Shown: one piece after another, positions 1 through 64,000 of the stretch
Position numbering within the stretch: position 1 is the first letter of the stretch
How the letters are laid out: every line of letters starts with the position of its first letter
From: Mobula hypostoma
Lineage: Eukaryota
Assembly: GCF_963921235.1 (NCBI RefSeq)
Contig: NC_086107.1
Location: 93,746,001-93,810,000 of the forward strand
Length of the DNA: 64,000 bases
Reading direction: 5' to 3'
The notes under the pieces: model-generated
The model's database searches: none
The model's input: only the letters and a program-made list of their open reading frames with translations
What the model was told of the DNA's origin: nothing
Program-made: the position numbers and the translations under genes

Positions 1-94
1 GCCTCCCAGCGCACATCAGATTATGTCGGTCATTGACGCATACAGCGCATTTCTCTGTGAAGTTTCAATGTACGTGCTATGTAGATTGGGCTCT

Positions 95-250
95 GCATCA
101 GTCCTGATACAGGGTTTCAACCTGAAGCCTTGACAATTCTTCCCTCTTCCCCACCCCCCCACCCCCAGAAGGTGCTGCCTGACCCTTGGTGTTACCCCTG
201 CAGATTGTTGCTTCAGATTCCAGCATCTGCCATCTCCCATGTCTCCATGT
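95..250 (+). mobile_element. Penelope-derived terminal-repeat fragment with degenerate hammerhead motif
   Basis: cagtcctgatacagggtttcaacctgaag... followed by gctgcctgacc...ttccagcatctgc, matching the 3' end of the Penelope at 57173-57600. Confidence 0.6.
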
Positions 251-624
251 CTATGTTAATGCTCATTTCCAGGCGATAATCATCGTGGCAATGTTTTAAA
301 CAGTTTTACAGGCAATTTCACAGATTTCTTGCTGGTTTGATGCTTTAAGAAAGGGTGAACTCTGACCCTCTTAGCAGCGGCCTGCCAAAGTCAGCTTTTC
401 CTGGGGGTTGGAAGACGGTGAGTGAGCGGCTGGGACAGAGTCTGTTTTGCTGCCGTTGGCTTGGAACTGCTGTGTTCAGTTTTACTGAGCCCTGTGTTGC
501 TCTGCTGAACACTGTGGGCATGCTAGGTTGGCGCCAGAATGCGCGGCAACACTTGCGGGCTGCCCCGCCCGAGCACATCCTTACTGTCGAAAATAAAGCT
601 GTATGTTTCGTTGTCAAACTCAAA

Positions 625-885
625 GTCTGTCCCGAGACTTGTGGCCCATCAGGCCGGTGCTTATGCGGGTTTCTGTGGCGTGAAGTGACTGAAAGTACGA
701 GACTCCCCCCCGCCCCCGGATAGAATGCCAGTCTATCGCAAGGTTAACCCCCAGCATTTGCCGGTACCCATTTTCAGCTGGGTGGACTGGAGCAGTGTGT
801 GGTTAAGTGCCTTGCTCAAAGACACAACACGCTGCCTTGGCCGAGACTCAAACCCACGATCTTCAGGCTTGGCCATGCACTACAC
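625..885 (-). mobile_element. tRNA-head SINE, partial
   Basis: gtggttaagtgccttgctcaaagacacaacacgctgcc is the reverse complement of the head/core of the SINEs at 29671 and 42271; the 3' part differs. Confidence 0.6.
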
Positions 886-1004
886 ATGTTTTGATACATG
901 CACGATAAATATATTTTAGTCTTCAATCCTTATCGCCATCCCAATTGTGGGATCTCACTGCACTGCCAATGGGACTTCACTGACTGTGAGAAGCATTGAA
1001 GTTC

Positions 1005-1610
1005 AGGTCACCTACCTACGAGGAAGATGTCAAGAAGTTTAAAAGGATACAGAGAAAATTTATCAGTCCTGCTGAAGGGTCTCAGCCTGAAACGTAGGCT
1101 GTACTCTTTTCATTAGATGCTGCCTGGCCTTCTGAGTTCCTCCAGTACTTTGTGTGTCCTGCTCGGATTTGCAACATCTGCAGATTCTCTCTTGTTTGTT
1201 ACAAGAATGGTGCTAGGATTTGATAACCTGAGTTATAGGGAAATAGGTTGAGACCTTGTTCCCTGGAGTGTAGAATGAGGGGAGATACGGTAAATACAAG
1301 TAGGCTTTTTCCACTGAGTTTGGGTAAGACTAGAACTAGTTATGGGTTAAGGGTGAAAGGTGAAATGTTTAAGGGGAACATGAGGAGGAACTTCTCTCAG
1401 AGACTGACGAGAGTGTGGAACAAGCTGCCGGTGGAAGTGCTGGATGTGGGTTTGATTTCAACATTCAAGAGCAAATTGGATAGGTACACGGATGGGAGAA
1501 GTACGGAGGGCTATGGTCCGGGTGCAGGTAGATGGGACGAGACAGATTAATAATCCAGCATGGACTAGATGGGCTGCAGGGCCTGTTTCTGTACTGTAGT
1601 TTTCTCTAAC
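1005..1610 (+). mobile_element. CR1 LINE 3' fragment interrupted by a Penelope-derived repeat (about 1063-1200)
   Basis: ORF 1248-1550 reads RLFPL...FKGNMRRNF..RVWNKLP..FKSKLDRY, like the CR1 ORF2 C-termini elsewhere in the window; CR1 3' UTR gggcctgtttctgtactgta. Confidence 0.8.
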
Positions 1611-2177
1611 TCTCCCTCCCTGTGATGTGTTCTTGTCAATTGTTCATTCAGTCTCACTCGCTCTGTGTGTGCGCCCGTCTCACAGTTCTTGCCTCTCTCT
1701 TTGCATCTTCTATTCTGCCTTGCTTCAGAAGAGAAAACGCACATCCTTTACTCTTCCTCCCGGTGTCTGCTGCATAACTCTAATTACATTCCAGGCACAT
1801 TATTGTTGAGGTTGAATAGTTTGTCAGTGAAAACCTTTCTCAGCGGTGCCATGTTTTTTTATTCTCTGCCACGGTTGGCATGACAACCCTCTTGGGCCAT
1901 GGACACAAAAACCTTGACTAAACTTACCAATATTCTCATGACTTTACTTTTTATCTGGGTTTTTTTCTATATATCAACTAAACTGGGAGGACTTCAATGA
2001 CTATTTGTGTCTTGACAGACCTTTGACTGTTGTTACGACAAACTAAGCATATTCACCCCTTAGTTCCCAAATACCGCCAAAATGTTTGCTTTGTGTCCAC
2101 AGCTCTAAAGACGTAAAATATTTGTTTGAAATATCCTTATTCTCCATAATAATTTCTTTTGTGTCTATGTCTAAGAC

Positions 2178-2725
2178 ATTTTGGGGCCCTTACCTAAGAA
2201 AGGATGGGCCGGCACTGGACAGGGTCCAGAGGAGGTTCACAAGAATGATCCCAAGAAAGAAAGAGTTAATGCTTGATGCATTCGATGGCTCTGGGCCTGT
2301 ATGCACTGGATTTTATAAGAGTTGGTTGGGGGGGGGGGTACATGGATCTCATTGGAACCTATCTAACATTGAAAGGCCTATATAGAGTGATGTGGAGAGG
2401 ATATTTCCAATATTGGAGGAGTCTAGGACAAAAGGGCACAGCCTCAGAAAACAGCAATGTCTCTTTAGAACAGAGATGAGGAGGAATTTCTTTAGCTAAA
2501 GGTGGTGAATCTGTGGAATTCATTGCCACAGACAGCTGTGGAGGCCAAGTCATTAGGTATTTTTAAAGTGGATGTTAAGGCTTGGTTCTTGATTTGTCAG
2601 GGAATCAAAGGTTACAGGGAGAAGGCAGGAGAATGGGGTTGAGGGAGATAATAAATCAGTCATGATCGAATGGCAGAACGGACTTGGTGGGCTGAATGGC
2701 TTAATTCTGCTCTTCTGTCTAACGG
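2178..2725 (+). mobile_element. CR1 LINE 3' fragment, decayed
   Basis: [23 protein letters not shown] motif and CR1-type 3' UTR. Confidence 0.8.
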
Positions 2726-2794
2726 TTTACTTACTCATGCTGATCCGCTAATAAAGCTACTGATCAGAAAAGCAGATGAGAACCTGCAGCAGGT

Positions 2795-4470
2795 ACCTGA
2801 CACTCAGGGTGTTTTCCCCTTTAAATGGCCGCAGAGAGGTTTTGTTTACTTAGGCATATTTATCACACCTACGTTTGATCAATTGTTCAAAGCTAAATTT
2901 ACACAGTTATTTGACAAAATCAGACAGGATCTTGAGCGATGGAGCACTCTTCCCATTTCTTGGCTTGGCTGAATATCCTTGCTCAAAATGAAAATTCTTC
3001 CTCATCTGCTGTACCCAATACGAATGATTCTAGTTATTTTTACTGAACAAATACTTCTAAAAAAAAATGGCTGGTTTGTTTCTTTCATCTGGAACAAAAG
3101 AAGATCCTGTATTAAAATGTCTAAGTTACAGCTTCCCAGTAGTCTAGGGGGTCTGGATTTTCCAGAAATCAAAAAATATCAGTTAAGTTCCTTTTTATCT
3201 TATGTGGTTGTCTGCATTTGCAGGGACCCCTCCTCAATTTGGCTGGACATTGAAGCTTCACAAGCAAAGTGCCCTCTTATTAATTTGCTTTTCCTCAATA
3301 AGATGAAATTAGTTAAGGAATATTGTCGCAATCTAATAACAATTAATACAGTCAGGGCTTGGAGGGCGGTGCGACAAATTAAGGGCAACGCAGTGAAAAT
3401 ATCACCCTTCGCTCCAATAACCGGAGTCCAGGTTTTCAACCTGGCATAATGGATTCTGGATTTAAACTTTGGATTTCTAAGGGTATTTTCCATCTAGGAG
3501 ATTTGTCTGATGAAGGAATGATGATGTCTTTCAGTCAAATAGTACAGAAATTTAACATACCCAAAAAGGATCTTTTTCGTTTCTTTCAGATAAGAGATTA
3601 TATACAGAAAAAAAACATCATTGTTAACTGATTTCTATAGTTCTGACATAGAAAAGAGGGTGTTTCGTTCTAAGGGTGAAGTCTCTATTAGTACTTTTTA
3701 CAGCATCCTGAGGGAATGTTCTTGCGGAGATGCTGAGCAACTGGGAAAGGTCCGGGAGGAAGAGCTGGGAGTAGAAACTACAGCTGAAACATGGGAAGAC
3801 GTCTGTGATAATGCAAAGAAGATTTCAGTTTGTAATAGAACTAAAGCACTGCAACTCAGAATTCTGCATAGAGCCCATCTGACTCCAAATCGTCTCTCAA
3901 AATTAAAGACAGGGGTTTCTCCAATATGTTCTAAATGTAAAGTAAATACTGGAACTTTCACCCACTGTTTTTGGACTTGTCCCAAACTTCAGGCATACTG
4001 GAGTGACATTTTGGGTGAAATGGAAAAGATTCTGAAGATGGAGCTTGAACTGGACCCAGTGTCTTTTCTCTTAGGCTTACCCAGCAGTCGTATTATTAAT
4101 GCACATCAGAAAATACTTCTTTAACATCCTGTCTTTTTGTGCGAGGAAGAACATTTTACTTTGTTGGACATCCAATAAGGCCCCTGGACTTTTTGGTTGG
4201 TGTAGGTTAATCATGGTGTACATTCCTTTGGAATTTTTGACATGTATGGTACTCTCAAAAACAAATAGTTTTCATAAAACATGGCAACCTTTTCTGCAGT
4301 ATGTAGATGTAAACCTGTCTGCTATACTAATAAGGGCTTTTGTATAGGATGTTGCGGTGATGTCTATATTTTGATGGAGATGTTCTAATACCTGATTTCT
4401 GTGAGAGGAAGAAATGTAAATGTAAGTGTATCTGGAAATTGAAAGTTTTATTGTGCTGAGCAAAAAAAAA
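2795..4470 (+). mobile_element. L1/Tx1-clade LINE, 5'-truncated ORF2 C-terminal half, frameshifted
   Basis: YLGIFIT..ERWSTLPISWLG, KMKILPHLLY, GGLDFPEI, cysteine/histidine knuckle CSKCKVNTGTFTHCFWTC, WQPF end motif; A-run at 4462-4470. Confidence 0.85.
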
Positions 4471-4538
4471 TTTTAATTACCTTAAATTAAAAATTCAGGA
4501 GAGGGAAGGGGAATAGACAGAATGAGCAGAGCACCCCT

Positions 4539-5186
4539 GTGGCCATTCCCACCAATAATGAGTACATCGCTTTTGATACTGTTGGTGGGGACGACCTACC
4601 AGGGACAAGATGCAGTGGTCACGTCTCTGGCACCGAGACGGGACCCTCAGCTCAGAGGGGTAGGAGGGAAAAGGGGAGAGCAGTAGTGATAAGGGATTCG
4701 ATAGTAAGGGGGACAGATAAGAGGTTCTGTGGAAGAGATCGAGAATCCTGGATGGTCTGTTGCCTCCCTGGTGCCAAGGTCCGCGATATCTCGGATCGAG
4801 TTCTCAGTATTCTCAAGAAGGAGGGTGAGCAGCCGGATGTCGTGGTCCATGAAGGGACCCATGATGTGAGTAGAAAGAATGAGGAGGTCCTGAAAGGTGA
4901 GTTTAGGGAGTTAGGCGCCAAATTAAAGGACAGGACCTTCAGGATAGCAATTTCAGGAATGCTACCAGTGCCACGTGCAGGCAGATTTAGAAATAGTAAG
5001 ATAGCGCAGATCAACATGTGGCTGAAGACATGGTGCAGAAGGGAGGGCTTCAGATTTATAGATAATTGGGCAGTTTTCCAGGGAAGGTGGGACCTGTTCC
5101 AGCAGGACAGTTTACATCTGAACTGGAGGGGGACAAATATTCTTTCAGGTAGCTTTGTTAGAGAGGCTCCGGTGGATTTAAACTAG
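4539..5186 (+). pseudogene. CR1 ORF1 C-terminal SGNH/GDSL esterase domain
   Basis: VVIRDSIVRG (degenerate GDS), CCLPGAKVRD, VVVHEGTHD (degenerate GxND), DSLHLN (DxxH). Confidence 0.85.
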
Positions 5187-5299
5187 ATACAAGGGGGGAG
5201 GGGAAACAGAGTGTAGGAACAGATGTAGGGGAGAAGGAAGAAAAAGAAAATAGTAAAGTTGTTTGCACCGTTAGTGATAAACAGAGAGTAAGAGGTGGA

Positions 5300-8110
5300 A
5301 AATTTCTTAAATTCATTTATTTTAATGCGAGGAGCATTGTAAGAAAGGTGGATGAGTTTAGAGCATGGATTGATACCTGGAAGTATGACGTTGTAGCTAT
5401 TAGTCAAACATGGTTGCAGGAGGGGTGTGATTGGCAACTAAATATTCCAGGACTTTGTTGCTTCAGGTGTGATAGAATAGGAGGGACAAGAGGGGGAGGT
5501 GTTGCATTGCTTGTCAGAGAAAATATTACAGCGGTGCTCTGGCAGGATAGATTAGTGGACTCGTCTAGGGAGGCTATTTGGGTGGAATTGAGGAATGGGA
5601 AAGGTGCAGTAACACTTATAGGGGTGTATTATAGACCACCTAATGGGGAGCGAGAATTGGAGGAGCAAATTTGTAAGGAGGTAGCAGATATTTGCAGTAA
5701 GCACAAGGTTGTGATTGTGGGAGATTTTAATTTTCCACACATAGACTGGGAAGCCCATACTGTAAAAGGGCTGGATGGTTTGGAGTTTGTAAAATATGTG
5801 CAAGATAGTTTTTTGCAGCAATACATAGAGGTACCAACTAGAGAAGGGGCAGTGTTGGATCTCCTGTTAGGGAATGAGACAGGTCAGGTGACGGAGATAT
5901 GCATTGGGGAGCACTTCGGGTCCCGTGATCACAATACCATTAGTTTCAATATAATTATGGAGAAGGATAGGACTGGACCCAGGGTTGAGATTTCTGATTG
6001 GAGAAAGGCTAACTTTGAGGAGATGAGAAAGGATTTAGAAGGAGTGGATTGGGACAAATTGTTTTATGGGAAGGATGTAATAGAGAAATGAAGGTCATTT
6101 AAAGGTGAAATTTTGAGGGTGCAGGATCTTTATGATCCTGTTCGGTTGAAAGGAAAGTTTAAAAGTTTGAGAGAACCATGGTTTTCAAGGGATATTGGAA
6201 ACTTGGTTCGGAAAAAGAGAGGGATCTACAATAAATATAGGCAGCTTGGAGTTAATGAGGTGCTCGAGGGATATATAGAATGTAAAAAGAATCTTAAGAA
6301 AGATATTAAGAAAGCTAAAAGAAGATACGAGGCTGTTTTGGCAAGTAAGGTGAAAATAAATCCAAAGGGTTTCTACAGTTATGTTAGTGGCAAAAGGATA
6401 GTGAGGGATAAAATTGGTCCCCTAGAGAATCAGAGTGGAAGGCTATGTGCAGAGCCAAAAGAGATGGGGGAGATTTTGAACAATTTCTTTTCTTCGGTAT
6501 TCACTAAGGAGAAGGATATTGAATTGTGTAAGGTAAAGGAAACAAGAAGGGTAGTTATGGAAAGTACGACAATTAAAGAGGAAGTACTGGCACTTTTAAG
6601 GAATATAAAAGTGGATAAGTCTCCGGGTCCAGACAAGATATTCCCTAGGACCTTGAGGGAAGTTAGTGTAGAAATAGCAGGGGCTCCGACAGAAATATTT
6701 CAAATGTCATTAGAAACGGGGATGGTGCCGGAGGACTGGCATATTGCTCATGTGGTTCCATTGTTTAAAAAGGGTTCCAAGAGTAAACCTAGCAATTATC
6801 GGCCTGTAAGTTTGACGTCAGTGGTGGGTAAATTGATGGAAAGTATTCTTAGAGATGGTATATATAATTATCTGGATAGACGGGGTCTGATTAGGAACAG
6901 TCAACATGGATTTGTGCGTGGAAGGTCATGATTGACAAATCTTATTGAATTTTTTGATGAGGTTACTAGGAAAGTTGACGAGGGTAAAGCAGTGGATGTT
7001 GTCTATATGGACTGCAGTAAGGCCTTTGACATGGTTCCACATGGAAAGTTAGTTAGGAAGGTTCAATTGTTAGGCATTAATATCGAAGTAGTAAAATGGA
7101 TTCAGCAGTGGCTGAATGGGAGACGCCAGAGAGTAGTGGTGGATAACTGTTTGTCAGACTGGAGGCCGGTGGCTAGTGGTGTGCCTCAGGGATCTGTACA
7201 TGGTCCAATGTTGTTTGTTATATATATTAATGATCTGGATGATGGGGTGGTAAATTGGATTAGTAAGTATGCAGATGATACTAAGATAGGTGGTGTTGTG
7301 GATAATGAAGTAGGTTTTCAAAGCTTGTAGAGAGATTTAGGCCAGTTAGAAGAGTGGGCTGAAAGATGGCAGAAGGAATTTAATGCTGATAAATGTGAGG
7401 TGCTACATTTTGGTAGGACTAATCAAAATAGGACATACATGGTAAATGGTAGGGCATTGAAGAATGCAATAGAACAGAGGGATCTAGGAATAATGGTGCA
7501 TAGTTCCCTGAAGGTGGAATCTCATGTGGATAGGGTGGTGAAGAGAGCTTTTGGTATGCTGGCCTTTATAAATCAGAACATTGAGTATAGGAGTTGGGAC
7601 GTAATGTTAAAATTGTACAAGGCATTGGTGAGGCCAAATTTGGAGTATTGTGTACAGTTCTGGTCACCAAATTTTAGGAAGGATGTCAACAAAATAGAGA
7701 GAGTACAGAGAAGATTTACTGGAATGTTACCTGGATTTCAGCACCTAAGTTACAGAGAAAGGTTGAACAAGTTGGGTCTTTATTCTTTGGAGCGTAGAAG
7801 GTTGAGGGGGGACTTAATAGAGGTATTTAGAATTATGAGGGGAATAGATAGAGTTGACATGAATAAGCTTTTTCCATTGAGAGTGGGGGAGATTCAAACA
7901 AGATGACATGAGTTGAGAGTTAGGGGGCAAAAGTTTAGGGGTAACATGAGGGGGAACTTCTTTACTCAGAGAGTGGTAACTGTGTGGAATGAGCTTCCAG
8001 TAGAAGTGGTAGAAGCAGGTTCAATATTGTCATTTAAAGTAAAATTGGATAGGTATAGGGACAAAAAAGGAATGGAGGGTTATGGGCTGAGTGCAGGTCG
8101 GTGGGACTAG
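5300..8110 (+). pseudogene. CR1 ORF2 APE endonuclease-reverse transcriptase, split by stops
   Basis: ORFs 5348-6091, 6113-6931, 6932-7330, 7400-7906 and 7913-8110 are collinear pieces of one ORF2. Confidence 0.95.
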
Positions 8111-8476
8111 GTGAGAGTAAGCGTTTAGCGTGGACTAGAAGGGCCGAGGAGGCCTGTTTCTGTGCTGTAAATGTTATACGGTTATAAAAAAAAGGCAGAT
8201 GAGAGGGGGAAAGTTTAAAGGGGACGTGCGAGGCAAGTTGCTTTACACAGAGCGTGATGGGTAACAAACACACACAATGCTTGAAGAACACAGCAGGTCA
8301 GGCAGCATCTATGGAGGAGAATAAACAGTCGACGTTTCGCACCACGATCCTTCATTGGGACTTAGAGTGTGAGGGGTGCCTGGAATGAGCTGCCAGATAG
8401 TGGAGAAGGGGTGTTGGTGGTGAAGGCAAATAAAGCAGTGGTGTGTAAGAGGCTGATACATAGCAATACATAGCAA

Positions 8477-11400
8477 TGTTGGGACCAACAACATAGGCAG
8501 GAAGAGGAATGAGGTCCTGAAGTGTGAGTTTCGGGAACTTGGCAGAAGGCTGAAGAACAGGACCTCAAGGGTGACGTTCTCAGGATTGCTGCCAGTGCTA
8601 CGTGACAGAGATGGTAAGAATTGGAAAAGATGGCAGTTGTATGCGTGGCTGAGGAGTTGATGCAGGGAGCAGGGTTTTAGATTTTTGGATCATTGGGATC
8701 TCTTCTGGGGAAGGTGGGACCTGTACAGATTGGATGGGTTGTACCTGAACTCGAGGGGGAGCAATATCCTTGCAGGTAGATTCGTTGGCATGGTTCGGGA
8801 GGGTTTAAACTAATTTGCGAGGGGGATGGGACCCAGAGCGATAGAGCAGTGAAAGAAGTGCATGGAATAAAGCCAGATCTAACATACAGAGAGGCTTTGA
8901 GGAAAGAGAAGCAGAATAAACGGTGTAAAGACAGTAAGGTAGAAGGGCCGAAATGTATGTACCTCAATGCAAGGAGCATCAGGAACAAAGGTGATGAACT
9001 GAGAGCTTGGATACATACATGGAATTATGATGTAGTGGCCATTACAGAGACTTGGCTGGCACCAGGGCAGGAATGGATTCTCAATATTCCTGGATTTCAG
9101 TGCTTTAAAAGGGATAGAGAGGGTGGAAAAAGGGGAGGAGGAGTGGCATTACTGGTCAGGGATACTATTACAGCTACAGAAAGGGTGGGTAATGTAGCAA
9201 TATCCTCTTTTGAGTCAATATGGGTGGAAGTCAGGAACAGGAAGGGAGCAGTTACTCTACTGGGGGTATTCTATAGGCCCCCTGGTAGCAGCAGAGATAC
9301 CGAGGAGCAGATTGGGTGGCAGATTTTGGAAAGGTGCAAAAGTAACAGGGTTATTATCATGGGTGACTTTAACTTCCCTAATATCGATTGGCACCTGATT
9401 AGTTCCAATGGTTTAGACGGGGCAGAGTTTGTTAAATGTGTCCAGGATGGATTCCTGTCACAGTATGTGGACAGGCCGACCAGGGGGAATGCCATACTAG
9501 ATCTAGTACTAGGTAATGAACCGGGTCAGGTCACAGATCTCTCAATGGGTGAGCATCTGGGGGACAGTGACCACCGCTCCCTGATCTTTAGCATTATCAT
9601 GGAAAAGGATAGAATCAGAGAGGACAGGAAAATTTTCAATTGGGGAAGGGCAAATTATGAGGCTATAAGGCTCGAACTTGCGGGTGTGAATTGGGATGAT
9701 GTTTTTGCAGAGAAATATACTATGGCCATGTGGTCGATGTTTAGCGGTCTCTTGCAGGATGTTAGGGATAAATTTGTCCCGGTGAGGAAGATAAAGAATG
9801 GTAGGGTGAAGGAACCATGGGTGACAAGTGAGGTGGAAAATCTAGTCGGGAGGAAGAAGGCAACATACCTGAGGTTTAGGAAGCAAGGATCAGCTGGGTC
9901 TATTGAGGAATATAGGGAAGCAAGAAAGGAGCTTAAGAAGGGGCTGAGAAGAGCAAAAAGGGGGCATGAGAAGGCCTTGGCGAGTAGGGTAAAGGAAAAC
10001 CCCAAGGCATTCTTCAATTATGTGAAGAAAAAAAGGATGACAGGAGTGAAGGTAGGACCGATTAGAAATAAAGGTGGGAAGATGTGCCTGGAGGCTGTGG
10101 AAGTGAGCAAGATCCTCAATGAATACTTCTCTTCGGTATTCACCAATGAGAGGGAATTTGATGATGGTGAGGACAATATGAGTGAGGTTGATGTTCTGGA
10201 GCATGTTGATATTAAGGGAGAGGAGGTGCTGGAGTTGTTAAAATACATTAGGACGGATAAGCCCCTGGGGTCTGACGGAATATTCCCCAGGCTGCTCCAC
10301 GAGGCGAGGGAAGAGATTGCTGAGCCTCTGGCTAGGATCTTTATGTCCTCGTTGTCCACGGGAGTGGTATCAGAGGATTGGAGGGAGGCGAATGTTGTCC
10401 CCTTGTTCAAAAAAGGTAGTAGGGATAGTCTGGGTAATTATAGACCAGTGAGCCTTATGTCTGTGGTGGGAAAGCTGTTGGAAAAGATTCTTAGCGATAG
10501 GATCTCTGGGCATTAAGAGAATCATAGTCTGATCAGGAACAGTCAGCATGGCTTTGTGAAGGGCAGATCGTGTCTAACAAGTCTGATAGAGTTCTTTGAG
10601 GAGGTGACCAGGCATATAGATGAGGCTAGTGCAGTGGATGTGATCTATATGGATTTTAGTAAGGCATTTGACAAGGTTCCACGCGGTAGGCTTATTCAGA
10701 AAGTCAGAAGGCATGGGATCCAGGGAAGTTTGGCCAGGTGGATTCAGAATTGGCTTGCCTGCAGAAAGCAGAGGGTCATGGTGGATGGAGTACGTTCATA
10801 TTGGAGGATTGTGACTAGTGGTGTCCCACAAGGATCAGTTCTGGGACCTCTACTTTTTGTGATTTTTATTAATAACCTGGATGTGGGGGTAGAAGGGTGG
10901 GTTGGCAAGTTTGCAGATGACACAAAGGTTGGTGGTGTTGTAGATAGTGTAGAGGATTGTCAAAGATTGCAGAGAGACATTGATAGGATGCAGAAATGGG
11001 CTGAGAAGTGGCAGGTGGAGTTCAACCTGGAGAAGTGTGAGGTGGTACACTTTGGAAGGACAAACTCCAAGGCAGAGTACAAAGTAAATGGCAGGATACT
11101 TGGTAGTGTGGAGGAGCAGAGGGATCTGGGGGTACATGTCCACAGATCCCTGAAAGTTGCCTCACAGGTAGATAGGGTAGTTAAGAAAGCTTATGGGGTG
11201 TTAGCTTTCATAAGTCGAGGGATAGAGTTTAAGAGTCACGATGTAATGGTGCAGCTCTATAAAACTCTGGTTAGGCCACACTTGGAGTACTGTGTCCAGT
11301 TCTGGTCGCCTCACTATAGGAAAGATGTGGAAGCATTGGAAAGGGTACAGAGGAGATTTACCAGGATGCTGCCTGGTTTAGAGAGTATATATTATGATCA

Positions 11401-11803
11401 GAGATTAAGGGAGCTAGGACTTAACTCTTTGGAGAGAAGGAGGATGAGAGGATGATAGAGGTGTACAAGATAATAAGAGGAATAGATAGAGTGGATAGCC
11501 AGCGCCTCTTCCCCAGGGCACCACTGTTCAATACAAGAGGACATGGCTTTAAGGTAAGGGGTGGGACGTTCAAGGGGGATATTAGAGGAAGGTTTTTTAC
11601 TCAGAGAGTAGTTGGTGTGTGGAATGCACTGCCTGAGTCAGTGGTGGAGACAATTACACTAGTGAAGTTTAAGAGACTACTAGACAGGTATATGGAGAAA
11701 TTTAAGGTGGGGGCTTATATGGGAGGCAGGGTTTGAGTGTCGGCACAACATTGTAGGCCGAAGGGCCTGTACTGTGCTGTACTATTCTATGTTCTATGTT
11801 CTA
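8477..11803 (+). mobile_element. Second long CR1 LINE of a different subfamily: esterase remnant plus ORF2
   Basis: VGTNNIGRKRNEVLK esterase remnant at about 8477; ORF2 pieces 8849-10516, 10556-11455 and 11452-11736; (ttctatg)n tail ending about 11803. Confidence 0.95.
8849..11736 (+). pseudogene. CR1 ORF2 APE-RT with one stop and one frameshift
   Basis: NARSIRNK, ITETWL, GDFNFP, GDSDH; RT motifs [25 protein letters not shown]. Confidence 0.95.
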
Positions 11804-11808
11804 TTTAA

Positions 11809-11829
11809 TACCGTACCAAAGTCTTAGGC

Positions 11830-11866
<37 letters not shown>

Positions 11867-12370
11867 GTGTGTATATAGCTAGAGTGCCTAAGACCTTTAC
11901 ACGGTACTGTATTAGTCAACGTGAAGCGGAGAGCAAGTTTGTAAATCAGGCGGGAGCAAAGGATGTTGGGAATGGTGAGGGTGAAGCGTCACAGGAGGGG
12001 TAGCAGAGAAGGTGTCAGGGGTGGGGTGTGGTGTGGGTGCGGACACACCCAGCCCTGAGATACCAGGCAAGGTCATTTGATTCCAAACAATTGGTATACT
12101 GATCATTGCAGAATGTCTTTCTGGTGCTTCCCGCTTCCTCTCCTCTCCCTTCCCCTTTTCCCAACCATGATTCCCCTCTCCCTGCCCCCTTCCCACTCTC
12201 AGTCCACAATACAGACCCATATCAGAATCAGGTTTATCATTACTCACATATGTCATGATTTTTGGGTTTTTTTGTGTCAGCAGTACAGTGCAATACATAA
12301 AATTACTACAGTACTGTGCAAGAGTCTAAAACACCCGAGCTGTATACATGTGTTTTTGCATAGGACTGTA
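11809..12370 (+). mobile_element. Composite Tc1-type non-autonomous element, copy A (hairpin mini-MITE, cargo, hairpin mini-MITE)
   Basis: Both ends carry degenerate TACAGTACTGTGCAAAAGTCTTAGGCAC...GTGCCTAAGACTTTTGCACAGTACTGTA modules; the cargo is shared with 7 other copies. Confidence 0.8.
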
Positions 12371-13194
12371 TATGGATCACATCTGGGTTTAAACTAAGAG
12401 ATTTAATTTACTATGGCATTGTGATCGGCACAGATTTCAAGGGCTGAAGGGTCTATTCCTGTGCTGTGCTATTTTCTATTCAAACTTTAATCTCTTTTTT
12501 TATATGCATAGCTACAGAAGATTTTTATAATCTGTTTTTATATGCCTTCCTTGTTTCCTTTCAGATTTTTTTTTAATCTTTATTTTGTGGTCACCCTTTG
12601 CTAGATCCTCAAATCCTTCCAAATCCCAGGCATAGGACAGTTTTCGGAAGCATTGTAAATCACTTCCTTAAATGCAATACTATCTTTAACTTCCCTTGTT
12701 AGTCATGGCTCGATTGCTTTTCCCTTGGGATTTTATTCCTGGAGGGAATGTACACTTGTTGTGAAATATGAATTATGTATTTAAGTATGGAAAGGAAGGC
12801 AACTATAAACTGCAATGTGGATAACAGGTGTGCCTCTCGACTTGCTATCAGACGACAAACAGCCCGGAGGAGCAGATTTAGACAGTTCAGCATTTTAACA
12901 TGTCTACTTAAAATGAGAGATGACTACTACCCAATCTGACTTTACATTATGGACTAAGGTCAGAGGCTTGAAGTGGTGAGGATTTTTGAGAATAACTAGT
13001 GACAAGTTACAGTGAGTAAAAGTTACATTTTTTCTGCATTGAAGCATTCACAGTCAACACACACAAAATACTCAGTAAGTCAGGCAGCATCTAAGGAGAG
13101 GAATAAACAGTGAGTGCGTTGGGATCAGGTCTGGGAAGGAGGGGGTAAGAAGCCAGAATAAGATGATGCTTATAATAGTAGGAATAAGAATCAG

Positions 13195-13680
13195 AAAGGC
13201 TCCAACCTGATTATATGAACAGCAATTTCTCCAATTTCATACTCCTCCTCCCCTCTTTTTTCCATTCCCTACCCTGGTTCCCCTCTTACCCCTTCTTTCT
13301 CCTCACCTGTCCAACATCTGCTAAGCACCCCTCCTCCTTCCCTTTCTCCAATGGTCTACAGTCTTCTCCAATCAGAGTCCTTCTTCTTCAGCCCTAGATC
13401 TTTTCCGCCTATCACCTCTCAGCTTCTCAGTTCACCCTCCCCCCCACTTCTATCACCCAACTAGCTTCACCTATCACCTGCCAGCTTGTACTCCTCCCCC
13501 ACTCCCCCACCTTCTTAATCTGGCTCCCGTCCCCTTCCTCTCCAGTCCTGATGAAGGTTCTCAACCTGAAACGTCAACTGTTTGATCCTCTCCACAGATG
13601 CTGCCTGACCAGCCGAGTTTCTCCAGCATTTTGCGAGGTTTGCTCTGGTTTTCCACCATCTGCAGAAGCTCTTACGTTTA
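13195..13680 (+). mobile_element. Penelope 3' end (end of ORF plus terminal repeat)
   Basis: ctccaacctgattatatgaac...ttctccaatttc corresponds to LQPDGMNIDFSNF of the Penelope ORF at 57594; pyrimidine-rich UTR and hammerhead follow. Confidence 0.75.
13543..13580 (+). ncRNA. Minimal type I hammerhead ribozyme motif
   Basis: cagtc-CTGATGA-aggtt(ctc)aacct-GAAA-cGTC-aactg: intact core, perfect 5-bp helix II, GUC cleavage triplet, helix I cagt/actg with one mismatch next to the core. Confidence 0.7.
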
Positions 13681-13947
13681 GCTTTCCCTGTTGCTCTTCA
13701 GTAGTCGAGACGTGAAGGGTGCGGTCCTGAGCGACCTCCCTCACTTTGTCCGTTCTGTGCAGCGAGAGTCACTCCCCCCAACAACCCACTCCATTGTGAG
13801 ATTATCCTGGCATCCTCATGAATGAAGACTAACCTTCCAATCACTATGCTGCCCCGAGGTGGGAAAGTCAGCCGGACCCTTGGGTTGCAGGCTAGTATTT
13901 TGAAGGAAGTGGCTCAAAGATGGGACAGAAAGGATGGAAACATAGAC

Positions 13948-14200
13948 GGACAGCACAGTCACATTGAAGTTGGCACAGCGCTTTACAGCACCAGCAATTA
14001 GTGATCAGCATTAAATTCCTGCTGCTGTCGGTAAGGAGTTTGCTTGTTCTCCCCATGACCACGTGGGTTTCCTCTGGGTGCTCCAGTTCCCTCCCACATT
14101 CCAAAGACGTAGGGATTAGGGTTAGTGAGTTTGGGCATGCTTTGTTGTCACCAGAATGGGCTGCCCCGACGCATTTTGGATCATGTTGATTTCGATGTTT
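13948..14200 (+). mobile_element. V-SINE (HE1-like)
   Basis: V-domain-like ggagtttgcttgttctccccatgaccacgtgggtttcctctgggtgctccagttccctcccacattccaaagac. Confidence 0.7.
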
Positions 14201-14206
14201 TGATGA

Positions 14207-15562
14207 GCAGTGCAGTGCTATATATATACTTCGGAGGCCTAAGACTTCTGCACAGTACTCTAGTAATTTTATGTATTCCACTGTACTGCTGTCACAAAAA
14301 AAAAATTAGATTTATTGACATATGTCGGGGGGAGGAGAAGATGGCGGCGCGACACAGCGCGCGTGGCCATTCCGAATGATATTGTATCTGTGAAGTAGGA
14401 TGCTGTGCACAATCCTGATTTGATAGAGACAGACGTGAAGAAGCACGGAGGAACATCTGGAGTAACTTCTGAAATGCCCGCTTCACTGCCGCTGCTACTG
14501 CGCAATCGAGAATCGAGATCCAGAGGGAAGGCCCCAAATCCTCGGCCTTGCGTATCGCCTGTTGCCGGGGCCGGGGTCGAAGCACTCAGCAAAGATGGTG
14601 CTCGGTTCATGGGTGTCAGGGAGCTGGTCGGAGGCTCGGAGTTTTCGGACAGACTCGGAGTCGGACTGTGGTCGGATGCTTCCAGGATGCTGCATCGGCA
14701 AGTTTGCGGTGCTGGAGGTTTACCGTCTGCGTGAGATGATGGGACTTTCGAGAGACTCTGTGATTTTACCATGCCCATGGTCTGTTCTTATCAAATTACG
14801 GTATTGTTTTGCACTGTTGTAACTACATGTTATAATTATATTGTTTTCGTCAGTTTTTCTGTCTTAGTTTATCATGTGTCTCTGTGATATCATTCTGGAA
14901 AAACATTGTATCATTTCTTAATGCATGCAATACTAAATGACAATAAAAGAGGACTGTGTGTCCTCATAATCTAATCTAATCTAATATGTGAGTGATGATA
15001 AACCTGATTCTGATATGGATCTCCGTTGTGGACTGAGAGTGGGAAGGGGGCAGGGAGAGGGGAATCATGGTTGGGAAAAGGGGAAGGGAGAGGGGAGGAA
15101 GTGGGAAGCACCCGAGAGACATTCTGTAATGATCAATAAACCAATTGTTTGGAATCAAATTACCTTGTCTGATGTCTCAGGGCTGGGTGTGTCTGCACCT
15201 GCACCACCCCTCACTCCTGGCACCCCTTCTCTGCCACCTGGCCAGGCAGGGTCATTTGATTCCAAACAATTGGTTTCTTGATCATTACAGAATGTCCCTC
15301 TGGTACTTCCCACTCCCTCCCCTCTCCCCTTCCCCTTTTCCCAACCATGATTCCCCTCTCCCTGCCCCCTTCCCACTCTCAGTCCACAACAGAGACCCAC
15401 ATCAGAATCAGGTTCATCATCACTCACATATGTCATGAAATTTTCTTTGTGTTCAGCAGTACAGTGGAAATTTACTGCACTGTGAAATTTTAGAGTGCTG
15501 TGTAAAAGAATTAGTCAGCCTAGCTGTATATATATGTGTCTGAGACTTTTGTTCTGTACTGT
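14207..15562. mobile_element. Composite Tc1-type element, copy B: two head-to-head partial copies, with an insertion
   Basis: Minus-orientation part 14207-15240 and plus-orientation part 15242-15562; hairpin modules at both outer ends. Confidence 0.75.
14326..14983 (+). mobile_element. Non-autonomous CpG-rich retroelement with (CTAAT)n tail
   Basis: TSD ATATGT at 14320-14325 and 14984-14989; starts ggggggaggagAAGATGGCGG; AATAAA then ctaatctaatcta tail. Confidence 0.8.
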
Positions 15563-16311
15563 AATTGTTCAGTAGATCGTCCAGTTATTGTAATACAGCT
15601 GATTCTGTATATTTCTAAAAAAAATTCTTGGTTTTTCTTCAGCAGGTGTCACACCACTCGAATCTGGCAATTTTATAGGTTAATTATTGTCACTGGAATG
15701 TTATTATCTCTCCTCTGAGCATGAGGGGACCGTAAACAAGCAAAAACTGCAGACGCTGGAAATCCAAAGCAAGACACACACAAAATGCTGGAGGAACTCA
15801 GCAGGTCAGGCTGCACCTATGGAAATGAATAAACAGTCGACGTTTCGGGCCGAGACGATCATGACTTTTTTTCTTTTGTCGCTGTTTGTTCTTTGATCCT
15901 ATAACGCTTAACAAAACGGCCATAACCGCCAACTTTTATGCCTCATTCTTGACTTCTGTAGAACCTCAGAAAACAAATATCACCCGATCCAACAAGTCTT
16001 ATGGTCTTATGAAGTGACGGTGATGGGCAATGCACCATTACAACACATTGTATATACACACATACACGTGCACTAGACCTTACCAGGCAGTCAGCAGTGG
16101 AAATGGTAAGCAGCTTCAAATGTCAGGTCGTCAACATCTTGGGGGATCTATCCTGCATGAACCACTTAGATAAAAACCATGAAGAAAGCCTGACAGCATC
16201 TCTTCTTTCTTAGAGGCTTGAAGGAGACTCGGCGTGTTATCGAAGACTGACAAAGTTCAACAAACAGATGGTGAAAAGCATTCTGACTGGTTACATCATA
16301 AGACCGTAAGA

Positions 16312-16830
16312 CTACTACTACTAATACTACGTCGACTCAGGCCTAGGGGGCCGGCGTTGGGCACGATGACGGACTCTCCACTTCTCCCTCGCCCTCATCA
16401 GTGTGCTCAGTTCATCTACATTAGCCGCGCCGCTGTCTTCTAGGAGCGTGTTGACCATAGTCTTGGGAGGGCGCCCAAGGTTCATCCTCCCGTGCTTGGG
16501 CTCCCATATGATGACTAGGCTGGCAGGTAGCTCGGGGTGGCGTAGACAGTGCCCCACTAGTTGCAGTCTTCTCGCCTCGATTTTAGTGGTGAGCATCGGT
16601 AGGTTGTTATAGAGCTCGATGTTCATTATGTGCCGTTGCCAACTCACATCAAGAGCCATCCGGAGCATTCGTGTATAGCAACCATTTAGAGACTTTCGCA
16701 TAGTCTTGGTGAGTGTCCACGTCTCGCATCCGTACGTGAGAATGGACTCTATGACTGCTATGAAGATCCTCTTTTTAAGCCCTCTGGTCAGGTTCGACTT
16801 CCAGATTTCCTTCATGAAGGAAATCTGGAA
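16312..16830 (-). mobile_element. RTE-group LINE 3' fragment
   Basis: ORF 16327-16899 ESILTYGCETWTLT..RMLRMALDVSW..RRLQLVGHCLR..GRP; (TAG)n tail, seen as actactacta on the plus strand. Confidence 0.8.
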
Positions 16831-16844
16831 TGAAGGACATGAAC

Positions 16845-17225
16845 CGTGAGAGATAGAAGCAAACTTAGGCCTTTCGGCCCATTGAGTCTGCTTTACCATT
16901 TGATCATGGCTGAATTATTATCTCTCTCAGGTCTATTTCTTTGCCTTCTCCCCATAACCTTTGACACTCTTACTAATCAAGAACCTATTAACCTCCTGTT
17001 TAAATATACCCAATGACTTGGCCTCAACAGACATCTGGGGTAATGAATTCCACAGATTCACAACCATCTGGCTAATGAAAGTCCTCCTCATTTCTGTTCT
17101 AAAGGGATGTCCTTGTAATCTGAGGCTGTGCCCTCTGGTCCTAGACACTCCCACTATTGGAAACATCCTCTCCACGTCCACTCTGTATAGGTCTTTCAAT
17201 ATTTGATAGGTTTCAGTGAGATTCC
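16845..17225 (-). mobile_element. CR1 3' fragment
   Basis: ORF 16933-17199 RTRGHSLRL..FRTEMRR..VVNLWNSLP. Confidence 0.8.
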
Positions 17226-17788
17226 CTGCCTGGCATGGGGAACTGGTGTCAAAATGGTTGTGTCAAAATGGTTGTTGTGATATGTCTAGTGTGGTAGTGT
17301 AGTGGGTAGTGCGTGCTGCTCTCATTTTCAGCTTCTACTGCTGACTAACAGTCTTGCAAAAAGGGGAGCTGAATGTGTACGTCTCTCCATGCCAGTACGT
17401 AGCCTCTACAACAGCAAGCCTCATGTAGTGAGGCCACACACGGAAACAGAACTCCTTTCGGAATCAGGCTGAACTACAGAGGATGGGCAGGATGTCTGAC
17501 CCCTGCACACGTAGCACGCAGGCCTAGCGGTGTGTGGACACGGCCTGGTGCTCGCAGCATGCCCACAACGCTCGTCAGAACAACGCAGAGCAAAACAACA
17601 ACAGCAAAACAAACCCTGATGGTGACACCCATTGTCAGGTCCCCCGCCATCCGTTCATGCCCACTTCTCAGTGTCTGCATCAGACAGGAGGTACAGGACC
17701 CTGAAAACCCACACCTCAAGCTTCTTCCCCATCGCCATGAGGGTTTGAACCCACCTGAAAGACCCTAACCCCACTGTGTAATGTATTG

Positions 17789-17829
<41 letters not shown>

Positions 17830-18208
17830 TTCTCTATCCGTCACTCTTTCTATCTCTCTCTCTCTCTCATGTCTAATGCTGTTATGTTTATTTTGTTTAT
17901 TTTCCTCAGTACGGTATAACTTATGCCAGTTTAAGTCTATGTTGATTTATACTTATCACATTCATGATGAACTGTGGTGCTGCTGTGAAAAGCTCATTAT
18001 AATGACATTGATAGCCTAAGTATGTGTGCCCAATATAATAAACTTGAAACTTGAACTTGCAACTTTAACCACGTGAGCCTGTGGCAAAGAAGTAGTAGAT
18101 CTCCTTGGGGAGAGGAGTTCAGCCATGAAAACACAGATGAAGAGCTTGAGAGAGGATGGAAAACTTGAGCCGGTGCCCACATTAGTCAGGAAGATCAATA
18201 TGGCGCAT

Positions 18209-20275
18209 TTATATCGCCAGGGTGCCTAAGACTCTTGCACAGCACTGTATTTGCCAACGCGTTGCGGAGAGCAAGTTTGTAACTCTAGTGGGAGCAACGG
18301 ATTTTGGGAATAGCGAAGGTGCAGTGCGGTGGGAGGGGTGTGGGACAGTTGGCAGAGGAGTTCCAGGGCAGACAGTGTGGGGGTGATGCAGCTGCAGACA
18401 CACCCAGCCCTCAGACACCAGGTAAAGTTCTTTGATTCCAGACAATTGTTCATTGATCAATACAGAATGTCTCTCTGGTGTTTCCCGGTCCATCCCCCTT
18501 TTCCCAACTGTGATTCCACTCTCCCTGCCCTTTTTCCCAGCCATGATTCCCCTCTCCCTTTTCCCAACCATGATTCCCCTCTCCCTTTCCCTTTTCCCAA
18601 CCATGATTCCCCTCTCCCTTCCCCTTTTCCCAACTATGGTTCCCCCTTTCCCTTCCCCTTTTCCCAACCATGATTCCCCTCTCCCTTCCCCTTTTCCCAA
18701 CCATGATTCCCCTCACCCTTCCCCTTTTTCCAACCATGATGCCCTGCTCCTTTTCCCAACCATGATTCCCCTCTCCCTTTCCCTTTTCCCAACCATGATT
18801 CCCTTCTCCCTTCCCCTTTTCCCAACCATGATTTCCCTCTCCCTTCCCCTTTTCCCAACCATGATTCCCCTCTCCCTTTCCCTTTTCCCAACCATGATTC
18901 CCCTCTCCCTTCCCCTTTTCCCAGCTATGGTTCCCCCTTTCCCTTCCCCTTTTCCCAACCATGATTCCCCTCTCCCTTCCCCTTTTCCCAACCATGATTC
19001 CCCTCACCCTTCCCCTTTTTCCAACCATGATGCCCTGCTCCTTTTCCCAACCATGATTCCCCTCTCCCTTTCCCTTTTCCCAACCATGATTCCCCTCTCT
19101 CTTCCCCTTTTCCCAACCATGGTTCCCCCTCTCCCTTCCCCTTTTCCCAACCATGATTCCCCTCACCCTTCCCCTTTTCCCAACCATGATTCCCCTCTCC
19201 CTTTCCCTTTTCCCAACCATGATTCCCCTCTCCCTTCCCCTTTTCCCAACCATGGTTCCCCCCCCTTCTCCTTTTCCCAACCATGATTCCCCTCTCCCTT
19301 CCCCTTTTCCCAACCATGATTCCCCTCACCCTTCCCCTTTTCCCAACCATGATTCCCCTCTCCCTTTCCCTTTTCCCAACCATGATTCCCCTCTCCCTTC
19401 CCCTTTTCCCAACTATGGTTCCCCCTTTCCCTTCCCCTTTTCCCAACCATGATTCCCCTCTCCCTTCCCCTTTTCCCAACCATGATTCCCCTCACCCTTC
19501 CCCTTTTTCCAACCATGATGCCCTGCTCCTTTTCCCAACCATGATTCCCCTCTCCCTTTCCCTTTTCCCAACCATGATTCCCCTCTCTCTTCCCCTTTTC
19601 CCAACCATGGTTCCCCCTCTCCCTTCCCCTTTTCCCAACCATGATTCCCCTCTCCCTTTCCCTTTTCCCAACCATGATTCCCCTCTCCCTTCCCCTTTTC
19701 CCAACCATGGTTCCCCCCTTTCCCCTTTTCCCAACCATGATTCCCCTCTCCCTTCCCCTTTTCCCAACCATGATTCCCCTCTCCCTTCCCCTTTTCCGAA
19801 CCATGATTCCCCTCACCCTTCCCCTTTTCCCAACCATGATGTCCTGCTCCTTTTCCCAACCATGATTCCCCTCACCCTTCCCCTTTTCCCAACCATGATG
19901 CCCTGCTCCTTTTCCCAACCATGATTCCCCTCTCCCTTCCCCTTTTCCCAACCATGATTCCCCTCTCTCTTCCCCTTTTCCCAACCATGGTTCCCCCTCT
20001 CCTTTCCCCTTTTCCCAACCATGATTCCCCTTCTCCCTGCCCCCTTCCCACTCTCAGTCCACAACAGAGACCCATATCAGAATCAGGTTTATCATCACTC
20101 ACAGGTTATGAAATTTGTTTTTGTTTTTTTGTGGCAGCAGTACAATGCAATACATAAAATTACTACCACACTGTGCAAAAGTCTTAGCGCATATATATAT
20201 ATAGTCTTATAGCCTATAGTCATACATACATATATATATACACACACACACCTGAGATTTTTGCACAGTACTGTA
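18209..20275 (+). mobile_element. Composite Tc1-type element, copy C, inflated by an internal minisatellite
   Basis: gggtgcctaagactcttgcacagcactgta at the left, hairpin module at 20164-20275, cargo on both sides of the array. Confidence 0.8.
18497..20040. repeat. 33-bp pyrimidine-rich minisatellite, roughly 46 units
   Basis: Unit ccatgattcccctctcccttccccttttcccaa with recurring variants; 11-aa periodicity (FPTMIPLSLPL) in the ORF track. Confidence 0.95.
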
Positions 20276-20364
20276 CATCTCTGAGAACTTTGTGGGTGCA
20301 AAACTTTCAATGATGGGTTCGTCTACGCCTATCATCTATCTATCTTTTGGCCATCATCTTGTAG

Positions 20365-20815
20365 GAGAGACATGGTTAAACTGGAAATAACCTGGAAAAG
20401 ATTTACGAGGAATTTGCCCGGATTGGAGGGCCTGAGTTAGAGAGAGAGGTTGGCTGTGGTAGTTCTTTAATCCTTGGAAAACAAGAGAATGATACAGAAA
20501 TGTTTAAAATTATAATAAACGTAAACAAGGTCAGTGGTTACAGTCTTTCCCCCAGAGTAGGGGAGTCCAAAATTATGGTGCAGAGATTTAGGGTGAGAGG
20601 GGGAAGTTTTAAAATGGGATCTGAGGAGCAACTTTTTCACATAGAGGGTGGTGGGTATACGGAGCGAGAGCCAGAGGAAGTGGTTGAGGCATGTACAATA
20701 TTGGACAGGTACATGGAAGAGAGGGGCTCAGGATACGTGCTGAACGCTGGAAATAGAAACTAACTGGTTGGATCGAAGGAGCTGTATCCATGCTGTCTGA
20801 CGCTATGACTCTATA
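20365..20815 (+). mobile_element. Old CR1 3' fragment
   Basis: Degenerate RFTR..LEGLSYRERL and FRVRGGSFK; ctatgactctataact tail. Confidence 0.6.
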
Positions 20816-20837
20816 ACTCTACCTTGTTTGGCCCGTC

Positions 20838-20851
20838 GTTGCCATAGCAAC
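20838..20851. promoter_or_regulatory. RFX X-box consensus site (candidate)
   Basis: GTTGCCATAGCAAC palindrome in non-repeat sequence with flanking CpGs retained. Confidence 0.4.
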
Positions 20852-21406
20852 GGCCCCTGGCATGTAAAATTGCCTCAGGCCTCACCACTAAGATGGCAAG
20901 CACATGAGGATCTCAGCCGTTAAATACTGGAGAAAACACTTCAATGCTGTTAGATGTGACTTGTTCTGAGTTTAGATGGTGTTGTTGAGCTGTCAGGGGT
21001 TCAGACACTCATCACAGGTTTCCCAACCTCTGACCTGCTGTTGTAATGATGGTTACCATATGACTGGTCGAACTCAGGCTCTGGGCAATGGATGTTAATG
21101 ATGGAGCCTCCACAGTAAAATGCCACTGTAAAGGTGGTTCAATTCTCTCTCTTGTTAGAGATGGCCATTGCCTGGCATCAGATCCAGGTTTATTATCACT
21201 GAGTAACACACACAAAACACTGGAGTTTCTCAGCAGGTCAGACAGCATGTATGGAGAGGATAAAGGATCTCAGCCTGAAGTGTTGACTCTTTACTTCTCT
21301 CCATAGATGCTGCCCGACCTGCTGAGTTCCTCCAGCATTTTGTACATTATGCTCTGGATTTCCAGCACCTGCAGAGCCTCCTCTGTTTATCATCACAAAC
21401 AAGTGT

Positions 21407-22091
21407 TGTAGCCAGCCTCAGGGTCGCTCGGCTCGCTGTCGTTTAGGGAAACAGCCCTCAGCCCTGCCAGACTGGGTAATTAGTTTGTGCAGATGCTGTG
21501 TGATGTATCCCACCCCACCCAAATAACAGTCAATACACCAGATAGGATTAAACGATTTACAGTTTATAGATATTACTGGAACTATCTAATTATTAGAGAA
21601 TAAAATATAAAAGGAAAATAAAAGGCGCCACACTTATCAAAGTTCAATCTCTTTGTGCACAAACAGTTGGAGCTCGGAACCCTTCTTCTTCACCCTGCAA
21701 CCCCTCGGACCACCTCGACCGGCCACCTGGAACCAACAACGGTGGTCAACCAGACGCTCCACACGAGTCCGTCTCTGTCTCCTCGCCGAACGCCCTCCTC
21801 GGGGTCCGACCCCGTTAGCGGACTCACAGCACCTGGTCCATCCTCTGTCTCTCTCTCCCGCCTTCTGCCCCAAAACCCCGCGCATACAATATCTTACAGA
21901 TACACCAAAAACATAACAACTATCGCAATTGGTTCATAACACCATCTTATCAGTAATGTGATTCAACAAACTGCTAGTGGGAGGACTTTCTCAGCATTTA
22001 ACATAACAAAGAAGCATTCCCAAGTATAATATAACAAAGAAGCCATTTTAATTAGCCTACGCAGTAACATAAGAGACGAAACCCCCTTACA
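21407..22091 (-). mobile_element. Probable solo LTR (Gypsy-like), 685 bp
   Basis: TGTA...TACA termini (minus strand tgtaaggggg...ggctggctaca); CpG-rich interior; interrupts an older LINE tail; no clean TSD. Confidence 0.6.
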
Positions 22092-22395
22092 CTTGTGAAA
22101 TGGATTGTCTATGGCTACAGTATAGTGCAATACATAAAAAAAACTATAAATTAGAATAAGAACTAGATGTAAAAAAGTAAGTAAAATGAGCAAAATAGTG
22201 AGGTAGTGTTTATGAGTTCAGTGTCCGTTCAGGAATCTGATGGCAGAGGGGAAGAAGCTGTTCCTGAAACTTTGAGTGTAGATCTTCAGGCTCCTGTATC
22301 TCCTCCCTGATGGCTGTAATGAGGTGGGTGCGTGGTCTGGGTGATAAAGAAAGCAGCTCATATACTGAGGACCTCCTGCCTCCCCAGTGTCCTAT

Positions 22396-23609
22396 ATAGA
22401 AACATAGAAACATAGAAAATAGGTGCAGGAGTAGGCCATTCGGCCCTTCGAGCCTGCACCGCCATTTATTATGATCATGGCTGATCATCCAACTCAGAAC
22501 CCCGCCCCAGCCTTCCCTCCATACCCCCTGACCCCTGTAGCCACAAGGGCCATATCTAACTCCCTCTTAAACATAGCCAATGAACTGGCCTCAACAGTTT
22601 CCTGTGGCAGAGAATTCCACAGATTCACCACTCTCTGTGTGAAGAAGTTTTTCCTAATCTCGGTCCTAAAAGGCTTCCCCTCTATCCTCAAACTGTGACC
22701 CCTCGTTCAGGACTTCCCCAACATCGGGAACAATCTTCCTGCATCTAGCCTGTCTAATCCCTTTAGGATCTTATACGTTTCAATCAGATCCCCCCTCAAT
22801 CTTCTAAATTCCAACGAGTACAAGCCCAGTTCATCCAGTCTTTCTTCATATGAAAGTCCTGCCATCCCAGGAATCAATCTGGTGAACCTTCTTTGTACTC
22901 CCTCTATGGCAAAGATGTCTTTCCTCAGATTAGGGGACCAAATCTGCACACAATACTCCAGGCGTGGTCTCACCAAGGCCTTGTACAACTGCAGTAGTAC
23001 CTCCCTGCTCCTGTACTCAAATCCTCTCGCTATAAATGCCAGCATACCATTCGCCTTTTTCACCGCCTGCTGTACCTGCATGCCCACTTTCAATGACTGG
23101 TGTATAATGACACCCAGGTCTCGTTGCACCTCCCCTTTTCCTAATCGGCCACCATTCAGATAATAATCTGTTTTCCTATTTTTGCCACCAAAGTGGATAA
23201 CTTCACATTTATCCACATTAAATTGCATCTGCCATGAGTTTGCCCACTCACCCAACCTATCCAAGTCACTCTGCATCCTCTTAGCATCCTCCTCACTGCT
23301 AACACTGCCACCCAGCTTCGTGTCATCCGCAAACTTGGAGATGCTGCATTTAATTCCCTCATCCAAGTCATTAATATATATTGTAAACAACTGGGGTCCC
23401 AGCACTGAGCCTTGCGGTACCCCACTAGTCACCGCCTGCCATTCTGAAAAGGTCCCGTTTATTCCCACTCTTTGCTTCCTGTCTGCTAACCAATTCTCCA
23501 CCCACACCAATACCTTACCCCCAATACCGTGTGCTTTAAGTTTGCACACTAATCTCCTGTGTGGGACCTTGTCAAAAGCCTTTTGAAAATCCAAATATAC
23601 CACATCCAC
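22396..23609 (-). mobile_element. Young 5'-truncated CR1 (RT region)
   Basis: Open 300-aa [30 protein letters not shown]; (catagaaa)n tail; possible TSD atatag at 22394-22399 and 23610-23615. Confidence 0.95.
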
Positions 23610-23838
23610 ATATAGCAGGTCTTATTATTTCAGTGTGATATTGGTGCCACCTTGCAAAAAGCGGGCATGTCCTGGGTAGTGAGGGTCCCTAGTGATGGAT
23701 GCTTGAGGGATTGTCTCAAACCACTTCTCTGCCTATGCCTGGATTATAAAGGGTTAATCTCTGAGCTTGTCAAACGTCGTCACTGTGGCCTTGAACGAAA
23801 CAGAACTAGCCATAGAAATTTTGACTACAACTGTGGGG

Positions 23839-24318
23839 ATAGATAGATAGATGGACAGATACTTTATTGATCCCAAAGGAAATGACAGTGTCACAGTAGC
23901 ATTACAAGTGCACAGATATACAAATATTAGAAGAGAAGTAAGAAAGAATAAAAAAAAATAAGTTACCACAAACAGTCTAACAGGAGGGGGTCATCACTTT
24001 GCTGACTATAGATTGGCTCATTATAGAGCCTAATGGCCAAGGGTAAGAATGACCTCATATAACACTCTTTGGAGCAGCATGGTTGTCTTAGTCTATTACT
24101 GAAAGTGCTCCTCAGCCAAGGTGGAATGCAGAGGGTGAGAGATATTGTCCAGAATTGCCAGGATTTTCCATGGGGTTGTTTGTTCTATCACAGCCTCCAG
24201 TGTGTCCAGTTTGACTCCTATAACAGAGCCAGCCTTTCTAATCAGTTTATTGAGCCTGTTGGCATCACTCGGGTTAACGCCATTGCCCTGACACACCACC
24301 GCAAAGAAGATTGTACAC
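23839..24318 (-). mobile_element. Rex1/Babar-type LINE 3' fragment with (TATC)n tail
   Basis: ORF 24096-24299 DANRLNKLIRKAGSVIG..ILDNISHPLH; gata repeats at 23839-23860. Confidence 0.75.
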
Positions 24319-24644
24319 TATTGAAATACAACAGTGAGAACATGAAGATCAGGTGAGTACAGGGGTGGGACTCATGAAGTATGGTGACAAGTGATGATTG
24401 GTTCTGGTGTGGTGCTTTGAACTGGTGTTAATGTATTGGTCTGCTTTCTGCAGAATTTGTTTTCAGTGGATTGAGTATAGAAATAGAGTGGTTGGGGGCT
24501 TGAGAATTGTTGTTCAAGGCCTTACCGACTGGCTGGTCATGAATAACCCCACGAATCGGGCAGAGTGAGAGGTGTGCTGCAGTAAGAGGGGTCCGTGAGT
24601 ACATAGATACATAAGTATTTTCATGCTTGCTATTCTGTCCTAAG

Positions 24645-24835
24645 CTGGCTGGTGGTGTAGTGGCATCAACACTGGACTTTGAGGCGAGTGGTCCCGGGTT
24701 CATATCTGGCCAGCTCCTTGTGTGCTTTCCATCTGTGCTGGGTTGAGCTTTGAGCTATCAACTGGGCCTCATAAAAAAATAGGCAAAATGTTAAAAAAAA
24801 GTGTCAAGGTTATTGCCTGATGAACCACAAGGCAT
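24645..24835 (+). mobile_element. tRNA-derived SINE
   Basis: A-box-like tggtgtagtgg and B-box-like gggttcatatc. Confidence 0.55.
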
Positions 24836-25746
24836 TCTGTTCTAGTAAATGGAGTTTTGTAGTTTAAGTAGATAATTGAGGTTTGTGTCTTTCAGTCTTA
24901 ACAAGCCGTATCCTCAAAACTTTTTGTTGTAATGAAACCATCACTATGTGTCCAATAATATCAGAACCCAAGTGTGGAGAAAAGACAGACTCTAATGTAG
25001 AGACAGTGATGAAAGTTTATTTATTATAATTCCAAAAGAACATCGGTGGCTCAGCGAGTGAGACTGAGAAATGTAACATTCTCAAAACTAGGACCCTGCA
25101 ATTAGCGCTAATCAGGCGTCCACTTAAATGATACAAGTATCACAGAATCCCCAAGCCTTTTAAAGCTTATACAGAAGGCACCAGGTGACCACGTTAAAAA
25201 GAGTGAGTTGCTCGAGAAAAACACAAAGAGCGCTAAATAAACGATTAATGACTCTCGTTGAGCAACAATTAATCAATTCAGGTTCTCTAAAACCTTGGAG
25301 CCCAGCACTCTCCGGTGCCCCGCAGAGGCCCAAAGAGCTCATCACAGACATAATGTACGAATGTTATCCGGCTCCCTGCATAGACTAGAAAGATGTGGGA
25401 TTTGTAGAGAACATCTGCATGTCTGACCTTGTGATGGACGGAAGGTGATGGATGAAGCAAAAGCAGATGGTTGGGCTTCAGGCACTTCCGTGCGGAACTC
25501 CTATAGAGAAGTCCTGGGGCTGGGGTAATTGACCTCCAACAACCACAAGGTGATCCAAACTTTCAGAGAAGCATTTCAAAAGATAGGCAATCAAATCTTC
25601 CATTGCACAAGAAAAAAATCCTCAACAGTGCACAAACTCATGAACACTACATCACTATTCCTCCTTTGCACTACATATTTTATTTACGTTTTAATTACAA
25701 TAATTTATTATGCCTGCTGCCACAAATCAACAAATTTCATGGCTTA

Positions 25747-26475
25747 GAGCACTGTGCAATAGTCTTAGGCACATATATATAGCTATTCGTCAATGTGGAG
25801 TGGAGAGTGAGTTTGTAAATCTGGTAGAAGCAAAGGATGTTGGGGATTTTGAGGGTGGAGTGCCATGGGAGGGGTCATTGGGTGTATTTAAGGCAGAGAT
25901 TGATAGGTATCTGAGTAGCCAGGGCATCAAAGGTTATGGTGAGAAGGCAGGGGAGTGGGACTAAATGGGAGAATGGATCAGCTCATGACAAAATGGTGGA
26001 GCAGACTCAATGGGCCGAATGGCCGACTTCTGCTCCTTTGTCTTATGGTCTTATGGGCATAGAACAGGTGGCAGAGACGGAGTGCCAGGGGTGGGGGGAG
26101 GGTGTGGTGTAGGTGCAGACACATCCAGCTCTGAGACACTAGGCAGGGTCATTTGATTCCAAACAATGGTTTATTGATCATTGCAGAATGTCTGTCTGGT
26201 ACTTCCCACTCCCTCCCCTCTCCCTTCCCCTTTTCCCAACCATGATTCCCCTCTCCCTGCCCCCTTCCCACTCTCAGTCCCTAACAGAGACCCATATCAG
26301 AATCAGGTTTATCATCACTCACATATGTCATGAAATTTGTTTTTCTTTGCAATAGCAGTACAGTGCAATACATAAAATTACTACAGTACTGTGCAAAAGT
26401 CTTAGGCACCCTAGCTCATATATATGTTTGTTTATGTGTGTGTGTGCGTGCACTTAAGACTTTTGCACAGTATGA
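25747..26475 (+). mobile_element. Composite Tc1-type element, copy D, with a CR1 3' fragment inserted (about 25870-26055)
   Basis: Shared cargo; right hairpin tacagtactgtgcaaaagtcttaggcac...cttaagacttttgcacagta. Confidence 0.8.
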
Positions 26476-26739
26476 TATGTCAATGACAAAACACCTGATT
26501 CTGATTCTATTTTTGAGGTGTATGAAATCATGAGGGGTAGAGAAAAAATGAATGCACTCAGTCTTTTCCCTAGGGTTGAGGACTCAAGAACCTAAGGGCG
26601 TAGGAAAGGTTGGATCAGAACTTGAGAAGAAGTTTATCACCAAGGGGGTGGCCCACACATAGAACAAGCAGCTAGAGGAGCCAGGTACACTAACAACATT
26701 GAAAAGATACTTGAACAGGAACGTGGATAGGAAAGATTG

Positions 26740-27225
26740 TTTAAGTTTAGAGAAAATAAGAAGTCAGACATTTGATAGATCCTTTAAATTTGAGCAAATC
26801 TGGCGACCTTTTATCCAATATTTTCATTAAATTTGATTTATTACTCTTTCAATCTTTTTTTTTGAAGTTTTAGATTTGATCAGAAGGTCTTTATTTCTTA
26901 TTTTTGGTCATGTCCTCAAAATGGACTGCCCAGTCCCTTTTTTTCCTTTTTTTTTGTTTTTTTTATATATAGTGTAGTGGTTTTTTTTCCCTCTTCATTC
27001 AAACCTCAATGTTTTTTCTTTTCTCTTCATAAACTGATAAGAGGAGAATTGCTATTTTCATTTTTTTATTATATATTTCGTACTAGTTTAACAATATCTA
27101 TGATTTTAACAATGTTTATCTTAATCTTGGTTTATATTGTTACTGATAGATATATTTGAGATAATTCTCCTCTTGATTGAATTTATGCTCCTTTTAAATC
27201 AATAAAAAGATTAATAAAGAGAGAA
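26740..27225 (+). mobile_element. L1-clade 3' end (ORF2 tail plus T-rich UTR)
   Basis: KIRSQTFDRSFKFEQIWRPFIQYFH*; aataaaaagattaataaaga tail; related copy at 29335-30040. Confidence 0.7.
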
Positions 27226-27279
27226 AGAAAGGAAAGGTTTGGAGGAAAATGGGTCAAACTTGAGCAAAAAAAATTACAG

Positions 27280-27725
27280 ATAAAATGTGCAAGGATGTTG
27301 CCAGGTCTGGAGGACCCAAGTTATAAAGAAAGTTATGACTTTATCCCCTGGAATATAGAAGATTGAAGTGGGATTTAATAGGGGTATACAAAATTATGAG
27401 GGGTATAGATAGGGTAAATGCAAGCAGGCTTTTTCCACAGAAGTTGGGTGGGATTACACTAGGGTCATGGGTCAAGGGCGAAAGGTGAAAAGTTTAAGGG
27501 CCAGCTTCTTCACTCAGAGGGCGGTGAGAGTGTGGAACGAGCAGCCAGCGCAAGAGGTGCATGCGATTTTGATTTCAGTTTTTAAGTCAGTTTGGACAGG
27601 TACGTAGATGGGAAGGGTAAAAAGGGCTATGGTCTGAGTGCAGGAACTAGGCAGTTGAAATGGTTCAGCACAGAATGGATGGGCCAAAGGGCTATAGTTT
27701 TCTACAACTCCATGACTCTAAATAG
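27280..27725 (+). mobile_element. CR1 3' fragment
   Basis: Similar to 43700-44170 (gcaagcaggctttttccac, gtgtggaacgagc). Confidence 0.7.
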
Positions 27726-28256
27726 GTCTAGCTTAGATGAAGATCTTGGACAATATGGATGAATTGGCCTAAGGGTCTGTTTCTATGACTACACCAAAAA
27801 CTCTGCAGTGAACTGCATCTAATAAACTTACAGAACCAATGAATCCTTGTTCTGGTATCACACTTTCCACATTCCCTAGGAGGGGCAACACAGCCTGACG
27901 TGGATTCAGTGGGCACAACTTGCAGGTCTGGGAAACCTGTGGAAATTCTCACTGTTTCCTGTGATGTGGGTCAGGAGCATCTGGGAAAGGTGGGAAGTTC
28001 CACCAACAGATCAGGAACCCAGGGATTTTCTGGACAAACTTGGGTCATCCCAGGTTTAGGAACTGAGGTCACCAGGGAATGAGGGACACATAGAAAGATG
28101 GAGGAAAGAAGAGGATAATGCAGGTGGAGATGACACATCTCATTATGACATGAGATTGTAGAGACCAAGTACTGAAAGGCCTGGATAGAGTGGACCTGGA
28201 GAGGATGTTTCCAATAGTGGAGCCTGGGATCTGAAGGCACAGACACAGAATAAAGA

Positions 28257-28815
28257 GACATAGAAACATAGAAACATAGAAAATAGGTGCAGGAGTAGGC
28301 CATTCGGCCCTTCGAGCCTGCACCGCCATTTAGTACGATCATGGCTGATCATCCAACTCAGAACCCTGTACCTGCCTCCTCTCCATAACCCTGATCCCTT
28401 TAGCCACAAGGGCCATATCTAACTCCCTCTTAAATATAGCCAATGAACTGGCCTCAACTGTTTCCTGTGGCAAAGAATTCCACAGATTCAACACTCTCTC
28501 TGTGTGAAGAGGTTTTTCCTCATCTTGGTCCTAAAAGGCTTCCCCTTTATCCTCAAACTGTGACCCCTCATTCTGGACTTCCCCAACATTGGGAACAATC
28601 TTCCTGCATCTAGCCTGTCCAATCCTTTTAGAATTTTATACATTTCAATCAGATCCCCCCTCAATCTTCTAAATTCCAGAGAGTATAAGCCTAGTCAATC
28701 CAGTCTTTCATCATATGAAAGTCCTGCCATCCCAGGAATCAATCTGGTGAACCTTCTTTGTACTCCCTCTATGGCAAGAATGTCTTTCCTCAGATCAGGG
28801 GACCAATACTGCACA
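28257..28815 (-). mobile_element. CR1 3' fragment, same subfamily as 22396-23609
   Basis: Near-identical to 22396-22945, including the (catagaaa)n tail. Confidence 0.9.
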
Positions 28816-28879
28816 CAATAATCCCTTTACAACTGAGATAAGGAGGAATTCCTTCAGCCAGAGATGGTGAAATTGTTTA

Positions 28880-29090
28880 GAGATACTGCGCAGGAACAGG
28901 ACTTTCCAATTACAACCCAGTGACCAATTAACCTGCTCAGCCGACATGTTTGGAATGTAACGGGGGAAACCGGAGTCCTCAGAAAAACCCACGGGGAGGA
29001 TGGATGAACTCCTCACAGACAGCGGCGGGAATCGAACCCAGGGCGCTGGCTCTGTAATGCATTACTCTAATCACTACAGTACTGTGCCGG
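28880..29090 (-). mobile_element. V-SINE (HE1-like)
   Basis: gggaaaccggag..aaaacccacg..aactcctcacagacagcggcgggaatcgaaccc (B box on the minus strand). Confidence 0.65.
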
Positions 29091-29334
29091 GCTGTGGAGT
29101 CTGCGGAGTTTGCCGCCACAGAGGAACGCGGAGGCCAAATCTGTGGGTGTACTTAAGGCAGAGATTGACAGGGTCCTGGTTGGGAAAGGGAGTTAAAGAT
29201 TACAGGGAGAATAGGATTGAGGAAAGAAGGTCAGCCATGATTAATTGGTAGGACAGACTCAATGGGCTGAATGGCCAAATTCTACTCCTGACTCTTATGC
29301 CCACCTGGTGGTGAGTTTAAGTTACCAGTGTGAC

Positions 29335-30040
29335 CTTCTATTCAATATTTTCATTTGATTTGATTTATTACTCTTCCAATTATTTCTTTTTCAAAGTTTT
29401 AGATTTGATCAGAAAGTATTTCCCTTTTTTTTGGTCGTATCCTCAGAATGGACTGCCCAGTCCCTTTTTGTTTCCTTTTATTATATAGTGTAGTGTTTTT
29501 TTCCTTCTTCATTTAAAAATTTAAAGTTTTTTTCTCTCTCCATGAATTGGTAAGAGGAGAATTAGCTGTCTTCTTTTTTATTATATACTGCATATTAGCT
29601 TAATGTTATGTATGATTTTGATAATGTCTATTTCACTTTCTGTTTGTATTGTTATTGATATATATATTTGTGTTGGCACGTGGCCAAGTGGTTAAGGCAT
29701 TCATCTAGTGATTTGAAGGTCGCTAGTTCGAACCTTGGCTGAGGCAGCGTGTTGTGCCCTTGAGCAAGGCACTTAACCACACATTGCTCTGCAACGACAC
29801 CGGTGCCAAGCTGTATGGGTCCGAATGCCCTTCCCTCAGACAACATCGGTGGTGTGGAGAGGGGAGACTTGCAGCATGGACAACTGCCAGTCTTCCATAC
29901 AACCTTGCCCAGACCTGCCACGGTCTCACGAGACTAACGGATGCCTACATATATATATATATATATTTGAGATAATTCTCCTCTTGTTTGTATATATGCT
30001 CTTTTTAAATCAATAAAAAGATTAATAAAGAAAAGAAAGA
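29335..30040 (+). mobile_element. L1-clade 3' UTR fragment with a nested SINE
   Basis: Collinear with 26810-27225; the SINE is flanked by duplicated tatatatttg. Confidence 0.7.
29671..29948 (+). mobile_element. tRNA-derived SINE
   Basis: A box tggccaagtgg, B box agttcgaacc; near-identical copies at 41178-41482 (-) and 42271-42572 (+). Confidence 0.85.
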
Positions 30041-30049
30041 AAGTTACCA

Positions 30050-30520
30050 GTATGATAATCACCATCATCATCACCACTATGTTCCATGTCACATGACATG
30101 AGCAATCATGGTCTTCCACCTGTCTTTAATCTGATCGTTGCCTGCGGGGTACACCCCGTTCACACTGCTGTTCCTATTCTTTCCTCTATCCATGACCAGG
30201 ATTGTTCTTGACAAATTTTGCTACAGAAGTGGTTTGCCATTGGCTTCTTCCGGGCAGTGTCTTTACAAGAGGGGTGACCCCTGCCATTATCAAAACTCTT
30301 CGGAGATTGTCTGCCTGGCGTCACTGGTCGCATAACCAAGACTTGTGCACCAGCTGCTCATATGACCCGCCCCCATGGTTTCACATGACCCTGATCGGGG
30401 TGGGGGGGGGGTGGGGGAGCAGATGCTACACTTTGCCCAAGAGTGACCTGCAGACTTGTGGAGGGAAGGAATGCCTTACACCTCCTTCGGTAGAGACGTA
30501 TCTCCACCTTGCCACCCAAG
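30050..30520 (-). mobile_element. Non-autonomous RTE-tailed element
   Basis: RTE-like 3' ggcaaaccacttctgtag..aagaacaat and (TGA)n tail; copies at 36765-37105 and 53950-54330. Confidence 0.65.
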
Positions 30521-31092
30521 TGTGATATTAACGATACTAAAACAGGAGTAACTCAGGCTGTGAGAAACCTTCACTGACAGGTAATTAACGAATCGTGCCT
30601 ATTATGCATTTATACAGCGTTCAGTTAATGGTTTCGTAATTGTGGATTTTGGGTTGTCAGAAAATGAAATTTCCTCTGACAGAGTATCTGGTGGCAATAG
30701 ATCAAGACATCCTCCATTTCTAATTAATAACAGAAGGGTTTTTATAATGAGGCTAGGACAGAAGTATTTTACTCTGCATGGAAGCTGTTTGGGATGGAGA
30801 CACGAGAGAAGAGTTGTTTGGCACACTCCATAATTCCATGCTGGAGCACGACAGTGACACTCTGTCTGACAAACCGAGGCGGAATAGATCCATCAAGTTG
30901 AGAGGCCTGTGAGAGCAACTTGCTGGGTTTTTAGACTCCAAACCAGAATCAGGTTTATTACCACTAACTTAACGACGCAAAATTTATTGTTCTGCGGCTG
31001 CAGGATGGTGAAAAGACATAAAATTACTATAAATTGCAAAATTAACTAAACGATGCAAAGTAGCAGAATAATGAGATGGTGTTCATGGAATA

Positions 31093-31290
31093 ACACGGTA
31101 GTGTAGAGGTTAGTGTAATGCTTTACAGTGCCAGCGACCCAGGTTCAAATCCCTTCCCTGTCTGTAAGGAGTTTATAGGGTCCGCCCGTGACCGTATGGA
31201 TTTCCTCTGAGTACTCTGGTTTCCTCCCACATTCCAAACGTTTACAGGTCAGGTTTAATAAGTTGTAGGCATGTTATAGCTGGCACTTGA
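31093..31290 (+). mobile_element. V-SINE (HE1-like)
   Basis: cacggtagtgtagaggttag..ggttcaaatcc..ggtttcctcccacattccaaa. Confidence 0.7.
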
Positions 31291-31364
31291 TGGTACATGC
31301 TTTAAGGCTTTTGTATTTTCCGTTTTTATTTCAGATTTCCGGCATCTGCGGGTTTATTTGACAA

Positions 31365-31745
31365 TCCATAAGACATAGGAGCAGGATTAGGCCATTCAAA
31401 CTATCAAATCTTCGCCATTCCATCACAGCTGATTTATAAACGTCTCCACCCCATTCTCCTGCCTTTGACACCCTTACTAATCAAGAACTGATCATCCTCC
31501 ACCGTAAACACACCCAAAGATGTGGCCTCCGCAGCCATCTGTGGCGATGAATTCCACAGATTCACCACCCTCTGGCTGAAGAACTTCCTCCTCCTCTATT
31601 CCTAAAGGGACGTCCTTGTCCAGAGGACAACAAGACAAGACGTAGAAGAAGGGAGTGCCCTCTAACACGTTCTCTCCACATCCACTCTATCTTGGCCTTT
31701 CTGTATTTGATAGGTTTTAATAAGACTCCCCCCCCTCATTCTTCC
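31365..31745 (-). mobile_element. CR1 3' fragment
   Basis: cataagacataggagcaggattaggcc tail; gaattccacagattcaccaccctc. Confidence 0.7.
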
Positions 31746-32193
31746 ACCCCCCAACTATCTTCATATCATCTGTACTTTCACTTTCTCTTCAAAAAGTAGT
31801 TATTATGCTGCCTTAACCTTGATACTTGCCTTAAAAGCAAACAATTTAGAAGGAACTGCACCTTCCTAATATTTCTCCTTATTTAAATCGCTCCTACGTA
31901 TTTAACAAAGGCTTAGTTTGTTCCCCTTGATGTCTCCGTCTGCGCCTCAGGGTCAGATCTTGCTTGACAATAGCTCTTATGAAATTGATAGTGATGTTTT
32001 GTTATATTAACAACACTATATAAATACAAGCTGTTATGCCTGGCTGGATGCTATTCCGAAATTCAGTCAGGGCTCTGGGGTTTTGATCCTGTATCCATGG
32101 GATGCTACCTCAATGTTAAATTGGTAAATTGGTTTATCATTGTCAAGTGTACCAAGGCACAGTGGAAAAATGTTGTTTTGCATGCCATCTATA

Positions 32194-32745
32194 TACAATA
32201 CTGTGCACAAGTCTTAGGAACATAAACATAGCTAAGTTGCCTAAGACTTTTGCACAGTACTGTAGTAATTTTATGTATTGCCCTGTACTGCTGCCGCAAA
32301 AAAAGAAACAAATTTCATGATATCTGTGAGTGATGATAAACCTGATTCTGATATGGGTCTCTATTGTGGACTGAGAGTGGGAAGGGGGCAGGGAGAGGGG
32401 AAACATGGTTGGGAAAAGGGGAAGGGAGAGGGGAGGAAGCGGGAAGCACCAGAGAGACATTCTGTAATGATCAACAAACCAATTGTTTGGAATCAAATGA
32501 CCTTGCCTGTATCTCAGGGCTGGGTGTGTCTGCACCCCCACCCCGAACCTCCTGGCACTCCTTCTCTGCCACCTGCACCACGCCCCTTCCCGCGGTGCTC
32601 CACCCTCGCCATTCCCAACAACCTTTGTTCCCGCCAGATTTACAGACTCGTTCTCGATTCCACCACATTGAAAACTACAGTGCTGTGCAAACCTCTTAGG
32701 CACCCTAGTGGTGTATATGAGCCTAAGACTTTTGCACAGTGCAGT
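32194..32745 (-). mobile_element. Composite Tc1-type element, copy E (complete)
   Basis: Hairpin modules at 32194-32264 and 32676-32745 around the shared cargo. Confidence 0.85.
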
Positions 32746-32749
32746 AGAA

Positions 32750-33775
32750 CATTTTATTACACAGTGCATAGAGGTTGTACAAGGGAAAACAATAACAGAA
32801 TGCAGAATAAAGTGTTATAGTTACAGAAAGGATGCAGTGCAGATAGACAATAAGGTTCAAGGGCCTCGATAAGGTAGATTGTAAGACTGAGTCCATTTTA
32901 CTGTACTAGGAGACCATTTAAGAGTCCTATAACAATGGGATACAAACTCTGCTTGAGCTTGGTGGGATGTGCTTTCAGGCTTTTGTATTTCTGCCCAATG
33001 GGAGGGAGGGAGGGAGAAGAAAAAATACCTGGGGTGATCTTTGATTATGTTGGCTGCTTTCCTGAGGCAGTGAGAAGTGTAGACAGAGCCCAGAGAGGGG
33101 AGGCTGGTTTCCGTCATGTGCTGAGCTGTGTCCACATCTCTCCGCGGTTTGTTAGGGTTACACACAGAACAGTCGCCATAGCAACCTGAGGAGCATCGGG
33201 ATAGGGTGCTTTCTGTGGTGCATTAATAAAAATTGCTGGGGGTCGACAGGGACATGCCGAATTTCTTTAGGCTTCTGGTGAACAAAAAGCTATAGTGTGA
33301 TTTTGTGACTATAGCATTTAGGTGATTGGACCAGGGCAGGCTGTTGGTGATCCTCGCTCCTGGGAACTTGAAACTCTCAATCCTCTTGACCTCAGCACCG
33401 CCGTTGTAAAGAGGACCTTGTTCACCATCTCACTGCAGGATAGAAGCTATGCTTGGGCCTGGAGATACTACTTTCAAGCTTCTGGCTCCTCCGCCTGGTG
33501 GAAGAGGGAAGAAGAGGGAACGTCCGCAGTGGGAGGTGTTCCCAATGGTGTTGGATCTTTTCCTGAGTCAGCGTAAGAAGTGTAGATGGAGTCCCTGGAG
33601 GGGAGGCTGGTCTTTGTGATGGATTGGGCTGTGTCCACAAATCTCTGCAGTTTTGTGTGCTCTTGGGCAGAGCTGCACTGCGTTGGGTAGGACGTTGTAA
33701 CGATGCATCGTAAGTGAGGGCCAAGGAGGACGTGCCGAAATCTCCTTGGCCTTCTGAGGAAGTGGGGGCGAGAGT
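32750..33775 (-). mobile_element. Decayed Rex/Babar- or L2-type LINE 3' fragments
   Basis: Remnants VDTAQHMTETSLPSLGSVYTSHCLRKAANIIKD and LQRFVDTAQSITKTSLPS. Confidence 0.6.
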
Positions 33776-33897
33776 GCTGATGCTCCCCAGCACTGAGGGG
33801 TGACCTTACAGAGGTGTATAAAATCATGAAGACCAGAGACAGGGGGGGAGGCTCACAGGCTTTTTCCCAGGGAAGGGGATCTAAACACTGGAAGACA

Positions 33898-34280
33898 TAC
33901 AGTACTGTGCAAAAGTCTACGACACATTCATATAGCTAGGGTGTCTAAGGCTTTTGCACAGTACTGTAGTATTTTATGTACCGCACTATAGCGCTGCCAC
34001 AGAAAAAACTATTTCATGACACATGTGAGTGATGATAAACCTGATTCTGATATGGGTCTCTATCGTGGACTGAGAGTGGGAAGGGGACAGGGAGAGGGGC
34101 ATCAAGGTCAGGGAAAGAGGAAGGGAGACTGGAGGGAGCAGGAAGCACCAGAGAGACATTCTGTAATGGTCAATAAACCAATTGTTTGGAATCAAACAAC
34201 CATGCCAGGTGTCTCAGGGCTGGGTGTCTCTGCGCCCGCGCCAACCCCCACCTCTGCTATCTGCCCCACACCCCTCCCAA
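33898..34280 (-). mobile_element. Composite Tc1-type element, copy F (partial)
   Basis: Hairpin tacagtactgtgcaaaagtc...gcttttgcacagtactgta at 33898-33968 plus part of the cargo. Confidence 0.8.
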
Positions 34281-35124
34281 CGGTGAAAGGTGAAAGGTGA
34301 AAGTCACAGACTTCCATTTTGTGGGGCCAGGCTGGTTTAACTCAAGCTCTGATCCCCAACCAGACCTTTTGCTCTGAAAGTTCATCCCCCGACCCCCACC
34401 CACCAATATATGAAATGACCACAGATGCAGGTTTCAAAAACAATTTAACCTTCCAGTCCACCTTTTAGTTGAGAACAGCTCAAGAAGAGTGCTGGAGACA
34501 ATAGAGATTCCACAGATGGAGGGAAATCTGGTGTACCACAAATAAAATGCTGGAGGAACTCAGCAGGTCAGGCAGCATCCATGGACAGAAATAAACTGTT
34601 GACTCTTCAGGCTGAGACCCTTTATCAGGATTGAAATACCAACCATTCATTTCTCTCCATAGATGCTGCTTGACTTGACTGAGTTCCTCCAGCATTTTGT
34701 GAGTGTCGCTGAAGAAGAGTCTATCAGATCCCATCTTTGACACTGTCCCAGAGCTGCCAGAGCTGGGGTTCAAAGCAAAGCACACCCCCTCCTGTACAGC
34801 GGCAAGGCAGATGCTGACGGTCGGAACACACCTCGCCTCCTCTCACCCTCCCTCACACATCTCACACCCCCCTCGCACCTCACCCCTACCTCCTACGCTG
34901 AACAGGCAAGGCCATTGTGACAGGGTGTGGCTCCAGGCAACAAGCATTTAAGGTCCAACCCCAGAGGTTAGAACGCAGAATTTGAAGCCTCCACGAGGGG
35001 CACATTTTTTACCCAGAGAGTGGGAGGTGTCTGGAATGGATTGCTGGGTTAGTAGTGGAATCAGGCACTGTGGAGGAGTTCATGAGGGCTTTTAGATGGA
35101 CAGGCGAATACAAAGGGAAGGGAT

Positions 35125-35410
35125 GGCTAGTGTAGCGCTTTCCAGCCAGCACCAGCATTCCCGGTTTGATTCCCGCTGCCTGTCTGTACAGTTTGTACGT
35201 TCTCCCTGTGACTGCGTGGTTTTCCTCCCAGTGCTCCAGTTTCTTCCCACGTCCTCCAACCCTACGGGTTAGGGGGGAAAATTCCACGTTGATGCCAGAA
35301 GCGTGGCGACTCTTGCCGGCTGCCCCAGCAGTTCCGCGGACTGTGTTGGCTGCTGGCGCAAATAGCGCGTTTCACCGTAAGTTTCAACATACATGTGGCA
35401 AATAAATCCA
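35125..35410 (+). mobile_element. V-SINE (HE1-like)
   Basis: gtttgtacgttctccctgtgactgcgtggttttcctcc..tgctccagtttcttcccac. Confidence 0.65.
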
Positions 35411-36764
35411 GACTTTAATAAGAACGACGCACAGGAGAAGGGCCATCAGTATAAATGGGCATGGAGATCAGCACACCATCGTGGGCCGAACTACCTGCCC
35501 CAGTGCTGTGCTGTTCGATGCTGGATTTGTAAAGTAAAGCAGGTTTTTAAAGAACACGCGCGCGCTCCAGCTTTGCCCTGAGCAAGGTTATCAGAATGCC
35601 TCGGAGATCCCAGTGCACGCAGGGGAACCTGCAAATGCCTGTGATGGGGAAAGTTACGGTAACAGATTGATACAAACTAACACCCCTGCTATAAATAAAG
35701 TAATTGCAGACGACAGCTCAATCTCAGCTACCTGTTATTTTACATATAAATTAGCGAAGCACTTGATTAGTTTACAGGCTGCAGATCACCCTAGGTTTAT
35801 GTCGGTCTATATATAAATCATACAAACCCCTCAATCCTCCCGCCAAGTATCAGCTATTCCGCATAAAGACTACTGACACATTTTACTCAGGTAACACTCT
35901 CGTAGCTCTTTAAATAGACTCCAGTCTGTAGCTCCTGTTGGGGTGCTTTTCATATTAGATTTGAGCCTGAAATCACATCTAGATAGTTGATATTCTTTCC
36001 ATAAACCTCTCCACCTGCTCGAGCCCCTTCGATTCCAAATATTAAACATAGTACAGGAACAGGCCTTTCGGCCTGCTTGCCAATTTATACTCTTCCTTCA
36101 CCACCACGCCCCCCCCGCCCCACCTTCTTGCTGTGGCTTCTTCCCCCTTCCCTTCCAGGCCCGATGAAGGGTTTCAGCCCAAAATGTCGACTCTTTATTC
36201 CCCTCCATAGATCCTGCCTGGCCTGCTGAGTTGCTCTCGCATTTTGTATGTCTTGCCCTGGATTTCCAGCATCTGCAGAATCTCTTGTGTCTAGGGAGTT
36301 GAAAGGAGGTGTGGCAGGTATCTGGACTGTGCTGGCAGAGGCAGATTCCAGAGAGGCATTTAAGAGGGTTTTAGATGGACATGTGAATGTGCAGAGTGAA
36401 GTGGCAAGTACCATATGAACGATATCATGTGCAGAATCTCTTGTGTTTATGATCTTCAATGCACAGTGTTGTGCTGAATTAATTAAGCTGGTAATCAAAT
36501 GACCTCCCAAACTAATCCGTTCTGCCTACAAAACGTCCACATCCCTCCATTCTCTGCACATTCATGTGCCTACCTAAGGGCCGCTAAGATGCCTCTATCA
36601 TATTTTCCCCCACCAATACCCCCGGCAGTGCCTTCCAGACACCCACGCCCCTCTGAACAAAAGCTTTGCCCCACACACCTCCTTTGAATTTACCCCCTCT
36701 CACCCTAAATGCATGCCCTCTAGTAAAGAAAAAGATTAGCTTTAATAGTCATTGTATAACGGAG

Positions 36765-37105
36765 GCGGATTGGAGACACGTCTCTACCAAAGGAGGTGTA
36801 AGTATTCCTTCCCTCCGCTAACCTGCAGTTCACCCTTGGGCAAAGTGTAGCACCTTCTCAGCCGCCCGATCAGGGTCCCGTGAAGCCATGGGAGCAGCTG
36901 GTGCACATCACAATTCCTGGTTATGTGACCACTGACACCAGGCAGACAATCTCTGAAGAGAATTGATAATGGCCGGGGTCACCCGTCTTGTAAAGACACT
37001 GCCCAGAAGAAGTCAATGGCAAACCACTTCTGTAGAAAAACTTGCCAAGAACAACCATGGTCACGGAAAGACGACGATCACCCATGTCATACGACAGGGC
37101 ACGTG
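36765..37105 (+). mobile_element. Non-autonomous RTE-tailed element
   Basis: Same family as 30050-30520. Confidence 0.65.
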
Positions 37106-37664
37106 ACGAAACCTCGAGACATATAGTGAAATGCATCATTTGCGTCAATGACCGACACAGTCTGAGGATGCTGGGGGGCAGATCGCAAGTGCTGCCGTAT
37201 TTCCAGTGCCCACATTGCATGCCCACAACTTACCAAGCCGAATCCATACATCTTTGGAATGTGGGAGAAATCAGGAGGAAATCCATGTAGGTCGCAGGAA
37301 GAACGTACAAACCGCTTTCAGATATTTCGACCCTGGGAAAAAGAGATCAGCTTTGCTTCATCTTTGTTTCTCATAATCTTATACACATCCATCCGGTCTC
37401 CCCTCAGCCTCTCTAAAATACATCATGTCCGATATTCTATCCATAAGCCCAAACACCTCAGTTGGATTTGGCCGATACCTCACATCCAGGTACCCATTAC
37501 TTTACATATAGACTGCAGGAGCCTCTCCAGTAGATTCCAGCCTTCTAGCACTTCTAGGTATCTGTTACTTCATATATAAACCCCCTTAAGCTTCTTAATT
37601 ACACCCCAATCTGTGATATATCCAAGTGTTCATTGTCCGTTAGGTAAAAATTGTATCTTCCCCA

Positions 37665-38495
37665 GAATTGAATTGAATGAACTGACTTTAATTTCTTACA
37701 TCCTTCACATACGCGAGGAGTAAAAATCTTTATGTTACGTCTCCAGATAAATGTGCAATGTGAAATTTATACTAATTTGTAATAAATAGTATGTACAACA
37801 GGATAGTCAATATAGCATAGAAATACAATTGTATCAGTGTGAATTAATCAGTCTGATGGCCTGGTGGAAGAAGCTGTCCCAGAGCCTGTTGGTCCTGGCT
37901 TTTATGCTGCGGTACCATTTCCCGGATGGTAGCAGCTGGAACAGTTTGTGGTTGGGGTGACTCAGGTCCCCAATAATCCTTCAGGCCCTTTTAACACACC
38001 TGTCTCTGTAAATGTCCTGAATAATGGGAAGTTCACATCTACAGATGTGCTGGGCTGTCTGCACCACTCTCTGCAGAGTCCTGCGACTGAGGGAAGTACA
38101 GTTCCCATACCAGGCAGTGATGCAGCCAGCCAGGATGCTCTCAATTGTGCCCCTGTAGAAAGTCCTTAGGATTTAGGGACCCACACCAAACTTCTTCAAC
38201 CGTTCAAGATGAAAGAGGCTCTGTTGTGCTTTTTTCACCACACAGCCAGTACATACAGATCACGTGAGATCCTCGGTGAAGCGTATACTGAGGAACTTAA
38301 AGCTGTTCACCCTCTCAACCCCAGATCCATTGATGCCAATAGGGGTTAGCCTGTCTCCATTCTTCCTGCAATCCACAACCAGCTCCTTTGTTTTTGTGAC
38401 ATTGAGGGAGAGGTTGTTTTCCTGACACCACTGTGTCAGGGTGATGACTTCTTCTCTGTAGGCTGCCTCATTATTATTTGAGATAAGGCCAAACA
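37665..38495 (-). mobile_element. Rex/Babar-type LINE 3' fragment with (TTCAA)n tail
   Basis: The minus strand encodes ..FYRGTIESILAGCITAWYGNC..HPNHKLFQLLPSGK..DSFFHQAIRLIN. Confidence 0.75.
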
Positions 38496-39220
38496 GGCTG
38501 GTGCAATTCTACCCTGCCATCTTAGAGAGCATTCTCACATCAGCCATTACAGTCTGGTTTGGTGACGCTTCTTCTCGCAACAAACGAAAGCCAGAGAGCT
38601 GTCAGAACAGGTCGCTGGCTGTAGTCTGCCATCAACGCAGGACTTGTATGTGTCCAGGCCAAGGAAGCGGACAGGAAAAACCAAATCATTACAGACACTA
38701 CCCACCCTGCAACCTGCCTTTTCCAAAAGTTCCCTTAATGAAAGCGCTATAGGGCTATTAAGACAAAAAACTTCACGCCATTTAAGAGTTTCTTCCCCCA
38801 GGCAGTTAATCTGATTAGACCTCCCCACCCCCCTCGTTCTATTATCCTGTCACTATACTGTACTGCGAACACTTTAAACCACTTTTATAATACTGTTTAC
38901 ACTGTAAATGTAAATAGGGAGAAGGCAGAAGAATAGGGTTGAGATGGATTATAAATCAGCCATGATGGAATGGCAGAGCAAACTCAACACGCCAAATGGC
39001 CAAATTCTGCTCTTATGTCTTATGGTCTAAATACATGCTAGTATTTTTGTACTTATGCTCATTTTATTCCAAATCTGTACTTCTAATGTTGTTTTTATAT
39101 CATTCTTTATTCTTTATAACTCTTAAGTGTTGTTTTTGTTGAAAGTCGAGCCAACACACCACGGGAAATTCCTAATACATGTAAATGTATGTGGTGAATA
39201 AAATTAATCCATGATCCTTA
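38496..39220 (+). mobile_element. Rex/Babar-type LINE 3' fragment with a short CR1 tail inserted
   Basis: FYPAILESILTSAITVWFG; SFFPQAVNLI; gaataaa near 39200. Confidence 0.6.
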
Positions 39221-40174
39221 ATAAAGCTCTCAGCACCTCAATTAGAATCCAGCATGTAACCCACTCCCAGTTATTCTTTATCCTACACATAAATTCACTC
39301 ACATCGCAGTCCATGACACAGCTGGGAGATTATCAGTCCTGTCTCTAACCCTGTGCACACCCACTTAATGACTTTGCCCAGAAGACTGTCATAACATATA
39401 CAGACCACACAAATACCTCAATTACGACCCTGACTATAGTTCTCTCTTGCCAGCCACTTCTCTATCTAGGGACCACTCATAATATACTGCATCCACTCCC
39501 TGGCATTTCAATACAAATCCTTTCAGTCAAATTCCAGGCTCTCTCTAAGGTGTCCAATGCTCCAGATACAAACCAAGCGTGACCCAGAGTAAGTTTCTAG
39601 CCTGTAACTGCAGGCATTAATTTAAAAAAGGTATTGATTATCTATAAAACATTTAAAGGTTTTGATTAGCTTAAATCTTCTCTCTCACTATTAAGTGTCC
39701 GGTTACCTATAAACCATCGACAGCCTCAGTTACACTGCGCCGTCTGCCAATCTGTTTACAGGCCGTCCCCAGGGTAATGAACAAGCATAAAAACAAGGGA
39801 TCCAGCTGGTCAGGCAGCAACTGCGGGCGGGAATAAACAGTCGATGTTTCGGGCCGATACTCTTCATCGGGTCTGGTTTTTACGAATGTCCATATGATGA
39901 TTTTGCAAACAAGTTCAAGAATGTGTAAAAATCACTGGACATAATAACCACACATCCGTGGTCATGAAGGGCATTAAAAGCACATTAATTGATAAAAAAT
40001 AACAATCACTAAAAGTGGAGAGAAAGCAAAAACTGCTTGTGGAGTTGAAAGTACATAGACTTTTAGAGTTAATCATATGTGAGCTCACTTGTATATAGGG
40101 TTTCTGGAAGTCGGGTATTCAAACCAGAGTCAGCCTGTATAATGACCCAAAAAACTTTTGAGGCATCCCTTAAT

Positions 40175-40512
40175 ATCTCTCCCCCACCCCCCCCACCTCT
40201 CTCTCTCTCTCTCTCTCACTCTCCTTTTCACTCCCCCTTGCCCTCTCTCTCCTTCCCTCACATTTCTCTCTCCACATCTCTATTCTCTTTTTCTCTCCCT
40301 CCTCCCTCTCTCTTTCTCTCCCTCCTCCCCCTCTTTCTCACTCCCCTTTCTCTCTCCCTCCCTCCCCACATCTGTCTCTCTCCCTCCATATCTCTCTCTT
40401 TTCCTCATCCCCTCCCTCTCCTTCTCTCTCCCTCCATATCTGTCTCTTTTCTTCACCCCCTCCCTCTTCCCTCTCTCCCCTTTCTCTCTCTCTCCCTCCC
40501 CACACCTCTCTA
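40175..40512. repeat. CT-rich low-complexity polypyrimidine tract
   Basis: Almost only C and T over about 340 bp. Confidence 0.9.
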
Positions 40513-41177
40513 TCTGACACTCGTTTAGCTGCCTGGTTAAATTTCTCACATGAGGTCTGCCAGGTTCAGGCTGGTAACAAAAAGCCACATCAGAAAAACC
40601 ATTTCAAAAAGTCTCCTTGAAAGCCTGGCTCTTCAGCTCAGAGAGTGTGGGAGAATTAATTAGCAGTAATGAGCCCAGGCAGGGATTAATTACAATTGTA
40701 AAATAATGATATTCGGAAATCAGACACCGAAATGTTTTCTTTGCCTGATTTGTAGCTTTTGGGGATTGTTGATTACACAGAGGTGAGCATTCCCCTCATT
40801 TGCATGCATCTTTGAATAATTAATCGAGTCTGTGGAGCACAAAAGGTTGATTTTTACAGAAGGAAATGCTTAGAATGAAGCAGGGGCAAGTGGCTGGGAC
40901 CCAGCAGCCTTTTTCTGATGAGCTTCATTTCTGGGACGGATGGTCCACCCTGACCAAACCTGTGGGGTTCATTGCCACAGATGGCCGTGGAGACCAAGTC
41001 ACTGGGTGTACTCAAAGCAAAGGTTGATAGGTTCTTGATTAGTAAGGATGTCAAAGGTTACAGAGAGAGGGCAGGAGTGAGATGAATAATAAATCAGCCA
41101 TGATTGAATGGTGGAACAGACTTGAAGGGCCAAATGGCCAAATTCTGCTGCTAAAGTCTGATATAATAATAAATAAA

Positions 41178-41482
41178 GGCATCCGTTAGTCTTGTGAGAC
41201 CATGGATCTGTGCCTGGAAAGTCTTCACTCTCCAGGGCGCAGGCCTGGGCAAGGTTATATGGAAGACCAGCAGTTGCCTATGCTGCAAGTCTCCCCTCTC
41301 CATGACACCGATGTGGTCCAAGGGAAGGGCAAGGGCCGATACAGCTTGGCACCAGTGTCATCGCAGAGCACTGTGAGGTTAAGTGCCTTGCTCAAGGACA
41401 CAACACGCTGCCTCGGCTGGGGCTCGAACTCACAACCTTCAGGTCGCTAGTCAAATGCCTTAACCACTTGGCCATGTGCCCA
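41178..41482 (-). mobile_element. tRNA-derived SINE
   Basis: Reverse complement of the 29671 and 42271 family. Confidence 0.85.
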
Positions 41483-41621
41483 CACGTCATATAAGAGCTG
41501 CTTTTAAAAAGCCATCTTGTAAGCATTCTACAAATATGTTCTCTTGGGATCCAGCGCCAACTTGATTGATCATAGCATTATTCTTTTGATTTGCATTTTC
41601 TATCTCCTAAAGGTTGTTATA

Positions 41622-42195
41622 GCTGGGGGTTGGTAATGGGGATAATCTCCCACTACCTATTAAATGCTCCCAATGGTGTGCACTTCAAATAGCCTCTGAC
41701 AACCAAGTTCAGTTCCTGGTTTTCACATGTGGCTTAGCTACTAAGCCTGCAGAACCGTTTCCACTGACAGGAGAAGGGGCAAAGGGGGATTACTGGCACC
41801 TTAAAACCAGTCGCTTCGGGCAGATGGGGCTTGTCAGCCGTGGTTGGCAGCTTATCCAGGAGAAGGAAAATTCTGATCTCCAACCTCCACTGCCTTGCAG
41901 CTATACCCACTCATGGGGAAGGCTTTGGGAGTAAACCCCGAGGAAAAAATCCAGAGCTGGACTCCCCAAGACAGTCCTATATTGAGTTCAAAGCTGACTG
42001 GCAACTTCTGCGATGCTGTTGATACCAAACTGTATCGGTCTCTGTCGTTCCTTTGGGTTCATCAGATGCATGGAGAGGGGGAGCTTGCTACATGGGCAAC
42101 AGCTTGCTCTCCATGTCGTACTGCCCAGGTGTGTGTATCTAGACAGCTAGGACACAATCTCCATGGTCAACTCTGACCGATGGAGGCCCTCAACT
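41622..42195 (+). mobile_element. Non-autonomous RTE derivative (RTE 5' UTR-like head)
   Basis: ggcagcttatccaggagaaggaaaattctgat resembles the RTE 5' UTR motif; the 3' part resembles the tail of the neighbouring SINEs. Confidence 0.55.
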
Positions 42196-42270
42196 CTGTC
42201 TCCTGATGTATTGAGTCCCCACATCCTAGTGATTGGACTTATGGTCTTATTCTGGTGTCTGGTTAGTCTG

Positions 42271-42572
42271 GTGTTGGCATGTGGCCAAGTGGTTAAGGCT
42301 AGTGATCTGAAGGTCGTTAGCTCGAGCCTTGGCTGAGGCAGCGTGTTGTATCCCTGAGCAAGGCACTTAACCACACATTGCTCTGCGACGACACCGGTGC
42401 CAAGCTATATGGGTCCTAATGCCCTTCCCTTAGACAACATCGGTGGCGTGGAGAGGGGAAGACTTGCAGCATGGGCAACTGCTGGTCTTTCATACAACCT
42501 TGCCCAGGCCTGCGCCCTGGAAACCTTCCAAGGCGCAAATCCATGGTCTTACGAGACTAACGGATGCCTATA
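42271..42572 (+). mobile_element. tRNA-derived SINE
   Basis: tggccaagtggttaagg A box; same body as 29671. Confidence 0.85.
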
Positions 42573-42804
42573 AATAAGGGTCAGTCCATATTTCTATCAG
42601 CAGCTGATGTTCAAAGCTGTGTTGTGACCAGCAAGAACATCTCTAACAGTCTTGCTGTTACCTGTGACAGAGGAGCGGCTACCTACTTGGTCAGCTTGGA
42701 CCAGGAGAAGATCTTCAATGGGTCATCTCACATCCTTCAATGAAGAATGGCCCTGCGAGCTGCATTGGCTCGTGGCATGGCTCCGAACTGAGTGAAACTG
42801 AATA

Positions 42805-44172
42805 CTACTGATGTCGGTAGTGGGTAAGTTATTGGAGGGAGTACTAAGAGACAGAATCTACAAGCATTTGGATAGACAGGGACTTATTAGGGACAGTCAA
42901 CATGGCTTTGTGCGTGGCAGGTCATGTTTGACCAATCTATTGGAGTTTTTCGAGGAGGTTACCAGGAAAGTGGATGAAGGGAAGGCAGTGGATGTTGTCT
43001 ACATGGACTTCAGTAAGGCCTTTGACAAGGTCCCACATGGGAGGTTAGATAGGAAAATTCAGTCGCTAGGTATACATGGAGAGGTGGTAAATTGGATTAG
43101 ACATTGGCTCAATGGAAGAAGCCAAAGAGTGGTAGTAGAGAATTGTTTCTCAGAGTGGAGGCCTGTGACTAGTGGTGTGTTCAGCGATCAGTGCTGGGTC
43201 CATTGTTATTTGTCATCTATATCAATGATCTGGATGATAATGTGGTAAATTGGATCAGCAAATTTGCTGATGATACAAAGATTGGAGGTGTAGTGGACAG
43301 TGAGGAAGGTTTTCAGAGCCTGCAGAGGGACTTGGACCAGCTGGAAAAATGGGCTGAAAAATGGCAGATGGAGTTTAATACAGACAAGTATGAGGTATTG
43401 CACTTTGGAAGGACAAACTAAGGTAGAACATACAGGGTAAATGATAAGGCACTGAGGAGTGCAGTAGAACAGAGGGATCTGGGAATACAGATACAAAATT
43501 CCCTATAAATGGTGTTACAAGTAGATAGAGTCATAAAGAGAGCTTTTGGTACATTGGCCCTTATTAAACAAAGCATTGAGTATGAGAGCTGGAATGTTAT
43601 GATGAGGTTGTATAGGCATTGGTGAGGCCGAATCTGGAGTATTGTGTTCAGTTTTGGTCACCAAATTACAGGAAAGATATAAATAAGGTTGAAAGAGTGC
43701 AGAGAAGGTTTACAAGGATGTTGCCGGGACTTGAGAAACTCAGTTACAGAGAAAGGTTGAATAGGTTAGGACTTTATTCCCTGGAGCGTAGAAGAATGAG
43801 GTATATAAAATTATGATGGGTATAGATAGAGTGAATGCAAGCAGGCTTTTTCCACTGAGGCAAGGGGAGAAAAAAACCAGAGGACATGGGTCAAGGGCGA
43901 GGGGGGAAAAGTTTAAAGGGAACATTAGGGGGCGCTTCTTCACACAGAGAGTGGTGGCAGTATGGAATGAACTGCCAGACGAGGTGGTAAATGCGGGTTC
44001 TTTTTTAACATTTAAGAATAAATTGGACAGATACATGGATGGGAGGAGTATGGAGGGATATGGTCCGCGCGCAGGTCAGTGGGACTAGGCAGAAAATGGT
44101 TTGGCACAGCCAAGAAGGGCCAAAAGGCCTGTTTCTGTGCTGTAGTTTTTCTATGGTTTCTACGGTTTTCTA
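42805..44172 (+). mobile_element. 5'-truncated CR1 (RT region), frameshifted
   Basis: [31 protein letters not shown]; (ttctatgg)n-type tail. Confidence 0.95.
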
Positions 44173-44423
44173 TTCGGCCCCTCAAGCCTGCTCTGTCCTT
44201 TATATGATCTTGGTTGACCTATCCTGGCTTCAACTGCTCTTCTGTACTATTGGCAAAGTCAAAGTAAATTTATTATCAAAGTATGTATATGTTACTATAA
44301 ACTACCCCAAGATTCATTTTCTTGCAGGCATTCACAACAGAACAAAGAAATACAATAGAATCAATGAAAAACTACACACAGAGTGACTGACAAATGACCA
44401 GTGTGCAAAAGAAGAAACTGTGC

Positions 44424-44570
44424 AAATAAATAAATAAATACATAAATAAATAACTAGATTGATAGATAGATAAATTGGTTGGTTGATTGATTGTTAGATA
44501 GATAGATAGATAGATGGGTAGATAGATAGGTAGATAAATGGATGGATAGATAGATAGATAGATAGATAGG

Positions 44571-44609
<39 letters not shown>

Positions 44610-44610
44610 G

Positions 44611-44667
<57 letters not shown>

Positions 44668-44696
44668 GGGTAGATAGATAGGTAGGTAAATGGATG

Positions 44697-44757
<61 letters not shown>

Positions 44758-44792
44758 GTAGATAGATAGATAGATAGATATATAGATAGATA
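44424..44792. repeat. Compound (AAAT)n / (GATA)n microsatellite inside an old LINE 3' end
   Basis: About 300 bp of gata with ggta and gatg variants. Confidence 0.95.
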
Positions 44793-45643
44793 ATCCCAAG
44801 AATGTGAGTTGTAAAGTCCTTAAAAGTGAGTCTGTAGATTGCAGAATCAGTTCAGAGTTGAGGTAAGTTATCCGCACTGGTTCAAGAGCCTGATGGTTGA
44901 AGGGTAATGACTGTTCCTCAACCTCACATGAGGCTCCTGCATCTTCTACCCAATGGCAGCAATGAGAAGTGTGCATGGTCTGGATGGTGGGGGCCCTTGA
45001 GATCGGATGCCGCTTTCTTGTGACAGTGCTCCATGTAAATATGGTCAATGAGTGAGGAGGGTTTTGCCTGCAATGGACTGGGCTGTGTCCATCACATGTT
45101 TTCTACTCCTGGGCACTGGTGTTTTCATACCAGGACAGTCACAATACTCTCCACTCTGCATCTATAGACCCTGACCTTTCAACCATTTTACCCACTTCAT
45201 CCTTAAAAACCTCCCATGATCCAGCCTCCATGACGCCTCTGAGGTACACAATTCCTGCAATACACTGCCATCCATGAGCAGAAGTCCCTAAGGATGCCAA
45301 GTTATAAATGACTGCCAGCTAATCTTGTAATCTATTGTCCCATCTCTGTCTGATTGAGGACCATATGGAAAAGTGAAGAAAGATTGAACACCATAAATTC
45401 ATATTATATATGCTAGCCTTCAACGTCAAAGTTTAAAGCATCGTGGAGAGATTTATGACCATTTCATGCAATGACTATGATGTTTATGTGTCACAGGAGT
45501 GAAAAATGGCCCAGGTTTTGCTGATGGCAGAAGCAGGAACGAACACTGTAAAGTCCCTGAAAAATTCTGCCATTTCTGTGTACAGCCACTGGCGATTAGC
45601 TGAATGAGTCAAAGTGCTTTCACATGAGGACCCTAAGTGGGAA

Positions 45644-45895
45644 TACACTCAGTGTATACCTCCTGTACCTAATAAAGTGGCCACTCGGTGTACGTTCGCC
45701 GTCTTCTGATACCACTTCAACGTTTGAGGTGTTCTGCGTTCAGAGATGTTCTCCACGCCACTGTTGTAACACGTGGTTATTTGAGTTACTGTCACCTTCC
45801 TGTCAGCTTGAACCAGCCTGGCCATTCTCCTCTGACCTCTCTCATTAACAAGGCGTTTTCGCCCACAGAACTGCCACACACTGGATGTTACTTGT
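45644..45895 (-). mobile_element. Tc1 transposon remnant
   Basis: ORF 45649-45879 CGRKRLVNERGQRRMARLVQADRKVTVTQITT; TIR cctaataaagtggccactcggtgta. Confidence 0.8.
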
Positions 45896-46474
45896 TGTCT
45901 TTCGTACCATTCCCTTTCAGCTCAGTGCACAAATACATAACACAGTACAGGCCCTTCAGCCCACGATGTTATACCTGCCTTTTAACCCACTCTAAGATCA
46001 ATCTAACACCTCCCTCCTATCTGCCTCTACGCACCCACCACTGTCAATGTAAAAAACTTACCTCTAACATTTGCCCTAAACTTTTCTCCAATCACCTTAA
46101 TGATATGCCCTCTCATATTGTATTGTGATCAAAACATTTCTTTTCAACCTCGTTGGTGTTCCTGTTTACTTGTTCGGCCAGGATCTGTTGCAGAGTGGGG
46201 GGGTATTTGTCACTGAGCTAGTGGTGATGAAAAATTAGAACATAGAACAGTACACACTGGGCAGGGCAATCGGCCCACCATCTTGGTGCCGTCTTACATA
46301 AGGTGCCCTCCTCCTGCGTATCATCCCGTGTCTATCTGAAAGTACTTACTGTCGAAAGACAACAAATTTCACATAAGACGGTGATAATAAACCTGATTTT
46401 AATTCTGAATTCTAGACTAATTGCAACAGGATCATTGTTAGTGTTTAAAGATTAGCTTTATTTGTCACGTACAT

Positions 46475-47012
46475 TTCTGAGGAAAGACATCCTTGCCATA
46501 GAGGGAATACAAAGAAGGTTCACCAGATTGATTCCTGGGATGGCAGGACTTTCATATGAAGAAAGACTGGATGAACTGGGCTTGTACTCGTTGGAATTTA
46601 GAAGATTGAGGGGGGATCTGATTGAAACGTATAAGATCCTAAAGGGATTGGACAGGCTAGATGCAGGAAGATTGTTCCCGATGTTGGGGAAGTCCAGAAC
46701 GAGGGGCCACAGTTTGAGGATAGAGGGGAAGCCTTTTAGGACCGAGATTAGGAAAAACTTCTTCACACAGAGAGTGGTGAATCTGTGGAATTCTCTGCCA
46801 CAGGAAACAGTTGAGGCCAGTTCATTGGCTATATTTAAGAGGGAGTTAGATATTGCCCTTGTGGCTACAGGGGTCAGGGGGTATGGAGGGAAGGCTGGGG
46901 CGGGGTTCTGAGTTGGATGATCAGCCATGATCATAATAAATGGCGGTGCAGGCTCGAAGGGCCAAATGGCCTACTCCTGCACCTATTTTCTATGTTTCTG
47001 TGTTTCTATGAA
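46475..47012 (+). mobile_element. Young CR1 3' fragment, same subfamily as 22396
   Basis: Near-identical to the reverse complement of 22396-22930. Confidence 0.9.
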
Positions 47013-47025
47013 ACACACAGTGAAA

Positions 47026-47530
47026 TACAGTGCTCTGCAAACCTCTTAGGCACACGTATATCGCTAGGGTGCCTAAGACTTTTGCACAGCACTGTAGTAA
47101 TTTTACGTATTGCACTGTACCGCTGCCACAAAAAATAACAAATTTCATGACATATGTGAGTGATGATGAACCTGACTCTGCTATGGGTCTCTATTGTGGT
47201 CTGAGAGTGGGAAGGGGGCAGGGAGAGGGAAATCGTGGTTGGGAAAAGGGGAAGGAGTGGGAAGGACCAGAGAGACATTCTGTAACGATCAATAAAGCAA
47301 TTGTTTGGAATCAAATGACTGTGCCTGGTGTCTCAGGGCTGGGTGTGTCTGCCACCCGCACCAATCACCCCTGGCACCCCTTCTCTGCCATCTGTCCCAC
47401 ACCCCTCCCTCACCATTCCCAATATCCTTTGCTCCCGCCAGATTTTCACACTCGCTCTCTGTTCCACGTTGACACCGTGCAAGAATCTTAGGCACCCTTG
47501 CTGTATATATGTGCCTCTGACTTCTACTGT
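47026..47530 (-). mobile_element. Composite Tc1-type element, copy G
   Basis: Hairpin module at 47026-47096, cargo, degenerate second module about 47475-47530. Confidence 0.8.
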
Positions 47531-47534
47531 GGTT

Positions 47535-47770
47535 CATTTGCGTCAGCGGCCAACGCACACCAAGGACATGCGAGGAGCCATGCTTCTAGCACCAACACAG
47601 CATGCCCACAGTTTGCTAACCCGTGTAGCTTCGGAACGCAGGGGGAAATCAGAGCACCCAGTGGGAATCCGCACGGTCCCGGGGAAGACGTACAAATTCC
47701 TTACAGACCGCGGTGGGATTGAATGAGGGCCATTGGTATTGTAAAGCCAACTGCTACGCTACTGTGTCAC
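47535..47770 (-). mobile_element. V-SINE (HE1-like)
   Basis: gaaatcagagcacccagtgggaatccgcacgg..cgtacaaattccttacagac. Confidence 0.6.
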
Positions 47771-48116
47771 GCGCACACTGCGTGACCTTTGCAAGGAGAA
47801 AGAGGAGATAGTTTTGTACGATCAGCGACCTGTGGGCTCTGAGAAGCTGACACGGTAAAGGAGCTGACAGCCATGGCACTTAAATATGATCATATTGCAC
47901 AGCAGGAGCAGGTCTGAGGAGCCAAGTGGCCTTCTCCTGCTTCAAGTATGTCCTATGGTTACAGAGAGGGGTGGGTGCGTAGAATACACTACTGGGGTGT
48001 TGGTAAAACCAGACATATTAGGGACATTTAAAAGACTTTTACATGGGCACATGGATGAAAGAAAAATGGAGGGCTATGTGGGAGGGAGGGGTTAGATTGG
48101 TCTTCCATTGGAATGG

Positions 48117-48637
48117 CAGACATCCCACCCTGCAAAAACTCATTTCAGGGAGGTAGCTCCATCAATTTGCAGGAAACTTCCAGAACTTCCGGGAGAGGTG
48201 GGATGTCTGCAATAGAGTAGCTCCTTAGCAGCCAGCCAGCTAGTTTAAATAATGTTAGCTATGCTAATGAATGAATGACACCTGTTCAACTCACCTCAAC
48301 ATTTCTTTTACAGTCTTAACCCACCATGGGCAATAGAAAAGTCACTGTTGCAAACAGTGCAGCGAGCAACACTGTCATTATTTTTGACCTCTATGAGGCA
48401 GGGGTACACTTTAGTGTAGTCTGGGGTGACGTACATTTTATATTTTCTTTTTTTTTGGAACACTCTAGCATGGCGCGCGCTCTCTCTTTCTCGCACTCAC
48501 ACTCTCTCTCTCTTGCTCTCTCACTCGCTCTCAAAAAAAATTGATTTCCGGGATATTATATATAACTTGCGGGCATCAGGGAGCCACTATCAATATGCAG
48601 GAGACTCCCGGAACTTCCAGGAGAGGTAGGATGTCTG
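48117..48637 (-). mobile_element. hAT-type non-autonomous DNA transposon with a transposase N-terminal zinc-finger remnant
   Basis: TIRs cagacatcccacc / ggtaggatgtctg; ORF 48308-48496 ARCTVCNSDFSIAHGG; inserted in a CR1 tail; TSD imperfect. Confidence 0.65.
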
Positions 48638-49095
48638 GAATAGGTTAAAATGTCAGCACAACATTGTAGGCCGAAGGGCCTGTACTGCGCCATAATGCTC
48701 TATGAGGTAGTCGAGTGCCAAATGAGCCTCACCAGACATCACACTCAGCTCAGGATCCAGGCCGGTGCCTCATGTCCCTCTTCCAGAGCACAGGCCCAGG
48801 GACAGCACTGCAGTGTGCCGCTGAGGAGGGGTTGCCTTCAGCGGACTTCTGCCCTGCACAGTTGCCCTGGCGACCAGTCCTCCTGCAGGCTTTCAGAGAA
48901 GAGCAGAGTGCTCCGTACTACAGTAGCTGTCATGAGAAACAAGTTTCTGATTTATGGAAAGTTGCTCCGCACAAGTAGGCAACCAGTTATAATTTACTAA
49001 ATTATTTAGAGATACAGCACAGTAACCGGTCATTCTGACCCAACAAGCTGACTGGTCTATAGTTTCCTCAATGGTTCTATCCTCTCTCTTAAACA

Positions 49096-49651
49096 TACAG
49101 TCCCGTGTAAAAACATTAGGCACCTATATACCGTTTGTATATATAGCTAGGGTGCCTAAGACTTTTGCACAGTACTGTATTTGTCAATATGGAGCAGGGA
49201 ACGAGTTTGTAAATCTGGTAGCAGCAAAGGATGTTGGGAATGTCAAGGGTGGAATGCATGGGATGCGTGTGGGACAGGTGGCAGAGAAGGGGTGCCAGGA
49301 GTGAGGGGTGGTGCAGGTGCAGACACACCCAGCCCTGAGATACCAGGCAAGGTCATTTGATTCCAAACAATTGGTTTAATCATCATTACATAATGTCTCT
49401 CTGGTGCTTCCCACTCCCTCCCCTCTCCCTTCCTCTTTTCCCAACCGTGATTCCCCTCTTCCTGCCCCCTTCCTACTCTCAGTTCACAATAGAGACCCAT
49501 ATCAGATTCAGGTTTATCATCATTCATATTTATCATGACTTTTTCTTTTTTGCAGCAGTACAGTGCAATACATAAAATTACTGCAGTGGCTTGCAAAAGT
49601 CTTAGGTACCCCAGCTATAATTATGTGCCAGAGACTTTTGCACAGTACTGT
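49096..49651 (+). mobile_element. Composite Tc1-type element, copy H (complete)
   Basis: Hairpin modules at 49096-49179 and 49581-49651 around the shared cargo. Confidence 0.85.
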
Positions 49652-49764
49652 AAATCTTCATCTCTCCTCTTGTTTCTGTGCTTTTTTCAATAATTCATTT
49701 AATACACAGCAATGCCTCTGCTGTCTCTACCCTGGGTTTCATTGAAATGCAAGGGTGCAATCTC

Positions 49765-52760
49765 TTTGGATTCAAAGTACGCTTATTACCAAAGTATGCA
49801 CGCACGATATATCTCTGAGATTCATCTTCCCACAGACACCCACGAAACAAAAAAAAAATGGAACTAATTTTCATCAACCTCCCCCCCAACGTGAAAAAGA
49901 AAACAAATCATGCAAACAACAAAAAAAAGAGCAAAAACGCAGGATATAAAACACAAAATCAAAAGGTATATTTCAGTTCAGTTCGGTGTTAATTATCTTC
50001 AGGCAACCCCGATTCAAAATCGCCCCAGCTAGAAACAAAGGAAAGGAGAGACGAGAAGCTAGAAGACATCATAACCACGAATTAGAGTCCACAATCCACA
50101 AACCACAACGATTAGACCTTGCTCCAGTACCATCCTTTGACAGTATCGAGGGAGAGTGGGAGAGATCATTCAATTGCTAGGACCTTCCCACCGTAGCAGC
50201 GAGCCGTCACACGCAGACACCTTCCTCGGCAACAGCGAGCAAGAGGTTGGTAGACGCTCGCCTCCACACCCGCCTCGATGATCTCAGCCTTCCTCGGCGT
50301 TTTAATCGGCGAGAGAGGGAGACGGTCACGGGCTCGCTGTCTGTCTCCAAGTGTCCTGGCCCTGCGCCTCACATTTTTCTCGTGGCCTCGAGGAACCCTC
50401 TCGGAGACAGCAAGGCGCCAGATCGCCCAATTGGCCCGAAAGCACGCTGCCAGAATGTACAACAGTGGCAGAACCACATCAGAAATAAAAAGAAGACGTA
50501 AGGAAGGAAAAGGAATTGCACCGTGACCCATCTTGAGGATAGAACAAGAACATAGAACAGTACAGTACAGTACAAGCCCTTTGGCCCACAATGTTGTGCC
50601 AACCCTTAAACCCTGCCTCCCATATAACCCCCCACCTTAAATTCCTCCATATACCTGTCTAGTAGTCTCTTAAACTTCACGAGTGTATCTGGACCCACCA
50701 CTGACTCGGGCAGTGCATTCCACGCACCAACCACTCTCTGAGTAAAAAACCTTCCTCTAATATCCCCCTTAAACTTCCCACCCCTTACCTTAAAGCCATG
50801 TCCTCTTGTATTGAGCAGTGGTGCCCTGGGGAAGAGGTGCTGGCTGTCCACTCTATCTATTCCTCTTAATATCTTGTACACCTCTATCCTGTCTCCTCTC
50901 ATCCTCCTTCTCTCCAAAGAGTAAAGCCCTAGCTCCCTTAATCTCTGAACTTAATGCATACTTTCTAAACCAGGCAGCATCCTGGTAAATCTCCTCTGTA
51001 CCCTTTCCAATGCTTCCACATCCTTCCTATAGTGAGGCGACCAGAACTGGACACAGTACTCCAAGTGTGGCCTAACCAGAGTTTTATAGAGCTGCATCAT
51101 TTCCTCACGACTCTTAAACTCTCTCCCTCAACTTATGAAAGCTAACACCCCTATAAGCTTTCTTAACTACCCTATCTACCTGTGAGGCAACCCTCTGCTC
51201 CTCCACACTACCAAGTATCCTGCCATTTACTTTGTACTCTGCCTTGGAGTTTGTCCTTCCAAAGTGTACCACCTCACACTTCTCCGGGTTGAACTTCATC
51301 TGCCACTTCTCAGCCCACTTCTGCATCCTATCAATGTCTCTCTGCTCTGCAATCTTCGACAATCCTCTACACTATCCACAACACCATCAACCTTTGTGTC
51401 GTCTGCAAACTTGCCAACTCACCCTTCTACCCCCACATCCAGGTTATTAATAAAAATCACAAAAAGTAGAGGTCCCAGAACCGATCCTTGTGGGACACCA
51501 CTAGTCACAATCCTCCAATATGAACGTACTCCCTCCACCATGACCCTCTGCTTTCTGCAGGCAAGCCAATTCTGAATCCACCTGGCCAAACTTCCCTGGA
51601 TCCCACGCCTTCTGACTTTCTGAATAAGCCTACTGTGTGGAACCTTGTCAAATGCCTTACTAAAATCCATATAGATCACATCCACTGCACTACCCTCATC
51701 TGTATGCCTGGTCACCTCCTCAAAGAACTCTATCAGACTTGTTAGACACGATCTGCCCTTCACAAAGCCATGCTGACTGTCCCTGATCAGACTATGATTC
51801 TCTAAATGCCCATAGATCCTATCTCTAAGAATCTTTTCCAACAGCTTTCCCACCACAAATGTGAGGCTCACTGGTCTATAATTACCTGGACTACCCCTAT
51901 TACCTTTTTTGAACAAAGGGACAACATTCGCCTCCCTCCAACCTTCCGGTACCATTCCCGTGGACAATGAGGACATAAAGATCCTAGCCAGAGTCTCAAC
52001 AATCTCTTCCCTCACCTCATAGGGCAGCCTGGGGAATATTCCATCAGGCCCCAGGGACTTATCCGTCCTAATGTATTTTAACAACTCAACACCTCCTCTC
52101 CCTTGATATCAACATGCTCCAGAACATCAAGCTCACTCATATTGTCCTCACCATCATCAAGTTCCCTCTCATTGTTGAATACCGAACAGAAGCATTCATT
52201 GAGGACCTCACTCACTTCCACAGCCTCCAGGCACATCTTCCCACCTTTATCTCTAATCAGTCCTACTTTCACTCCTGTCATCCTTTTGTTCTTCACATAA
52301 TTGAAGAATGCCTTGGGGTTTTCCTTTACCCTACTCACCAAGGCCTTCTCATGCCCCCTTCTTGCTCTCCTCAGTCCTTTCTTAAGCTCCTTTCTTGCTA
52401 CCCTATACTCCTCAATAGACCCATCTGATCCTTACTTCCTAAACCTCATTTATGCTGCCTTCTTCCACCTGACTAGATTTTCCACCTCACTTGTCACCCA
52501 TGGTTCCTTCACCCTACCATTCTTTATCTTCCTCACCGGGACAAATTTATCCCTAACATCCTGCAAGAGATCTCTAAACATCGACCATATGTCCATAGTA
52601 CATTTCCCTGCAAATACATCATCCCAATTCACACCCACAAGTTCTAGGCTTATAGCCTCATAATTTGCCCTTCCGCAATTTAAAATTTTCCTGTCCTCTC
52701 TGATTCTATCCTTGATGTCACCCTTGGTAGAGTTGTTCGCTGGCGCCATCTTCTTCTGGA
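49765..52760 (-). mobile_element. Non-autonomous CpG-rich retroelement (AAGATGGCG head) split by a CR1 insertion
   Basis: Head gaagaagatggcgcc near 52755 joins at ggtgacatc/ctcaagatggg to the body 50540-49765, which ends in taataagcgtactttgaa. Confidence 0.6.
50541..52713 (-). mobile_element. 5'-truncated CR1, same subfamily as 8477-11803
   Basis: Collinear and highly similar to 9605-11803; flanked by duplicated gat at 50538-50540 and 52714-52716. Confidence 0.95.
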
Positions 52761-53649
52761 TCTGGGGTTTTATTTTCTGTGTCCCCTGTTCCTGCTTTAA
52801 ATTCCCATCTTATTACGCTCATTGCTGCCCGCTACCCGGAAACATCGGAATTAGTGCAGTATAACCGTGGGAGATTGTCACGGATGCGTCACTTGCAATC
52901 ACAAGACTCTGGTGGACAGTGATAATGCAAATTACCCTTGTCTGGTGGTGTGACAGGCGACATGGGAGCAGTGTGGCCTCGGCTGTGGTGAGGACTAGGC
53001 CTCAAGCCTCGGGCTTGCCTGCCGCTGCAAACCAGGTGAGAGATGCAGAAGCATTTACAGCATGGCGTCCGAGCTCGGCTGGGCCCTGGCCCTGGCCTCC
53101 CGTGTTCAAGCAGTGGAATGATGGGCTGTATGGCGTGTGTCTGCACACTGCCAGGAGACTGTACCATTGATAGCTGGACATTGTACGTCAGAGTCTTGGA
53201 CCACATACATTATTTTATACATACATCCATTATGTTATTTTTCAAGTGAATATGCTTCTTTGCTCACTACTGTGAATTATGTTACTCGCTATTTTTGAAT
53301 GTTTGCTTGCTATTTTTGAATGTTTTGCACCTTGGCCACAGAGGAGCTCTGTCTCATTCAGTTGTATCTATGTATGGTTTGAATGATAATTCAACTTGAT
53401 GTGATTTATTCACCCTAGTAAATACAAAAGTAGAATATTTGGAAACAAGAGACTGCCAACCCTGGAATCTGGAGCATAAGAACAATATGCTGGAAGAACT
53501 CAGTGGGTCAAGCAGCATGTGTAGAAAGGGAAGAATGGTCAACAATGCAAGGTTTTGACCCGAAATGTTGACAATTCTTTTCCTCCCACAGGGGCCGTTC
53601 GATGCACTAAGCACTTCAAGCAGAGTGGTTGTTATTTTGTTTAGAGATA

Positions 53650-53900
53650 CAGCACAGAAAAGGTGCATCCCACACCGCCCAGTAATCCACCTATTTAACT
53701 CTAGCCTAATCACAGAACAAATTTTACAATGACAATTCAGCTACTAACTGGTATGTCTTTTGCAGGAAACCCGAGCTCCCAGAGGAAACCCATGTGGTCA
53801 CGGGGCAGTCGCACAAACTGCTTACAGACGGCACCAGAATTGAACTCTGAACTCTCATGCCCCAAGCTGTAATAGTGTCACATTAATCGCTGCACCGCCA
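53650..53900 (-). mobile_element. V-SINE (HE1-like)
   Basis: ggaaacccgagctcccagaggaaacccatgtggtcacgggg..caaactgcttacagac. Confidence 0.6.
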
Positions 53901-53949
53901 TGTTGGATCAATTAGTATTGGTATATAGCCTTAATTTTGTCACATGTTG

Positions 53950-54330
53950 GATGACGGGGTGGAAATACGCCTCTACCAAATGAGGTGCAAGGTACTCCTT
54001 CCCTCCATTTGCCTGTAGGTCACCCTTGGGCAAAGTGCAGCACTTGTTCTGCCCTCCTGGATCAGGGTCACGTGAAGCTATAGGAGCAGGTGGTGGATGG
54101 TCATATGAAGAACTGGGGCATATCACAAATCCTGGTTATGTGACCACTGATGCCAGGCAGATGATCTCTGAAGAGTATTGATAATGGCTGGGAGTCACCT
54201 GTCTAATAGAGACACTGCCCAGAAGCAGACAATGGCAAACCAGTTCTGCAGAAAGATTTACCAAGAACAATCATGGTCAGGAGACACGTCATACGACACG
54301 GCACATGATGATAATGATGGTGGTGATGAT
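53950..54330 (+). mobile_element. Non-autonomous RTE-tailed element
   Basis: Same family as 36765; (GAT)n tail. Confidence 0.65.
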
Positions 54331-54573
54331 GGTTTGTCACATGTACTGAGATATAGCACAGATCCAGACAGATCATCCCTTGCATAATTACGTCAAGGGA
54401 GCAGAAAGGAAATAAAATGCAGAATAGAGTCTTACAGTTACAGAAAATGGGCGATGCAGGAAGACAATAAAGTAAAGGTCTGCGCTGAGGTAGATTTGGA
54501 GATCAAGATATCTTCTTTTAGCATATAAGAGATCTGTTCAAGGGTCTTTTAATAGTCTTGAGTTACTTGGGAC

Positions 54574-54768
54574 CACTGTTCCCTCTAAGGTGCATTGGTG
54601 CGCGGCTGCGCAGTAACTGAAATGCTCTCATGCACATAGCCTTCGTTGCCACGCAGCTGGAATTTTCCTTTATATAATGTTCTGCACAGTTATCAGGTCA
54701 TGTAAAAATTTTATGCTGAAAGCAATGGTTAGACCGTGCAGCTGTAAAAAAAAATAGAGGGAATGTTG
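54574..54768. mobile_element. hAT MITE
   Basis: TIRs cactgttccctcta / tagagggaatgttg; 8-bp TSD cttgggac (54566-54573) and tttgggac (54769-54776). Confidence 0.75.
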
Positions 54769-54954
54769 TTTGGGACAGGTAAGAATATTGTTTAAAATTA
54801 ATAATTTGGAGAAGCATTGGAATAATTCAGGGTTCAAGAGTTCACGAGTTCAGCCTTTATTGTATTAAATTGATAAATCGGTGTATTATTGTCATATGTA
54901 CTGAGGTACAGCGAAAATCTTGTCTTGCATAAAGCTTATATGGTTCAACAGGTA

Positions 54955-55660
54955 GAGGTGTACAAGATGATAAGAGGCAAGGATGGAGTGGACAGCCAGT
55001 GCCATTTTCCCAGGGCAAAAATGGCTAATGTAAGGGACATGGTTTTAAAGTGATTGGAGGAGAACATAGGGGAGGTGACAGAGGTAAGGTTTTTCACACA
55101 GAGAGATGGTGAGTTTGTGGAATGCCCTGCCAGGGGTGGTGGTAGAGGCAGATACATTAGGGACATTTAAGGTTCAATGGCCCAACACTTCATTCCAACC
55201 TCAACACAAGTCAGTTGAATGAAGTTAGAAAGAGTTTGTGTTTTATTTACCTTTAGCCAGTGTACATCATGGGCAAATCCAGCACTCATTGTAATTACAT
55301 AGAAACATAGATAGAAAACCTACTGCACAATATAGGCCCGTCAGCCCACAATGCTGGGCCAAACATGTACTTACTTTAGTAATTACCTAGGGTTACCCAT
55401 AGCCCCCTATTTTTCTAAGCTCCATGTACCTATCCAGCCGTCTCTAAAAAGACCCTATTGTTTCCGTCACCACCGCCACCGCCAGCAGCCCATTCCACAC
55501 ACACACACCACTCTCTGTGCAAAAAACTTACCCCTGACATCTGCTCTATACCTACTTCCAAGCACCTTAAAACTGTGCCCCCTCATGCTAGCCATTTCAG
55601 CTCTGGGAAAAAGCCTCTGACTATCCTCTTGATCAATGCCTCTCATCATCTTATACACCT
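54955..55660. mobile_element. Two opposed CR1 3' fragments (about 54955-55170 +, 55300-55660 -)
   Basis: VYKMMRGID..RLFPRAEMA..RGHSFKVLG. Confidence 0.7.
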
Positions 55661-55844
55661 TCGGGATCAACAAAGTATCTGTCTATCTATCTATCTATGG
55701 CCCTTCCTTAACTGCCCTTAACAAGGCGGGTGTGAGCTCCCTCTCACACTGCTGCATACAGCAGGGATCATCTCCTTAGCCCAACTTGCCCGTGCCAAAC
55801 AATATGTCTATCTAAGCCAGTCCTGTTTGCCTGTGTTTGGCCCA

Positions 55845-56040
55845 CGGGTGCACCGGTCATGTGAGTGTGCTGATCACATGGGTATACGGGTCACATGGGT
55901 GAACTGGTCACATGAGTGTGCTGATCACATGGGTATACGGGTCACATGGGTGCACTGGTCACGTGGGTGTGCTGATCACATGGATATACGGGTCACATGT
56001 GTGCACCGGACACATGGGTGTACGGGTCACATGGGTGCGA
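55845..56040. repeat. 51-bp (3 x 17-bp) minisatellite at a SINE 3' end
   Basis: Subunits like ggtcacatgggtgtact; 17-aa periodicity in ORF 55827-56102. Confidence 0.85.
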
Positions 56041-57172
56041 TTGGACAGCATAGGCTCGTTGGGCCAGAAGGGCCTGTTGTACCTCTAAATAAAAATCTTT
56101 AAGCAGTTTCTTCTAAACATTTACCTGCAGTCCTAAAGCCTTCCTGGAGGATGCCACACCCCTCCTTCCCCACTGTTCCAGCAGCTAGCTGCTCCCATTC
56201 TAATCCATCTTCAATATTGTATGAGACTTCTACAATATTTATCTCCTGATCTGTCTGGCTGACAGAGCTTATATATAAATACTAAAGCTGATGCTTAAAA
56301 TTGCAGTTACAGTATATTATCTTCCATATAAATACCAGGGAAGTCTTCCAAGGCCTCGGTGACAGTGTTAAGTTGATGTTGTCTATTTAAATATTCGCAC
56401 AAACAAAAGCAATAAGACTCATTTGTCAGTGCGATGCATCTTGTCTCTAGCCTCTTCTCTTCAGTGTTCTTCCTCCTTATCTTCAAGAGGGATGATGCAG
56501 TTTCCCTCTTGTGGCCACTTTATTAGGTACACCTGTGCACCTGCTGTTAATGTAAATATCTAATCAGCCAGTCATGAGCCAGCAATGCAATCCATAAGAG
56601 CATGCAGACATGGTCAAGAGGTTCAGTTTTCATGGTAACTCCTCCTTGCTTTTTCTCACTGCCTCCCCCCAATAATTTTAGTTGATTTTAGGTAACGATT
56701 TAATAAAGTCTAAGGATTCTGCTATGCCTCAATATATTAAGGAAAATTTTTACTGATGGATCAAAAGAAAACTTAACTGGGAATGTTGGTGTGGCTGTTT
56801 TTCTGCCTGAATTACAGGTAACAATAAAGAACTGACTTACTAGCCATTTATCAGTATACACACCAGAATTGGTTGCCATCACTTTAAGCTTACAGAGGGT
56901 GGAGGAAATCTGTCCATGGAAAGTTGTAATTTGTTCAGGTTCCCTTCAGGTTTTGATGAGTCTTAAAACAGGTCAATCTCGCACTGAGTCAGATTTACTG
57001 TTGGACGTTCATCAAACATTATACAAAGTATTGCTTTATACATTTGCCTCTTATCAGTCCCTGCGCATAAATGTGTAGAGGGGAATGCGCAAGTTGATTG
57101 ATTAGCTAAAAAAGCTGTTAAAAGCTCAGCAGTGGATATAGACCTTCCACTTAGCAAAGCAGAAGCTAAGAG

Positions 57173-58820
57173 CAGGAATTCTGCAGATGCTGGAAATTCA
57201 AGCAACACACATAAAAGTTGCTGGTGAACGCAGCAGGCCAGGCAGCATCTCTAGGAAGAGGTGCAGTCGACATTTCAGGCGAGACCCTTCGTCAGGACTA
57301 ACTGAAGGAAGAGTGAGTAAGAGATTTGAAAGTGGGAGGGGGAGGGGGAGATCCAAAATGATAGGAGAAGACAGGAGGGGGAGGGATGGAGCCGAGAGCT
57401 GGACAGGTGATTGGCAAAGGGGATACGAGAGGATCATGGGACAGGAGGCCTAGGGAGAAGGAAAGGGGGAGGGGGGACCCAGAGGATGGACAAGGGGTAT
57501 AGTCAGAGGGACAGAGGGAGAAAAAGGAGAGTGAGAGAAAGAATGTGTGTATAAAAATAAATAACGGATGGGGTACAAGGGGGAGGTGGGGCATTAGCAG
57601 AAGTTAGAGAAGTCAATGTTCATGCCATCAGGTTGGAGGCTACCCAGACGGAATATAAGGTGTTGTTCCTCCAACCTGAATGTGGCTTCATCTTTACAGT
57701 AGAGGAGGCCATGGATAGACATGTCAGAATGGGAATGGGATGTGGAATTAAAATGTGTGGCCACTGGGAGATCCTGCTTTCTCTGGCGGACAGAGCGTAG
57801 GTGTTCAGCAAAGCGGTCTCCCAGTCTGCGTCGGGTCTCGCCAATATATAAAAGGCCACATTGGGAGCACCGGACGCAGTATATCACCCCAGCCGACTCA
57901 CAGGTGAAGTGTCGCCTCACCTGGAAGGACTGTCTGGGGCCCTGAATGGTGGTAAGGGAGGAAGTGTAAGGGCATGTGCAGCACTTGTTCCGCTTACATG
58001 GATAAGTGCCAGGAGGGAGATCAGTGGGGAGGAATGGGGGGGATGAATGGAAAAGGGAGTCGCGTAGGGAGTGATCCCTGCAGAAAGCAGAGGGGTGGGG
58101 AGGGAAAGATGTGCTTAGTGGTGGGATCCCGTTGGAGGTGGCGGAAGTTACGGAGAATAATATGTTGGACCCGGAGGCTGGTGGGGTGGTAGGTGAGGAC
58201 CAGGGGAACCCTGTTCCTAGTGGGGCGGCAGGAGGATGGAGTGAGAGCAGATGTGCGTGAAATGGGGGAGATGCGTTTGAGAGCAGAGTTGATGGTGGAG
58301 GAAGGGAAGCCCCTTTCTTTAAAAAAGGAGGACATCTCCCTCGTCCTGGAATGAAAAGCCTCATCCTGGGAGCAGATGCGGTGGAGACAGAGGAATTGCG
58401 AGAAGGGGATGGCATTTTTGCAAGAGACAGAGTGAGAAGAGGAATAGTCCATATAGCTGTGAGAGTCAGTAGGCTTATAGTAAACATCAGTGGATAAGCT
58501 GTCTCCAGGGATAGAGACAGAAAGATCTAGAAAGGAGAGGGAGGTGTCGGAAATGGACCAGGTAAACTTGAGGGCAGGGTGAAAGTTGGAGGCAAAGTTA
58601 ATAAAGTCAACGAGTTCAGCATGCGTGCAGGAAGCAGCGCCAATGCAGTCGTCGATGTAGCGAAGGAAAAGTGGGGGACAGATACCAGAATAGGTACGGA
58701 ACATAGATTGTTCCACAAAGCCAACAAAAAGGTAGGCACAGCTCGGACCCATACGGGTGCCCATAGCTACACCTTTAGTTTGGAGGAAGTGGGAGGAGCC
58801 AAAGGAGAAATTATTAAGAG
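57173..58820 (-). mobile_element. Penelope-like element (RT C-terminal part, GIY-YIG endonuclease, 3' terminal repeat)
   Basis: GVAMGTRMGPS, FLRYIDD, FLDL, YYKPTDSH; VIYCVRCSQCGLLYIGETRRRLGDRFAEH; frameshift near 58060. Confidence 0.95.
57264..57304 (-). ncRNA. Minimal type I hammerhead ribozyme motif in the Penelope terminal repeat
   Basis: Minus strand agtc-CTGACGA-agggtctcgcct-GAAA-tGTC-gact. Confidence 0.7.
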
Positions 58821-60449
58821 GGGTAACTTAGCTTACATTTGAAAATGTTTTTTCCCCTCAACTCTCTACTCCACACTCCAGTCTAGTTGGTGACGGCAAT
58901 GCACTTTTAAGTGGGACTTAAAGCCAACCGCCATAAAAAGTCAGGAAAAGAAGAGGTTCAGTTGTTGTTCAGACCAAATGGGGAAGAAATGTGATTTAAG
59001 TAACTTTGATCGTAGAACGATTGTTGGTGCCAGATGGGGTGGTTTGAGTATCTCAGAAACTGCTTACTTCCTGGGATTTTCACCACAACAGTCTCCAGTG
59101 TTCAAGGAAAATGGTGCGAAAACAAAAAAACACCCAGTTCTGTGGGCAAAAATGCCTTGTTAATGAGAGAGGTCAGAGGAAGATGGTTGAAAGCTGACAA
59201 GAATGCGACAGTAACTCAAATAACCACACATTACATCAGTGGTATGCAGAAGAGCATCTCTGAACACACAAAACATTGAATCTTGAAGTAGATGGGCTAC
59301 AGCAGAGGAAGACCATGAACATACATTCAGAGGCTACTTTATAAGGTACAGGAGATACCCAGTAAAGTGGCGACTCGGTGCATGTCTCCCACAGCCACAT
59401 CAATGAACCGGGTATGTTTTCTATGACAAAGTGATCACTGTTACAAAGTCAAGTGCTTTCAAAAACAATTCCAGATTTAGTCAAAGGTTTGAAATCATTT
59501 TTTTTTTGGCCGCAGTGGGATTCTAACTCACATCTCTGTATCAAAGGTCCAGAACTCTAGCTGCTGCTCTGGTGATTGAATCTCGAGGTTATTGTGCCTC
59601 GCTGCATTTGTACTTATTTACTTATAGAGTGTCCATCATGACCTCAGGGTTGTGGAGAGCATCTCATAGTCAAAAATTATTTTTGAAATACAGCCATTTC
59701 GCTAAAACTGGAAGCACAGCATCTAAGTTCAGCACAGCAGCCTTCTCTGTTCCATTTCAGATCTCCATCATTTGACACTACTTTAAATGTTGGGGCCGAA
59801 ATCTTAATTTCCTCTCTTCAGGCAGTTAGCTTGGCACATTTCTCTTTCTTTTAAAGATATTTAGAAATGTTTTAATTCCATTTATTCCCCGTCAAGAGCT
59901 GCTACTGCTGACTCAAGAGAGGGGCAGACCGAAACATTGCTTTGACATAATATTAATTCCCAATGCTCTCAGGGGACTGGAACATGGGAGTCTGTAAACG
60001 GCGCCCTCTATTGGGCACGCAGCAGAAGATCAACTCAATGCCTCACGAACTACAGAGACTTCATTCGAAATATTGCAGAGTTCAGGTCTCCCAAGCCAGG
60101 AAAGGACCTACATTGGAAAGAGGGAATGCAGTGCAGATTAATCAGATTGATTCCTGGACTAGAGATGACAAGAGATGGCACTGGGGGCTGAAGAAGAGAG
60201 CAGGACCAGGGGCTAGTGTACGTGCATGGGTGGGTGTAGGGGAGGGAGGGACGAACGCAGCTTGCTTTGCTGTTGTGGCTTTGTTGCTTGCTATGTCCTG
60301 TGTTGTCCTCCCGACAATTTTGGACGTGCTATGTTGTGGTGACACTTGCGGGCTGCCCCCAGCACATCCTTGGGTGTGTGGTTTGTTGACGCAAATGACA
60401 CGTTTCACTGTACTGTATGTTCCGACAAATAAATCTGAATCTAAAGCTA

Positions 60450-61145
60450 CATCACCAGGCACGTGTATTGCCACATGCACAAGTGCATATCTGCACAGGT
60501 GCATTGAAAAACTTGCAGCAGTGTCATAGGCACATCGCATTAAATAAGCAGCATGCACAATAAAACATAAATTATGCACAACTTTTACAAGAAAGAACAC
60601 GATGAAAGCAGAACTTTGTTTTCGTGTAAAGTAGCCATAGAGGTTCTAAACTCTGATGATTAGGGCTTTGCCAACTGGTTCAAGAACTGAACGACTGAAG
60701 AGAAGTCACTGTTTTGAACCTGGTGGTTTGGGACTTCAGGCTTCTGTACCTCCTACTGAATGGTGGCTGTGAGAAGATGGCATAGTCCGGAGAGAGGGGA
60801 CCTTTGATGATGGATATTGCCTTCCTGAGGCAGTGTCTCCTGTAGCCGGTGGGGAGGAATGTGGCCAGGTGTCCTGGCCTGAGTCCGCTGCTCTCTGCAA
60901 TTCCCCTCGTGCCTGCACATTCAGACTGCTGTACCTGACACTGGTGCAGCCAGTCAGGATACTCTGAACAGTACATCTGTAGGCCTTTGTTGAAGTGTTC
61001 AGTGCCAAAATGAAACTCCACAAACTCTTAAGAAAGTAAAGATGGTGACACACTTTCCTCGTGACTGCGTCCACGTGCTGGGTCCAGGACATGTAATCTG
61101 ATATGTTATCGCCCACGAATTTAAAGTTGCTGGCAAATATCCTCA
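60450..61145 (-). mobile_element. Decayed Rex/Babar- or L2-type LINE 3' fragment
   Basis: SWTQHVDAVTRKV..LYFL..YRCTVQSILTGC; RRYRSLKSQTTRFK. Confidence 0.65.
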
Positions 61146-61189
61146 CACCTTAAATCCACAGCTTCTTGGGGAAAAAAACACATTCTGAC

Positions 61190-61860
61190 CACCCATGATC
61201 CTCTCATATCCCTTTTGCCAATCACCTGTCCAGCTCTTGGGTCCATCCCTCCCCCTCCTGTCTTCTCCTATCATTTTGGATCTCCCCCTCCCCCTCCAAC
61301 TTTCAAATCTCTTACTATCTCTTCTTTCAGTTAGTCCTGACGAAGGGTCTCGGCCTGAAACGTTGACTGTACCTCTTCCTAGAGATGCTGCCTGGCCTGC
61401 TGCGTTCACCAGCAACTTTGATGTGTGTTGCTTGAATTTCCAGCATTTGCAGAATTCCTGTTGTTTGCGTTTCTGACCACTTGACAGCATAAACATCGAT
61501 TTCTCTAACTTCCACTAATTTCTCATCCCACCCATTCTCTCCTGTTCCATTCCCCATTCTCACCCCTTCTCTTCACCTCAGCTGCCCATCACATTCCCCT
61601 AGTGCCCTCCCCTAGCAGATTCCTTCTTCCATATCCCTTTACCTCTTCCACCAATCAGCTCCCAGCTTCTCACTTCATCCCCCCTCCCCGCCCACCTACC
61701 CTCAACCTCACCTGGGCTCACCTGCCACCTCGTGCTCCCTCCCCTCCCCACAGCTTGTTCCACTTTCTCCTGACAAAGGTCTCAGTCTGAAATGTCAACT
61801 GTTTAGTCCCCTCTGTAGATGCTGCCGACCTTCTGAGTTCCTCCAGCATTTTGTGTGCTA
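61190..61860 (+). mobile_element. Two tandem Penelope terminal-repeat fragments
   Basis: 61190-61465 is near-identical to the reverse complement of 57173-57440; the second piece starts at the INIDFSNF ORF end near 61490. Confidence 0.85.
61333..61368 (+). ncRNA. Minimal type I hammerhead ribozyme motif
   Basis: agtc-CTGACGA-agggtctcggcct-GAAA-cGTT-gact. Confidence 0.7.
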
Positions 61861-62579
61861 TTTTGATCCTTTCTAAGACCCTCATAATCTCATAGATTTC
61901 TGTTAGATTATTTTAAGGACCAGGTACAAGGTGGGAGAAGGTTGAGGAATCATCAAACTCAAGTCTTCCTGGAAGAGGTGCTGCCGTTGTCTATCCTGTC
62001 TCCACCAACACCACAAAACTCTGTGTCGGGCTAAACAGTTTCTCTGTCAGATTATTTTAAATTTGCTGGATTTTTTTTTATATACAAACCCAAGTTCCAC
62101 AGGGATGGTGTGTTTGAATAATTGATCAATGGAGAAATATTGCTGATTGCAATGTTATTTTTGTGGCAGTCAGTCATGCAGCTTTGCTCTTGGGTCACAG
62201 GGGTCATAGAGTTACTCAGCATGAAACAGACCCTTTAGCCCAGCTCATCTTCGCTGACCATGATGTCTAATCCCACTTGCCCCAAAACCTTTCCTTTCCT
62301 AACCAACCCAAGTTTATTCTCCTGATCTTCATCAGGGCCCTGGCCTGAAACGTCAGCTGTTTACTCCCCTCCATAGACTCTGCCTGACTTGTTGAGTTCC
62401 TCCATCATTTTGTGTGTGTTTTCACCAAGTGAGGAGTTCTTACTTTTCTCTCGGAATCAGAGTCAAGTTTAATATCGCTGATATAAATGTTGTGAAATCC
62501 ATTGTTTTGTGGCAGCAATACAGTGCAATACACAAAAAAAGTATTAATTACAATCAGAAATATTTATAAAATATAAATT

Positions 62580-62584
<5 letters not shown>

Positions 62585-62618
<34 letters not shown>
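62585..62618. repeat. (CA)n microsatellite
   Basis: Direct observation. Confidence 0.95.
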
Positions 62619-62623
<5 letters not shown>

Positions 62624-62734
62624 TTGAGTCCTGAGGAAGGGTCTCAGCCCTTCTTGACTGCTTGTTCATTTCCACGGATACGACCTGACCTGCTGACTTC
62701 CTCCAACAATCTTTATTTATTTTGATCTACTGAA

Positions 62735-62970
62735 GTACAACGCAGAGTAGGCCCTTGAGCCGTGCCACCCGGCAACACCCGAATTAACGCTAGCCTAATC
62801 ACGGGACAATTCACAATGACCAATTAACCTACCAACTGGTACGTCTTTGGACTGCAGCAGGGAACCGGGGCACCCGGAGGTGATGGGGAGAACGTACAAA
62901 CTCCTTACAGACAGCAGAGGGAGTGGATCACTGGAACTGTAAAGCGCCGTGCTAACCACTACGCCACCAT
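62735..62970 (-). mobile_element. V-SINE (HE1-like)
   Basis: gaaccggggcacccggagg..ggagaacgtacaaactccttacagac..gctaaccactacgccacc. Confidence 0.7.
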
Positions 62971-63519
62971 GTGTGTCGATTTGGATTTCCAGCATCTACA
63001 GAATTTCTGGTGTGTACAAATTTAGAAAGCAGTGCAAAAAGAGAGCCAAAAGATAGTGAGCTGGCGTCAGAAATCCAACGGTGAGGGGAAGAAGCTGTTC
63101 GTAAAACATTGAGTGTGTGTTTCTCCTTCCTGTTGGTAGTAACTAGAAGAGAAGATTTCTAATACAAGGTTAAGGTTTTTTTTAAGAATGTATTTGACCT
63201 CATCCTCTGGGTGTGGAGACTGATTCTGTCCTTAGGATCTGAAAAAGAGAAGGCAAGTGCAATAGAACCAATCCTGTGATGACACCTGTACACCCCTGCC
63301 ACATGTCAGGACCATATTAGGGGAAAGAAGAAAATTACAAAATAAGAGACAAACCGGAGGTCACCTGAAATCTATAAACAACTGAGGTCCAAATTGAAAA
63401 GCATCAAAAATCTTCCCCTTTGCCTCAGGATGTGAGGCCGGCCAGATCACCAGACACCTGGGGAGCTGTGAAGTATCAGTCTCCAAAAGTCCCGTATCCA
63501 GCACTTTGGAGAAAAGCGT

Positions 63520-64000
63520 CTGTTACATTATTGGCTAGAAGGGCTATTTTATTAAAATGGAAAGATGCTTCTGCTCCCACTTTGATACAATGATTCTCTC
63601 AGGTGATGTTATGTCTTAGTTTGGAGAAAATCAGGTCGAACTTTTGATCCTCAATTTGACTTTGAGAAAAGGTGGGGCTCTTTTGCCCGCTACTATCATT
63701 TGATTTGAGTTAATTAAGATGGTCCCCTTCTGATTCTTGGGTAAATGGATTTGGTTGGCGGATTGACGTCTTTCTTTTATGGAAGCTTGTATGGCGGATA
63801 GCTCCGGGTTTGTGCTCCAAACTTTTTTTTCTCTTTTTTTTGTTAGCAGGGTTTCTTTTTTGTTTTAGTTAGCAAGAGTTTTTTTTCCTTCATTCTTTTT
63901 TCCAAAAAAAATAACTTTAACATTTTGTTTTTTCTTATAATTATTATTATTATTATTATTGATATACTGTTTAGCTTGGCTAATAGTTTGACTCTTAATA
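63520..64000 (+). mobile_element. L1-clade 3' end, running off the window
   Basis: LLKWKDASAPTL..LSLEKIR..FEKRWG, followed by a T-rich 3' UTR. Confidence 0.6.

What the first reader, a model, noticed from the sequence alone, without database searches (positions are those of the whole stretch)
13543..13580. Dispersed hammerhead-ribozyme family carried by Penelope-derived repeats
Seen: about 15 short repeats share a consensus cagtc-CTGA(T/C)GA-agggtctcggccc/t-GAAA-CGTC-gactg followed by atagatgctgcctgacctgctgagttcctccagc. Copies lie near 100, 1064, 8326(-), 13543, 15835(-), 21265, 34595(-), 36158, 39838(-), 53545, 57264(-), 61333, 61768, 62320 and 62628. The best cores are at 13543, 57264 and 61333. 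The same motif sits in the 3' terminal repeat of the coding Penelope at 57173-58820. Established: the type I hammerhead core is CUGANGA / GAAA / NUH, and Penelope-like elements are known to carry minimal hammerheads whose helix III is a tiny palindrome (here AC-GT) completed by dimerisation. Inference: this genome has a very high-copy, SINE- or retrozyme-like family of ribozyme-bearing Penelope ends, some possibly still cleavage-competent. The 13543 copy has a different but perfectly paired helix II (aggtt/aacct), which looks like covariation.
Basis: partly seen in the sequence, partly recalled or inferred. Interest (0 to 1): 0.8.

Follow-up and report, generated by a model that had tools for sequence, protein, structure and literature searches.

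The report
Minimal hammerheads on Penelope retrotransposon tails
The short repeats are the 3' ends of Penelope-like retrotransposons, each carrying the known helix-III-less "minimal" hammerhead ribozyme motif; the kind is already described, but this genome holds an unusually large number of them.

Summary
The family consensus has CUGAYGA / GAAA / ACGUC, a 5-bp helix I and a 4-bp helix II.

It is the minimal hammerhead of metazoan Penelope-like elements (PLEs) described by Cervera & De la Pena 2014. It has no helix III loop, a palindromic ACGU, and an extra A between positions 9 and 10.1. It sits about 300 nt after the RT/GIY-YIG reading frame and 100-135 nt from the element's 3' end.

The genome (3.48 Gb) holds:
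- 85,855 intact cores, against 23 in the reversed-pattern control;
- 45,139 identical 34-mers;
- at least 442,669 copies of the 3' box.

Copies show PLE hallmarks: 5' truncation, head-to-head inverted pairs and an optional ~30-nt tail.

Three points are not supported:
- The 13543 helix II "covariation" is a singleton, unique in the genome, and the family shows no covariation above shuffles.
- There are no retrozyme-like tandem arrays in the window.
- No Rfam hammerhead model matches.

New detail: roughly 12% of young copies begin exactly at the first bases of helix I, and none pile up at the cleavage site. Cleavage itself is untested. This is a new member of a known kind, of moderate-low interest.

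The parts
13543..13581 (+). Minimal hammerhead motif of the finding. The core is intact (CTGATGA / GAAA / ACGTC). Helix I has 4 of 5 pairs (C-A at 1.1-2.1). Helix II pairs only in a shifted register (AGGTT/AACCT).
   Evidence: the variant is unique in the genome
13544..13667 (+). Old (subfamily B-like) PLE 3' unit with tail. A C-rich PLE 3' UTR continues upstream of 13543.
100..230 (+). Decayed 3' unit that starts at (c)AGTC next to unrelated flank.
1064..1186 (+). 3' unit with tail that starts at CAGTC next to unrelated flank. The core is mutated (CTGCTGA, GAAACGTA).
8266..8362 (-). 3' unit without tail; core mutated.
13049..13123 (-). 5'-truncated 3' unit (model positions 23-105) without a complete hammerhead.
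15746..15866 (-). 3' unit with tail that starts at AGTC after an A-rich flank. It has a 4-nt deletion in core/helix II.
21202..21376 (.). Head-to-head inverted pair: 21202-21264(-) without tail and 21259-21376(+) with tail. It forms a long hairpin.
34507..34712 (.). Head-to-head inverted pair: 34507-34632(-) with tail and 34631-34712(+) without tail.
36157..36281 (+). 3' unit with tail; PLE 3' UTR lies upstream; core decayed.
39796..39874 (-). 3' unit that starts at AGAC next to unrelated flank; core has 2 mismatches.
53452..53638 (.). Head-to-head inverted pair: 53452-53550(-) with tail and 53545-53638(+) without tail.
57178..57299 (-). 3' unit with tail of the coding PLE remnant (young subfamily A). 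The hammerhead has a 1-nt deletion and GAAATGTC.
   Evidence: repeat cover in other runs ends near 57161-57180
57594..58827 (-). 5'-truncated PLE coding remnant. The RT C-terminal frame (58021-58827, YIDD) and the CX4CxxC + GIY-YIG endonuclease frame (57594-58526) lie in different frames.
61333..61455 (+). Young subfamily A 3' unit with tail; about 145 nt of PLE 3' UTR lies upstream. The hammerhead is complete except GUC>GUU.
61769..61880 (+). Old 3' unit with a long C-rich 3' UTR upstream; core decayed.
62333..62435 (+). Old 3' unit; the 5' part of the hammerhead is lost.
62627..62717 (+). 3' unit that starts at AGTC directly after a (CA)n microsatellite; GAAA box deleted.
62970..63004 (+). 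Isolated tail fragment (model positions 92-125).

Best explanation
The repeats are the 3' terminal module of Penelope-like retrotransposons (PLEs), probably of the Neptune type. The module runs in this order: polypyrimidine tract, CAG, a 37-nt minimal type I hammerhead, a variable 15 nt, a conserved box (AGATGCTGCCTGRCCTGCTG), and one of two alternative 3' ends about 30 nt apart (the PLE 'tail').

The hammerhead has helix I cAGUC/GACUG. Its core is CUGAYGA, followed by an extra A. Helix II is GGGU-CUCG-GCCY. Then come GAAA and the palindrome ACGU, which stands in for helix III, and cleavage is expected after GUC.

Shown here:
- the identity of the motif;
- its fixed place behind the PLE reading frame;
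- its conservation between an old (about 16% diverged) and a young (about 2% diverged) subfamily, while the next 15 nt diverge;
- neutral decay of inserted copies;
- PLE-type insertion products (5' truncation, inverted head-to-head pairs, tail on one arm, target duplications).

Inferred from the literature, not tested here: a single copy cannot form helix III. Two copies pair ACGU with ACGU to build two active sites, probably helped by the element's protein, and the cut processes PLE transcripts.

Nearly all genomic copies, including 13543, are dead insertion relics and not working ribozyme genes.
For: Core and helices:
- The consensus of 39 unbiased hits carries the full core.
- 85,855 exact cores are found against 23 in the control, and 45,139 exact 34-nt motifs against 0.
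- Helix I is paired in 81.6% of cells and helix II, in the bulged-A register, in 89.8%. Slid controls give 15-42%.

PLE linkage:
- RT (YIDD) and CX4CxxC + GIY-YIG frames lie upstream in the window.
- The same arrangement occurs in L002/L003, L011 (twice), L013 and L010. The last two are divergent copies at 55-59% amino-acid identity.
- Atlas neighbours are GIY-YIG / reverse-transcriptase clusters.

PLE insertion hallmarks:
- 6 clear head-to-head pairs among the 39 hits.
- 3' ends fall in two classes: 10 at model positions 98-108 and 20 at 120 or beyond.
- The tail is on one arm only in 5 of 6 pairs.
- Target duplications occur in L001, L004 and L006.
- The literature describes the same features.

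Constraint on master copies: the subfamily A and B consensuses agree at 35/37 positions in the hammerhead (differing at N7 and one CpG site), at 7/15 in the next stretch and at 19/20 in the box.
Against: - No Rfam hammerhead family matches: none in the window at E<=10, and none on a 201-nt stretch holding an intact copy.
- There is no covariation above shuffles. 3 pairs show a change on both sides, and 36 of 500 shuffles reach that.
- Monomer folds are not unusually stable (z about -1). The minimum-energy fold pairs core GA(C/U)G with CGUC at the cleavage site.
- ACGU/ACGU is worth only -1.7 to -3.1 kcal/mol, while the overlapping palindrome GUCGAC gives -8.1.
- G10.1 faces U, not C, in 14 of 23 sampled copies and in most young copies listed.
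- 5' ends of copies do not pile up at the cleavage site. 0 of 39 hits start there. The boundary rate is 1.5%, against a 1.1% background and 5.9% at the helix I hotspot.
- 0 of 2 long copies examined has an upstream hammerhead-bearing repeat.
- Published PLE min-HHRs cleave poorly in vitro.
Confidence: 0.85

Rival explanations
1. A separate non-autonomous, SINE-like family: a unit of about 100-135 nt that begins at the first base of helix I, is transcribed from its own start site (the sequence around it fits an initiator, YYA+1NWYY), and is copied in trans by PLE reverse transcriptase.
For: - 7 of 25 sampled copies with a complete hammerhead begin at (C)AGTC/GTCC next to unrelated, mostly A/T-rich flank.
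- Of 22 junctions within 20 nt upstream among the first 100 young copies, 13 fall at -6 to -3.
- Genome-wide first-mismatch rates for the young subfamily: -3, 4.1%; -4, 8.1%; -5, 8.9%; -6, 2.9%; -7, 2.7%.
- The bases before AGTC are A, G and C in about equal numbers, as for random flanks.
- In D. virilis Penelope the repeat holds a TATA-less internal promoter with an initiator (passages of PMC2377424).
Against: - 78 of the first 100 young copies continue into PLE 3' UTR, so the class is a minority (my arithmetic: about 12%, or about 16% after correcting for chance identity).
- No RNA data are available.
- No polymerase III features were looked for or seen.
- In D. virilis the start site lies about 120 nt upstream of the hammerhead, not at it.
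- The hotspot could instead be a preferred stop or template-switch point of the reverse transcriptase.
Confidence: 0.2
2. The motif is conserved for a role other than self-cleavage, for example as a hairpin bound by the element's protein or as part of a promoter. The hammerhead core would then be a passenger that rarely or never cuts in vivo.
For: - The predicted monomer fold is a closed hairpin that hides the core.
- No 5' ends accumulate at the cleavage site.
- In Anolis, hammerhead mutants did not change insertion in vitro, and no RNA-seq reads ended at the site (passages of PMC11167929).
- PLE clades without hammerheads proliferate well (passages of PMC8557442).
Against: - Every core nucleotide is kept between subfamilies that differ at 8 of the next 15 positions. 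The only core difference is at N7, the one free core position.
- The Anolis PLE hammerhead cleaves with protein, and C3G/G8C rescue behaves as expected.
- Dimeric PLE hammerheads cleave in vitro.
Confidence: 0.25
3. A metazoan non-LTR retrozyme: head-to-tail tandem units, each with a hammerhead, expressed as small circular RNAs.
For: Retrozymes are reported to derive from PLE terminal repeats (abstract and Results of bioRxiv 10.64898/2026.07.22.740005). Four same-strand copies lie within 1.4 kb at 61333-62717.
Against: - Those four copies share only the repeat, not the spacers, and belong to different-aged subfamilies.
- The close pairs seen are inverted, not direct.
- The hammerhead lacks the helix III loop and the loops for tertiary contacts that are typical of retrozyme hammerheads.
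Confidence: 0.03

Closest known systems
min-HHR of metazoan Penelope-like elements (Cervera & De la Pena 2014, PMC4209133)
   Same: - Core only, with no helix III or loop 3.
- Palindromic 15.2-16.2.
[quoted passage not shown]
- Helix I of 4-5 bp.
- Located in PLE terminal repeats.
- Mostly solitary copies from truncated PLEs.
- Nearby opposite-strand pairs.
   Different: - Helix II has 4 bp here (7-8 in Schistosoma, 6 in D. virilis).
- 11.1 is mostly U (a G-U pair instead of G-C).
- Very low motif variability within the young subfamily.
- Copy number is about ten times the largest count in that paper (about 9,000 in Xenopus tropicalis).
Hammerhead of the Anolis Poseidon element PAc (PMC11167929, passages)
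   Same: A vertebrate PLE with a hammerhead in the terminal repeat, two reverse-transcription start sites that give an optional 30-40 bp tail, and insertion chemistry acting on both DNA strands.
   Different: In PAc the reading frame starts inside the hammerhead. Here the motif lies about 300 nt after the stop codon, and the ATG present in CTGATGA opens only about 21 codons (my reading of the consensus; not followed up). Protein-assisted cleavage was shown there and is untested here.
Metazoan non-LTR retrozymes (PMC7229834 abstract; bioRxiv 10.64898/2026.07.22.740005)
   Same: A type I hammerhead topology, and descent from PLE terminal repeats.
   Different: Retrozymes are tandem arrays with canonical hammerheads and circular RNAs. 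Here the copies are dispersed or inverted, the motif is minimal, and there is no evidence of circles.
Schistosoma SINE-like elements with hammerheads (Sm-alpha/Sj-alpha; named in PMC6765202, passages)
   Same: Short dispersed high-copy units that consist of little more than a start region and a hammerhead.
   Different: Those carry a canonical hammerhead with helix III and a polymerase III-type promoter (the promoter type is my recollection, not from a call). Here the unit is a PLE 3' end.
Canonical type I hammerhead families of Rfam
   Same: The same catalytic core and helix I/II topology.
   Different: There is no closed helix III, and no covariance model matches even at E<=10.

Membership tests
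Hammerhead ribozyme, type I (canonical) | Conserved core C3 U4 G5 A6 N7 G8 A9 / G12 A13 A14 / A15.1-U16.1 / cleavage after H17 | tested here: met
   The family consensus carries it. 4 of 25 sampled full-length motifs are intact. There are 85,855 exact cores genome-wide against 23 in the control.
Hammerhead ribozyme, type I (canonical) | Helices I and II flanking the core | tested here: met
   81.6% and 89.8% of cells are paired, against 15-42% for slid controls. Both helices appear in the minimum-energy folds. There is no covariation beyond shuffles.
Hammerhead ribozyme, type I (canonical) | Closed helix III (stem plus loop) within one molecule | tested here: not met
   GAAAC is followed directly by GUC. 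A15.1-U16.1 and C15.2-G16.2 would enclose no loop.
Hammerhead ribozyme, type I (canonical) | Match to a curated covariance model | tested here: not met
   There are 0 gathering hits. No hammerhead family is among the 23 rows at E<=10 in the window or the 28 rows on L013:8500-8700.
Hammerhead ribozyme, type I (canonical) | Self-cleavage | not testable with these tools
   No RNA run on record; the laid runs were contigs only.
PLE minimal hammerhead (min-HHR) | No helix III/loop 3; palindromic 15.2-16.2, so that two copies can build a shared helix III | tested here: met
   ACGU is in the consensus. The intermolecular duplex is weak, -1.7 to -3.1 kcal/mol.
PLE minimal hammerhead (min-HHR) | [quoted passage not shown] | tested here: met
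   Column 13 (A) is at least 90% conserved. The bulged-A register pairs 89.8% of cells, against 66.1% for the register that pairs this A.
PLE minimal hammerhead (min-HHR) | G10.1-C11.1 pair | tested here: inconclusive
   G-U in 14, G-C in 6 and unpaired in 3 of 23 copies. The young subfamily mostly has U.
PLE minimal hammerhead (min-HHR) | Sits in the terminal repeat of a PLE | tested here: met
   It lies about 300 nt downstream of the EN frame in the window and in L002/L003, L011 (twice), L013 and L010, and in L017-L021.
Penelope-like element | RT joined to a C-terminal GIY-YIG endonuclease | tested here: inconclusive
   - The GIY-YIG Pfam hit has E=5.9e-4 and 20.5 bits, below the cutoff of 22.6. 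The RT fragment gives no Pfam hit.
- YIDD and GIY...YIG are visible in the translations.
- Atlas neighbours carry GIY-YIG or are named reverse transcriptase.
- No phylogeny was made.
Penelope-like element | Frequent 5' truncation, an inverted 5' copy, and a 30-40 bp tail at one end | tested here: met
   Loose ends at two 3' termini (57174/57180 and 57202/57203) appear in other runs. The features are as described in PMC8557442 and PMC11167929.
Penelope-like element | Direct partial tandem (pseudo-LTR) in front of full-length copies | tested here: not met
   0 of 2 long copies examined (755-aa and 961-aa open frames) has a 3' unit within 2.0 or 1.4 kb upstream. The sample is too small to generalise.
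Neptune-type PLE | CX2-5CxxC motif in the linker before the endonuclease | tested here: inconclusive
   CKRNKCCTC is present in the 57594-58526(-) frame. The motif's meaning is taken from passages of PMC8557442. There is no tree.
Non-LTR retrozyme | Head-to-tail tandem units, each with a hammerhead | tested here: not met
   Self-comparison of 61000-63300 finds only the repeat parts alike. Close pairs are inverted.

The most novel reading that the evidence does not exclude
A discrete unit of about 100-135 nt may be a self-standing non-autonomous retroelement. It starts at the first base of helix I, so the minimal hammerhead would be the very 5' end of the RNA, and it ends at the PLE reverse-transcription entry site. 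It would be transcribed from an initiator-like start at AGTCC and copied by PLE protein. With 10^5-10^6 copies, this genome would then be the largest known natural store of hammerhead motifs, and a natural experiment on what the ribozyme does for retrotransposition.
Probability: 0.2. Interest if true: 0.6.

Novelty: new member of a known kind. Interest (0 to 1): 0.35.

Why it matters
What the hammerhead does in Penelope-like elements is still open. The papers seen here propose transcript processing or circle formation, report weak cleavage in vitro, and note that some PLE clades do without it. This genome offers three things for that question:

- **Scale and youth.** The family is very large and young: 45,139 identical 34-nt motifs, and RT frames open for up to 961 aa. 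Expression and cleavage could therefore be measured on many near-identical loci.
- **A conservation signal.** Two lineages of different age keep every core base while neighbouring sequence drifts.
- **A negative clue.** Inserted copies do not start at the cleavage site but at the 5' edge of the ribozyme. That argues against cleaved RNA being the usual template, and it points to a start site or a reverse-transcriptase stop at that edge.

For annotation, it explains a repeat that makes up an estimated 1-3% of the sequence, and many hairpins that look like microRNA precursors.

Tried and rejected
- **Rfam.** Tried at gathering and at E<=10 on the window and on an intact copy. No hammerhead family matched. 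The hits are microRNA-like hairpins caused by inverted pairs or microsatellites, plus a weak U6 match at 1012-1113 (22.6 bits, cutoff 44) that I take as chance.
- **Fuzzy regular expression for the core.** It found only 6 copies and was replaced by the profile search.
- **RNA evidence.** No RNA holder was listed. The four runs laid were contigs, so no starts or ends could be read.
- **Cofolding of two copies.** It gives only an extended duplex. The double-hammerhead is a pseudoknot in that representation and could not be scored.
- **Wider random sampling of the genome.** Only 6 of 20 first regions existed.
- **Upstream pseudo-LTR in two long copies.** None was found.
- **A downstream promoter element at the fly spacing from AGTCC.** Considered and dropped: only the ACGT core fits, and it is shifted by 2 nt.
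- **A 3' splice site as the origin of the 5' ends.** Considered and rejected. The polypyrimidine-CAG lies 0-5 nt off the hotspot, and differently so in the two subfamilies.
- **Lunse et al. on dimeric PLE hammerheads.** The paper is not held. I know it only through the review PMC6765202.
- **The search of earlier findings.** It returned nothing.
Full report
**1. Observation**

The stretch 13543-13580 reads cagtcCTGATGAaggttctcaacctGAAACGTCaactg. The core pattern CTGAYGA-N13-GAAACGTC at up to 2 mismatches matches 5 times in the window. The expectation is 0.13, and 0 of 100 shuffles reach 5.

I built a profile from ten window copies and iterated it three times with nhmmer. The search space was the window plus six arbitrary 10-kb genome stretches, 124 kb in all. 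It finds 39 copies at E<=0.01, of which 20 are in the window.

The majority consensus of these 39 hits is cAGTC-CTGATGA-A-GGGTCTCGGCCT-GAAA-CGTC-GACTG. About 15 variable bases follow, and then AGATGCTGCCTGACCTGCTGAGTTCCTCCAGC.

**2. Scale**

The window lies in a 3.48-Gb assembly. Exact pattern counts genome-wide, each with a reversed-pattern control, are:

| Pattern | Matches | Control |
|---|---|---|
| 28-place core | 85,855 | 23 |
| 34-place motif including 3 bp of helix I | 45,139 | 0 |
| 19-nt downstream box, up to 2 mismatches | 442,669 (lower bound per the tool) | 0 |

In the unbiased 124 kb, 26 of 39 hits meet the box criterion. The density of 39 hits per 124 kb extrapolates to roughly one million copies. 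That last figure is my extrapolation from a small sample.

Four of the 25 sampled copies with a complete motif have an intact core. This fits the genome-wide ratio.

For comparison:
- Cervera & De la Pena 2014 give about 4,000 minimal hammerheads for coelacanth and about 9,000 for Xenopus tropicalis (PMC4209133, text read).
- A 2026 preprint gives at most 14,255 active retrozyme copies, in axolotl (Results read).
- My two literature searches showed no report of a count like the present one. I do not know the organism and cannot exclude one.

**3. What carries the motif**

On the minus strand, 58021-58827 is open and encodes the C-terminal part of a reverse transcriptase (…FLRYIDDC…). In another frame, 57594-58526 encodes CKRNKCCTC followed by GVIYCVRCSQCGLLYIGET….
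- Pfam gives GIY-YIG at E=5.9e-4, just below its cutoff, and nothing for the RT piece.
- The nearest ESM Atlas clusters carry GIY-YIG or are named reverse transcriptase (a lead only).

The hammerhead of this copy lies at 57262-57299, about 300 nt after the stop. The copy ends near 57178.

The same order, EN frame then about 300 nt then hammerhead, recurs at several places:
- in L002/L003;
- twice in L011;
- in L013 and L010, where the proteins are only 55-59% identical and the 3' units are of the old type.

It also recurs in five further loci found with the RT fragment. So both the old and the young repeat types are 3' ends of Penelope-like elements.

The RT fragment has 118,584 first-look candidates in the genome. 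The 143 that were scored are 91-93% identical, with frames open for up to 961 aa. The family is therefore young.

**4. Anatomy against the literature**

The published minimal hammerhead of metazoan PLEs is defined by:
- absence of helix III and loop 3;
- a palindromic 15.2-16.2;
- a G10.1-C11.1 pair;
- a short helix I.

All are present here except that 11.1 is mostly U (G-U in 14 of 23 copies, G-C in 6). Helix II has 4 pairs closing CUCG, which is shorter than in the published examples.

I counted pairs on 25 copies (alignment A1):
- Helix I is paired in 81.6% of cells.
- Helix II, in the bulged-A register, is paired in 89.8%.
- The whole structure is paired in 85.2%, against 15-42% when the partners are slid.
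Its fourth pair forms in 1 of 25 copies, the 13543 copy itself.

Covariation is not above shuffles: 3 pairs have a change on both sides, and 36 of 500 shuffles reach that. The covariation score is 0.180 against 0.171.

**5. The 13543 copy**

Its exact 28-nt core occurs once in the genome, at the window position itself, so it is not a lineage. Against the old-type consensus it differs at 3 of 37 hammerhead positions and 13 of 87 others. This is ordinary decay. It also has a C-A mismatch at the helix I pair next to the cleavage site.

The perfectly paired AGGTT/AACCT is real. It is best read as chance in one decayed copy, not as covariation.

**6. Selection on masters, decay in copies**

I split the hits by a diagnostic word:
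- The young type: 5 copies, 2.3% non-CpG divergence from their consensus, 10.2% at CpG sites.
- The old type: 24 copies, 16.0% and 35.2%.

Within copies the hammerhead decays as fast as the rest (2.8 vs 2.1%, and 16.7 vs 15.7%).

Between the two consensus sequences, agreement varies by segment:

| Segment | Agreement |
|---|---|
| Hammerhead | 35 of 37 positions |
| Next stretch | 7 of 15 |
| Conserved box | 19 of 20 |
| Following stretch | 20 of 28 |
| Tail | 22 of 24 |

The two hammerhead differences are N7 (C or U, the free core position) and one CpG site. This pattern is what purifying selection on the transposing lineage would give. It is my main argument that the motif matters to the element.

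The CpG inside ACGU and the one at C17-G1.1 explain why most old copies have lost the core.

**7. Insertion products**

Twelve of the 39 hits form six head-to-head inverted pairs. A seventh pair is doubtful. Such pairs are common genome-wide.

3' ends fall into two classes. Ten end at model positions 98-108 (…TGTGTGTT). Twenty reach 120 or more and run on to …CTGCAGAATTCCTGTTGTT, about 30 nt further. Nine end elsewhere.
- In 5 of 6 pairs, and in L001 and L004, only one arm has the extension.
- Target duplications of 14-15 bp flank L001, L004 and L006.
- Contigs of other runs break off into diverse A/T-rich sequence at 57174/57180 and 57202/57203. These are the same two termini.

These are the published PLE features (passages): heavy 5' truncation, an inverted 5' copy, a 30-40 bp tail at one end, and two internal reverse-transcription start sites with both DNA strands extended.

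One copy (62627) sits directly after a (CA)n run.

**8. Where copies begin**

None of the 39 hits starts at the predicted cleavage product (model position 33 +/- 2). Seven of the 25 with a complete motif start at (C)AGTC or GTCC next to unrelated flank.

Among the first 100 genome matches of a pattern that shows 20 upstream bases:
- 78 continue into PLE 3' UTR (74 of the young type, 4 of the old type);
- 22 have a junction within 20 nt, and 13 of those lie at -6 to -3.

I then measured, for the young type, how often the first non-canonical base falls at each position:

| Position | Count | Rate |
|---|---|---|
| -3 | 2,785 of 67,399 | 4.1% |
| -4 | 5,251 of 64,614 | 8.1% |
| -5 | 5,301 of 59,363 | 8.9% |
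| -6 | 1,568 of 54,062 | 2.9% |
| -7 | 1,413 of 52,494 | 2.7% |

At -4 and -5 the three other bases are about equally common in the first 100 rows, as for random flanks. At -6, -7 and -3 the transition product dominates, as for mutation.

So roughly 12% of young copies begin with AGTC or GTC, the first bases of helix I. This is my arithmetic, taking the excess over a 2.8% background.

At the cleavage site the corresponding rate is 815 of 54,011, or 1.5% (purine before GACTG…). My estimates from the first 100 rows give about 5.9% at -5 and about 1.1% at -6.

The hotspot is a new detail. I cannot tell whether it marks an RNA start or a stop of reverse transcription. In favour of an RNA start, both subfamilies fit YYA+1NWYY there, a consensus I recall and did not take from a call.

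**9. Folding**

- A single copy folds into helix I, helix II and an extra GA(C/U)G:CGUC pairing that hides the core and the cleavage site. The energy is -11.5 kcal/mol for an intact young copy and -8.6 for 13543, with z-scores near -1.
- The intermolecular ACGU duplex is worth -1.7 to -3.1 kcal/mol.
- The overlapping GUCGAC palindrome is worth -8.1.

This agrees with the reported inactivity of monomers, the weak activity of dimers, and the protein assistance seen in Anolis. It is not evidence of activity here.

**10. What it is not**

- No Rfam hammerhead model matches.
- No tandem retrozyme-like array exists in the window.
- No upstream direct repeat was found before the two long copies that I could examine.
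- No RNA data could be had.

**11. Verdict**

It is wrong on covariation and on the retrozyme likeness, and only partly right on 'SINE-like'.

The thing is a very large new member of a known kind, the minimal hammerhead of Penelope-like elements. Two points are worth following up: the conservation of the whole core between lineages, and the 5'-end hotspot at the ribozyme's edge together with the lack of one at the cleavage site.

Noticed in passing
window 21228-21326; L013:8501-8577: Head-to-head PLE insertions form near-perfect hairpins of 60-100 nt. These score as microRNA-precursor-like in Rfam, below the gathering scores (up to 49 bits, E 4e-9 on a short stretch). At genome scale they could be a large source of hairpin RNA.
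   Followed up: partly
window 57594-58827(-); L017-L021: The RT frame stops and the endonuclease continues in another frame at the same place in the window copy and in all 5 other loci fetched. The loci were chosen by likeness to the window copy, so this may be one subfamily's shared frameshift and not a programmed one.
   Followed up: partly
window 11803-11912, 20165-20274, 32190-32271: Three hairpin-like repeats share arms (…AAGTCTTAGGCA… / …TGCCTAAGACTT…) around (TA)n/(CA)n loops, and give weak microRNA-like Rfam matches. They look like another short inverted-repeat element family.
   Followed up: no
window 60680-61149(-): Open frames here read like the C-terminal part of a reverse transcriptase of a different retroelement, directly upstream of the young PLE end at 61186-61465. 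By eye only; no search was made.
   Followed up: no
window 62560-62626: A (CA)n microsatellite directly abuts the 5' end of the PLE unit at 62627. This recalls the microsatellite insertion bias described for some PLEs.
   Followed up: no
L022+L019 (one contig), joined positions 2134-2558: There is a 212-nt internal tandem duplication (91% identity) near the start of the 755-aa open frame of one PLE copy.
   Followed up: no
window 57170-58830 in public runs: Runs under at least 12 coded organism labels hold 17-63% of the sampled 31-mers of this PLE copy, at very high summed depth in three of the four runs laid. The young PLE family is therefore shared nearly unchanged among several sequenced organisms.
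   Followed up: partly
3' unit, model positions 52-62 and 106-120 (e.g. window 61383-61393 and 61436-61450): AGATGCTG in the conserved box is complementary to CAGCATCT in the tail. A second CCAGCA lies just before the tail-less terminus. This may be the stem at which reverse transcription starts at its two alternative sites.
   Followed up: no

What the first reader, a model, noticed from the sequence alone, without database searches (positions are those of the whole stretch)
32194..32745. Composite transposon: two ~70-bp Tc1 hairpin mini-MITEs moving a captured cargo, 8 copies
Seen: a roughly 550-bp unit recurs at 11809, 14207, 18209, 25747, 32194, 33898, 47026 and 49096 in both orientations. 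In complete copies each end is itself a near-palindrome, TACAGTACTGTGCAAAAGTCTTAGGCAC-(cctagctatata)-GTGCCTAAGACTTTTGCACAGTACTGTA, so the unit has four TIRs. The cargo includes a LINE 3' tail (atcagaatcaggtttatcatcac...cataaaattac) that also stands alone at about 30943-31035, where it continues aaattacTAtaaattg. In the composite the mini-MITE starts exactly at that TA. Established: Tc1/mariner elements begin CAGT and insert at TA. Inference: two tiny MITEs landed about 400 bp apart and then transposed together through their outer TIRs, like a bacterial composite transposon, and amplified ordinary genomic cargo to high copy.
Basis: partly seen in the sequence, partly recalled or inferred. Interest (0 to 1): 0.7.

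Follow-up and report, generated by a model that had tools for sequence, protein, structure and literature searches.

The report
Hairpin-ended composite mini-transposon family
A very common, now dead 550-base jumping element has a tiny complete transposon at each end and a scrap of ordinary DNA between them, so it most likely began as two mini-transposons that moved together as one unit, an arrangement well known in bacteria but rarely seen to spread widely in animals.

Summary
The repeat is real. All 8 named loci belong to one ~551-bp non-coding family (75-86% pairwise identity), but only 3 of 8 keep all four arms. Each end is a 67-bp hairpin between TA dinucleotides, and the two hairpins are inverted copies of one mini-element. 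Flanks are unrelated between copies. Removing copy D and one TA restores the LINE tail it landed in, so the whole unit moved by Tc1-type cut-and-paste. The arm matches 24 of the terminal 25 bases of the Intruder (DD38E) transposon TIR. The left inner arm sits at a native TA of a LINE 3' UTR, which supports a composite origin. Contigs from four organisms show the family is genome-wide and of very high copy (order 10^4-10^5, rough). No partner transposase was found in this host. Composite eukaryotic DNA transposons are known (foldback TE, Ac/Ds macrotransposons, multi-TIR MULEs); the minimal hairpin ends and the scale of amplification are the new part. Dfam and Repbase could not be checked.

The parts
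32194..32746 (+). Copy E, complete unit including both outer TA dinucleotides; inserted in the 3' part of a decayed LINE
   Evidence: joints that skip it in 4 of 4 runs
32196..32262 (+). Left hairpin of E: 26-bp outer arm, 15-bp asymmetric TA-rich spacer, 26-bp inner arm
32263..32352 (+). Inner TA plus last ~88 bp of a LINE 3' UTR (captured cargo, part 1)
   Evidence: alignment with stand-alone tails; 483-709 contigs per run leave the unit at 32352; LINE ORF end upstream of the stand-alone copy at 22093
32353..32675 (+). Cargo part 2, ~320 bp non-coding DNA found in the window only inside this family; source locus unknown
   Evidence: no significant hit outside copies; no Pfam hit for the two ORFs across E; no Rfam match at gathering score
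32676..32746 (-). Right hairpin of E with inner and outer TA; inverted copy of the left hairpin
   Evidence: window consensus left vs right 68 of 71 identical
11804..12370 (-). Copy A, complete; TA-repeat expansion in right spacer, 7-bp deletion in left outer arm; sits at the tail of a LINE
14208..15563 (.). Locus B: left half (+) joined head-to-head to another left half (-) at a short palindromic junction near 15240; interrupted by a 660-bp later insertion at 14326-14985
18202..20275 (-). Copy C with a 33-bp minisatellite (48 units, 18495-20050) grown from the cargo; right outer arm missing
25745..26477 (-). Copy D, inserted at a TA in another copy of the same LINE tail; right inner arm deleted; ~190-bp nested insertion
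33898..34285 (+). Copy F, left ~390 bp only
47026..47526 (+). Copy G, right hairpin decayed
49096..49652 (-). Copy H, complete
30938..31035 (-). Stand-alone LINE tail that continues through the TA without a hairpin (pre-insertion state of the left inner junction)
22093..22391 (-). Stand-alone relative of the tail attached to the C-terminus of a LINE ORF

Best explanation
It is a dead, non-autonomous Tc1-type DNA transposon family that arose as a composite. Step 1 (inferred): an Intruder-like element collapsed to a 67-bp mini-element made of two 26-bp transposase-binding ends. Step 2 (junction shown, event inferred): one end of it integrated at a TA in a LINE 3' UTR. Step 3 (inferred): a second copy came to lie 410 bp away in inverted orientation, also at a TA. 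The routes are an ordinary local hop (about 0.4), one-step sister-chromatid hybrid-end insertion, which by geometry yields two inverted copies with the same arm outward (about 0.4), or two independent arrivals (about 0.2). Step 4 (shown by footprints): a transposase in trans paired the two outermost ends, cut out the whole 551-bp unit and inserted it at TA sites, to very high copy number. Step 5 (inferred): the composite outcompeted the bare hairpin because it puts more DNA between the paired ends and offers four binding sites. The copies have since decayed by 9-15% and have no shown function.
For: Unrelated flanks: mean ungapped identity 0.28 (28 left pairs) and 0.24 (6 right pairs), no cross BLAST hit. 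TA at 11 of 13 scorable outer ends and 12 of 14 inner ends (window TA frequency 0.056). Empty site of D rebuilds the LINE tail across a single TA, 9 spanning hits, best E 4e-8. Contigs in 4 of 4 runs join the host repeat across E (table 5; letters between not known). Left inner end replaces the upstream LINE UTR exactly at a TA present in the stand-alone tail. Left and right hairpins are 68 of 71 identical in inverted orientation. Arm equals 24 of 25 terminal bases of complete 1588-bp elements L003 and L006 with a 341-aa transposase and D-38-E spacing; the L003 left TIR reads the same as the published Intruder 5'TIRo. The parent TIR has no significant inverted inner site (shuffle p 0.52-0.60 in 5 of 5 loci), so the inner arm was not inherited from it. 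[quoted passage not shown]
Against: No solo hairpin: 0 of 15, and no copy with a hairpin cleanly excised. The inner TAs descend from one founder, so they are two events, not twelve. The source of cargo part 2 was not found, so the right inner junction has no empty-site check. Only 1 of 6 in-silico empty sites gave a spanning BLAST hit; E was supported only weakly in the window (left side alone not above shuffles, 22 of 300). No transposase remnant in the window and no named cartilaginous-fish protein among the 120 listed of 1898 homologues, most unnamed. The match to Intruder is 25 bp only and a sister Tc1 family could share it. Intruder is not shown to be an IR/DR element (direct inner repeat p 0.04 in 1 of 5 loci), so step 5 is an analogy.
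Confidence: 0.72

Rival explanations
1. An ordinary Pack-type MITE (26-bp TIR, cargo, 26-bp TIR) whose ends were later extended into hairpins by fold-back template switching, with one end copied onto the other. The hairpin was never a mobile unit.
For: 0 of 15 hairpins are solo. D shows a three-arm form flanked by TA on both sides. In multi-TIR MULEs no TSD flanks the inner TIR and slippage is proposed (PMC3310237, passages).
Against: The inner arms end precisely in the cleavage tip plus TA (12 of 14), and the left one sits at a native TA of the LINE UTR. Fold-back gives no reason for that. No copy in the window has single TIRs at both ends.
Confidence: 0.15
2. Two ends of longer Intruder-like elements inserted on either side of the cargo; the bodies were then deleted and the two ends homogenised by conversion.
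For: Explains both inner TAs without a free mini-element.
Against: Needs two matching deletions or a conversion to give the same 15-bp spacer at both ends. The spacer does not resemble the parent sequence beyond base 25.
Confidence: 0.08
3. The unit spread by retrotransposition using its LINE tail (a SINE-like or transduction route).
For: It carries a LINE 3' tail; the left part is present in 9 of 9 pieces and read depth is far higher on the left.
Against: The tail is internal, next to the 5' hairpin. Both ends stop at TIR plus TA, with no tail repeat or long TSD. The right cargo is CpG-rich and more diverged (12% non-CpG, 27% CpG), which can drop it below the 80% cut-off and explain the depth skew.
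Confidence: 0.03
4. Segmental duplication or assembly artefact.
For: High local density, 8 loci in 64 kb.
Against: Flanks unrelated; copies 75-86% alike; family present in contigs of four organisms from four studies.
Confidence: 0.01

Closest known systems
Intruder (IT, DD38E) Tc1/mariner family (Gao et al. 2020, PMC7731502; passages, section 5 and supplement searches seen)
   Same: 24 of the terminal 25 TIR bases; TA target; L003 has the published length (1588 bp), ORF (341 aa) and 5'TIR.
   Different: Intruder is autonomous with ~210-bp TIRs; similarity here stops at base 25. The paper lists ray-finned fish, jawless fish, a frog, arthropods and a cnidarian and mentions no MITE; five cartilaginous-fish name stems gave no hit in the readable supplements (cells over 400 characters are cut).
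MADE1 / MiHsmar1 minimal MITE (PMC5224488, passages)
   Same: A hairpin made of two TIRs and a short spacer (37+6+37 bp) from a Tc1/mariner parent.
   Different: MADE1 amplified as a solo hairpin; here the hairpin is seen only as the two ends of a larger unit.
Eukaryotic composite transposons: Ising TE between foldback elements (PMC6431247, passage), Ac/Ds macrotransposon (PMC3260210, passage), Ac alternative transposition and Composite Insertions (PMC4270019, passages); Paris pair in Drosophila virilis (recalled, search found nothing)
   Same: Two nearby elements move the DNA between them using their outer ends.
   Different: Those are described as large, individual events with full-size elements; this is 551 bp, built from 67-bp ends, and amplified into a major repeat family.
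Sleeping Beauty sandwich vector pT/SA (PMC8151067, passage)
   Same: Extra transposase-binding ends on both sides of a cargo.
   Different: Engineered, inner ends disabled for cleavage, used for cargo over 7 kb; here the inner tips are intact in consensus and cargo is 410 bp.
Multi-TIR MULEs (PMC3310237, passages) and Pack-TIRs (PMC8277862, passages)
   Same: Four TIRs and captured host DNA; doubled TIRs linked to better amplification.
   Different: MULE extra TIRs are mostly tandem, lack inner TSDs and reach 13-29 copies; multicopy Pack-TIRs were four cases (1.4%) in animal reference genomes and carry cargo inside one element.

Membership tests
Non-autonomous Tc1/mariner element (MITE) | TA target-site duplication | tested here: met
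   11 of 13 scorable outer ends; single-TA empty site for D
Non-autonomous Tc1/mariner element (MITE) | TIRs matching an autonomous Tc1/mariner element | tested here: met
   24 of 25 bases vs L001-L006
Non-autonomous Tc1/mariner element (MITE) | Short, non-coding | tested here: met
   551-bp consensus; no Pfam hit for the two ORFs across E
Non-autonomous Tc1/mariner element (MITE) | High copy, dispersed | tested here: met
   8 loci in 64 kb; summed cargo depth 0.3-1.2 million against 4-16 on the unique flank in 4 runs (the tool warns this is not a copy number)
Composite transposon | Two complete elements flank a non-mobile cargo | tested here: met
   Each hairpin has two full tips with TA on both sides; cargo includes a cut LINE UTR
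Composite transposon | Unit moves through the outer ends | tested here: met
Composite transposon | Flanking elements are independently mobile (solo copies exist) | tested here: inconclusive
   0 of 15 solo in the window; solo ends cannot be told from outer ends because the hairpin is palindromic; no genome held
Intruder (DD38E) family | DD38E transposase in the element or a partner in the same genome | tested here: inconclusive
   None in the window; genome not available; no named cartilaginous-fish hit in 120 listed of 1898
Intruder (DD38E) family | Mobilised by IT transposase | not testable with these tools
   Needs an excision or transposition assay
SINE or LINE-mobilised retroposon | LINE-like tail at the 3' terminus and variable-length TSD | tested here: not met
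   Tail is internal; both ends are TIR plus TA
Known named repeat in Dfam or Repbase | Match to a curated consensus | not testable with these tools

The most novel reading that the evidence does not exclude
This is a natural sandwich transposon: one minimal Intruder-type hairpin, itself a poor substrate, was duplicated in a single sister-chromatid hybrid-end insertion, and the resulting four-site composite became one of the most abundant DNA-transposon families of rays. It would be a rare case of a composite DNA transposon amplified to 10^4-10^5 copies in a vertebrate and a trace of Intruder-type activity in cartilaginous fish, where the published survey lists none. End choice is directly testable with the published active IT transposase.
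Probability: 0.3. Interest if true: 0.7.

Novelty: new variant of a known kind. Interest (0 to 1): 0.5.

Why it matters
It gives a route by which a transposon family is born from two minimal ends and arbitrary DNA, with the junctions still readable. It poses a testable question on end choice: with four intact tips, why are the outer pair used and solo hairpins rare? It may also bear on annotation: the family covers about 6.7% of this window, while DNA transposons are reported at 0.9-2.9% of batoid genomes (bioRxiv 10.64898/2026.10.27.761883, passages) and TcMar at 2.3% in rays (PMC12361510, passages). A family with an internal LINE tail could be mis-filed or could make up much of that fraction (inference). 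No host function is shown.

Tried and rejected
Whole-genome mapping: no genome held. Outer arms more decayed than inner arms: significant (21% vs 12%, p 0.001) but that count included a truncated arm; with 10 of 12 scorable hairpins (A left and G right dropped as gapped) it was 43 of 260 vs 29 of 260, p 0.10, Wilcoxon p 0.24; dropped as a claim. Hairpin inherited from an inverted inner site in the parent TIR: not supported. Exact C-variant TIR in prokaryote genome contigs and viral contigs: 0 hits each; all hits in the metagenome scan were the T variant. Solo versus composite count from contigs: loose ends at 32264 (389-646 contigs per run) mix outer ends, right inner junctions and any solos, so inconclusive. 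Low depth on hairpins and right cargo is not taken as absence. Orthologous empty sites: none expected or seen, since copy E appears older than the split of the organisms laid (inference from word shares); 4 of 23 listed runs were laid. Empty sites for A, C, E, G, H gave no spanning hit. Two weak arm-like sites outside the family (8436-8470, 29075-29087) were read and are not hairpins. Rfam: five matches, all below gathering score, generic hairpins. Pfam on three short LINE peptides: nothing significant. Subfamily structure: no consistent shared variants among 9 pieces. Earlier notes: no look-alike by sequence or words.

Full report
Observation. The unit at 32194-32746 is as described. BLAST against the window finds it at all eight named places. 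A search for the 26-bp arm at up to 7 mismatches gave 25 matches, all within these loci, and 1 match in 20 shuffled windows. Nine pieces align to a 551-bp majority consensus; they are 75-86% alike and 8.6-14.8% from the consensus. Only A, E and H keep four arms. D has lost the right inner arm, G has a decayed right hairpin, C lacks the right outer arm, F is the left 390 bp, and B joins two left halves head to head.

Anatomy. Each end is arm, 15-bp spacer, arm, and folds as a hairpin. The spacer is asymmetric. Read from the outside in, all hairpins show the same order, and the left and right consensus hairpins agree at 68 of 71 positions. The two hairpins are thus inverted copies of one mini-element, and the whole unit has ~70-bp TIRs that are themselves palindromes. 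TA follows 12 of 14 scorable inner tips and 11 of 13 scorable outer tips (the left end of A was mis-indexed there and its TA is at 12369-12370 in the printed context; B1). The right outer ends of C, F and G and the right inner end of D could not be scored.

The unit moved as a whole. Sixty-base flanks are unrelated. Joining the flanks of D across one TA rebuilds the LINE tail it landed in, with 9 spanning hits. The other 5 of 6 reconstructed sites had no spanning hit, and E was only weakly supported in the window. In contigs of 4 of 4 runs, the host repeat on both sides of E is joined across the unit, although the letters between are not given.

The cargo. Bases 32263-32352 match three stand-alone tails. 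The one at 30938-31035 continues through the TA without a hairpin, so the left inner tip sits at a native TA and the upstream UTR is missing. The copy at 22093 follows a LINE ORF end that is 48% identical to another in the window, which has a PF09004 hit next to a weak RVT_1 hit; the label Rex1/Babar for this type is recalled. In each run 483-709 contigs leave the unit at 32352, as expected for the end of an independent LINE family. The other ~320 bp occur in the window only inside the family; their source was not found.

The partner. A metagenome scan returned six loci. L003 and L006 are complete 1588-bp elements with ~210-bp TIRs and a 341-aa transposase with 38 residues between the second D and the E. 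The L003 left TIR reads the same as the Intruder 5'TIRo in the supplement of PMC7731502. The arm matches 24 of its first 25 bases and nothing beyond. The parent TIR holds no significant inverted inner site. No transposase remnant lies in the window, and none of the named proteins among 120 listed of 1898 homologues is from a cartilaginous fish; most have no name. The partner in this host is therefore inferred.

Scale. Four of 23 listed runs, from four organisms and four studies, were laid on E at 80% likeness. Summed depth on the composite-specific cargo (32374-32493) was 0.78-1.20 million against 7.6 on the unique flank in X1, and 0.30-0.74 million against 4-16 in the others. The tool states that this is no copy number; I take it only as order 10^4-10^5, in line with 8 loci in 64 kb. 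Earlier unchecked notes call this genome a ray; the repeat content looks like one to me from recall; I did not test this.

Results against the reading. A profile of seven hairpins found 15 hairpins, all in family loci, and nothing outside below E 0.3 (control best E 1.9). No copy shows a hairpin cleanly excised. Depth on the arms is not above cargo, but arms and right cargo map poorly, so this is weak. The inner TAs stand for two founder events only. An apparent excess decay of outer arms did not survive a cleaner count.

Mechanism. Shown: TIR identity, TA footprints, whole-unit mobility, a LINE UTR cut at a TA by the inner tip, inverted identical hairpins. Inferred: the mini-element existed at least once as a unit and was duplicated 410 bp away. 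A local hop gives this orientation in some cases. Pairing the outer end on one sister chromatid with the inner end on the other and inserting at the nearby TA gives it necessarily, with the cargo inverted (my geometric inference; alternative transposition with two ends is shown for Ac in PMC4270019, passages). Why the composite won is an analogy: Sleeping Beauty moves MITE-like substrates poorly, whereas Hsmar1 prefers them (PMC5224488, passages), and doubled TIRs go with higher copy number in MULEs (PMC3310237, passages).

Comparison. It is a member of the non-autonomous Tc1/mariner elements on all four features tested. It works like a composite transposon and meets two of three defining features; independent mobility of the hairpin is open. 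It is not shown to be an Intruder member. Ten literature searches found no description of this element or of a high-copy composite of minimal hairpins; the library lacks most subscription papers, and Dfam and Repbase were not available. Long sequence cells in the Intruder supplements are cut and bioRxiv supplements are closed; either could hold ray elements I did not see. PMC3269885 and PMC3599309 were seen as passages and added nothing decisive.

Verdict. Real and well supported as a whole-unit Tc1-type family; composite origin likely (0.72); a new variant of a known kind; interest 0.5.

Noticed in passing
window 18495-20050: A 33-bp minisatellite of about 48 units (1.55 kb) grew in place from the G-rich part of the cargo of copy C; contigs that loop back about 34 bases at the same spot occur in all four runs, so it may be a recurrent seed.
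   Followed up: partly
window 14208-15563: Two left halves joined head to head at a 10-bp palindromic junction near 15240; could be a fold-back product or a variant composite with two left ends.
   Followed up: partly
window 14326-14985: A 660-bp retroposon-like insertion with a 6-bp duplication and a short tandem tail inside copy B.
   Followed up: no
window 32678-32703 and 47028-47053: The right inner arm of E and the left outer arm of G share three derived bases, suggesting conversion between arms or a recurrent template-switch mutation; read data inconclusive.
   Followed up: partly
window 25875-26063: A ~190-bp fragment of another repeat nested in the cargo of copy D.
   Followed up: no
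window 9605-11804 and 50539-52713: Two LINE copies 92% alike with endonuclease and RT domains; copy A abuts the tail of the first.
   Followed up: no
window 57594-58526: ORF with a weak GIY-YIG hit (E 6e-4, below cut-off), possibly a Penelope-like remnant.
   Followed up: no
L003 92-1679 and L006 90-1677: Intact Intruder elements, 99.9% alike, in metagenome contigs, flanked by TA repeats; probably host DNA.
   Followed up: partly
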